DNA from: Gemmata obscuriglobus | GTDB lineage: Bacteria > Planctomycetota > Planctomycetia > Gemmatales > Gemmataceae | Assembly: GCF_008065095.1 (NCBI RefSeq) | Contig: NZ_CP042911.1 | Location: forward strand, 7,050,001 to 7,082,000 | Direction: 5' to 3' | Length of the DNA stretch: 32,000 nt | Shown here: positions 1-32,000 of the stretch, in pieces | Layout of the letters: each line of letters opens with the position of its first letter | Numbering within the stretch: position 1 is the first letter of the stretch | Made by a program: the position numbers and the translations under genes | The notes under the pieces: model-generated | The model's database searches: none | What the model was told of the DNA's origin: nothing | The model's input: the letters and a program-made list of their open reading frames with translations, nothing else

Positions 1-423
1 CTCGAGCACAAGCTGCACCCGTGGGTCGGGTTCGCCATCATGCCGCTGTTCGCGCTGGCCAACGCCGGGGTTCACATCGAGCCGAGCGCGGTCACGGAGC
101 CGGTCGCGATAGCGGTCGCGCTGGGGTTACTGCTGGGCAAGCCGATCGGCGTGGTGTTGTTCAGCTTCATCGCGGTCCGGCTCGGCGTCGCGCGCCTGCC
201 GCAGGGGGTGACGTGGCCGGTGCTGCTCGGCGGCGGGCTCCTCGCGGGCATCGGGTTCACGATGTCGCTGTTCGTCGCGGGGCTGGCGTTCGAGGGCCAC
301 GCACTGTTGCTCGCGGAGGCGAAAATCGGCATCCTCCTCGGCTCCGCGCTCAGCGCACTGTTCGGTACCGGCGTGCTGCTTACGTCACTACGTGGGAATC
401 CACAGGCAAAAAGTCCACATTGA
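1..423 (+). CDS. nhaA: Na+/H+ antiporter NhaA, C-terminal part (5' end outside window)
   Basis: Frame-1 translation from base 1 reads LEHKLHPWVGFAIMPLFALANAGV, the conserved NhaA core motif. Hydrophobic helices follow up to the stop at 421-423. Confidence 0.85.
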   Translation, partial: LEHKLHPWVGFAIMPLFALANAGVHIEPSAVTEPVAIAVALGLLLGKPIGVVLFSFIAVRLGVARLPQGVTWPVLLGGGLLAGIGFTMSLFVAGLAFEGHALLLAEAKIGILLGSALSALFGTGVLLTSLRGNPQAKSPH

Positions 424-474
424 GCTTGACAGGGGTATCTAGAAATCGGTTCGGATCGGGCTACGATACTCAGA

Positions 475-515
475 GCGGGGCGGTTCCACGTCGGGGCCGC
501 CCCGCATCGTTTTTT
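475..515 (+). terminator. Rho-independent terminator-like hairpin between nhaA and gcvT
   Basis: Perfect 9-bp GC stem GCGGGGCGG (475-483) / CCGCCCCGC (497-505) with a 13-nt loop, then a T6 run at 510-515. It lies 52 nt after the nhaA stop and 13 nt before the gcvT ATG. Confidence 0.6.
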
Positions 516-527
516 ATCGGGCTCACC

Positions 528-1604
528 ATGTCGAACCTGCGCACGCCGCTGTACCAGTGGCACGTCGATCACAAAGCGCGGATGGTGCCGTTCGGCGGCT
601 GGGAGATGCCGGTGCAGTACGCCGGGATCGCGCCCGAGCACAAAGCGGTGCGGTCCGGGGCCGGGCTGTTCGACATCTCGCACATGGCGCGGGTGAACTT
701 TGACGGCCCCGACGTGCTCGCGTTTCTGGAGCGGGTGTTCACCAACTCCGTTGCCACCATGAAGGCGGGGCAGGTCCGCTACGGGCTGGTGTGCAAGGAG
801 GACGGCGGCATCCTCGACGACATCCTCGTGTACCGCCTGCCGGGCAGCTTCGCGGCGGTCGTCAACGCCAGCAACCGCGAGAAGATCCTCGCGTGGTTCG
901 CGCAGCAGCGCACCGGGCTGGCGGTCGAGGTGGACGACCGCACCCCCGCCACGACGATGATCGCGGTGCAAGGGCCGAAGGCGGTGGAGCTGGTCGCGGG
1001 GGTGTTCGCGGACGACGTGAGCGCGCTGAAGTACTACTTCGCAACGCCCAGCCACTACCTCGGCAGCCCGTGCGTGGTGAGCCGCACCGGGTACACCGGC
1101 GAGGACGGGTTCGAGGTGATCGTGCCGAACGCGCTCGGCGAGCCGCTGTGGAACGAGTTCGTCGCGAAGGGGGCCGTGCCGTGCGGGCTGGGGGCGCGGG
1201 ACACACTCCGGCTCGAAGCCGCCATGCCGCTGTACGGCCACGAGCTGAACGAGGGCGTGAACCCGATCCAGGCCGGGCTGGCGTGGGCGGTCAAACTCGA
1301 CAAGGGCGACTTCCTCGGCCGCGACGCGATCCAGAAAGCCGCAACCGCGACCGAACCGGTGCGGGTGGGGTTGGAAATTGAGGGCAAGCGCGCCGCCCGC
1401 GAGGGGTGCCCGGTGCTCGCCGGGGGGCGACCGGTCGGCGGCGTCACCAGCGGGAGCCTGTGCCCGTGGCTGGACAAGTCGCTCGCGATGGGCTACGTCG
1501 AACCGGCGGCCGCCGCGGTGGGCACCAAACTCGAAGTGGACCTGCGCGGCGCCAAATTGCCCGCGACCGTCGTTCAGCTGCCGTTCTACAAACGGAAGAA
1601 GTGA
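528..1604 (+). CDS. gcvT: Aminomethyltransferase, glycine cleavage system T protein
   Basis: ATG at 528 is in frame with ORF 21..1604. Motifs seen: MSNLRTPLYQWHV, GGWEMPVQY, LFDISHM, SRTGYTGEDGFE, ARDTLRLEA. Full-length GcvT architecture, followed by gcvH and gcvP genes. Confidence 0.93.
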   Translation: MSNLRTPLYQWHVDHKARMVPFGGWEMPVQYAGIAPEHKAVRSGAGLFDISHMARVNFDGPDVLAFLERVFTNSVATMKAGQVRYGLVCKEDGGILDDILVYRLPGSFAAVVNASNREKILAWFAQQRTGLAVEVDDRTPATTMIAVQGPKAVELVAGVFADDVSALKYYFATPSHYLGSPCVVSRTGYTGEDGFEVIVPNALGEPLWNEFVAKGAVPCGLGARDTLRLEAAMPLYGHELNEGVNPIQAGLAWAVKLDKGDFLGRDAIQKAATATEPVRVGLEIEGKRAAREGCPVLAGGRPVGGVTSGSLCPWLDKSLAMGYVEPAAAAVGTKLEVDLRGAKLPATVVQLPFYKRKK

Positions 1605-1644
1605 GGGCGCGCCGCGCCCGCGTCATTCAAGGAGCTAGCTCATC

Positions 1645-2034
1645 ATGGCGAACCCGTCGAACCTGAAGTACGCGACCACGCACGAGTGGGCCAAACTGGA
1701 CGGCGACACGGTGGTTGTGGGCATCACCGCGTTCGCGGTTGAGCAACTGACCGAGCCGACCTACCTGGAGCTGCCCGCGGTGGGCACGGCGCTGGCCCCG
1801 GGCGGGAAGTTCGGCGTGATCGAGTCGTACAAGTCCACCTCGGACCTGTACTCGCCGGTCGCGGGGACGGTGGTGGAGCGGAACGACCCGCTGACGGGCG
1901 ACCCGAAGCCGGTGTACGACGACGCCTTCGGCGCCGGGTGGATGCTGAAGATCAAGCTGTCCCCGGGCGCGACGCTCGACCACCTGCTGAGCGCCGAGCA
2001 GTACGACCAGCAGCTCGCGACCGAAGGCCACTAA
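1645..2034 (+). CDS. gcvH: Glycine cleavage system H protein (lipoyl carrier)
   Basis: 129 aa. YATTHEWAK start motif and lipoyl-lysine context GVIESYKSTSDLYSPVAG. AAGGAG Shine-Dalgarno lies upstream of the ATG. Confidence 0.93.
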   Translation: MANPSNLKYATTHEWAKLDGDTVVVGITAFAVEQLTEPTYLELPAVGTALAPGGKFGVIESYKSTSDLYSPVAGTVVERNDPLTGDPKPVYDDAFGAGWMLKIKLSPGATLDHLLSAEQYDQQLATEGH

Positions 2035-2141
2035 CCGTTCGGGCCGCAGGTCGTGAGGTCGCAAAGTCAGTTCAGACGGGGCGGCTTTGCGACCGGGCGA
2101 CGTGTGACTCCCGTTATGACTACCGGTCGCAGGAGAACTTC

Positions 2142-3488
2142 GTGTCTTACGTGCTGAACACCCCGGACGATCAGAAGGCGATGCTGGCCGCGATCGGGGT
2201 TTCGTCGGTCGAGGAGCTGTTCGCCAACATCCCGCCGGAGCTGCGCCTCCCGCGCGAGCTGAACGTCCCGGCCGCGATGTCGGAGATGGAACTCCAGGCG
2301 CACCTGTCGCGGGTCCTCGCCAAGAACAAGGCCGCGGGCGATCTGGTGTGCTTCCTCGGCGGCGGCGCGTACGACCACTTCATCCCGTCCGTTGTCGATG
2401 TGGTCGCGGGGCGGAGCGAGTTCTACACCGCGTACACGCCGTACCAGGCCGAAGCCAGCCAGGGCACCCTCCAGGCGGTCTTCGAGTACCAGTCGCTGAT
2501 GTGCGAACTCACCGGCCTCGGGCTCGCCAACGCGAGCCTCTACGAGGGCGGGTCGAGCGTCGTGGAAGCGGCGTTGATGGCGCTCGGGATCACCAAGCGC
2601 ACGGAGATCCTGATCGCGGACAGCGTCCACCCCGAGTACCGGCAGACGCTGGCGACCTACGCCGCCACGCTCAACTGCACCGTCCGCACGATCGCGTGCC
2701 CGGACGGGGTGCTGAACCCCGCCGACGTGCTGGCCGCGGTGAGCGACAAGACCGCGTGCGTGATCGCTCAGTCGCCGAACTTCTTCGGGCACATCGAAGA
2801 CATGAAGGCGATCGGCGCCGCCGCGCACAAGACGGGCGCGCTGTTCGTCGCGAGCTTCGATCCGGTTTCGCAGGGGCTGCTGAAGAAGCCGGCGGAGTAC
2901 GGCGCCGACATCGCGGTGGCCGAAGGACAGGGGCTGGGCGTGCCGCTCCAGTACGGCGGGCCGTACCTGGGCATCCTCGCGTGCCACGACGAGATGGCGT
3001 ACCGGCGGAAGATCCCCGGGCGCATCGTCGGCGAGACCACCGACCGCAACGGGAAGCGCTCCTGGGTGCTGACGCTCCAGCCGCGCGAGCAGCACATCGC
3101 GCGTGAGAAGGCGACGAGCAACATTTGCAGCAACCAGGGGCTCCTGGCGCTGCGGGCGGCGGTGTACCTGAGCGCCGTCGGCCCGCAGGGGCTCAAGGAG
3201 ACCGCCGAGCTGTGCGTGCGGAAGGCGCACTACGCCGCGGAGCAACTGACGAAGGTCCCGGGCGTGTCGCTCCGCTTCCAGGCGCCGTTCGTGAAAGAGT
3301 TCACGCTGAAGGTGCCGGGCGACCCGGCGGCCGTGCTGGCGAAGCTCCGCGCCGCCGGCTACCACGCTGGGCTGCCGCTGGGCCGGTGGTATCCTGGGTT
3401 GGCCGACTGCGTCTCCGTGGCAGTGACCGAGAAGCGGACGAAGGCCGAAATCGACGGACTCGCGGAGGCGCTGAAGGCGAGCATTTAG
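2142..3488 (+). CDS. gcvPA: Glycine dehydrogenase (decarboxylating) subunit 1
   Basis: GTG at 2142 is preceded by AGGAGA. The product begins VSYVLNTPDDQKAMLAAIGV, a typical GcvPA N-terminus. The ~448-aa length fits the family. The ORF-track start at 1938 overlaps gcvH and is rejected. Confidence 0.9.
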   Translation: MSYVLNTPDDQKAMLAAIGVSSVEELFANIPPELRLPRELNVPAAMSEMELQAHLSRVLAKNKAAGDLVCFLGGGAYDHFIPSVVDVVAGRSEFYTAYTPYQAEASQGTLQAVFEYQSLMCELTGLGLANASLYEGGSSVVEAALMALGITKRTEILIADSVHPEYRQTLATYAATLNCTVRTIACPDGVLNPADVLAAVSDKTACVIAQSPNFFGHIEDMKAIGAAAHKTGALFVASFDPVSQGLLKKPAEYGADIAVAEGQGLGVPLQYGGPYLGILACHDEMAYRRKIPGRIVGETTDRNGKRSWVLTLQPREQHIAREKATSNICSNQGLLALRAAVYLSAVGPQGLKETAELCVRKAHYAAEQLTKVPGVSLRFQAPFVKEFTLKVPGDPAAVLAKLRAAGYHAGLPLGRWYPGLADCVSVAVTEKRTKAEIDGLAEALKASI

Positions 3489-3499
3489 GAGGCCCCGTA

Positions 3500-4291
3500 A
3501 TGCCGTCGCCGTTCCCCGGAATGGACCCGTGGCTGGAGCGCCCAATGGTGTTCCCGGACGTTCATCACGGGCTCATTACCTATTTGAAGGCGGCAATCTT
3601 CGCGGCGCTCCCGCCCGGCTACACCGTTTCCACTTCCAACCGCGTGTGGGTGGATATCGAGCCGGATGTCATCGTTGTTGGTCCCGATCCGGCGCCGGGT
3701 GACGGGGCGCACCTGGCGGCCACGATGTCAGCCGCCGGGCTACTTGCGATCAAAGCAGATGAGGTGCTCTCGGACCCGATTGAGGAGCCGTACCTGGCGA
3801 TCGTCTCCGGCGAGGGCGACCGGTTGGTGACGGCGGTCGAGGTGCTGAGCTTGGCGAACAAGCGGGCCGAGGACCGCGGGCGGACCTCGTACCGGCACAA
3901 GCAGAACGAGTATCGGCTTTCGAACGTGAACGTGGTGGAGATCGACCTGTTGCGCGGCGGCCCGCACACGACGGCGGTTCCGCTCCCCCGGTTGCGAGCG
4001 GTAGCCCCCAACTGCGATTACCACATCAGCGTGATGGTGGCTGGCTCGCCAAGGCACTACTTCGTCGCGCCGATCACGTTGGCCGATCGGTTGCCACATG
4101 TACCGATTCCGCTCGACTCCGGGGTGGAACCGGTCACCATCGATTTGCAAGCGGTGTTTGACCGGTGTTACGACGAGGGCGGGTTCGCGCGCCGCGTGAA
4201 GTACGCCAAACAGCAACCGGAGCCGTCGTTGACGCGCGAGCAGCAGGCGTGGGCGGAAGACCTCCTCCGCACGAAGGGGCTGCTGCCGTGA
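3500..4291 (+). CDS. DUF4058 family protein, copy 1 (263 aa)
   Basis: The N-terminus MPSPFPGMDPWLE is the hallmark of DUF4058. AGGAGG at 3487-3492 lies 7 nt before the ATG and overlaps the gcvPA stop. Motifs EPDV and VEVLSLANK resemble PD-(D/E)xK signatures. Confidence 0.8.
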   Translation: MPSPFPGMDPWLERPMVFPDVHHGLITYLKAAIFAALPPGYTVSTSNRVWVDIEPDVIVVGPDPAPGDGAHLAATMSAAGLLAIKADEVLSDPIEEPYLAIVSGEGDRLVTAVEVLSLANKRAEDRGRTSYRHKQNEYRLSNVNVVEIDLLRGGPHTTAVPLPRLRAVAPNCDYHISVMVAGSPRHYFVAPITLADRLPHVPIPLDSGVEPVTIDLQAVFDRCYDEGGFARRVKYAKQQPEPSLTREQQAWAEDLLRTKGLLP

Positions 4292-4347
4292 ACGAGGACG
4301 AGGGCGAGGCGTTTATTCGCGCGATCGTAGGAGTCGCCATTGAGTGA
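4288..4347 (+). pseudogene. Truncated remnant of a TIGR02996-type gene (19 codons)
   Basis: GTG at 4288 overlaps the copy-1 stop as GTGA. It reads VNEDEGEAFIRAIV, then diverges and stops. The same junction at 5197 opens the intact VSEDEAFIRAIVDSPGDDTPRLVYADWL gene. Confidence 0.45.
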
Positions 4348-4408
4348 GTCGTGCGGTAGGGGCGGGGCCGTTCTGAGCGTGTGAGTAAAGTCGTGAGGAG
4401 ATAGGCCA

Positions 4409-5200
4409 ATGCCATCGCCGTTTCCGGGAATGGACCCGTGGCTTGAAGGCGAGGAGGTGTTCCCAGACCTCCACCACACGTTGATCACGTACCTTCGCGA
4501 CGTCGTGAACGCGGCGCTGCCTCCAGGTTACGTTGCGACGACAGCTAACCGCGTGTGGGTAGACGACGAGCTGCGCCGCGAGCCGGACGTGGCCCTGTTC
4601 GGCCGGGACCGCGGTTCGAACGGCGGTGATGGAATCGCGGTCGCCCTGGAGGGACTGGTTGCGATCGGCCAGCGCCTCTCCCCGGAGCCGATCGAGGAGC
4701 CTTACCTGGAAATCGTGTCCGCAAAGGGCCGGCGGCTCGTCACCGCGGTCGAGGTGATCAGCCTGACGAACAAAAAAGCCGGTGAGCAGGGGCGGAAGAC
4801 ATACCAGGACAAGCAGCACGAATACGCACTCTCAGGCGTGCATCTGGTAGAAATCGACCTGCTCCGTCGCGGCCCGCACGTGACCGCGACGCCGCTCCGG
4901 GAACTGCACAAGCGACTCGGAACCTTCGACTACCACGTGAGCGTGGTGGTCGGCGGGGTGGTGCCGTCGCACTTCGCGGTGGGCGTCAAGCTGGCGGACC
5001 GGTTGCCGGCGTTCGAGATCCCGCTGGACCGCGACGTGCCACCGGTCCGGGTGGACCTCCAACCGCTCCTCGACCGCTGTTACGACAGCGGTAAGTATGC
5101 GGTGCTGGCGAACTATCGCGAGCCGTGCGATCCGCCGCTAGCGCCCGAGCAGCAGGCGTGGGCGGAAGACGTCATCCGCGCGCGGGGACTGCTGCCGTGA
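4409..5200 (+). CDS. DUF4058 family protein, copy 2 (263 aa)
   Basis: MPSPFPGMDPWLE N-terminus with a GAGGAG Shine-Dalgarno upstream. Same length as copy 1 and collinear with it, roughly 55-60% identical by eye (not computed). Confidence 0.8.
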   Translation: MPSPFPGMDPWLEGEEVFPDLHHTLITYLRDVVNAALPPGYVATTANRVWVDDELRREPDVALFGRDRGSNGGDGIAVALEGLVAIGQRLSPEPIEEPYLEIVSAKGRRLVTAVEVISLTNKKAGEQGRKTYQDKQHEYALSGVHLVEIDLLRRGPHVTATPLRELHKRLGTFDYHVSVVVGGVVPSHFAVGVKLADRLPAFEIPLDRDVPPVRVDLQPLLDRCYDSGKYAVLANYREPCDPPLAPEQQAWAEDVIRARGLLP

Positions 5201-6012
5201 GCGAGGACGAGGCGTTTATCCGGGCGATCGTGGACAGCCCTGGGGATGACACCCCGCGGCTGGTGTACGCCGACTGGCTCGACGACCGCGCCGACCCGCG
5301 GGGGCCGTACCTCCGCGCCGAGCGCGAGGCCGTTGAGACGGGCGACATCGCGCGGCTGCGCGAACTCGCGGCGGGGCTCGATCCGGTGTGGATAGCTCGC
5401 GTGAGTATGCCGCCGGTCGGGGTGTGCGTTGAGCACGTTGAACTGGAAAGGCGCGGGCCAACCGTGTCTCGTGCCGACATTGCTGCCATAGAGAGCACAA
5501 TCAGCGCCAGTTTTCCACCGGATTACGTTGCGTTCTTACTGAACTACAACGGCGGCGAAGTACCTGCTTTTCCGCGCGTTCAGACTGCCGAAGGTGAAAT
5601 CACCCGCGTATTCGAGTCCGGTTGGGTATTTGCTTCTTGCGGGCAGGTAAAGCGGTACCAGTTACGCCCGGATGGTTTTGATTTGCTCAGTGGGCAAGGC
5701 GCCGGACATCTGCTGCCACTCATTGAACCCGTTGAAAGCTGGCTTACACGCCACGTCGTCATCGGTCGCGGTCCGGATGTAATTGACTGGATGTTCCTTG
5801 GCGTTGATGGCGCGGATCGCGGGAAGCTTCACTTTCTCGACACGAGCACCGAGATCGAAGCTGGCGTTCGGCATGCGATGAATAAGCCGCCAAGGGCAAC
5901 GAGCCTCGCGGAGTTTCTTGCGTCGCTTTCTGATCCCGGTTGGTTAGGTTTGGTTCCAGGAAATGAACTCCCGCCAGCGGAAATACGCGGCGGCAATGAG
6001 ATTCCGTTCTGA
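5197..6012 (+). CDS. TIGR02996 N-terminal domain fused to an SMI1/KNR4 (SUKH) domain
   Basis: The GTG start overlaps the DUF4058 stop (GTGA). The N-terminus EAFIRAIVDSPGDDTPRLVYADWLDDRADPRG matches the TIGR02996 signature. The C-terminal half IAAIESTISASFPPDYVAFLLNYNGGE matches the SMI1/KNR4 signature. Confidence 0.75.
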   Translation: MSEDEAFIRAIVDSPGDDTPRLVYADWLDDRADPRGPYLRAEREAVETGDIARLRELAAGLDPVWIARVSMPPVGVCVEHVELERRGPTVSRADIAAIESTISASFPPDYVAFLLNYNGGEVPAFPRVQTAEGEITRVFESGWVFASCGQVKRYQLRPDGFDLLSGQGAGHLLPLIEPVESWLTRHVVIGRGPDVIDWMFLGVDGADRGKLHFLDTSTEIEAGVRHAMNKPPRATSLAEFLASLSDPGWLGLVPGNELPPAEIRGGNEIPF

Positions 6013-6019
6013 GTGAGCT

Positions 6020-7558
6020 ATGAACAACACGCAATCGACCGAAGTGATTTTCGAGCTCTCGAAGCCCGGGCGCCGGTGCCACCGGCTGCCCGCGTGCGAC
6101 GTGCCGGCGTCGAAGCCGCTCGCGGAGCTGATCCCGCAAGATCACCTCGCCAGCAGCCCGCCGCCGCTGCCCGAAGTGGGCGAGATCGACCTGATCCGCC
6201 ACTACACGAACCTGTCGGCTCGCAACATGAGCATCGACACCAACTTCTACCCGCTCGGGTCGTGTACCATGAAGTACAACCCGAAGCGGCACGAGCGGCT
6301 CGCCGCGCTCCCGCAGTACGCGAACCTGCACCCGCTCCAGCACGACGACACCACTCAGGGGATGCTCGAGATCCTCTTCGAGATGCAGCAGTTCCTGGCG
6401 GAGATCAGCGGGCTGCCGGCGGTGTCGCTGCAACCCGCCGCCGGGGCGCACGGCGAACTCGCGGCGCTGTTCGTCGCGGCGGCGTACTTCAAAGATAAGG
6501 GCGAGACGCACCGCAAGAAGGTGCTCGTCCCCGACTCCGCGCACGGCACCAACCCCGCCAGCGCCGCGCTCGCCGGGTTCGACACCGTCACCGTGAAGAG
6601 CGGGCCGAACGGGCTCGTCGACCTCAACGACCTGAAGGCGAAACTCGGCGACGACACCGCCGTGTTCATGATCACCAACCCGAACACGCTCGGGCTGTTC
6701 GAGACGCAGATCAAGACGATCACCGACCTGCTGCACAGCAAGGGCGCGCTGGTCTACCTCGACGGCGCCAACATGAACGCCATCATGGGCATGACCCGCC
6801 CAGGCGACTTCGGCGCGGACATGCAGCACTACAACGTCCACAAGACGTTCACCGGCCCGCACGGCGGCGGTGGCCCCGGGTCCGGGCCTATTGCTGTGAG
6901 GGACTTCCTCGCCCCGTACCTTCCGGCCCCGGTGGTGGTGAAGGACGGCGACCGGTTCAAGCTGAACTTCGACATGCCCAAGAGCATCGGGCGCGTGCGG
7001 AGCTTCTTCGGCAACGTCGGCATCCTGTTCCGCGGGTACTGTTACATCCGCACGCTCGGGCCGGACGGGTTGAAGCAGGCCAGCCAGCAGGCGGTGCTCA
7101 ACGCAAACTACCTGCGCAAGCGGATCAGCGAGGGGTTCGAGATCCCGCACGCTGGCCCGTGCATGCACGAGTTCGTCGCCAGCGGCCGGAACCTGCTCCG
7201 CGAGAAGAAGATCCGGGCCATCGACCTGTGCAAGCGGCTCCTCGACTTCGGGTACCACGCGCCCACCGTGTACTTCCCGATGGTGGTGGCCGAGGCGCTC
7301 ATGATGGAGCCCACCGAGACCGAGAGCAAGGAGACGCTCGACGCCTTCGCCGACGCGCTCCTGAAGATCAAGGACGAGGACCCGGAGACGCTCAAGACCG
7401 CGCCGCACACGCACATCGTGAGCCGGCCCGACGAGGTGAAGGCCGCGAAGGAGCCGCGGCTCCGCTGGCGCGCCGCCCCGGCGGTGACGGTCCCGTCGAG
7501 CGCGGTCCCGGCGGCCGAGCGGGTCGTGACCACGGGCAGCCCGGTCGGCAGCCCGTAA
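6020..7558 (+). CDS. gcvPB: Glycine dehydrogenase (decarboxylating) subunit 2
   Basis: 512 aa. Motifs: IFELSKPGRR, LGSCTMKYNP, PDSAHGTNPASA, and PLP-lysine context NVHKTFTGPHGGGGPG. The start lies 7 nt after the preceding stop. Confidence 0.93.
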   Translation: MNNTQSTEVIFELSKPGRRCHRLPACDVPASKPLAELIPQDHLASSPPPLPEVGEIDLIRHYTNLSARNMSIDTNFYPLGSCTMKYNPKRHERLAALPQYANLHPLQHDDTTQGMLEILFEMQQFLAEISGLPAVSLQPAAGAHGELAALFVAAAYFKDKGETHRKKVLVPDSAHGTNPASAALAGFDTVTVKSGPNGLVDLNDLKAKLGDDTAVFMITNPNTLGLFETQIKTITDLLHSKGALVYLDGANMNAIMGMTRPGDFGADMQHYNVHKTFTGPHGGGGPGSGPIAVRDFLAPYLPAPVVVKDGDRFKLNFDMPKSIGRVRSFFGNVGILFRGYCYIRTLGPDGLKQASQQAVLNANYLRKRISEGFEIPHAGPCMHEFVASGRNLLREKKIRAIDLCKRLLDFGYHAPTVYFPMVVAEALMMEPTETESKETLDAFADALLKIKDEDPETLKTAPHTHIVSRPDEVKAAKEPRLRWRAAPAVTVPSSAVPAAERVVTTGSPVGSP

Positions 7559-7621
7559 AGAGAAACCCGTGGCCGGCGAACCATAAGCAGGGAACGATCC
7601 TCACTCCTGGTAGGGCCGGCC

Positions 7622-7969
7622 ATGGCGGACAAAGAACCGCGGTTGATCGTGACGACCGCGATGGGCGTGGACGGGTTCGAGGTGGCCGAGTACCTCGGCG
7701 TGGTGCGCGGGATCGTGGTCCGCGCCGCGACCATCACACAGGGCATTCGCGGCGCGTTCGGCAGCTTTTTCGGGGGGAATGTTGCCGCATACGAAGAGGT
7801 GTGTGAGCAGGCACGCTCGGACGCGTTCAAGCGGATGGCCCGGCAGGCCCGCGAGATCGGTGCCGACGCCGTCATCGGCATGGCCTACGACGCGACCGAG
7901 TTCGCCCCGAACGTGACCGAGGTGTTGGCCTACGGCACCGCGGTCACGCTTCGCCCGAAGTCCGCATAG
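7622..7969 (+). CDS. YbjQ/UPF0145 family protein
   Basis: 115 aa with the typical family pattern: LIVTTAMGVDGFEVAEYLGVVRGIVVRA, GADAVIGMAYD, and AYGTAV. Confidence 0.8.
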   Translation: MADKEPRLIVTTAMGVDGFEVAEYLGVVRGIVVRAATITQGIRGAFGSFFGGNVAAYEEVCEQARSDAFKRMARQAREIGADAVIGMAYDATEFAPNVTEVLAYGTAVTLRPKSA

Positions 7970-8003
7970 CAAACTGGTCTTCCGGTTCGTGCGATGAAAA
8001 CTG

Positions 8004-8095
8004 TTTGACAGGATAGACAGGATTTCAAAGACGGTCGCGCGCTAGATCCGACCTTCCTCTTCGATCCTGTCATATCTTGTTAATCCTGTCGAAAA
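8004..8095. repeat. Short copy of the ACAGGAT heptad inverted-repeat element
   Basis: Left end is TTTGACAGGATAGACAGGATTT (8004-8025). Right end is GATCCTGTCATATCTTGTTAATCCTGTCGAAAA (8063-8095), which carries the reverse-complement heptads. Same motif family as 28080-28253. Confidence 0.55.
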
Positions 8096-8225
8096 CCCCT
8101 TCGCGCCGTGACAATTTTCTCAAACCGAAGCGCTCTCGCTGTGACTGGCCGGGTAGGCCAAAATGTTACGACCTGCGATCTTCCGGGCGCGTCCACGCCC
8201 GTCTGACTTGAGAGGTGATGGAGGT

Positions 8226-8678
8226 ATGGCGCACGTCACCAGCATCGTTTACCGTCCGAAAAAGACCGGCCGTCCCCAAGACCGCTACGAGCGCGTTCCG
8301 GCCGAGCGCGTGCAACTCGCCCCGTTCAAGGGAATCGTCGGCGACCAGAAGGGCGGTTCCACGAAGCGCCAACTCAACATCATGCTCGCCGAGACGCTCG
8401 CCGAACTCGGCGCCGAGGGCTTCAAGGTCGCACCGGGCGAAATGGGCGAGCAGATCGTGCTCACCGGCCTCGCCCCGGCGGCGCTCGCGGAAGGCACGCA
8501 ACTCAGGCTCGGCGGTGCGGTGATCGAGGTCGGCATTCTGCGCACCGGGTGCGCGCGGTTCGAGATGATCCAGGGCCGGCCGCGCGGTCTCGTCAAAGGC
8601 CGGCTCGGTGTCCTCGCAACCGTCGTGAGCGGGGGCGAGGTGGCGGTCGGTGACGCGGTTGAGGTCGTGCCGAGCTAA
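8226..8678 (+). CDS. MOSC domain-containing protein
   Basis: ATG at 8226 is preceded by GGAGG. The 150-aa product has the pattern GIVGDQKGG, PGEMGEQIVLTGL, and the conserved Cys in RTGCARFE. Confidence 0.7.
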   Translation: MAHVTSIVYRPKKTGRPQDRYERVPAERVQLAPFKGIVGDQKGGSTKRQLNIMLAETLAELGAEGFKVAPGEMGEQIVLTGLAPAALAEGTQLRLGGAVIEVGILRTGCARFEMIQGRPRGLVKGRLGVLATVVSGGEVAVGDAVEVVPS

Positions 8679-8907
8679 TCGCCACCTCGAGCCCCGCGAC
8701 GGCACGCAGGCAAATGGGACGAGTGGGGCCGGTCCCGATCGCGCCTGTCACCACACCACAGCCAGGATGCACACAGGGCTCGGGGTGAGGTCACTTCACG
8801 GTGTTCGGTGCCAGATGAACACACTTCAATGACGTGGGAAATCCGTTGACACGCGCACTTTGTAACGCTCTCATCAATCAATTGCAACGCACTCCGCAGG
8901 GCCACAC

Positions 8908-11900
8908 ATGCGTCGATTGATTGCCCTCGCCACGGGGCTTTTGCTGCTCGTTAACGGAATTCGCGCCGATGACGCCATCCCGGCCGAAACGGTCGTGAGC
9001 GTCAAACGCGCCACCGCTTACATCCGGGCTGAAGGCACAAACTGGAACGGCACGGGCTCCGGGTTCGTCATTTCGGTGAATAAAGATACGGTCCTGCTTG
9101 CCACCAATTACCACGTTATTTCCAGCCCGAGTGCCGAAAAACGACAACGGCCGGCCGAGTTCACCACCAGCACCAAACAGGTCACCGTAACGGCAGTGTT
9201 CAACGGTGGGACCAAGAACGAGGTGGAGTCGCGGGCCGAGGTGATCGCGTGCGATCCCGACAACGATCTCGCTATCCTCCGTGTAACGGGCCTCAAGGCC
9301 CCGCCGGCGGCGATCGATTTTGCCAGCGCGCCCGCCCCCGTCGAAACAATGACGGTCTACACGTTCGGCTACCCGTTCGGGCAGTCGCTCGCGACGGGCA
9401 AGGGCGCGCCGGCGATTACTGTGGGTAAGGCGTCGGTATCGAGCCTGCGGTTGGACGACGCCGGCGAACTCAGCCGGGTGCAGATCGACGGCTCTCTGAA
9501 CCCCGGCAACAGCGGCGGCCCGATGGTCGATACCAAGGGGCGACTCGTGGGCGTCGCCGTCTCCCGCGTCCGCGACGGCCAGGGCATCGGGTTCGCAGTT
9601 CCGGCGGCCGAGTTGGGGCGGCTCATGAAGGGACGAATGGGCGGCGTGCATCTGACCGCCCGGAAGGGGGACGACAACAAACTCGTCGTGAAGGCCGAGG
9701 TCGGGCTGATCGATCCGCTGGCGGCGCTCAAAGGAGCCACCCTGCACTACGTCGTCGTCGCGCCCAAGGGGGCACTGCCGAAACCGGGCGAACCGGTGAG
9801 CAAACACCCCGGAGCGAAGTCGGCCGTGCTCAAGTTCGACGGCGGAGTGGCCACGGCCGAACTGACGCTTGGGGCCACCGACGGCGAGATCGTTGTCCAG
9901 GCCGTCCCGGATGGCGTGCCGACCGGCGCCGGCCGCGTTCGCACCTTTCCGCTTACCGTTCCCAAGGGTGCCAAGGCGGTCGTGCTCGGCGAACCGGGCG
10001 TTCCCGGCGGCGCCGGTGCCGGGGAAACGGCCGCCCCGCGCGGGTGGAAGGAGTACACCCCGCCAAACAAGACGTTTAAAGTCTGGTTCCCCGACAACGT
10101 GAAGGTCGAAGAAGAGCAAAAGGCCACGCCGATCCAGATCGACGATCCCGCGCCCGCGGCGCCGTTCCCGGCAATGCCACAGTTTCCAGCCATGCCCCCG
10201 ATCCCGGCCCCGCCGCCGCTGCCCGGCTTCCCTCCGCCCCGGTTCCCGGCGCTACCTCCTCCGCCCCGGTTCCCGGCTCTGCCTCAACCGCCCCGGCTCC
10301 CGAACCTCTTTAACAGGGTCTACATCAACGTCAGTTCGGCCGTTTGTGCCGTGCCCGACGGTCCGAGTTACGTCGTCGAGCAGGTCATCATCACCCCGCC
10401 CCGGGGGCCGGTCAACGCGGACGAGATCCACCGCCTGCTCCGCCAGGTGGCAATGGGTAAAGGAGACGCAAAGGTTACGCGTGAAACGGACGTGCAGATG
10501 GGGCCGTTCAAGGGCAAAGAGTACCTGATCGAGCGGGAGCGGGGGGCGGTCCGCGCCCGATCGTTCGTCATCGGCAGCAGTTTCTACCTGCTCCGCTCGA
10601 TCGGCTCCCTCGACGAGGTCCAGTCCGCGGACAGCACACGGTTCCTGGAATCCTGCCGGCTTGAGAAGCCGGCGCCGCCACCACCCGCCGTTCCGGGAGC
10701 AACCGTCGCCGGTGGGACCCCGCACGACACCACGTTCAACGACCCTGTGCCCGCCAAGGGTGCCCTCGTCGGGGTCGAGTTCGGTTTGGGGAAAATCGGC
10801 GAAAACAGGACGGTGACTGCGGCCCGCGCGGTGTTCCAGGTGGGCGGTACCGAGTCGTACGGCCCGTGGCACGGGCCGGAGCCGGCACCCGCTGACAAAT
10901 CCAGGGTGGTTGCGAAGACGGGCTACGTGCTGACCGGGCTGAGCGTCCGTGCCACGGCGTTCTGGGTGCAAGGCGTCACCGCGACGTTTACGAAACAAAC
11001 TGAGGGCAAGCTCGATCCAAAGGACAGCTACGAAAGCGACCCGATCGGCTCCAAAGACGGCCCCGACAGCGTGGCGGTAGGTGGAAAGGCGGAGGCCCCG
11101 ATCGGGTTCGTGGGCAAGACAGGTGCGCGCGGGCTGAGCGGCCTCGGGTTGGCGTTCAAAGCCGTTGGGGCCCCGCCCCCGGCGCGTGCGACCACACGCG
11201 GGCCGCGCACCCACGGCGGCGCACACGACTCGGAACACCGCGAGGTCGCCCCCGCCGGCGGCTACCTCATCGGACTGGAAGTCGGCATGAGCAAGTGGTT
11301 CAACAACGATGTCGTCGGGTCGGTGCGCGCGGTTTACCGCACCGGGGATAAAGAAACGCTCGGCGAACAGTTCGGAACACTTGCGGGTCCGGCGGTGAAG
11401 GTCGTGGCCAAACCGGGGTACGCGGTCGGCGCGCTGGCCCTGAAAGCCAGGGGCGGGCTGGACAGTATCGTGATCACGTTCATGAAGGTCGTGGACGGCA
11501 AACTGGACCCGAAAGACAGTTACGAGAGCGAACGCCTCGGCGGACCCGGCGGACCCGGCGGACGCGAGCCGGTCCGAGTGGGCGGCGACGGTACACTCGT
11601 CGTCGGGCTCCTCGCCCGGGCGAACCACAAGGACGTGACCGGGCTGGGGCTGATCTACCCGGACACCAACAAACCGGGGTTGGACGCGCCGTGGCCCCGT
11701 GGGCTCCCCACTCAGATTCAAGGCGGGGGTGGTGACCCCGAGTTCCGCGAAGTCGGCCCCGAAGGCTCGGTCCTGGTCGGGCTCGAGGTCGGTGTCGGGC
11801 GGTTCTTCGACAATCCGGTAATCAAGTGCGTCCGCCCGGTGTTCCGCGGCGGCGATAAGGAAACCACGGGTGAGTGGCACGGACCGACCGATCAGACGGT

Positions 11901-12183
11901 GGTGAAAGAGTTCGTCAAGGTGGTCGCCAAGCCGGGCTACGCCGTGGGGGTGCTGACGGTCCGGACGGGACTCGGGGCGGACGGGCTTTCGATCACGTTC
12001 ATGAAGGTCGTGGACGGCAAGCTCGATCCAAAAGACAGTTACGAAAGCGAATGGGTGGGCGGGAAAGGTGGCGGCGAAGGAAAAGTCGGGGACGGGACGC
12101 TGGCCATCGGGCTGATCGGAAAAGCCCGTGCCGACACCGTCAGCGGGTTCGGCTTGCTTCACCCCATTGCACCGAAGAAGTAA
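8908..12183 (+). CDS. Secreted multidomain trypsin-like (S1) serine protease with C-terminal tandem repeat domains
   Basis: Signal peptide MRRLIALATGLLLLVNGIRA. Catalytic triad contexts are NYH(69)VI, DND(120)LAILRV and GNS(202)GGPMVD. Downstream come a beta-rich region, a proline-rich linker and three ~150-aa repeats. Confidence 0.8.
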   Translation: MRRLIALATGLLLLVNGIRADDAIPAETVVSVKRATAYIRAEGTNWNGTGSGFVISVNKDTVLLATNYHVISSPSAEKRQRPAEFTTSTKQVTVTAVFNGGTKNEVESRAEVIACDPDNDLAILRVTGLKAPPAAIDFASAPAPVETMTVYTFGYPFGQSLATGKGAPAITVGKASVSSLRLDDAGELSRVQIDGSLNPGNSGGPMVDTKGRLVGVAVSRVRDGQGIGFAVPAAELGRLMKGRMGGVHLTARKGDDNKLVVKAEVGLIDPLAALKGATLHYVVVAPKGALPKPGEPVSKHPGAKSAVLKFDGGVATAELTLGATDGEIVVQAVPDGVPTGAGRVRTFPLTVPKGAKAVVLGEPGVPGGAGAGETAAPRGWKEYTPPNKTFKVWFPDNVKVEEEQKATPIQIDDPAPAAPFPAMPQFPAMPPIPAPPPLPGFPPPRFPALPPPPRFPALPQPPRLPNLFNRVYINVSSAVCAVPDGPSYVVEQVIITPPRGPVNADEIHRLLRQVAMGKGDAKVTRETDVQMGPFKGKEYLIERERGAVRARSFVIGSSFYLLRSIGSLDEVQSADSTRFLESCRLEKPAPPPPAVPGATVAGGTPHDTTFNDPVPAKGALVGVEFGLGKIGENRTVTAARAVFQVGGTESYGPWHGPEPAPADKSRVVAKTGYVLTGLSVRATAFWVQGVTATFTKQTEGKLDPKDSYESDPIGSKDGPDSVAVGGKAEAPIGFVGKTGARGLSGLGLAFKAVGAPPPARATTRGPRTHGGAHDSEHREVAPAGGYLIGLEVGMSKWFNNDVVGSVRAVYRTGDKETLGEQFGTLAGPAVKVVAKPGYAVGALALKARGGLDSIVITFMKVVDGKLDPKDSYESERLGGPGGPGGREPVRVGGDGTLVVGLLARANHKDVTGLGLIYPDTNKPGLDAPWPRGLPTQIQGGGGDPEFREVGPEGSVLVGLEVGVGRFFDNPVIKCVRPVFRGGDKETTGEWHGPTDQTVVKEFVKVVAKPGYAVGVLTVRTGLGADGLSITFMKVVDGKLDPKDSYESEWVGGKGGGEGKVGDGTLAIGLIGKARADTVSGFGLLHPIAPKK
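10231..10305 (+). repeat. 27-nt tandem repeat (about 2.8 copies) encoding PPPRFPALP
   Basis: CCTCCGCCCCGGTTCCCGGCGCTACCT (10231-10257) and CCTCCGCCCCGGTTCCCGGCTCTGCCT (10258-10284), plus a partial third unit to 10305. The repeat lies in frame inside the protease ORF. Confidence 0.75.
10706..12165 (+). repeat. Three tandem ~150-aa domain repeats (period about 505 nt) inside the protease ORF
   Basis: Repeats span about 10706-11160, 11209-11660 and 11715-12165. Each contains G-x-EVG, VVAKPGYAVG, ITFMKVVDGKLDPKDSYES and G-x-GL blocks. The KLDPKDSYES-coding stretch is nearly identical at nucleotide level between repeats. Confidence 0.8.
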
Positions 12184-12492
12184 AGTGGCGTGCGGCTCGA
12201 ACGGAAGCCGTGTGCCTTATTGTGGCACGGTCCCGTAATAGACCGCATGAGCCGCCCCGGACCGCGTCACAAGAATGGGTCGTTTGCCAACGGCTCGAGC
12301 TGACGCGGCCGGTACGAAGCGCAACGTTCCGGCAACGGATTCCACATACCATCCCAACTCGCGCACGCTGCGTGCGTGTGCGACAATTCGCGCCGATTCT
12401 CCTCAATTCCGACCCGGTGCGAGCGAACAACAGAATGAATTCGGGTGTCGGTTCGCGGCACGATCCCCGTTTAACGCCAGGGGAGGCATCCG

Positions 12493-12720
12493 ATGGTTAC
12501 GTTCTTTCGCGCGTCTGTTCGCGCTTTACTGCTGCTGGTCGCGCTCCTCGCCCCCGCGCGGCACGCTCTCGCGACCGAAACGACCGTGCCGACCACCGCG
12601 GCGCGGACCGACCCCACAGAGTCCGATGACGACTCCGACGGGTGGCTCATTGTCGCGGGGTTAGTCGGTGCGGTCGTACTCGTCGCCTGGATCGCGAGCC
12701 GCCTCGGCGAGGACCAGTAG
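12493..12720 (+). CDS. Small hypothetical protein with a signal peptide and a C-terminal TM helix (75 aa)
   Basis: GGAGG lies 8 nt upstream of the ATG. Mostly G/C-ending codons. N-terminal hydrophobic segment, acidic middle (ESDDDSDG), and C-terminal helix LIVAGLVGAVVLVAWI. No family recognised. Confidence 0.45.
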   Translation: MVTFFRASVRALLLLVALLAPARHALATETTVPTTAARTDPTESDDDSDGWLIVAGLVGAVVLVAWIASRLGEDQ

Positions 12721-12793
12721 CGCCGTGCGGCGCCCACATTTTCGGTTGACACATTTCGCGTGAGCACGACACTGACGGCACCCCTAACCGGAG

Positions 12794-14206
12794 GTGCCGT
12801 TCGTGTTCCGTACCGCTGCCGTGTTCCTCGCCGTCGCACTATTGGCCCCGTCGGGACGAGCCGCCGACGCCCCCAAGCCGAACATCGTGCTCATCGTCGC
12901 CGACGACCTCGGGTGCTTCGAGTTGGGGTGCTACGGCCAGACCAAGATCAAGACGCCCCACATCGACAAGCTGGCGCAAGGGGGCGCGAAGTTCACGCGG
13001 TTCTACTCGGGCAGCCCGGTGTGCGCGCCGTCGCGGTGCGTGCTCATGACCGGCAAGCACTCCGGCCACGCCACCGTCCGCAACAACGTCGAGGCGAAGC
13101 CGGAAGGGCAGTTCCCGATCCGCGCCGAGGACGTGACGGTCGCCGACGCGCTCAAGGCGCATGGGTACGCGACCGGCGCGATGGGCAAGTGGGGGCTCGG
13201 CATGTTCGACACCGCCGGCAGCCCGCTGAAGCACGGGTTCGACCTGTTCTTCGGGTACAACTGCCAGCGCCACGCCCACAGCCACTACCCGACCTACATC
13301 TACCGCAACGACAAGCGCGTCGAGCTGAAGGGGAACGACGGCAAGACCGGGAAGCAGTTCACACAGGACCTTTTCGAAGAAGAAGCGCTGGGGTTCATTG
13401 AAGCGAACAAGGCGAAACCGTTCTTCCTGTACCTACCGTTCACGGTGCCGCACGTCGCGGTACAGGTGCCCGAAGACTCGCTCAACGAGTACAAGGGGCA
13501 GCTGGGCGACGACCCCGCCTACGACGGGAAAAAGGGCTACCAACCGCACCCGGCCCCGCACGCCGGCTACGCCGCAATGGTCACCCGTATGGACCGCAGC
13601 GTCGGCCGCGTCGTCGAGAAGTTGAACGCGCTGGGACTGGAGAAGAACACGCTGGTGCTGTTCACCAGCGACAACGGCCCGACGCACAACGTCGGCGGGG
13701 CGGATTCGAGCTTCTTCAACTCTGCGGGCAAGCTGCGCGGGCTGAAGGGGAGCGTGTACGAAGGCGGCATCCGCGTGCCGTTCATCGCGTACCAGCCCGG
13801 CACAATTAAAGCAGGGACCGAGTCTGACGCGCCGCTCTACTTCCCCGATGTCCTCCCGACGCTGTGTGCGTTCGCCGGCACAAAGGCCCCGAGTGCGATC
13901 GACGGCATCAGCTTCTTGCCGCTGCTGAAGGGTGAGAAGCAGCCAACGCACGACTTCCTGTACTGGGAGTTCTCGGGGTACGGCGGCCAGCAGGCGGTCA
14001 TTGAAGGCGAATGGAAAGCGGTCCGTCAGGCGCTCGGAATGGGTGGGGTGAAGACGGAACTTTACAACCTCGCCAAAGACCCGTCGGAGAAGGAAGACGT
14101 GGCGGCCAAGAATCCCGCGGTCCTCGCCCGGCTCGAAAAGCGGTTGAAGAACGAGCACACGCCGAACTCGAACTTCCCGCTACAAACGATCGACCCGAAA
14201 AAGTAG
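12794..14206 (+). CDS. Arylsulfatase (formylglycine-dependent sulfatase family)
   Basis: Signal peptide, NIVLIVADDLG, the C-x-P-x-R motif in SPVCAPSRCVLMTGK, GKWGLG and FTSDNGP. GTG start at 12794, with an alternative GTG at 12803 that is better spaced from GGAGG. Confidence 0.9.
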   Translation: MPFVFRTAAVFLAVALLAPSGRAADAPKPNIVLIVADDLGCFELGCYGQTKIKTPHIDKLAQGGAKFTRFYSGSPVCAPSRCVLMTGKHSGHATVRNNVEAKPEGQFPIRAEDVTVADALKAHGYATGAMGKWGLGMFDTAGSPLKHGFDLFFGYNCQRHAHSHYPTYIYRNDKRVELKGNDGKTGKQFTQDLFEEEALGFIEANKAKPFFLYLPFTVPHVAVQVPEDSLNEYKGQLGDDPAYDGKKGYQPHPAPHAGYAAMVTRMDRSVGRVVEKLNALGLEKNTLVLFTSDNGPTHNVGGADSSFFNSAGKLRGLKGSVYEGGIRVPFIAYQPGTIKAGTESDAPLYFPDVLPTLCAFAGTKAPSAIDGISFLPLLKGEKQPTHDFLYWEFSGYGGQQAVIEGEWKAVRQALGMGGVKTELYNLAKDPSEKEDVAAKNPAVLARLEKRLKNEHTPNSNFPLQTIDPKK

Positions 14207-14349
14207 TTCGGTCCGGCGACCGGGTAACCGGTACTGGTGGAACGATACCGCCGGAGCCGCATCGCATCACACGGCAGGATGTCCCCTTCGGAACGGTTTT
14301 CGCTTCTCGACGCGGCAACGGCTCCATTTCCTAACCCCGGGCGAGTTCC

Positions 14350-14772
14350 ATGCGGTCGTTCTTCGAGGAGTTCAAGAAGTTCATCCTGCGCGGGAACGTG
14401 GTCGATCTGGCGGTCGGCGTCGTGATCGGCACCGCGTTCGGCAAGATCGTCGATTCGCTGGTGCGCGACATCTTCATGCCGATCGTCGGGCTGCTCACCG
14501 GCGGGTTCGACGTGTCGGCGCAGTCGGTCACGCTTTACAAGGACGCCAAACTCGCCTGGGGCTCGTTCGCGCAGACGGTCATCACGTTCGTCATCGTCGG
14601 GTTCTGCATGTTCCTCGTCGTGAAGGGCATGAACGCACTACACAAGTACGTGCTCAAAGGCGACGAGGGAGCGCCGGTCGTCGAGCCCACCCCCACCGAA
14701 AAGCTGCTGACCGAGATCCGCGACCTCCTCAAACAGCAAGCGGCCCCGCCGCCACCGGCGCCGCCCGCGTAA
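14350..14772 (+). CDS. mscL: Large-conductance mechanosensitive channel
   Basis: 140 aa. FKKFILRGNVVDLAVGVVIGTAFGKIVDSLVRDIFMPIVG is the canonical MscL TM1 region, and a second TM helix follows. Confidence 0.92.
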   Translation: MRSFFEEFKKFILRGNVVDLAVGVVIGTAFGKIVDSLVRDIFMPIVGLLTGGFDVSAQSVTLYKDAKLAWGSFAQTVITFVIVGFCMFLVVKGMNALHKYVLKGDEGAPVVEPTPTEKLLTEIRDLLKQQAAPPPPAPPA

Positions 14773-14867
14773 CGCGGTTGTAAGGAGCCTCTCAAGTTCA
14801 CCTTCGCGGAGAGGAGGTCGCGGCTATCATTGCCGTCGGCCGCCCTACCACGCGAAGGAGAACCCGT

Positions 14868-16451
14868 ATGCGCCCACTTCACGCCGCCGTCACACTGGCG
14901 GCACTTCTGCTCCCCGCGGCCCCCGGGCTCGCGGCCGACACCCCGGTGAAGAGCCGCATCGTCGGCGTCGACCTCTTCAAGAACGGGCTGGCGATCGTCA
15001 AGCGCGAGGCCACGCTCGGCAAAACCGGCACGTACACCATCGACGACGTGCCCCAACCGGTCTACGGCACCTTCTGGATCGACAGCACCACGAGCGTCGA
15101 TGCAATGCTCCGCATGCGCGACACGGAGGTGCCGGTGTCCGAGGCGCCGCCGGCCCACCTGCAAGACGATCTCGCGGGCAAGAAGGTCACGGTGTTCTTC
15201 AAGGGGGAGAAGCGGGCGCCCGCGACTGGTACCGTGGTGAAGTTCAAACCGCCCAAGGGCGAGGAGGGCGCCGCGGGGCGGTTCCTCGTGCTCCAGACCG
15301 CGAAGGGGCGCGCCTACATCGAGCCGTCCGAGGTGTCGACGGTCGAGGCCGAAGAGGCCGGGGACACGGTGACCCGCCGGCGCCCGCAGCTCGTGCTCGC
15401 GCTGGGCGAAACGGACAAGCCGGAAACCAAGGTGACGATCCGGTACATCGCGCACGGCATCTCGTGGGCGCCGAGCTACCGCATCGACATCAGCGACCCG
15501 AAAACGCTGCTCCTGGAGCAGCACGCCGTGATCCGCAACGAGCTGGCCGATCTCACCGGCGCCGAGGTGCGGCTCATCTCCGGATACCCGAGCGTCGAGT
15601 ACGCGCACGTCCGCTCGCCGCTGTCGCCGCGGACGAGTTGGGCCACCTTCTTCGGCGAGCTGGCGAGCTACCGGGGGCGCGAAATCAACGTACTGGGAAA
15701 CTCCATCGTGGCGCAGCAGGCGGTCAGTCTCAACGGGCGCCCGGGCGACGGTTGGGGGGCGGTGCCGCTCGCCCTGGGCGCGACGCCAGCGGGCGAGGGC
15801 GTGGACCTGCACTACCAGTCGATCGGCAAGCGCACGCTGGCCGACGGCGACACACTCTCGCTGACCGTGGCGAAGGGCAAGAGCGGGTACGAGCGCATCG
15901 TGGAGTGGCTGGCACCGGACACGCGCGACGCCTTCGGCCACCCGCAGGACCGCGACGCGCAGGACGAGGTGTGGGACGCGCTGAAGTTCAAGAACCCGCT
16001 GTCGTTCCCGATGACCACCGGCCCCGCAGCGGTGACTGCCAACGGCCTCTTCAACGGCCAGCGGACCACGCACTGGGTCAACTCGGGCGAGGAGACGCTG
16101 CTGCGGGTGGAGAAGGCGCTGAGCGTGCGCACGCGGGCCGTCGAAAACGAACGGCTCGTGCGCGACGGCAGCGCCCGCGATCTCACCTGGGTGGGTGGCC
16201 GGCAGTACCGCAAGGTCGTCGTCGAGGGCGAACTTGTGGCGAGCAACAACCGCAAAGAGCAGATCAAGCTGCTGGTGCGGCGGCGCTTCTCGGGGGAACT
16301 GGTGTCCGCGGACGCCGACCCGAAGCAAACGCTTCGTGAGGAGGGCGTGTACTCGGTCAACAAGCGGCAAGAACTCGTGTGGGCGCTCGACCTCAAGGGC
16401 GGCGAGGAGAAGAAGCTGAAGTACGTCTATACGGTGCAGATCCCGCAATAA
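14868..16451 (+). CDS. Secreted DUF4139-like (MuiA-like) protein
   Basis: AAGGAG Shine-Dalgarno upstream and a signal peptide. The overall pattern (N-terminal V-x-L-F-x-N-G-x-A-x-V-x-R, ISWAPSYRIDI, C-terminal KLKYVYTVQIP) resembles the DUF4140/DUF4139 family. That family call is from memory only. Confidence 0.55.
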   Translation: MRPLHAAVTLAALLLPAAPGLAADTPVKSRIVGVDLFKNGLAIVKREATLGKTGTYTIDDVPQPVYGTFWIDSTTSVDAMLRMRDTEVPVSEAPPAHLQDDLAGKKVTVFFKGEKRAPATGTVVKFKPPKGEEGAAGRFLVLQTAKGRAYIEPSEVSTVEAEEAGDTVTRRRPQLVLALGETDKPETKVTIRYIAHGISWAPSYRIDISDPKTLLLEQHAVIRNELADLTGAEVRLISGYPSVEYAHVRSPLSPRTSWATFFGELASYRGREINVLGNSIVAQQAVSLNGRPGDGWGAVPLALGATPAGEGVDLHYQSIGKRTLADGDTLSLTVAKGKSGYERIVEWLAPDTRDAFGHPQDRDAQDEVWDALKFKNPLSFPMTTGPAAVTANGLFNGQRTTHWVNSGEETLLRVEKALSVRTRAVENERLVRDGSARDLTWVGGRQYRKVVVEGELVASNNRKEQIKLLVRRRFSGELVSADADPKQTLREEGVYSVNKRQELVWALDLKGGEEKKLKYVYTVQIPQ

Positions 16452-16483
16452 CGTCGGAGGCAGCAAGCCCCAAAAAAGAAGTC

Positions 16484-16609
16484 GAAGAGGATTGGCCGCA
16501 AAAAAGCACAAAAGGAAGCAGAAGACGAAAGCAAAAGAGTGAGTTCAAAACACTTCTTTTGCTTTCGTCTTCTGCTTCCTTTTGTGCTTTTTTGCGGCCA
16601 ATCCTCTTC
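16484..16609. repeat. Perfect 55-bp-arm inverted repeat (126-nt hairpin), possible bidirectional terminator
   Basis: I verified base by base that arm 16484-16538 is the exact reverse complement of 16555-16609, with a 16-nt spacer. It is purine-rich and AT-rich compared with the surrounding DNA. It lies between convergent genes ending at 16451 and 16626. Confidence 0.9.
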
Positions 16610-16625
16610 TGCCTTTGCGGCCCGT

Positions 16626-19133
16626 TTACACCATGCCCCAGAGCCGGCGTAGGCCCCATTCGATGCCGAGCAGCGTCACGAACACCACCAGCCAGAACGG
16701 CAGGAACCCGCGCGACCGGTTCCGGTTCCAGTCCGGGTAGTACCGCGGCTTCTTCCCCAGGTCCGGCGGCGCTTCGACTTTCAGTTCCTTGAGGAACCCG
16801 GACAGCTCCTCGACCCGCAGCGCCCGCCCCCCGTTCGGCTCCGCCAGCCGCCGCATGAACTCCGGGTCCGCACTGACGCGCAGCATCTCGTCCGAGACAT
16901 CGGGGACCGCGATGAACTTCGCGGTGCCGCGGTGCAACTTGTCGGTCCCGTCCGGGTTCTTCTCGACCTTGCCGTCGGGCGTCGTGACCGGGCTGGTCAC
17001 GGACACGAAGTACTCGCCCGGCACGGGCGGGCGGAACAGCACCTTGCGGCCGTCCCGGTCGGCCAGCACCGTCAGCGGCGCGGCCCGCTTTTCGTCCTCG
17101 GGCTTCGGCTCCAACTGCCCCGGCGCGAGCGGCAGGATGCGCACCGCCAGCGGCGCGTTCGGGTCGTCGGTGCCGTCCGCCTTCTTCAGCCCCACGCGGA
17201 CCGTCTGCTCGCCGGTCACCTTCATCTGCCGGAACTGGGGCCGCGCGTACGCCTGGCTCTCCTCTTCGTCCTGGTGTGCGAGCCACAGCACGCACTGCCG
17301 CCAGAACCGCTCGTGCAGGTCGATGCCGAGCCGCTCTTTCGGCAGCCCGAGGCCGCGCCAGAGGTACGTGTCGAACGCCCCGAACGCGAGCCACCGGCCC
17401 TTGCTCGCGTCGCCGCGCTGCGAGCCCACCAGGAGCGGCTCGTGGACCGCGGGGTCGAACTCGGTGCCGGCGCCGATCGCGCTCGGGTCGTTGGGCGTGA
17501 CGAGGATCCTCCGCTCGCGGTCGAACGCGTCCTTGTCGAGCCGGGCGGTCCACGCGAACACGGTGTCAAGGCCGCCGGGCCGCGGGGTGATCCGGTTGTG
17601 CCCGTTGAGCAGTTCGCCGGTGCGGAAGTTGTTCATCCGGTTCCAGGCGTCCTTCGCCGGGACCACCTTCGACGCGGGCGTGCCGGGCGCCGGGGCGAAC
17701 TTGAACATCTTGCTCAGCCCGTTCGGGTTCGGCACCGCGGGGAAGGACACGAGTGGGTCGCCCGTGGGGCTCAGCGCGTCCACCACCCGCCCGCCGGTCA
17801 CCGGGAGCAGGTCGGTCGGGATGCCATCGAACGCGTACTCGCCGCCCAGGAACATCACGCCCAGCCCCTTCGTGGCGCTGAGCCGGGTCAGCTCGTCGAG
17901 GAAGTTCGGGGCGGCCCTCCTGAGGTGCCCGGCGTTCACGTTCCCGATGATGACCACGTCGTAGGCCTGCGCGTCGAGGCTCAAGAGCTTCCGCTCGCCG
18001 TCCGTGACGGTGGCGTCGGTCTGCCGGATCACCTCGTACACGTCGAACCGCTTCTCGTTCCGTAGCGCGTCGCGGATGAACGTCTCTTCCCACCGGAGCT
18101 GGTCCACGATGAGGACGCGAACGCCCTCCTTCTGAACGGTCAGGTACGTTTCGGAGTGGTTGTTCAGCGCCGACAGCTCGCCCGGGAGCGCCTCGAGCTT
18201 GTCGCCCCGCGGCGTGCCGACCTCGACCTTGATCTTGTACTCGCCCTTCGTCTCGGGCGCCTTGGTGGTCAGCTTCAGCTCGTTGCCCTTCTCGCGGTCG
18301 AGCGTGAACTCCTTGCTCTCCACCGGGCTGTCGTTGATAAACAGCCGCGCGGTGACCCGCGAGCCGACGAAGTTGTACGCGTTCACCTTGGCGGTGGCGG
18401 TGAACTCCGCCTTGATGAACGCCGGCGACGGGTTGCACTCCACCCCGGTCACCGCCACGTCCTTCGCGTCGGACGACGTGTCCTTGCCCACAACGGCCGT
18501 GTGGACCGGCACGCCGCGGCGGCCCCAGCGCCCGGCCTCCGCGTCGGGCGCGTACGCCTCGCCGTTGTTAGCCCCGTCGCCGACGACGACCAGCCCGCGG
18601 ACCCGCTCGGCCTGCCACCGGTCGTAGGTGCGGTTCAGGAACGCGCCATAGTCGGACCGCTTCGCGTCGAACGCGGTGGTGGGGTCGTAACGGCCGGTCG
18701 CCTCGTTAAAATCCGCCGCACCGAACTTGTACAGCGCTACGCTGATGCCCTGTTCGGTGAGCAACTCGTCGAACAGCGGCTGGCACTTCTCCAGGGCCTT
18801 GCGGACCGCGTCGGCGCGCGACTGGCCGCCGAGTTCGTCCTTCACGGTCAGGCTCTCGGACACGTCGATGCCGAGGATCAGCGTGGACGGCTGTTTCGGG
18901 TTCTCGTTCACGCCGACGCTGGGCCGCACCGCGGTAATGAGCGCGACCAGCAGCGCCAGTACGCGCAGCGCGAGAATGAGGAAGACGCGCCGGCGGTTAG
19001 CCTGTGGGTGCCCGAGGTAGGTCCAGACGGTGAAGAGGACGAGCAGCACCGCGACGGCCGCGAGCGCCGGGAGCCCGAGCGGGTACGTCGACCACGGGTA
19101 CGCGGGTCGCGACGAGAAGAAGTAGTCGCCCAT
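16626..19133 (-). CDS. BatA-like membrane protein with N-terminal double-TM, VWA-like and GATase1-like regions
   Basis: 835 aa. N-terminal double TM (LGLPALAAVAVLLVLF, VFLILALRVLALLVALI). VWA-like ILGIDVSESL, VVVGDGANN. YDVVIIGNV, GVMFLGG region. C-terminal TM FLPFWLVVFVTLLGI. Confidence 0.65.
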   Translation of the reverse strand: MGDYFFSSRPAYPWSTYPLGLPALAAVAVLLVLFTVWTYLGHPQANRRRVFLILALRVLALLVALITAVRPSVGVNENPKQPSTLILGIDVSESLTVKDELGGQSRADAVRKALEKCQPLFDELLTEQGISVALYKFGAADFNEATGRYDPTTAFDAKRSDYGAFLNRTYDRWQAERVRGLVVVGDGANNGEAYAPDAEAGRWGRRGVPVHTAVVGKDTSSDAKDVAVTGVECNPSPAFIKAEFTATAKVNAYNFVGSRVTARLFINDSPVESKEFTLDREKGNELKLTTKAPETKGEYKIKVEVGTPRGDKLEALPGELSALNNHSETYLTVQKEGVRVLIVDQLRWEETFIRDALRNEKRFDVYEVIRQTDATVTDGERKLLSLDAQAYDVVIIGNVNAGHLRRAAPNFLDELTRLSATKGLGVMFLGGEYAFDGIPTDLLPVTGGRVVDALSPTGDPLVSFPAVPNPNGLSKMFKFAPAPGTPASKVVPAKDAWNRMNNFRTGELLNGHNRITPRPGGLDTVFAWTARLDKDAFDRERRILVTPNDPSAIGAGTEFDPAVHEPLLVGSQRGDASKGRWLAFGAFDTYLWRGLGLPKERLGIDLHERFWRQCVLWLAHQDEEESQAYARPQFRQMKVTGEQTVRVGLKKADGTDDPNAPLAVRILPLAPGQLEPKPEDEKRAAPLTVLADRDGRKVLFRPPVPGEYFVSVTSPVTTPDGKVEKNPDGTDKLHRGTAKFIAVPDVSDEMLRVSADPEFMRRLAEPNGGRALRVEELSGFLKELKVEAPPDLGKKPRYYPDWNRNRSRGFLPFWLVVFVTLLGIEWGLRRLWGMV

Positions 19134-19175
19134 GAAAACATGATACCGACGCGCGAGTGGGATGGGGAAGCAGGG

Positions 19176-20837
19176 TCACCCCCGCTTCCCGATGCGTGGG
19201 AACCGGAGCTGCTCCAGCGCGGCCGGTTCGAGCTTCGCTTTGCCCAGGTTCGCCGCGTTGCGGTTCAGCGCGTCCGCGACCGCGTGGCTGAGGTCCGGGA
19301 ACCGGAGCAGCGCCCCGTTCACGGTGGTGCCCGCCCGGTCGAACCGGGGTCCGTCCGCCTTCGGGCCGCCGGGCGGGCCGAACTTCGGCACCGGCTCGGT
19401 CAGCACCTCCAGAAAGAGCTTGTTCGACAGTTCGGCGTCGTTCTTCAGGGCCAGCACCACCGCCAGCCCCAGCCGCCCGGCGACGCTGGCGGTCCGCGCC
19501 GCGGGCTCGCGCCACTCTTTGCCCCGCGCCTTCAGCCGCTCAAACCGGTCGTTGGCCTCCGGGAACCGCCGCTCCTTCGCGTACAGGAGCCCCAGCTCGA
19601 CGGAGGCTTTGAGCATGTCCTCGACGTCCGTGCGGTCGCTGTTGAGCGTGGCCAGCAGTTCGCGTTCGCGCGTGGTGACGAGCTTCTCGACGGGCCGCAC
19701 GTCCGGCAGCCCCGGCCCCGCCGGGAGCGGCGCCGGGGCCGGCGCGGAAGCTCCTGTTTCGGCGCGCGGCGGAACCAGGAGCGCCACGAGCCCCCCGCCG
19801 AACGCGGCCAGCGCGCCCGCGAGCCCGGCCCACAGCCGCCACCGGCCCCGCGCCCCCGCCGGAACCGCCGCACCCGACTGGCTCAACAGAAGAACCGCGT
19901 TCGAACTCGATGAGGCCGGCACGCTCCCGTGCTGCGTGAGCGCGAGCGTTGCCGTCCCGGTCGAGAGCCCGTCGCGCACTTTGACGAGATCGCGGACCAC
20001 GTCGCGCGCCGACTGGTACCGGTCCGCCGGCTTCTTCGCCATCATCTTGTGGACCATGCCACACAGATCGGCCGGCAGGTCCGGGCGCAGGTCGGCGAGT
20101 TGCGGCGCCGGATCCTGGACGTGCTTCAGCGCCACCTCGAACGCGGACGCGCCCCGGAACGGCGGCTCGCCCGCCAGCAGGTGGAAGCACGTCACGCCGA
20201 AGGAGTAGATGTCGCTGCGGTGGTCCACCGGGTGCCCCTGCACCTGCTCGGGGGACATGTACAGCGGCGTCCCCAGGGTCACCCCGCTCTGCGTCAGGTG
20301 GGTGGGCTGCTCCTCGCCGGTGAAGAACCGGCTGAGCCCGAAGTCGGTGACCTTCACCTCCACCTTGCGCGTCACCAGGATGTTCTCGGGCTTGATGTCC
20401 CGGTGGACAATGCCCTGGTCGTGGGCCTTCTGGAGCGCCAGCGCCACCTGCCGCATGATGCTGAGCGTGACGGGCAGGTCCGGCGGCCCCTTGCGGGCCA
20501 TGTAGTCGCGCAGGTTCCGCCCCTCGACGAACTCCAGCACCATGTACCGGAGCCCGTCGGCCTCGCCGATCTGGTGGATGTGGACGATGTTGGGGTGGTT
20601 CAGCTTGGCGACCGCCTGAGCCTCGGCCTGGAACCGGGCGAGGGCCGTCGGGTTCGCGTTCAGCTCGTTCTTCAGGAGCTTGAGCGCCACCTCGCGCTTG
20701 AGGGAGGTTTGCCGGGCGAGGTACACCTGCCCCATGCCCCCGGCCCCGATCTTGCGGAGCACGTGGAAGTCGCCGAGCGTGCGGCCGGTCAGGTCCGGTT
20801 GCGGCGGCGACGCGGGTTGCGGCTGGGTGTCCGGCAT
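19176..20837 (-). CDS. Serine/threonine protein kinase with a TM segment and helical C-terminal region
   Basis: ATG at 20837 (minus strand) with GGAG upstream. Hanks motifs GAGGMGQVY, VALK, HRDIKPEN, DFG and SPE, then TM WRLWAGLAGALAAFGGGLVALLV. The ORF-track extension to 21782 is rejected. Confidence 0.9.
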   Translation of the reverse strand: MPDTQPQPASPPQPDLTGRTLGDFHVLRKIGAGGMGQVYLARQTSLKREVALKLLKNELNANPTALARFQAEAQAVAKLNHPNIVHIHQIGEADGLRYMVLEFVEGRNLRDYMARKGPPDLPVTLSIMRQVALALQKAHDQGIVHRDIKPENILVTRKVEVKVTDFGLSRFFTGEEQPTHLTQSGVTLGTPLYMSPEQVQGHPVDHRSDIYSFGVTCFHLLAGEPPFRGASAFEVALKHVQDPAPQLADLRPDLPADLCGMVHKMMAKKPADRYQSARDVVRDLVKVRDGLSTGTATLALTQHGSVPASSSSNAVLLLSQSGAAVPAGARGRWRLWAGLAGALAAFGGGLVALLVPPRAETGASAPAPAPLPAGPGLPDVRPVEKLVTTRERELLATLNSDRTDVEDMLKASVELGLLYAKERRFPEANDRFERLKARGKEWREPAARTASVAGRLGLAVVLALKNDAELSNKLFLEVLTEPVPKFGPPGGPKADGPRFDRAGTTVNGALLRFPDLSHAVADALNRNAANLGKAKLEPAALEQLRFPRIGKRG

Positions 20838-21063
20838 CGTCGGCTCCGCGGCGTTCCAGTGCGACCGCCACTTCGGTTGACAAACGTAACGAGGCGCCAC
20901 ACCGCGACCGACCCGGGGAAGCCGGCCCTGGCATATTACCCGCCGGCGCGCGAAAGAAAAATGAGGCCCCGTGCCCCGACCCGGCGACTCTCGGTTGAAG
21001 ATTCCGGGGCTCAGGTGCAGTATAAAATACGAATCCCACCGCCCCGCTCCACGGAGTTCCGCC

Positions 21064-21747
21064 GTGCGATTTTCGCTCGCCGCCGCCCTGCCGCTGGCCC
21101 TGTTCTCACTCGCCGGCGCCCAACCGGCCGACCCCACGGCCGAAGAAAAAGCCGCGATCGACGCCATTGCGAAGGCCGGTGGCAAGGGCGAGATCGACCC
21201 GAAGCTCGCCCCAACCGCGCGCGTCGTGGCCAAGTTCGAGGCCGGCACCGACGCCGCGCTCGCGGCGCTGAAGAAGCGCCCGCAGGTCGGGGCCGTGGAG
21301 GTGTTCGACGCCACCCGCTGCACCGAGAAGGGGCTGGTCGTGCTCAAGGACCTGCCCGAGCTGCGGCGGCTGGCGCTCGGCAAATCCGACCTCACGCTCG
21401 CGCGGGTGAACGCGATCGCGAAGTGCAAGGAGCTTCGCGACCTGCGGTTGCCCGGTGCCGGGCTCAGCGACCCCGAACTCGCGCCCCTGAAGGCACTCAC
21501 CCGACTCGAACAGCTCGACCTCTCGGAAAACGCGCAGGTGACCGACAAGGGCATGGCCACCGTGAAGACCTTGGAACGGCTCCGGGGGCTGTACCTTGCA
21601 AAAACCGGCCTCACCGACAAGGGGCTGGCGGAGCTGAAGGGGCTGGAAGGGCTGCGGAGCCTGTACGTGGGCGGCACGAAGGTGACCGCGGACGCGGCCG
21701 AGCAGTTCGCCGACGACATGCCCAACCTGCGGGTGGTCCGGCGGTAA
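21064..21747 (+). CDS. Secreted leucine-rich repeat protein
   Basis: GTG at 21064 gives the signal peptide VRFSLAAALPLALFSLAGA. Repeated L-x-x-L-x-L-x-x-T-x-V/L-T-D-x-G-L units follow (LRDLRLPGAGLSD, LEQLDLSENAQVTDKGM, LRGLYLAKTGLTDKGL). Confidence 0.7.
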   Translation: MRFSLAAALPLALFSLAGAQPADPTAEEKAAIDAIAKAGGKGEIDPKLAPTARVVAKFEAGTDAALAALKKRPQVGAVEVFDATRCTEKGLVVLKDLPELRRLALGKSDLTLARVNAIAKCKELRDLRLPGAGLSDPELAPLKALTRLEQLDLSENAQVTDKGMATVKTLERLRGLYLAKTGLTDKGLAELKGLEGLRSLYVGGTKVTADAAEQFADDMPNLRVVRR

Positions 21748-21824
21748 AGGCCCTCGGGGAACGTTCGTGCGCCAGCCCTCACTCACCGGCGCGACCCGGC
21801 TCCGAACGGATATCGGTTGCCGGC

Positions 21825-22733
21825 TCACCCACCCGCCCCGCCTTTGCCCGGAAAGCTCGCGCTCCACCGCGTGCCGAGTGGCGGTGACGGCCGATCAGTC
21901 AGCAGAACCTCAAGCGCCCACTGGCCGTCGATGCGGCTCCCGGTGCGGCACGCGTTGAGCAAATCGGCGTGGGCACAGCCCGCGTCTTGCAGCGCGTCGG
22001 CAAGGATCGGGAGCGCGTCCACCCGATCCGTATCGCGAATGGAGCGCGCGATGTCTCGCGCGGTGTGGTTGTTGAACGCGAGCCAACGCTTCACGTCCCG
22101 CTTTGGGGGCGATCTCTTCTTTCTCGCGCGGCACGGAATCCAGTCGGTGTAGTCTTCTGAAACCTCGTTGCCAGCGATCGAGCGCGTGTAGACTTTAACC
22201 CAGGTCACGAACTCGGTGAACGAGTTGCTTCGCCGTTCCACTTGACGGCTGTCGAGTGAACACCAGTAGACAGGATACTCCAGCGGATCTGTCGTCGTCG
22301 GCTCGGCGGGGTCCCAGGCGAACGCCCCTTCCGAGCCGTCGGAATCGTCCTCTTCAGGCTTCCACACGAAGTTGGGTTTGTTCATGTTGTCGCCAAAGAA
22401 AACGAACCGGCGGAGCCGTTCTCGCTGAGCGGGCGGATAACGGTTGGCGCGGGAGTTCGTGTGCCTCCGCACCGCGTTTGTGGCCCGGAGGATCGTCGCG
22501 CAGCCCCACGCGTTTCGTTCCGGTGTGATTGGAAGAAGGCGCAGCATCCAGTCGAAACCGCCGAACGCCCCAAAACGCATCGCGAACGCGCGGTACGACG
22601 CCGGCAGCGGTACGCCAAGAGCGGCCTCGGTGGCGGCCAGTTCGGCTTCCGTGACGACGGGGCAAAGATCATCCAGTTTGTGGATGACACGAATCTGGCT
22701 GAACACCGCGTCCCACGGTTTCGCTTCGGCCAC
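21825..22733 (-). CDS. SMI1/KNR4 (SUKH) domain protein with a C-terminal LADALQDAGC-type helical domain
   Basis: GTG at 22733 is the first start below the upstream hairpin. TEAELAATEAALGVPLPASYRAFAMRFG is a SUKH signature. The C-terminus ALPILADALQDAGCAHADLLNACR resembles a planctomycete repeat-companion motif. Confidence 0.6.
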   Translation of the reverse strand: MAEAKPWDAVFSQIRVIHKLDDLCPVVTEAELAATEAALGVPLPASYRAFAMRFGAFGGFDWMLRLLPITPERNAWGCATILRATNAVRRHTNSRANRYPPAQRERLRRFVFFGDNMNKPNFVWKPEEDDSDGSEGAFAWDPAEPTTTDPLEYPVYWCSLDSRQVERRSNSFTEFVTWVKVYTRSIAGNEVSEDYTDWIPCRARKKRSPPKRDVKRWLAFNNHTARDIARSIRDTDRVDALPILADALQDAGCAHADLLNACRTGSRIDGQWALEVLLTDRPSPPLGTRWSASFPGKGGAGG

Positions 22734-22770
22734 GGGCGAGCCCTCTGTGCGGCACGTCGTTGGGGCGGCT

Positions 22771-22886
22771 TTCCCTGGGACCGCGGCCGTCCCGGCCGCT
22801 CGTATCCCCACGCTGTTGCTCCACACTTCCCGTTGAAGCGACACCACACGCGAAGCAGCGGCCGGGACGGCCGCGGTCCCAGGGAA
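22771..22886. repeat. Perfect 30-bp inverted repeat with a 56-nt spacer, possible terminator of the sulfite reductase gene
   Basis: I verified that 22771-22800 (TTCCCTGGGACCGCGGCCGTCCCGGCCGCT) is the exact reverse complement of 22857-22886. It lies directly downstream of the stop at 22895 (minus strand). Confidence 0.85.
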
Positions 22887-22894
22887 GAAACCAG

Positions 22895-24607
22895 TTACGC
22901 CGGGGCGCCGATCAGCTCCTTCAGCTTCGGCAGCCCGACGCGGGTGCAGTAGTCGCCGAACAGCTCGCCATTCGATCGCTCCGCCGCGAACGCCGCGAAC
23001 ACCTTGGACAGCTTCGGCACGATCTGCTCGATGGGCACGCCGTCCTGGATCTCGGTGTTCAGCCGGCGGCCGTAGCTGTCGCCGCCGATGTACAGCGTGT
23101 ACTTCGTGCCGCCGCGGCCCACGATGCCGACCTCGCTCTGGTACGGCCGCGCGCACCCGTTCGGGCAGCCCGTCATCCGCACGCTGATCGGCTCCCCGGC
23201 CAGCCCGGCGTCCTTCAGCGCCACTTCAAGTTGATCGACCACACCGGGCAGCGCCCGCTCGCTCTCGGTGATCGCCAGCGGGCACGTCGGGATCGCCGGG
23301 CACGCCATGCTCCACCGCTGCACCTGCGACAGCGTTTCCGGACGCGGGATGCCGTACTCGCTCAGCATCGAATCGACGCCCGCGCGGTCGTCCATCGTCA
23401 GCCCGCACAGCATGATGTCCTGCTGCGCGGTCACCCGGATGTCCGGCTTGTACTTCGCAACGATGGCGCGGAGCCCGCTCCGGAGCCGCATCGCGCCCTC
23501 GTCCCGCACCCGGCCGTTCTCGACCGACAGCCCCAGGAAGTATTTCCCGCCCCCCATCCCCTGCCAGCCGTGGTGCAGGTCCAGCCCGGTGATCTCCACC
23601 GGCCGCGGGTCGCGGCGCGGCCCCTTGAAGTAGTCGCGGTAGAAGACCTCGCGGAACTTCTCCAGCCCCCAGTCCTTCATCACGTACTTGAGCCGCGCCC
23701 GCTTGCGGTTGCTGCGGTTGCCGTGGTCGCGGAACAGCTTGCACACGCCCTCCGCCGCCATCAGCACCTCGTCGAGCCCGATGAAGCCGACGGGCTGCGC
23801 CAGCAGCGGGTACGTGTCCGGGTTGCTGTTCGTCTGCCCCTGGCCGCCGCCGGCGAACAGGTTGTAACCGACCGGCTGGCCGCCCTCGCTGATCGCGAGG
23901 AACCCGAGGCACTGCGCCAGGAGGTCCGTGCAGTTGTCGTGCGGCAGGCTGAACGCCACCTTGAACTTCCGCGGCAGGTACGTCTTGCCGTAGAGCGGCT
24001 CGTCGATCTCCGGGTTGTCGGTGAACTTGGCGGGCTCGCCGTTCAGCCAGATCTCGTGGTACGACTGCTTGCCGGCCTTCGGCGCGAGGTGCTCGGCCAC
24101 CGCGTCGCAGTCCCGCTGCATCTGCGCGCGGGTGGGGTCGGGCAGCGGGGCCGGGCACGACAGCACGTTGCGGTTCACGTCCCCGCACCCGCCGAGCGTG
24201 GTGACGAGGCTCGCGTTGATGCCGGCCATCGTCGCTTTCAGGTTGCCCTTCAGCACGCCGTGGAACTGGATGCTCTGGCGCGTGGTGAGCCGCAGCGCCC
24301 CGTTCGCGTACTGGTCCGCGATGTCGTCGAGCGCCAGCCACTGGTCGGCGGTCAGCTTCCCGCCCGGCATCTTCAGCCGGATCATGAACATGTACGCCTT
24401 GCCCACGCCGGCCTTCGCCCGCGCCTTGCGCGCGTCGCGGTCCTCCTGCTCGTAGCTCCCGTGGAACTTGATCAGGCTCTTGTTGGCGTCGCTCAGGTGG
24501 TCGATCGAGGCGTCGGCGATCTCTTCGGCCAGCGTACCGCGAAGGTACCGCCCTTCCGACTTGTGACCTTCGACGGGGGAGAGTTTCGGCGCGGTTTCGT
24601 CGGACAT
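22895..24607 (-). CDS. cysI: Assimilatory sulfite reductase hemoprotein (siroheme/4Fe-4S)
   Basis: 570 aa, the same length as E. coli CysI. Shared motifs are YLRGTLAEE, FHGSYEQEDRD, YLPRKFK, MACPAIPTCPLA and TGCPNGCARP. No cysJ is adjacent, so the electron donor type is unresolved. Confidence 0.88.
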   Translation of the reverse strand: MSDETAPKLSPVEGHKSEGRYLRGTLAEEIADASIDHLSDANKSLIKFHGSYEQEDRDARKARAKAGVGKAYMFMIRLKMPGGKLTADQWLALDDIADQYANGALRLTTRQSIQFHGVLKGNLKATMAGINASLVTTLGGCGDVNRNVLSCPAPLPDPTRAQMQRDCDAVAEHLAPKAGKQSYHEIWLNGEPAKFTDNPEIDEPLYGKTYLPRKFKVAFSLPHDNCTDLLAQCLGFLAISEGGQPVGYNLFAGGGQGQTNSNPDTYPLLAQPVGFIGLDEVLMAAEGVCKLFRDHGNRSNRKRARLKYVMKDWGLEKFREVFYRDYFKGPRRDPRPVEITGLDLHHGWQGMGGGKYFLGLSVENGRVRDEGAMRLRSGLRAIVAKYKPDIRVTAQQDIMLCGLTMDDRAGVDSMLSEYGIPRPETLSQVQRWSMACPAIPTCPLAITESERALPGVVDQLEVALKDAGLAGEPISVRMTGCPNGCARPYQSEVGIVGRGGTKYTLYIGGDSYGRRLNTEIQDGVPIEQIVPKLSKVFAAFAAERSNGELFGDYCTRVGLPKLKELIGAPA

Positions 24608-24914
24608 CTCAGAACCTTACAGGGTGTGCGCGGGCCTACGGCGAGCAAGAAGTTATTCGACCGGATGGCGGGCGGAACCGAACCAAACAAAGTGACTCGT
24701 GCGGTGCGGCGAACCCGGTTCATCCTGCCGAAAACAGCTCCCTATTCTGTTGTTCTACACCTTTACCGTGATTTCGGAAGGCCGAGTTTGCGGCAAACGC
24801 TCATCCGCGAAGTGATAGATACCAAGAGACCAAGGGCTCTCGTATCGAATCCGATCCGGTGGTTTCAAGTTGTAGGCAGCCCAGATGTGATCACTCGCAG
24901 AACCCAACAGGTTA

Positions 24915-24980
24915 CACCCGCCTGCTGACGCAGGCGGTTCGACCGTGGCTCGTCGAACCGCCTGCGTCAGCAGGCGGGTG
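24915..24980. repeat. Perfect 29-bp-stem hairpin with an 8-nt loop and a nested palindrome
   Basis: I verified that 24915-24943 is the exact reverse complement of 24952-24980. Each arm holds its own 8-bp palindrome (CCGCCTGC tgac GCAGGCGG, 24918-24937). Confidence 0.85.
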
Positions 24981-25299
24981 GCGCACAACCAACAGCTTGA
25001 AACGACTGGACTCCGGTTGAAGATCAACTGCTCGGCAGGGTGTCGGTTGCACCCGCCGACTCACTCCGGCGGGTGGCGCTCCCAATCACCGGTACTATTC
25101 GACGAAGCTTGGTATCACTTCTGGCTACCGTCCCGAAATTGCGGATCTCCAATTCACTTCCTGAAGGCAAAACGGAACTTTTGCTCCCGGCCCGTGAGAA
25201 GTTGCGTAATCCGTACCGCATGATCCTGCCGGAGCAGCCCGGACTGCGAACTCCAATCAAACCTGCCTGAATTACCAACTCGTCTTGCGCCGATGGGGG

Positions 25300-25896
25300 A
25301 TGTGCAACACGATAGACCCTACATTCGGGGTTCGGGGACCATTCATCGTGACAACGCAGTCCGCTTCGTCGAAACCGTCGGGACCGCTGGCCCTCGGGTT
25401 CCTCGCCGTGCTCCAGGACCAGACCGGCTGGCTCGGCGGGTACTTGGTGACCAACGGCTGGGGCCGACCGCTCGAGTTCCGCCTCACCACCGCCGTGCAG
25501 CCGAACCGGGTCCAAACTGCCCTTTACGGCCCAACCTTGACGGAGTACCTGCATGCCGATGTGATCGGGAAGACGCTGGTGGAGAAGACGGGCACGAAGC
25601 CGGACCTCGTCGTGACGGACTCCCTCTCGGTACTCGCGCTGCGCTCGCGCATCGAGGTGCCGGTGGTGGCGGTCTGCCCGCCGGGCGCGGTGCCGCCGAA
25701 CGCCGTGACGATGCCGCACACCCGCACGCCGGGCGGGCTGATCCTGCCGGCCCGCTTCGCGGGCGACCGCGAGGCGGTCGAAGAGCTGCTGGCCCGGGTG
25801 GACTCGGCGGTGGACCTGTCCGAGCCGTTCGCGCGGGTCCGTGAGGCGGTGGCCGAGGCCCGCAAGATGGGGGTGACGAACCGTGCTGCGGCCTGA
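25300..25896 (+). CDS. Hypothetical protein of unknown family (~198 aa; alternative GTG start at 25348)
   Basis: Strongly G/C-ending codon usage from about 25350 onward. No family recognised. Conserved-looking core GFLAVLQDQTGWLGGYLVTNGWGRPLEFRLTTAVQPNRVQTALYGPTL. Its stop at 25894-25896 overlaps the first candidate start of the SNF2 gene. Confidence 0.6.
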   Translation: MCNTIDPTFGVRGPFIVTTQSASSKPSGPLALGFLAVLQDQTGWLGGYLVTNGWGRPLEFRLTTAVQPNRVQTALYGPTLTEYLHADVIGKTLVEKTGTKPDLVVTDSLSVLALRSRIEVPVVAVCPPGAVPPNAVTMPHTRTPGGLILPARFAGDREAVEELLARVDSAVDLSEPFARVREAVAEARKMGVTNRAAA

Positions 25897-27880
25897 CGGC
25901 TTGGAAGGCGAAGAAGTGGTCCCGACGGCGCTGGCTCTGGGACAGGAGTTGTTCGCGGCGGCAGCCCCCCTCCCCCCCTTCCCGGAAACGCGAGGGGGAA
26001 CCGAACCCGCTTCATTTCCGGTTCTGAGCCCTTCCCTCTCGGTGGAAGGAGACGAGTTCTTTTCGCTCGACGCGACGCCCGAACTCCCTCGCCCCGAAGT
26101 GCGTGAGCTGGCGGGCGAATTGCACGCGCCGCCGCCCGCGCTGGGGGAAGGGGCCGGGGAACGGGGCATCGGTCTCGTCGTCGAGACCTTCGGCCTCTCG
26201 AAACTCGATCACCCGCTCGAACCGAACGTCCGCGAGGCCAAGCTCCTGACGGACGCCCCGTGGGTGCGCGCGCTGGGGCGCCTCGAGCTGAGCGTCACCA
26301 CCGAGGGGTGGAAGTTCCCCGCCCCGCCGGCGGGGTTCGATTCCGCCCCGCGCCCCGCCACAGAGCCGCGGGCGGGCCGGCAGTCGATCCCGCAGCCCGC
26401 CCTGCCCGACCAGCAGGAGCCGGCGAAGCCGCGCATCCGCCCCAAGCCCACCGCGGACACCGTCTTCTTCAAGGACCGGCTGTTGTACCTGCTCCAGCCG
26501 CCGCTCGACAGCCTCTTCGACGGCCGGCAGCTCGAGGTGCCGTTCGAGCCGTACCCGTACCAGCTCGAGGGCATCGCGTTCCTGATGCCGCGGCACCACG
26601 CGCTCATCGCCGACGAGATGGGGCTGGGCAAAACCGCCCAGGCCATCCTGTCGCTGCGGCTGCTGTTCCACTCGGGCGAGATCAAGCGCGGCCTCGTGGT
26701 GTGCCCGAAGCCGCTCATGCACAACTGGGCGCGCGAGCTCAAGATGTGGGCGCCCGACGTGCCGTTCGAGGCGTTCGAGGGCGACCCCGAGCAGCGCCGC
26801 AGCACGTGGCTCGTGTCGAACTGCCCGCTCAAGCTCATCAACTACGAGACGCTGACGCGCGACTGCGACCTCGCGGCCGACGCGCGCGTCCAGTTCGACG
26901 TGGTGGTGCTGGACGAGGCCCAGCGGATCAAGAACAAGGAGTCGAAGACCGCGCTGGTGGTGCGGGGGCTGAACCGCGGGCGGAGCTGGGCGCTCACCGG
27001 CACCCCCATCGAGAACCACCCCGACGACCTGGTGAACATCTTCAGCTTCGTCGCCCCCGGCCGCATCCCGGCCGAGACGCCGGCCAAGCGGATCCCGCAG
27101 TACACCTCGGACCTGATCCTGCGGCGCACCAAGGACGACGTGCTCACCGACATGCCGCCGAAGGTGATCCGCGACCTGGAGGTCGAGCTCACCCCGGCGC
27201 AGCGCGCCGCCTACGTGCGGGCCGAGAACGACGGCGTCATCCAGTTGAACGCGCTCGGCGACACGATCACCGTGCAGCACGTGTTCCAGCTCGTGATGCG
27301 GCTGAAGCAGATCTGCAACTTCGACCCGCTCACCGGCGAGAGCGCGAAGCTGGTGCAGCTCCTCTCCGACATGGAAGAGGTGGCGGAGAGCGGGCGGAAG
27401 GCGATCATCTTCTCGCAGTGGGTGGAGCCGCTGGAGGTGCTCGCGAAGGCGCTCGCGAAGTACGGGCCGCTCCAGTACCACGGCAAGATCCCGCAGCCCC
27501 AGCGGACCCCCATCCTCGACCGGTTCAAGTCCGACCCGAGCGCCCACGTGCTCCTGATGAGCTACGGGACCGGGAGCGTGGGGCTGAACCTGCAGTTCAC
27601 GAACTACGTGTTCCTGTTCGACCGCTGGTGGAACCCGGCGATCGAGGACCAGGCCATCAACCGGGCGCACCGGCTGGGGCAGAAGCACCCGGTCACGGTC
27701 ACCCGGTTCCTCAGCGGCGGCACCATCGAGGGCCGCATCGCGGACATCCTGGACGCCAAGCGCAAGGTGTTCAACGACCTCATCGCCCAGGCCGACAAGC
27801 CGGCCTCCCTGGGCCTGAGCGAGGACGACATCTTCGGGCTGTTCGACATCAAGGCCCGACCCAAGCGCGACAAGCACTGA
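25883..27880 (+). CDS. SNF2-family (DEAD/DEAH-like) helicase/ATPase with an ~230-aa N-terminal extension
   Basis: Motifs PYQLEGIAFL, DEMGLGKT (I), DEAQRIKN (II), ALTGTPIEN (III) and QAINRAHRLGQ (VI). The start is uncertain. 19 of the first 61 codons end in A/T, and alternative GTG starts exist at 25916, 26042 and 26099. Confidence 0.88.
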   Translation: MLRPDGLEGEEVVPTALALGQELFAAAAPLPPFPETRGGTEPASFPVLSPSLSVEGDEFFSLDATPELPRPEVRELAGELHAPPPALGEGAGERGIGLVVETFGLSKLDHPLEPNVREAKLLTDAPWVRALGRLELSVTTEGWKFPAPPAGFDSAPRPATEPRAGRQSIPQPALPDQQEPAKPRIRPKPTADTVFFKDRLLYLLQPPLDSLFDGRQLEVPFEPYPYQLEGIAFLMPRHHALIADEMGLGKTAQAILSLRLLFHSGEIKRGLVVCPKPLMHNWARELKMWAPDVPFEAFEGDPEQRRSTWLVSNCPLKLINYETLTRDCDLAADARVQFDVVVLDEAQRIKNKESKTALVVRGLNRGRSWALTGTPIENHPDDLVNIFSFVAPGRIPAETPAKRIPQYTSDLILRRTKDDVLTDMPPKVIRDLEVELTPAQRAAYVRAENDGVIQLNALGDTITVQHVFQLVMRLKQICNFDPLTGESAKLVQLLSDMEEVAESGRKAIIFSQWVEPLEVLAKALAKYGPLQYHGKIPQPQRTPILDRFKSDPSAHVLLMSYGTGSVGLNLQFTNYVFLFDRWWNPAIEDQAINRAHRLGQKHPVTVTRFLSGGTIEGRIADILDAKRKVFNDLIAQADKPASLGLSEDDIFGLFDIKARPKRDKH

Positions 27881-27946
27881 GCGCCAGTCGCGCGCTTGGG
27901 CCGGGCGTTGCGTCCCGCTCATTCACGATCCGGCTGGTTGTGTCTG

Positions 27947-28018
27947 CTTTGTGGCACAGACGTTCCTGTCTGTGCGGCCTTTTCGCGCCGCACAGACAGG
28001 AACGTCTGTGCCACAAAG
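27947..28018. terminator. Perfect 32-bp-stem hairpin with an 8-nt loop downstream of the SNF2 gene
   Basis: I verified that 27947-27978 is the exact reverse complement of 27987-28018. Each arm contains a nested 8-bp palindrome (GCACAGAC gttcct GTCTGTGC). It lies 67 nt after the SNF2 stop. No U-tract follows, so a terminator function is uncertain. Confidence 0.5.
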
Positions 28019-28079
28019 ACACAGGCCAAAAACGGATACCCGTGACCGAACCGTAAACCCAGCGCAAGGTAAAGGCAGT

Positions 28080-28253
28080 TTTTGACAGGATCAACAGGAT
28101 TAAACAGGATGAATACAGCCTTGTTTAGTCCTATCGACCCGACTAAACACACATGAATTTATCATGCAACCAACGATCATTCACAGCAAGCGCAATGAAC
28201 GGGGCCAATGCACCTCTGCTTGATCCTGTTTAATCCTGTCGATCCTGTCAAAA
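28080..28253. repeat. MITE-like element with 33-bp terminal inverted repeats built from phased ACAGGAT heptads
   Basis: Left end TTTTGACAGGATCAACAGGATTAAACAGGATGA (28080-28112) matches the reverse complement of 28221-28253 at 31/33 positions. The heptads start at 28085, 28094 and 28104. The core is ~108 bp and AT-richer than its surroundings. Confidence 0.6.
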
Positions 28254-28293
28254 TTTGCCTCCGTCCCGATACCACCGCCGCGCCGGCCCGGGG

Positions 28294-29103
28294 CTACTTC
28301 TTCGCCTCGGCCTCGCGCAGGAACTTCGCCAGGTCGGCGAGCTTGTCGGTGTTGATGAAATCGACCCCGGCGGCGAGCAGCTCCTTCCAGGCCTCGGGCG
28401 TTTCCGGCGCGGCCCAGAACCGCACCTTCCGCCCCTGCTTGTGCGCCTTCGCGACCAGCTCGCGGAGCTTCGCCCGCTCGGCGTCCGGCATCGCGCCGGT
28501 ACCGTCCCACTTGAACAGCGCCTTCCACGACTCGCTGACCCACGGCACCATGTGCGCCGGTGCGGTGCCGGCGAGGTCGGCCGGGCGCCCGTCGATCGCC
28601 GCGTACCGCACCTTCGGCGCGGCGATCGTCTTCACGTCCCGGTTCCCGCTGACCACCACCGTCACCGCCTTCGGTTCGGTCTTCCCGTCCGTCGTGACCG
28701 TCAGAATGTCCGAGTACTTCTCCAGCACCTTCTCCAGCGCCAGGGCGGTCTCCTTGGCGTCCGTCTTGATGTCGATCATCAGGTAAAACGGCGGGCCGTT
28801 CCGGTACACCGCGCCGCCCTGCGCCTTGATCCGCTCCCGGAGCGGGGCGAGGTAGAGCTTCTCGAGCGTGCGCTCGGGCTTAAGCGAAAGCGGCGTGTGC
28901 CCGACGAGCAGCTCGCCCTTCACGAGCCAGATGTCCGCCTCGACGCTACAGAACCCGTGGCCCAGCGCATCCAACAGCGGGCGCGCGTGCTCGTAGTCGT
29001 TGTGCGCGTGCGCCCGCGCGAGCGGGACCACGGGCGGGTCCGCTCGGACCGGGGAAACGGAAACGGGAGCGGTGAGCGCGAGGCACGCGAGACCGAGCAA
29101 CAT
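28294..29103 (-). CDS. Secreted PLC-like / glycerophosphodiester phosphodiesterase superfamily protein
   Basis: ATG at 29103 (minus strand) and signal peptide MLLGLACLALTAPVSVSPVRA. AHAHNDYEH and SVEADIW motifs are typical of PI-PLC-X-like phosphodiesterases. The ORF-track extension to 30540 is antisense to yyaL and is rejected. Confidence 0.7.
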   Translation of the reverse strand: MLLGLACLALTAPVSVSPVRADPPVVPLARAHAHNDYEHARPLLDALGHGFCSVEADIWLVKGELLVGHTPLSLKPERTLEKLYLAPLRERIKAQGGAVYRNGPPFYLMIDIKTDAKETALALEKVLEKYSDILTVTTDGKTEPKAVTVVVSGNRDVKTIAAPKVRYAAIDGRPADLAGTAPAHMVPWVSESWKALFKWDGTGAMPDAERAKLRELVAKAHKQGRKVRFWAAPETPEAWKELLAAGVDFINTDKLADLAKFLREAEAKK

Positions 29104-29178
29104 GGGGAACTCGCCGCGGAGGGGATCGGGAACGGGCGTCCGTAGAATCCTATTGCCCACCGCATCACGGGACCCGCC

Positions 29179-31275
29179 ATGACCGCCGCGCGCCAGCCGA
29201 ACCGCCTCGCGACCGAGACCAGCCTGTACCTGCGGCAGCACGCCAACAACCCGGTGGACTGGTACCCGTGGGGGCCGGAGGCGCTCGCCCGCGCGAGGGA
29301 CCTCGACCGCCCCATCTTCCTGAGCGTCGGGTACAGCGCGTGCCACTGGTGCCACGTCATGGAGCACGAGAGCTTCGAGGACGAGGCCACCGCCGCGATC
29401 ATGAACGAGCACTTCGTGTGCATCAAGGTGGACCGCGAGGAGCGCCCGGACCTGGACACCATCTACATGACCGCCCTCCAGGTGATGACCCGCGAGGGCG
29501 GCGGGTGGCCGCTGTCCGTGTTCCTGGCCCCGGACCTGAAGCCGTTCTTCGCGGGCACCTACTACCCGCCCGACGACCGGTACGCCGCCCAGGGCCGGCC
29601 CGGCTTCAAGAAGCTGCTCCTCGGCATCCACAACGCCTGGCAGACCCAGCGCGACCGCGTTCACGAGATCGGCACCAGCGTCGTCGGCGACCTCCAGCGC
29701 ATGGGCGCCCTCGGCGACGCCGACGGCCCCGTGGCGCCGGAGCTGCTGGCCGGCGCGCTGGCCGCGCTGCGCCGCAGCTACGACCCGCGGTTCGGCGGGT
29801 TCGGGTCGCAGCCCAAGTTCCCGCACGCGCTCGAGCTGAAGCTCCTGCTGCGCCTCTCCGACCGGTTCAACGACCCGGTGGCCCTCGACATGGTGAAGCA
29901 CACGCTCACCACGATGGCCCGCGGCGGCATTTATGACCAGCTCGGCGGCGGGTTCGCGCGCTACAGCGTGGACGCGAAGTGGCTGGTCCCGCACTTCGAG
30001 AAGATGCTCTACGACAACGCCCTGCTCGCTTCGGCGCTGGCCGAGGCGTACCAGCGGACGGGGGACCCGTTCTTCCAGCAGATCGGCCGTGAGACGCTCG
30101 ACTACGTTGTGCGGGAAATGTGGGCGGAGGGCGGCGCCTTCTTCTCCACCCAGGACGCCGACAGCGAGGGCGAAGAGGGCAAGTTCTACGTCTGGTCGCT
30201 GGACGAGTTGCGCGCGGTGTTGGGGGCCGAGGACGCGGAGTTCGCGTGCAAGGTGTGGGGGGCCACCCGGGGCGGCAACTTCGAGGGGCGCAACATCCTG
30301 TTCCGCACCCTCTCCGACGCCGACGAGGGCAAAGCGCACGGCACGAGCGAGGAGGCGTTCCGGGCGCGGCTCCGGGCGGTCAAGGACACGCTCTACGCGG
30401 CGCGGGCGAAACGGGTGTGGCCCGGGCGCGACGAGAAGATCCTGACCGCGTGGAACGGCCTCATGATCGCCGCGTTCGCGCAGTTCGGGATGGCGACCGG
30501 CGGCGAGGACGCCGCGTGCGCGGCGGTCGCGGCCGATCACATCCTCCGGACCATGCGCACCGCGGACGGGCGACTGTACCGCACCGCCGGGGTGGGGCAG
30601 CCGCCGAAGCTGAGCGGCTACCTGGAAGATTACGCGTTCCTCGCGGACGCGCTCGTGACGCTGTACGAAGCAACGTTTGAGGTGAAGTGGCTCCGCGCCG
30701 CCCTCGAACTGGCGGAGGCGCTACTCAAGCACTTCGCGGACCCGAACGGCCCCGGCTTCTTCTTCACCGCGGACGACCACGAGGAGCTGATCGCCCGCAC
30801 CAAGGACCTGCACGACGGCTCGACGCCGAGCGGCAACGCGGTGGCCGTAACGGTCCTGCTGCGTTTGGCCGCGCTGACCGGGCGGCGGGACCTCGCCGAA
30901 CCGGCCGAGCGCACCCTCCGCGGGTACCGCGAGACGATGGCGGAGCACCCGGCCGCGAGCGGGCAGATGCTCATCGCGCTCGACTTCCACCTCGGCCCGG
31001 TTCAGCAGGTGGCGATCGTCGGCCCGGAGCACGACCAAGCAACGCGGCGCGCGATCGAAGCGGTCCGGGCGACATTCGGGCCGCGCCGGGTGGTCGCGTT
31101 CCACGACCCGGCGTCCGGGGCGCCGCCGGCAGAACTCGCGACGCTATTCGAAGGCAAGGAGGCGCTGGACGGTGCGGTCACGGTTTACGTCTGCGAGAAC
31201 TTCGCGTGCCGCGCCCCACTGACCGGCGCCGAAGCGATAGAGTCGGGGTTCCGCGCGGCAAACCGAACCAAATAA
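29179..31275 (+). CDS. Thioredoxin-domain (DUF255) protein of the YyaL type
   Basis: 698 aa. Motifs: NRLATETSLYLRQHANNPVDWYPWG, SVGYSACHWCHVMEHESF, KVDREERPD. The C-terminal part looks like an alpha/alpha-toroid (epimerase-like) region. Confidence 0.9.
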   Translation: MTAARQPNRLATETSLYLRQHANNPVDWYPWGPEALARARDLDRPIFLSVGYSACHWCHVMEHESFEDEATAAIMNEHFVCIKVDREERPDLDTIYMTALQVMTREGGGWPLSVFLAPDLKPFFAGTYYPPDDRYAAQGRPGFKKLLLGIHNAWQTQRDRVHEIGTSVVGDLQRMGALGDADGPVAPELLAGALAALRRSYDPRFGGFGSQPKFPHALELKLLLRLSDRFNDPVALDMVKHTLTTMARGGIYDQLGGGFARYSVDAKWLVPHFEKMLYDNALLASALAEAYQRTGDPFFQQIGRETLDYVVREMWAEGGAFFSTQDADSEGEEGKFYVWSLDELRAVLGAEDAEFACKVWGATRGGNFEGRNILFRTLSDADEGKAHGTSEEAFRARLRAVKDTLYAARAKRVWPGRDEKILTAWNGLMIAAFAQFGMATGGEDAACAAVAADHILRTMRTADGRLYRTAGVGQPPKLSGYLEDYAFLADALVTLYEATFEVKWLRAALELAEALLKHFADPNGPGFFFTADDHEELIARTKDLHDGSTPSGNAVAVTVLLRLAALTGRRDLAEPAERTLRGYRETMAEHPAASGQMLIALDFHLGPVQQVAIVGPEHDQATRRAIEAVRATFGPRRVVAFHDPASGAPPAELATLFEGKEALDGAVTVYVCENFACRAPLTGAEAIESGFRAANRTK

Positions 31276-31451
31276 TTGTGCGCGAACCGAATTGCTACTT
31301 GCACCGGGCGCACAGGGCGGGTAGAGTCCAAGAAGAATGCGTGACGTGAGTCGGCCCGCTCCCACAGACACGCCAGCTCCCGCCACACATTTTTTGCTCT
31401 CCACCCCATCACCGGGGTGAGCACCTTATCATCTGCGTTTTGAGGTCGGTG

Positions 31452-32000
31452 ATGCTCTCCTTCTCTCCCCCGAAATCCCGCCGCGTGCGGGGTTTCACGC
31501 TTATTGAATTGTTGGTCGTGATCGCGATTATTGCGATCCTGATCGGGCTCCTGCTGCCCGCCGTCCAGAAGGTGCGCGAGGCTGCCGCGCGCATGAAGTG
31601 CTCAAACAACCTGAAGCAACTCGGGCTGGCGATGCACGGCTACCACGACGTGGGACAGAAGTTCCCGCGGAACTACCGCCAGGTCGGCGGTAACGCCTGG
31701 GAGGCCACCAGCGCCAACGTCGAAATCCTCCCGTTCGTCGAACAGGACCCGCTGTTCAAGCTGTTCGAAGCGAACCGCACCAACTGGGGCTGGACCTACA
31801 ACACCGGGATGAACACCAAGCTGTCGGTGTTCCTGTGCCCGTCGTCGCCGGCCGCGCCGGCCCGCGGCAGCAACCCGAGCGGCTGGGACGGCCCGGGCGG
31901 CAACTACGGCTGGTCCACCGGCAGCTCGGTCGAAACCGTGTGGGGCGGCTCCCGGTTCAACGGCATCGTCTCGTACCAGAACGACACCAAGATGGGGGAC
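31452..32000 (+). CDS. DUF1559 protein with a prepilin-type N-terminal cleavage/methylation domain (3' end outside window)
   Basis: ATG at 31452 with GAGGT upstream. [49 protein letters not shown] is the canonical planctomycete DUF1559 N-terminus. The frame stays open to the window end. Confidence 0.9.

Follow-up and report, generated by a model that had tools for sequence, protein, structure and literature searches.

The 2.5-kb segment that separates gcvPA from gcvPB in Gemmata obscuriglobus is probably the local version of a hypervariable island of the Gemmataceae, in which independent, promoter-less cassettes of conflict type ride on the glycine-cleavage (gcv) operon. In the window, the whole 32,000-nt stretch of DNA that was analyzed, these cassettes would be two old DUF4058 paralogues, a TIGR02996 gene relic and one gene in which TIGR02996 is fused to a SUKH (SMI1/KNR4) domain, each of ORF size and in the orientation of the operon. 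The island extends two known kinds of arrangement, Uma2 paralogue cassettes and SUKH arrays.

The initial annotation had described gcvPA and gcvPB as split by two DUF4058 genes and a TIGR02996-SUKH gene, and this layout was confirmed, with all genes on the + strand and tightly packed (Table 1). Both of the close contacts that it had listed are seen in the sequence: the AGGAGG over the gcvPA stop, which lies 7 nt (3493-3499) from the DUF4058-1 ATG, and the 7-nt gap (6013-6019) between the SUKH stop and gcvPB. A GTGA includes the stop of each DUF4058 copy, its GTG being in frame with a TIGR02996-type ORF, and the start GTG of the fusion gene sits within that of DUF4058-2. This motif had been read as coupling both copies to a downstream gene; it is present at both, but the ORF that follows copy 1 is only the 19-codon relic. 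The G+C content at 5501-6000, in the SUKH part, is 0.56, below that of the surroundings. No terminator-like site was found on the + strand from 505 to 8300, nor any promoter-like site in the same scan, an absence that fits co-transcription of the insert with the gcv operon. The insert is most likely expressed from that operon, which the initial annotation had put as a must; these findings fit co-transcription without proving it.

Table 1. Features of the gcvPA-gcvPB segment of G. obscuriglobus (window coordinates)
Feature	Coordinates	Strand	Basis or remark
gcvPA, upstream flank	2142..3488	+	Pfam GDC-P 1.6e-120; gene call in CP025958.1
AGGAGG, Shine-Dalgarno-like	3487..3492	+	read from sequence; overlaps gcvPA TAG stop (3486-3488)
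DUF4058-1, 263 aa, type 1 paralogue	3500..4291	+	PF13267 6.1e-53
TIGR02996 gene relic, 19 codons	4288..4347	+	begins at GTG of DUF4058-1 GTGA stop
Spacer with GAGGAG (4395-4400), 8 nt 5' of DUF4058-2 ATG	4348..4408	+	sequence
DUF4058-2, 263 aa, type 2 paralogue	4409..5200	+	PF13267 1.4e-54
TIGR02996+SUKH fusion gene	5197..6012	+	TIGR02996 and SMI1_KNR4 profiles, both over cut-off
N-terminal module of fusion gene, constant, helical (TIGR02996, aa 3-44)	5197..5421	+	TIGR02996 2.4e-17
SUKH (SMI1/KNR4) domain, variable, with disordered tail	5422..6012	+	SMI1_KNR4 4.2e-7
gcvPB, downstream flank	6020..7558	+	NF003346 6.2e-211

Across the Gemmataceae the gcvPA|gcvPB junction holds zero to five copies of DUF4058 and zero to three TIGR02996-SUKH genes; small genes without annotation and a PD-DExK family also occur there. 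The PD-DExK family, here called X, occurs in related loci and not in the window (PADLOC PD_DExK match 1.3e-46). Loci anchored on DUF4058 came from Gemmata, Frigoriglobus, Fimbriiglobus, Limnoglobus, Urbifossiella and Zavarzinella and follow the order gcvPA-[DUF4058]1-4-(...)-gcvPB. With D for DUF4058 and T for TIGR02996-SUKH, the junction reads D1-relic-D2-T in G. obscuriglobus, X-D1-D2-T in G. algarum, X-D1-T-T-T in Gemmata sp. JC717, D-T in Gemmata sp. SH-PL17 and T only in G. massiliana. Array ratios of DUF4058 to SUKH of 5:0, 4:1 and 1:3 were seen. Loci with SUKH only include G. massiliana, L084 and L086, and intact DUF4058 genes with conserved residues and no adjacent SUKH are common, the cultured Zavarzinella formosa among them. 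The separation of gcvPA from gcvPB is not due to chance: among distant loci, with gcvPB less than 77% identical to that of the window, the two genes adjoin in 22 of 30. They are also adjacent in some Gemmataceae-like loci (L098). At the gcvH|gcvPA junction, true Uma2 genes were found in 24 of 74 loci of related genomes. More distant DUF4058 genes likewise lie between same-strand housekeeping genes. They have hisG on one side and a class-III aminotransferase gene on the other, or they follow a pyrimidine-nucleoside phosphorylase gene or precede RNA-methyltransferase or alpha/beta-hydrolase genes.

The history of the insert differs from that of its flanks. For 11 flanking genes compared between G. 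obscuriglobus and G. algarum, dS was 0.01-0.31, whereas it was 0.52-0.62 for the DUF4058 genes and saturated for the TIGR02996-SUKH gene, a difference that could partly reflect weaker codon bias in the insert than in the gcv genes. At the DNA level the flanks are 98% and 94.6% identical and the DUF4058 region 82%, and the SUKH domain shows no nucleotide similarity to either G. algarum or JC717. The change is sharp: the 150-nt windows that border the insert on either side are still 95-100% identical, gcvPA is 95-98% identical to the sister species up to its stop codon, and the first 150 nt of gcvPB are 100% identical to G. algarum. The 3' end of gcvPA would be the left recombination boundary of the island. 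SH-PL17 and G. massiliana, whose flanks are 95% identical, differ in a whole DUF4058 ORF that one has and the other lacks. The difference is codon-exact and confined to the space from the gcvPA stop to the start of the TIGR02996 gene, which is a GTG within GTGA in one genome and an ATG in the other. In the same pair the 5' ~130 nt of the TIGR02996 gene are 91.5% identical and the remainder cannot be aligned. The junction therefore shows what defines a variable island: a fixed position, conserved flanks, variable content and a sharp boundary of divergence.

Within the window, the relic at 4288-4347 records an earlier rearrangement. Its homology to the starts of intact TIGR02996 genes ends ~40 nt in, and in Gemmata sp. 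JC717 the same type 1 DUF4058 is followed by an intact TIGR02996 gene; the spacer at 4348-4408 is conserved in G. algarum. The 55% identity of DUF4058-1 and DUF4058-2 marks them as old paralogues rather than the product of a recent duplication. DUF4058-1, whose motif residues are intact, groups with copies from other genera that lie at differing array positions, and the order of the paralogue types differs between genomes.

Both copies belong to PF13267 (180.2 and 185.6 bits, cut-off 25), covering profile positions 1-253 of 254. The initial annotation had likened DUF4058 to the Uma2 group of PD-(D/E)xK proteins, and it does look like a divergent member. DUF4058-2 matched the Pfam Uma2 profile weakly (E 0.016), the window protein scoring 15.2 bits, below the cut-off of 27, and a weak Uma2 match (E<=1, best 1.8e-4) was found in 59 of 72 DUF4058 homologues, with no other family appearing. 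Alignment by hhalign of DUF4058 against 42 Uma2 proteins gave a P of 7e-4 at a probability of only 26% over 39 columns, and the aligned stretch is the VEVxS..Y..K..EY..GV core. A search of PDB sequences with the DUF4058 profile found nothing. With the AlphaFold2 model of DUF4058-2 (pLDDT 88), Foldseek returned no match at E<=0.001, the E value being a sub-threshold 0.13. The PDB matches of best probability were the Uma2 structures 1wdj (probability 0.84, TM 0.58 on target) and 3ijm (0.63, rmsd 4.2 over 140 columns), with NucC next, all below significance; DUF2726 proteins were among the higher-probability viral matches.

The EPDV, VEVxSLxNK and VEIDLLR blocks noted at the outset are each present in both copies, and the acidic and lysine signature (D ... 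E-x-S/K ... K) of PD-(D/E)xK proteins is present in DUF4058, on its putative core strands. Across 142 copies the individual residues are conserved as follows: D60 in 137, E115 in 140, S118 in 140, K122 in 141, K135 in 138, E148 in 140 and D150 in 140; the putative active-site set D60, E115, K122, E148 and D150 is kept complete in 135. Length is 250-279 aa in 138 of the 142, and dN/dS is 0.11-0.27 (0.11-0.15 for DUF4058-2). By low dN/dS, retained residues and full length, the DUF4058 genes are judged functional. The homologues listed are all of 247-273 aa, and PF13267 is the sole Pfam family precomputed for them. No trafficking or secretion domain was found in DUF4058, the only other match of the window copy being the sub-threshold Uma2; neither copy matched a PADLOC defence-system model, and no DUF4058 was found in viral contigs. 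Taken together, these weak but convergent lines make it probable that DUF4058 belongs, as a divergent Uma2-like protein, to the PD-(D/E)xK group.

The SUKH identity of the downstream gene, also proposed initially, holds. The TIGR02996 domain scored 62.4 bits (NCBIfam cut-off 29.05, residues 3-44) and SMI1_KNR4 (PF09346) 31.1 bits (cut-off 25.4). In the model of the fusion protein (pLDDT 88.8) the N-terminal module forms five helices, and Foldseek matched the predicted SUKH domain to 3d5p (E 2.2e-4, probability 1.0) and also to 2icg, 2prv (YobK), Knr4 and Syd, which confirms the SUKH fold. The best PADLOC match of the gene was only 0.044. SUKH genes occur as tandem arrays, and G. obscuriglobus has 21 paralogues; the proteins are known to confer immunity to nuclease toxins, including those of the REase fold (PMC3113570).

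These observations suggest a model in which transcription from the gcv promoter reads through the cassettes, which are translated from Shine-Dalgarno sites of their own or through 4-nt stop/start overlaps, an arrangement that would also keep gcvPB translated. Turnover, which the comparisons demonstrate, would result from recombination at conserved 'handles', for which gcvPA and gcvPB offer their ends, DUF4058 its conserved 5' and 3' termini and the TIGR02996 genes their TIGR02996 module. Recombination there could add or remove DUF4058 with codon precision, build tandem arrays and exchange SUKH domains behind a constant TIGR02996 head. DUF4058 and TIGR02996-SUKH would be independent cassettes that form no obligate pair. 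From what is known of their families, DUF4058 may act as a stand-alone Uma2-type nuclease, a 'solo toxin / paralogue cassette' (Makarova et al. 2009), TIGR02996-SUKH may be a polymorphic immunity-type binder of non-self toxins (Zhang et al. 2011), and neither would take part in glycine cleavage. Such cassette-like turnover backs the earlier suggestion that the insert hitch-hikes on the operon.

A bolder reading, which we regard as unlikely, is that DUF4058 and Uma2 genes are 'operon-junction' nuclease cassettes that favor their own spread or retention by cutting DNA or, in a variant, that the constant TIGR02996 head docks SUKH sensors onto DUF4058. If true, such cassettes would insert or be exchanged codon-exactly between conserved same-strand genes, using host transcription and stop/start coupling, and would be to bacterial chromosomes what free-standing homing genes are to phages; the docking variant would amount to a new two-part defence system of variable SUKH sensors and a DUF4058 nuclease.

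Quite unlikely is the related proposal that DUF4058, Uma2 and family X are selfish homing-type nucleases that cut empty or differing alleles of conserved operon junctions and are then copied in by repair, with SUKH and the small genes as passengers. Homing endonucleases of the PD-(D/E)xK type are known (I-Ssp6803I), and the proposal would account for three PD-(D/E)xK-type families at two junctions of one conserved operon, for the codon-exact polymorphism and sharp-edged synonymous divergence of the insert, for the reordering of paralogue types and for the distant copies between same-strand housekeeping genes. The purifying selection and near-complete retention of length and motif residues in DUF4058 are, however, unlike a typical cycle of invasion and decay; the paralogue types are kept across genera, roughly in step with gcvP divergence, tandem stacks of up to five copies are atypical, and viral contigs yielded no DUF4058.

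We consider very unlikely the pair favored by the initial annotation, a DUF4058 nuclease toxin neutralized by a translationally coupled TIGR02996-SUKH protein, with addiction keeping both on the operon. All 29 of 29 DUF4058-to-TIGR02996 junctions are 4-nt [A/G]TGA overlaps, and in Limnoglobus roseus the two genes occur as a unit outside gcv; a functional link between them may therefore exist. The order of the genes, with one of immunity type and confirmed SUKH fold directly 3' of DUF4058, also agrees with polymorphic toxin systems. The overlap, however, is no mark of the pair, as the same type links DUF4058 to gcvPB and to the small Y and X genes, and DUF4058 has no trafficking domain. Nor did a gcvPB-anchored survey reveal the statistical linkage that the pair implies: among 39 metagenome loci with gcvPB at least 77% identical to that of the window, 9 held both genes, against 8.7 expected by chance, 11 DUF4058 only, 8 TIGR02996-SUKH only and 11 neither (3 with other small genes only, 3 with gcvPA and gcvPB adjacent and 5 unresolved), in a sample that may count related organisms repeatedly and in which some 'SUKH only' contigs are short upstream. 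Complete junctions alone gave 5 with both, 5 with DUF4058 only, 3 with SUKH only and 4 with neither. Immunity might also come in trans from a gene at another place in the genome. Together with the uneven array ratios and the many loci that hold one gene alone, these counts indicate that nuclease-like and SUKH genes are gained and lost independently and are not seen as a fixed toxin-antidote pair. Slow evolution of DUF4058 beside wholesale SUKH swapping likewise gives no sign of co-variation.

That the inserted proteins serve the glycine cleavage system, for instance in processing of the operon mRNA or in binding or regulating the P-protein, is scarcely credible: their position is kept across the whole family, the TIGR02996-SUKH subfamily retrieved by homology lay directly 5' of gcvPB in 4 of 4 contexts sampled and DUF4058 appears stop/start-coupled to gcvPB in 9 of 19 direct junctions, but the content is hypervariable, with the insert missing from some Gemmataceae-like loci (L098) and from most outgroups, related DUF4058 genes adjoin unrelated genes, operons that are nearly identical carry swapped SUKH domains, none of the families is known to have a role in metabolism, and nothing ties the inserts to gcv function.

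The preferred reading, a hypervariable island of independent cassettes, implies that islands of conflict type can lodge in a housekeeping operon, even amid the genes for the two subunits of a single enzyme, and apparently leave the operon intact. The junction offers a compact natural experiment, with 0-5 DUF4058 and 0-3 SUKH genes gained and lost codon-exactly beside near-unchanging genes, and testable ideas on cassette expression, through read-through and stop/start coupling, and on exchange through handles that include the TIGR02996 module. It also cautions that toxin-immunity pairs should not be inferred from one genome alone.

Few uncharacterised gene families have expanded as far in cyanobacteria and planctomycetes as those of the Uma2 superfamily, and to our knowledge no activity has been demonstrated for Uma2 or DUF4058. 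With Uma2 (PF05685, COG4636; 1wdj, 3ijm) DUF4058 shares the PD motif, VEVxS...K...Y and the GV..(E/Y)..(I/V)D strand, a weak but consistent likeness, and it resembles Uma2 in its many paralogues, often in tandem cassettes and seldom beside a known antitoxin. DUF4058 differs in falling below the Pfam Uma2 threshold, in a ~45-aa insertion that separates the PD strand from the E-x-S strand, in an additional ~100-aa C-terminal domain and in an invariant N-terminal PFPGMDPW motif. Uma2 has been termed a likely 'solo toxin' (Makarova et al. 2009).

The window SUKH gene shares its fold with the SUKH immunity proteins and arrays (Zhang, Iyer, Aravind 2011; B. subtilis YobK), as well as tandem divergent paralogues (three consecutive in Gemmata sp. 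JC717), fast replacement between close relatives and the known expansion in G. obscuriglobus. Unlike those proteins, it is fused to a constant TIGR02996 head and sits in a housekeeping operon instead of beside a toxin or secretion locus, and its surroundings contain no gene for a secreted multidomain toxin.

Free-standing homing endonuclease genes between conserved genes are known from phage T4 (seg/mob). DUF4058 is alike in being a putative nuclease-fold ORF set precisely between conserved genes and polymorphic in its presence, and unlike in its long-term purifying selection, its tandem arrays, the lack of visible decay cycles and its setting, which is a free-living bacterium's chromosomal operons and not a phage. 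Two further parallels are the variable hot spots, such as defence or immunity islands, that have conserved core genes on either side, and integron-like stacks of promoter-less cassettes. No integrase or mobile-element gene was seen at the gcv island and no attC-like repeat was found within 3000-6500. With such islands and stacks the gcv island shares a fixed site, variable content and a sharp drop in identity, and its ORFs, like stacked integron cassettes, would be promoter-less, of one orientation and expressed from an upstream promoter; unlike them, it lies within an operon, where it parts the genes for the two subunits of a single enzyme, and its cassettes are joined by stop/start overlaps.

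The gcvPA and gcvPB genes are separated in the window by an island at 3489-6012 that holds two DUF4058 genes, a short relic ORF and a gene fusing a TIGR02996 module to a SUKH domain. The initial annotation had described this insert correctly in its layout: an AGGAGG at 3487-3492 overlaps the gcvPA stop on direct reading, the stop of each DUF4058 gene lies within a GTGA whose GTG is in frame with a TIGR02996-type ORF, and the fusion gene ends 7 nt before gcvPB; the first TIGR02996-type ORF, however, proved to be a relic. No terminator-like site was found on the + strand within 505-8300, and an Rfam scan of the whole window (1-32000) returned no family at threshold and no glycine riboswitch upstream of gcvT. 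A search of 3000-6500 for attC-like or boundary repeats detected only the homology of the two DUF4058 units. The interpretation with the best support is that the gcv operon harbours a hypervariable island whose conflict-type cassettes have no promoters of their own; these cassettes would be co-transcribed and, with stops and starts overlapping in this manner, may be translationally coupled.

Coordinates of features in the window and of related features in loci of relatives (L-numbers)
Feature	Locus	Position	Strand	Basis
gcvT	window	528-1604	+	ORF listing, direct reading, family scans
gcvH	window	1645-2034	+	ORF listing, direct reading, family scans
gcvPA	window	2142-3488	+	ORF listing, direct reading, family scans
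DUF4058-1	window	3500-4291	+	ORF listing, direct reading, family scans
19-codon ORF (TIGR02996-type relic)	window	4288-4347	+	ORF listing, direct reading
DUF4058-2	window	4409-5200	+	ORF listing, direct reading, family scans
TIGR02996+SUKH fusion	window	5197-6012	+	ORF listing, direct reading, family scans
gcvPB	window	6020-7558	+	ORF listing, direct reading, family scans
YbjQ-family gene	window	7622-7969	+	ORF listing, direct reading, family scans
Trypsin-like repeat protein gene, 1091 aa	window	8908-12183	+	
ORF with SUKH-like core motif	window	21825-23156	-	
Family X	L003 (G. algarum)	4381-5019		
Family X	L165 (Gemmata sp. JC717)	3500-4138		
Family X, further loci	L007, L011, L017, L024, L063, L094, L110			
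Family Y (examples)	L034	2949-3176, 3195-3422		
Family Y (examples)	L024	4955-5206		
Family Y (examples)	L099	2391-2630		
Family Y (examples)	L132	3339-3596		
DUF4062 protein	L100	4910-6004		PF13271, 1.3e-26
DUF4062 protein	L043	from 5055		
DUF4062 protein	L033			
147-187-aa protein	L034	3505-3948		
147-187-aa protein	L028, L111			
Uma2 between gcvH and gcvPA (examples)	L011	1037-1750		
Uma2 between gcvH and gcvPA (examples)	L064	1860-2609		
Uma2 between gcvH and gcvPA (examples)	L133	1648-2409		
Uma2 between gcvH and gcvPA (examples)	L129	3162-3890		

A DUF4058-seeded genome scan yielded 78 loci, mapped by tblastn, with gene assignments resting on tblastn and Pfam rather than on a GC3-based gene caller. 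In most of them gcvPA and gcvPB are separated by one to four DUF4058 genes in tandem, and such junctions occur in Gemmata, Frigoriglobus, Fimbriiglobus, Limnoglobus, Urbifossiella and Zavarzinella. Because this sample is biased towards DUF4058, a gcvPB-anchored metagenome scan was added. Among the 39 junctions with gcvPB identity ≥77%, nine hold both DUF4058 and SUKH genes, 11 DUF4058 only, eight SUKH only and three other small genes only, while gcvPA adjoins gcvPB in three and five were not assigned to a class. Among the 30 with identity <77%, none holds both or SUKH only, two hold DUF4058 only, three other small genes only, and 22 have gcvPA adjoining gcvPB; of the remaining three, two were not assigned to a class and one has an unassigned 718-nt insert. 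Complete junctions contain 0-5 DUF4058 copies. The prevalence of adjacency below 77% (22/30, versus 3/39 at or above it) indicates that outgroups have the two genes side by side and that interruption of the junction characterises Gemmataceae at the level of the family. In three loci (L166, Gemmataceae bacterium LR594584.1; L090; L093) gcvPB has no gcvPA before it and follows, in this order, a DUF4058 gene, a phosphofructokinase gene, two small genes and two SUKH genes; here the island stayed with gcvPB after rearrangement.

The contents of the island turn over far faster than its surroundings. Between G. obscuriglobus and G. algarum, dS is 0.01-0.31 for 11 flanking genes, 0.52-0.62 for the DUF4058 genes and saturated for TIGR02996-SUKH, and the boundaries are sharp: at the DNA level the two species match at 98% as far as the gcvPA stop, identity then falls to 82% over the DUF4058 region and cannot be detected over the SUKH domain, and the opening 150 nt of gcvPB are 100% identical. 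SH-PL17, at 95% flank identity to G. massiliana, has a DUF4058 ORF that the latter lacks, with codon-exact edges, and in the TIGR02996 genes of the two the first 130 nt are 91.5% identical while the SUKH domains are unrelated. The SUKH protein of G. obscuriglobus shares 56% identity with that of L038, a more distant relative (88% gcvPB identity), versus 41% with that of the sister species; G+C drops to 0.56 at 5501-6000, inside the SUKH domain, from 0.65-0.70 in the surrounding sequence. DUF4058 paralogue types recur in differing orders and combinations (a neighbour-joining ordering that carries no support values). Taken together, these observations lead us to infer recombinational exchange of cassettes at conserved handles, namely the ends of gcvPA, gcvPB and DUF4058 and the TIGR02996 module. 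The DUF4058 genes themselves evolve at dN/dS of 0.11-0.27, which reflects purifying selection and, with their near-universal intactness, shows them to be functional and not in decay.

The relic records one such rearrangement. The two units of DUF4058 plus downstream start align through the DUF4058 stop and ~40 nt further, beyond which the first diverges and ends; in Gemmata sp. JC717 an intact TIGR02996-SUKH gene comes after the DUF4058-1 orthologue. The array therefore came about when a rearrangement truncated an older unit of DUF4058 and TIGR02996, and the truncated version is common to G. algarum and G. obscuriglobus. The DUF4058 genes are not recent tandem duplicates, since the two proteins are only 55% identical and belong to separate, old paralogue types that both recur in several genera. 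Elsewhere in the window lies a second large insertion/deletion difference: G. algarum and JC717 have no trypsin-like repeat protein gene at the corresponding place, with the MOSC and sulfatase genes on either side otherwise collinear.

DUF4058 had been proposed to resemble PD-(D/E)xK nucleases. A confident AlphaFold2 model (pLDDT 88, pTM 0.89) was obtained from 72 homologues. Its highest-probability structural matches are the Uma2-family structures 1wdj and 3ijm, followed by NucC, and the higher-probability matches among viral models include DUF2726 and other PD-(D/E)xK-type proteins, but all are below significance, with no Foldseek match at E<=0.001 against the PDB or viral structures. A profile search against PDB sequences gave no match even at E 10. 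Weak Pfam Uma2 matches cover the helix-to-PD-strand region in 59 of the 72 homologues, with no other family matched; hhalign against 42 genuine Uma2 proteins aligned the VEVxS...Y..K..EY..GV core (P 7e-4, probability 26%); and D60, E115, S118, K122, K135, E148 and D150 are almost invariant among 142 copies (39-100% identity). PADLOC found nothing meaningful in the two DUF4058 proteins or the fusion protein. We take DUF4058 for a divergent, Uma2-like PD-(D/E)xK protein and putative nuclease in which a loop has been inserted and a further C-terminal domain is present; the assignment of its fold lies below formal thresholds.

The junction in relatives also admits other residents: families X and Y, a 147-aa family and DUF4062 proteins. 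Family X (~210 aa, 'MAYSEFDLADV...') scores 1.3e-46 with the PD_DExK (CRISPR-associated) model of PADLOC and has no match in Pfam or NCBIfam; it is absent from G. obscuriglobus despite 98% identical flanks. Family Y (75-95 aa, 'M..DDIR.LL.A.PF.PF...DGR', 1-3 per junction), which has no match in Pfam, NCBIfam or PADLOC, is the only insert in some loci, some outgroup loci included. The DUF4062 gene has low third-position G+C, which suggests recent foreign origin. A related nuclease-like family has settled in a second junction of the operon: 24/74 loci have a gap of more than 500 nt between gcvH and gcvPA, mostly measuring 700-900 nt with a ~240-270-aa ORF, and the six such ORFs that were compared with Pfam all proved to be genuine Uma2 (1e-14 to 1e-21), including in outgroup loci that have no DUF4058 insert. 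That phmmer with one Uma2 protein matched none of these inserts is attributable to divergence, since Pfam identifies them. The corresponding gap in the window (2035-2141) has no Uma2 insert. Distant DUF4058 genes (39-46% identical; L065, L060, L067/L069, L080, L083) are wedged between unrelated same-strand genes with very small or overlapping gaps: between hisG and a class-III aminotransferase gene, downstream of a pyrimidine-nucleoside phosphorylase or a LOG-family gene, and upstream of an RNA-methyltransferase or an alpha/beta-hydrolase gene. A scan of viral contigs for DUF4058 found no relatives. That three nuclease-like families have repeatedly settled in operon junctions, together with the ORF-exact gain and loss of DUF4058, makes homing-type selfish nuclease cassettes an attractive alternative, against which stands the long-term intactness of the DUF4058 genes.

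In the fusion protein, which the initial annotation had named correctly, the TIGR02996 head is helical and the SUKH domain is genuine: its Pfam score exceeds the cut-off, and Foldseek matches 3d5p at E 2.2e-4, as well as YobK, Knr4 and Syd. The 147-187-aa protein (MSWDIFVQDLPEG...), directly upstream of gcvPB in three loci, is preceded by a short TIGR02996-like remnant, has no family match and looks like another variable C-terminal partner of this head. The distal window ORF with a SUKH-like core motif matches the TIGR02996-SUKH profile weakly (8.9e-5), and its C-terminal stretch ALPILADALQDAGC resembles TIGR02996-type helices by eye; it may be one more of this genome's many SUKH paralogues.

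The same annotation had suggested that the nuclease-like gene and the SUKH gene are a plausible selfish or toxin-immunity-like pair. Where both are present, the TIGR02996 gene is almost always 3' of the last DUF4058, the two overlap by 4 nt at 29/29 junctions, and Limnoglobus roseus has one DUF4058+TIGR02996-SUKH unit outside gcv, so the two may share a looser functional link. An obligate toxin-immunity pair does not fit these data: in the gcvPB-anchored sample DUF4058 and SUKH co-occur 9 times against 8.7 expected, complete junctions alone divide 5 both, 5 DUF4058 only, 3 SUKH only and 4 neither, and occupancy is statistically independent. Every combination occurs in named genomes, with TIGR02996-SUKH alone in G. 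massiliana, DUF4058 alone in Zavarzinella, one of each in SH-PL17, and family X, one DUF4058 and three TIGR02996-SUKH genes in JC717. Nor is the overlap specific, since DUF4058 joins gcvPB (9/19), family Y (8/9) and family X (2/5) likewise. That the island proteins act directly in glycine cleavage is unlikely.

The literature searched contained no mention of DUF4058 or TIGR02996. As far as we found, two features are undescribed: a variable island of codon-exact cassettes that splits an operon where it encodes the two subunits of a single enzyme, and a constant TIGR02996 handle ahead of swappable SUKH domains. The components resemble known kinds, namely Uma2 cassettes, SUKH arrays and hot spots between core genes, and they may serve in conflict. 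Zhang et al. (PMC3113570) counted 21 SUKH paralogues in G. obscuriglobus and described SUKH immunity genes as supernumerary, tandem and fast-changing, a description that the SUKH genes of this island match.

Follow-up and report, generated by a model that had tools for sequence, protein, structure and literature searches.

What does a small gene do that runs directly into the start of an SNF2-family ATPase gene, and which cellular process would the two serve together? We examined this for a locus of Gemmata obscuriglobus lying in a 32,000-nucleotide window (NZ_CP042911.1, positions 7,050,001 to 7,082,000; coordinates below are those of the window), which an initial annotation had described as a candidate two-gene system of open function. 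The reading that we prefer, and to which we give a probability of about one half, is that the pair encodes a housekeeping two-subunit DNA-transaction complex in which a subunit with an endonuclease V (EndoV) fold would target or regulate an SNF2 translocase, both being made from a vertically inherited, coupled operon.

The small gene and its junction with the SNF2 gene

The features of the small gene and its junction are as follows.

25328..25336, plus strand: conserved GTTCGGGGA motif, a candidate ribosome-binding site, 12 nt 5' of GTG 25348
25348..25896, plus strand: gene for a 182-aa protein of predicted EndoV/DUF99 fold, from an unannotated family; start GTG 25348, stop TGA 25894-25896
25883..25896, plus strand: 14-nt overlap of the small-gene end (…AAC CGT GCT GCG GCC TGA) with the SNF2 start GTG, a putative translational-coupling junction

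The small ORF is coding, because third-position GC stands at 0.85-0.97 in its frame (about 25380-25860; 0.4-0.7 in the other frames) and because thousands of homologues are conserved, which removes the doubt that it might lack them. Clustered at 90% identity, the homologues fall into over 7,000 groups (4351 of which are recovered with the window's protein as query), and at 50% identity into 1,486; Gemmatales, Pirellulales and Planctomycetales all have them. No Pfam, NCBIfam, PADLOC or PHROGs model matches the small protein, so the initial statement that it belongs to no assignable family stands at the level of family libraries; at the level of fold it gives way to the endonuclease V/DUF99-like placement described below. 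The core quoted at the outset, LGGYLVTNGWGRPLEFRLTTAVQPNRVQTALYGPTL, is found in the protein and is the family's most conserved block.

The gene is thus real, but it is probably shorter than the 198 aa first proposed. The window's protein shares 99% identity with a protein annotated at 182 aa on CP025958.1, and homologues are annotated with a start equivalent to 25348. Two relatives (L007 and L013) carry 4-5-nt indels within 25300-25348, and this segment is therefore non-coding. GTG 25348 (182 aa) is a more likely start than ATG 25300 (198 aa). The GTTCGGGGA columns upstream of this GTG are invariant in an alignment of four Gemmata-level upstream regions, and their position suggests a ribosome-binding site.

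At the other end of the gene, a GTG lies at -11 or -14 relative to the small-gene stop in almost every Gemmatales locus, two Pirellulales loci have a 4-nt ATGA overlap at the junction, and in most loci the SNF2 reading frame is open for just 6 nt before the GTG. This conserved overlapping start implies that the two genes are translationally coupled, and it backs the SNF2 start at GTG 25883 and the 14-nt overlap that had been proposed; a simple consensus scan between the two ORFs likewise agreed with the initial annotation in returning no terminator-like site. An SNF2 orthologue (65-91% identity among Gemmatales) lies directly 3' of the small gene and on the same strand in about 65 of the 67 Gemmatales loci with room for it, the exceptions being L058 and L083. 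All 53 Pirellulales-type loci that offer 700 nt or more of room show the same adjacency, as do all four long Pirellulales contigs and all three Planctomycetales loci, including Schlesneria paludicola. The genes beyond the pair differ among these three orders. The tight linkage first noticed in a single genome, and the expectation that SNF2 genes accompany homologues of the small protein elsewhere, are therefore both strongly upheld over three orders.

Fold and active-site residues of the small protein

Two independent AF2 models of the small protein (pLDDT 76.9 and 90.4) both returned endonuclease V as the first-ranked Foldseek match, with probability 1.00, E 8e-5 and 1.1e-5, and TM about 0.5-0.56; the best of these was E. 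coli EndoV 4xpu, matched by the pLDDT 90.4 model (E 1.1e-5, TM 0.56/0.50). DUF99 2qh9 came next (TM 0.57/0.58, E 2.8e-3), a similarity of fold only, followed by PIWI, RuvC and RNase H, with the PIWI chains weaker at TMq of about 0.3. The structural matches are moderate (TM 0.5-0.58, rmsd 4.6-6.5 Å), and the predicted fold is of the EndoV RNase H-like type, in the endonuclease V/DUF99 branch. Profile searches of PDB sequences with the small protein found nothing, EndoV included, and hhalign gave a weak profile-profile match between the small family and EndoV (probability 6.7%), so that homology to EndoV rests on fold and motif order. The order in question is that of three collinear motif pairs in the hhalign alignment, KPDLVVTD with KPDLVFVD, PVVAV with PTIGVAK, and EPFxRIREA with PEPTRWADA. 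The small protein has the secondary-structure order of EndoV (Nfi) and archaeal DUF99/UPF0215 (2qh9) and shares with EndoV the collinear KPDxVxxD, P(V/T)xxV and EP(F/T)xR motifs. It differs from both in showing no sequence-level membership in Pfam, PDB profile or hhalign comparisons, and EndoV is the longer protein by about 40 residues. Neither the window's protein nor any of 38 family members had a Pfam match, Endonuclease_5 and DUF99 included, even at E = 10.

The EndoV catalytic tetrad comprises an Asp on beta-strand 1, a Glu after strand 3, an Asp after strand 4 and a His or Asp in the C-terminal helix, which in the E. coli enzyme we take to be D35, E82, D103 and D206. Every canonical enzyme of the EndoV/DUF99 RNase H-like fold uses the beta-strand-1 Asp for metal binding. 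Mapping the small protein onto this site by sequence and secondary-structure register only, we do not recover the canonical tetrad. The first position is occupied by L19, which is invariant in the family and was placed by eye opposite the beta-strand-1 Asp (AGxD vs LGFL). The counterpart of the second is uncertain, with residue 71 of helix 1, acidic in 38 of 38 diverse members, nearby. Catalytic D103 of EndoV lies in the block that aligns with KPDxVxTD, whose D91, the third position, shows at least 90% conservation without being invariant, with A, T, E or Q in its place in several members. E166, which hhalign aligns with the fourth catalytic position, is frequent but variable, and the EP(F/T)xR motif is kept. 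Since the beta-strand-1 Asp is replaced by an invariant Leu, the small protein is probably not a canonical nuclease; other catalytic positions are partly kept, and the acidic residue 71, the mostly conserved D91 and the frequent E166 would allow for an active site of non-canonical type.

These residues bear on a reading in which the pair would be an active nuclease-translocase for repair, with non-canonical, EndoV-like nicking at a lesion, branch or hybrid, and with SNF2 delivering the nuclease or processing its product. EndoV being the best structural match of both models, the alignment of the D91 block with that of D103, the acidic position 71, the alignment of E166 with the fourth position and the retained EP(F/T)xR motif would all be expected under it. 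It has to accommodate, however, an invariant Leu in place of an Asp that is essential in RNase H-like nucleases, the substitutions at D91 and E166, and the failure of all 38 members to match the Endonuclease_5 and DUF99 models, and we regard it as unlikely. Its eukaryotic parallels would be Rad54-Mus81 and the SNF2-HNH enzyme ZRANB3.

The SNF2 ATPase and its N-terminal extension

The second gene and its parts are as follows.

25883..27880, plus strand: gene for a 665-aa SNF2-family ATPase of the SSO1653-like prokaryotic type, assigned by Pfam and closest structure
26204..26329, plus strand: conserved N-terminal block of the ATPase, aa 108-149, …PLEPNVREAKLLTDAPWVRALGRLELSVTTEGWKFPAPP, a candidate docking module
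26552..27682, plus strand: helicase core, from the Q-like motif YPYQLEG to motif VI, by computed motif positions

The predicted product of 25883-27880 is an SNF2 family ATPase with all helicase motifs intact. It matches Pfam SNF2-rel_dom (1.4e-44, 152.8 bits against a cut-off of 24.9, aa 226-479) and Helicase_C (8.6e-18, 65 bits against 23.5, aa 494-599). Beside motifs I (DEMGLGKT), II (DEAQ), III (TGTPIEN) and VI (QAINRAHRLGQ), which had been called intact and are so, we located Ia (VVCPKPLMHNW), IV (IIFSQW) and V (GTGSVGLNL); the motif I region is conserved among orthologues. The Pfam scan of the protein found no nuclease or methylase domain and nothing beyond the helicase core, in line with the initial annotation. 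Given the fold of the partner, the description as lacking a fused nuclease is true of the ATPase alone, and its partner is nuclease-folded.

Among solved structures, that of S. solfataricus SSO1653 (1z63; 9.5e-62, aa 130-545 of a 571-aa query) is the nearest, and the closest solved SNF2 relatives are SSO1653, Mot1 and ISWI, with no RapA among the 60 chains listed. Like SSO1653, the ATPase has a two-lobe SNF2 core with all motifs and no fused effector domain; unlike it, the Planctomycetia protein is encoded behind an obligate partner gene and bears about 225 aa of N-terminal extension, which includes a conserved 42-aa block and a Pro-rich linker. The extension had been described as proline-rich and partly of low complexity, and it is indeed real and proline-rich (16% Pro overall, 25% in residues 156-195), but the low complexity is not uniform: residues 1-95 are variable, whereas 108-149 and 184-212 form conserved blocks. 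Residues 1-226 have no Pfam match. The 108-149 block is conserved across 31 Gemmatales orthologues, its W/F-x-F-P-x-P core is retained in Pirellulales, and this conservation makes it a candidate docking module.

Four named identities for the ATPase were considered and set aside, the scores for ZorD, DrmD, DpdE and RapA all falling 5-12 times below the NCBIfam equivalog cut-offs. Zorya ZorD scored 128.5 bits against a cut-off of 1500, and the protein has no fused nuclease domain and no zorA/B/C neighbours. For DISARM DrmD, the two equivalogs gave 87-88 bits against 610 and 950, with no drmA/B/C and methylase genes adjacent. Dpd DpdE reached 66.1 bits against 500, with no dpd gene cluster. RapA reached 60.8 bits against 576, over the motif-I and motif-II stretches only, and the RapA-specific N- and C-terminal domains were not found by Pfam.

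A RapA-like role is a separate question from RapA identity. Under such a reading SNF2 would recycle or remodel RNA polymerase, with the small protein as an adaptor to the polymerase or to an RNA:DNA hybrid. RapA is the one characterised housekeeping bacterial SNF2 known to us, and an RNase H-like fold lends itself to RNA:DNA hybrids. Gemmataceae have several 'RapA-like' SNF2 paralogues, some of them in the T. immobilis proteome (PMC8567305). The pair also behaves as housekeeping in its synteny and parallel divergence (below). The low RapA equivalog score, the absence of any Pfam domain outside the helicase core, and the nearest solved structures being SSO1653, Mot1 and ISWI argue in the other direction, and we consider a RapA-like factor quite improbable, though less so than defence.

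Genomic surroundings and the defence hypothesis

The repeats around the pair are as follows.

24915-24980: upstream hairpin, 29-bp stem
27947-28018: downstream hairpin, 32-bp stem
28073-28113 / 28220-28260: MITE-like 41-nt inverted repeat

The pair is preceded by a non-coding gap of 740 bp, measured to GTG 25348. The hairpins and MITE-like element had been taken as the mark of an accessory cassette; they are present, but the meaning given to them does not follow. G. algarum lacks both hairpins and some 335 bp of the upstream gap, which are specific to G. obscuriglobus, and on this comparison the flanking hairpins are recent species-specific insertions. The synteny around them is conserved: a divergent sulfite reductase gene lies upstream of the pair in 48 loci retrieved in addition to the window, nearly all of them from Gemmatales. 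Mean identities to the window copies are 65% for the small protein, 73% for SNF2 and 71% for sulfite reductase, and the three sets of identities correlate (r = 0.76-0.84). The window neighbours (sulfite reductase, GDPD and a DsbH-like thioredoxin) gave no functional clue to the pair. The two genes look like stably, vertically inherited chromosomal genes, core-like across class Planctomycetia as judged from sampled loci of Gemmatales, Pirellulales and Planctomycetales. Universal conservation of the pair as a core locus, together with an established housekeeping role, had been named at the outset as one outcome that would refute the initial reading, and half of this description fits: the locus is core-like, but no known role attaches to it.

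These observations weigh heavily on the hypothesis of an accessory anti-phage or anti-plasmid system, in which an SNF2 motor and a nuclease-fold effector would restrict foreign DNA. In its favour, the helicase core matches PADLOC models strongly (ZorD 4.4e-68, DpdE 4.3e-57, DrmD 3.1e-37), the partner of SNF2 has a nuclease-type fold, and palindromic and MITE-like repeats flank the operon in G. obscuriglobus. The PADLOC matches, however, are limited to the generic SNF2 core, the equivalog scores for all three proteins are far below cut-off, no ZorABC, DrmABC/methylase or Dpd companion genes lie nearby, and the small protein, besides being absent from PADLOC and PHROGs and lacking the canonical catalytic Asp, has no match in the plasmid and phage collections. 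The general hallmarks of defence genes (patchy mobile distribution, variable islands, mobile elements) were not seen in the sampled loci and collections. With a syntenic locus, divergence at the pace of sulfite reductase, no plasmid or phage match and species-specific hairpins, the defence-cassette reading is not supported, and we hold it to be highly improbable. This case also advises caution in mining for defence systems: strong ZorD, DpdE and DrmD matches and flanking repeats occur together here, yet no defence island is indicated.

Proposed mechanism and comparison with known systems

In the housekeeping complex that we prefer, the first gene would supply an RNase H-like protein of the EndoV/DUF99 branch that has lost the beta-strand-1 metal-binding Asp, and the second an SSO1653-like SNF2 double-stranded-DNA translocase whose N-terminal extension carries a short conserved block. 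A ribosome ending on the small gene would restart at the overlapping GTG, yielding the two proteins in fixed proportion, and these would form a complex. The EndoV-fold subunit may then recognise nucleic acid or regulate the motor, with base damage or deamination, RNA:DNA hybrids or branched DNA as candidate targets, while the motor would translocate on DNA using ATP and would remodel protein-DNA or RNA-DNA structures at the target, or clear them. The role would presumably be in chromosome maintenance or transcription rather than phage defence. A more specific version, which we offer as tentative and well short of probable, is that a nuclease-dead EndoV-fold subunit reads a nucleic-acid feature and steers or gates SNF2 through the N-terminal block, forming a lineage-wide housekeeping remodeller. 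If true, this would be an undescribed way of targeting a bacterial SNF2, the EndoV fold would be put to a new purpose that is non-catalytic, and the Planctomycetia would have a remodeller resembling a miniature eukaryotic remodelling complex.

To our knowledge, most of what is understood of bacterial SNF2 ATPases comes from RapA and defence systems, and the pair behaves like neither. The family of its small partner has thousands of members outside the present libraries, and its placement in the EndoV/DUF99 fold leads to testable hypotheses of lesion or structure recognition, motor regulation, or non-canonical nuclease activity. The nucleoid of Planctomycetia is unusually organised and some of the species can be manipulated genetically, so the function of this class-wide SNF2 module is directly testable there.

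Among known systems, PIWI-RE, considered on account of the weaker PIWI matches in Foldseek, reportedly has an operon in which a restriction-fold nuclease and a helicase of the DinG type accompany a large PIWI-module protein. The small protein, at 182 aa and with an SNF2 rather than a DinG partner, is set apart by that description. The term 'SNF2' does not occur in the PIWI-RE paper (Burroughs et al. 2013, PMC3702460). With ZorD, DrmD, DpdE and BREX BrxHII, the ATPase shares the SNF2 helicase core and strong PADLOC HMM matches, and with ZorD in particular, for which the PADLOC description lists an Mrr-like nuclease, the theme of an SNF2 motor and a nuclease-fold module. Unlike defence SNF2s, the pair appears vertically inherited in conserved synteny, with no plasmid or phage match for the small protein. 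Like RapA (HepA), the ATPase is a chromosomal, housekeeping-type bacterial SNF2; we know of no EndoV-fold partner gene for RapA. In eukaryotes, SNF2-nuclease pairings such as ZRANB3 (SNF2 with HNH) and Rad54-Mus81 act in replication-fork or recombination repair. The planctomycete pair resembles these in concept only, as an SNF2 translocase with a structure-specific nuclease-fold module, since the nuclease folds differ, there is no sign of common descent, and the bacterial partner probably lacks canonical catalytic residues. Finally, whereas E. coli nfi lies between hemE and yjaG, the small gene is paired with SNF2 in nearly all sampled loci.

A widespread gene pair

The small protein encoded immediately 5' of the SNF2-family ATPase gene has zero matches in Pfam, NCBIfam, PADLOC or PHROGs, and a Pfam search with 38 diverse family members returned none at E <= 10. 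The Gemmata protein as query recovered 4351 homologous 90% clusters, a Pirellulales-type profile at least 7195 and a third profile 2526; clustered at 50% identity, the family comprises 1486 clusters. Assigned to orders by their source names, its subfamilies belong to the Gemmatales (Gemmata, Frigoriglobus, Fimbriiglobus, Limnoglobus, Urbifossiella), the Pirellulales and the Planctomycetales, the last including Schlesneria paludicola. Three homologous loci (L044, L071, L080) lie on contigs labelled as other phyla, labels that we take to be binning errors; the Gemmatales-type sulfite reductase neighbour is whole in L044 and L080 and partial in L071.

What is conserved among the three orders is the pair itself, while the genes outside it vary. 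Among 80 loci from distinct GTDB species, an SNF2 orthologue (65-91% identical) lies directly 3' on the same strand wherever there is room, with two exceptions (L058, L083). SNF2 likewise adjoins the small gene in 53/53 Pirellulales-type loci having at least 700 nt of room, from a sample of 84 mostly metagenomic loci, and in 3/3 Planctomycetales loci; gene calls on four long Pirellulales contigs confirm the adjacency. The two exceptions are metagenome-assembled genomes in which opposite-strand ORFs, and no SNF2 gene, follow the small gene (L058 6507-10041; L083 downstream of 6495). A third irregular locus, L049, has about 950 nt between two SNF2 matches (7069-8015), and the same query residues occur on both sides of the junction. 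These rare cases may reflect insertion of a mobile element or misassembly.

Start codons and probable translational coupling

The small gene is evidently real. Within the ORF at 25285-25896 (+), in-frame third-position GC is 0.85-0.97 over about 25380-25860, against 0.4-0.7 in the other two frames; an annotated 182-aa hypothetical protein of G. obscuriglobus is 99% identical to its product, and gene order in CP025958.1 is the same. The initial annotation had begun the gene at ATG 25300, giving 198 aa. Two relatives (L007, L013) carry 4-5-nt indels between 25300 and 25348, which would not be tolerable in a coding stretch; on this ground that ATG is rejected. GTG 25348 is most likely the true start, yielding 182 aa, since annotated homologues begin at the equivalent position and a conserved GTTCGGGGA lies 12 nt 5' of it. 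Gemmata-level relatives share two conserved non-coding motifs 5' of the small gene:

25288-25305, motif CCGATGGGGGATGTGC
25328-25336, motif GTTCGGGGA

The first holds two ATGs that some gene callers use as starts in other genomes (e.g. the annotated homologues P0017 and P0021, beginning 'MGDV…'). In the window, the ATG at 25293 is out of frame and that at 25300 is followed by indel-tolerant sequence.

The small and SNF2 ORFs share 14 nt, and no terminator-like site separates them in a simple consensus scan, in agreement with the initial reading. In almost all Gemmatales loci a GTG precedes the end of the small gene's stop codon by 11 nt; one extra Ala codon makes this distance 14 nt in Gemmata. 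The conserved Gemmatales C-terminal tail of the small protein (…KMGVTNRAA) overlaps the SNF2 start signals. In two Pirellulales loci (L087, L088) the genes instead overlap by the 4 nt ATGA. The conserved overlapping GTG, together with in-frame conservation of the first ~25 residues among Gemmata-level relatives, supports GTG 25883 as the SNF2 start. GenBank calls a protein of 618 aa instead of 665 aa (window 26024; 10677 in locus L001), starting 47 codons downstream of the conserved GTG at what is a CTG codon in the window; we set this call aside, as the comparative data favour GTG 25883. Judged from sequence, such an overlap is what translationally coupled genes classically show. Fusion of both ORFs by a programmed +1 frameshift was also considered and rejected: in most loci the SNF2 frame is open for just 6 nt 5' of the conserved GTG, where a stop closes it, and the lack of any member longer than 329 aa among the 150 representatives listed counts against fused-length products. 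Coupling by reinitiation is the simpler reading.

A predicted EndoV-like fold with a probably altered active site

An AlphaFold2 model of the small protein built from 25 sequences reached pLDDT 76.9, and one built from 88 Gemmatales and Pirellulales sequences reached pLDDT 90.4 and pTM 0.86. The predicted order of elements is beta-beta-beta-alpha-beta-alpha-beta, after which come a beta-hairpin and two helices. Endonuclease V is the top Foldseek match in the PDB for both models (E = 8e-5 for the first; for the second, E. coli EndoV 4xpu at E = 1.1e-5, TM 0.56/0.50, probability 1.00). The archaeal DUF99 protein 2qh9 comes second (TM 0.57/0.58), and PIWI, RuvC, integrase and RNase H domains follow with weaker scores. 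This relationship is invisible to sequence methods: profile searches of PDB sequences with two small-protein queries (A1, A7) gave chance matches only, as silent on it as the Pfam search with 38 members. An hhalign comparison of the family with the E. coli and T. maritima EndoV pair has a probability of 6.7%; we draw on it for the order of motifs and do not count it as proof of homology. Three EndoV signature blocks align collinearly in it, KPDLVVTD~KPDLVFVD, PVVAV~PTIGVAK and EPFxRIREA~PEPTRWADA. We take the KPDLVFVD block of EndoV to carry the catalytic D103. On the predicted structures, our reading is that the small protein belongs, as a divergent member, to the EndoV/DUF99 branch of the RNase H-like fold.

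The family departs from EndoV where catalysis would be expected. In two diverse member sets, of 38 and 88 sequences, beta-strand 1 reads LGFLxV (F18 and L19 invariant, G17 conserved at 90% or more) where EndoV sequences have AGxDxxF; with the strands matched by eye, the position of the metal-binding Asp is thus occupied by an invariant Leu. D91 corresponds to EndoV D103; it is conserved at 90% or more, yet several members have A, T, E or Q there, and E166, aligned with the fourth EndoV catalytic residue, is variable. The invariant residues cluster elsewhere: N36, R40, P41, E43 and F44 in the hairpin between beta-strands 2 and 3, Q56, L59, G61 and L64 where helix 1 begins, and E159, P160, R163, A167 and E170 where the C-terminal helix begins. 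With the beta-strand-1 Asp lost, D91 and E166 not invariant and the invariant residues elsewhere, a canonical two-metal active site is unlikely, and the small subunit has probably lost catalysis. All 38 members have an acidic residue at position 71, in helix 1. An active nuclease-translocase repair enzyme would have to be a non-canonical one, and we regard that alternative as rather unlikely.

Inheritance of the locus and its flanking repeats

In the Gemmatales, the divergent upstream neighbour is a sulfite reductase gene in 48 fetched loci besides the window, and GDPD and DsbH-like genes are kept downstream in about a dozen closer relatives. Compared with the G. obscuriglobus proteins, those of 31 loci average 65% identity for the small protein, 73% for SNF2 and 71% for the sulfite reductase, and the three sets of identities inter-correlate (r = 0.76-0.84); by this measure, the pair diverges in step with its housekeeping neighbour. 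Searching with the small protein (tblastn) gave no match among 72,556 plasmid and 50,697 phage records. Rfam reports no family at gathering score anywhere in the window, and the upstream spacer is therefore without a known RNA element. Repeats flank the operon as follows:

24915-24980, hairpin upstream of the operon, 29-bp stem, 8-nt loop
27947-28018, hairpin downstream of the operon, 32-bp stem, 8-nt loop
28073-28113 / 28220-28260, MITE-like element, 41-nt inverted repeats, 90% complementary, 106 nt apart

The two hairpins, one per side, are the only long perfect hairpins of the 32-kb window, and on inspection every arm of both holds a nested 8-bp palindrome. Alignment with G. algarum, whose orthologous intergenic regions lack both, shows them to be G. 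obscuriglobus-specific insertions. Downstream, G. algarum already has the outer portion of the left arm, and the palindrome is completed by an insert of 65 nt in G. obscuriglobus. Upstream, in the divergent promoter region that separates the small gene from the sulfite reductase gene, lies an insertion of ~335 bp (~24827-25162), likewise G. obscuriglobus-specific. Beyond G. obscuriglobus, the MITE-like inverted repeat occurs in G. algarum only and is absent from the more distant L007. The repeat bracketing described initially is real as far as the elements go, but the hairpins are confined to G. obscuriglobus and the MITE-like repeat extends only to G. algarum; the flanking repeats are recent decoration of intergenic DNA, not mobile-unit boundaries. 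The proposal of an accessory cassette gives way to that of a core locus, given the synteny, the parallel divergence, the lack of plasmid or phage matches and the species-specific hairpins. Our data fit vertical inheritance of the pair through the class Planctomycetia.

The ~335-bp insertion holds, besides the 29-bp hairpin, a second short hairpin seen on inspection, CACCCGCCG…CGGCGGGTG at about 25052-25077. The two have CACCCGCC/GGCGGGTG ends in common, which suggests a family of REP- or MITE-like elements.

The SNF2 motor and a proposed role for the pair

Pfam places SNF2-rel_dom (1.4e-44) and Helicase_C (8.6e-18), and no further domain, on the ORF at 25883-27880, which carries the complete set of motifs I, Ia, II (DEAQ), III, IV, V and VI. 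Among the matches listed, the closest solved relative is the dsDNA translocase core of S. solfataricus SSO1653 (9.5e-62), followed by Mot1 and ISWI/SNF2h-type remodellers. The N-terminal ~225 residues are heterogeneous, and Pfam finds no match in aa 1-226:

aa 1-95, variable, expanded in Gemmata
aa 108-149 (…PLEPNVREAKLLTDAPWVRALGRLELSVTTEGWKFPAPP), conserved throughout Gemmatales; its W/F-x-F-P-x-P core can still be recognised in Pirellulales
aa 156-195, linker, 25% proline
aa 184-212, conserved stretch right before the helicase core

The PADLOC models for ZorD, DpdE and DrmD match the helicase core strongly. However, the ATPase scores 5-12 times under the NCBIfam equivalog cut-offs for these proteins and RapA (ZorD, 128 against 1500; DrmD, 87-88 against 610/950; DpdE, 66 against 500), and the companion genes of those systems are absent around the operon; we consider an anti-phage role very improbable. 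A RapA-like role in transcription is less remote but still improbable, with an equivalog score of 61 against 576 and RapA absent among the 60 chains listed as solved relatives.

The data fit a dedicated two-subunit machine, in which an EndoV-fold subunit is made together with an SNF2 translocase. Our best explanation, to which we give a probability of about one half, is a chromosomal DNA-transaction complex: the small subunit would recognise nucleic acid or gate the motor, and the SNF2 motor would drive ATP-dependent translocation or remodelling. That the two proteins form a complex, what it acts on and which cellular process it serves are inferences. No published description of an EndoV-fold and SNF2 pair was found in the literature searchable here. 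An SNF2 motor working with a nuclease-fold module is already a known theme, as in ZorD by its PADLOC description, so we rate the pair as not categorically new. The module is large, lineage-wide, unannotated and apparently a housekeeping one, and it now has a clear structural handle.

Pirellulales-type loci also have a conserved gene of ~155 aa, divergent and ~200-600 bp upstream of the small gene, for example:

L085 6181-6654 (-), divergent ~155-aa gene
L087 6245-6721 (-), divergent ~155-aa gene
L088 6326-6793 (-), divergent ~155-aa gene

Pfam gives nothing significant for its product, and tblastn did not find the gene in the window or in Gemmatales loci. Present in 51/57 Pirellulales-type loci and bearing the motif …DGEFMLNEFVDRFGPRLAHLNGVLQVLSQLS, this protein may be a third, lineage-specific partner.
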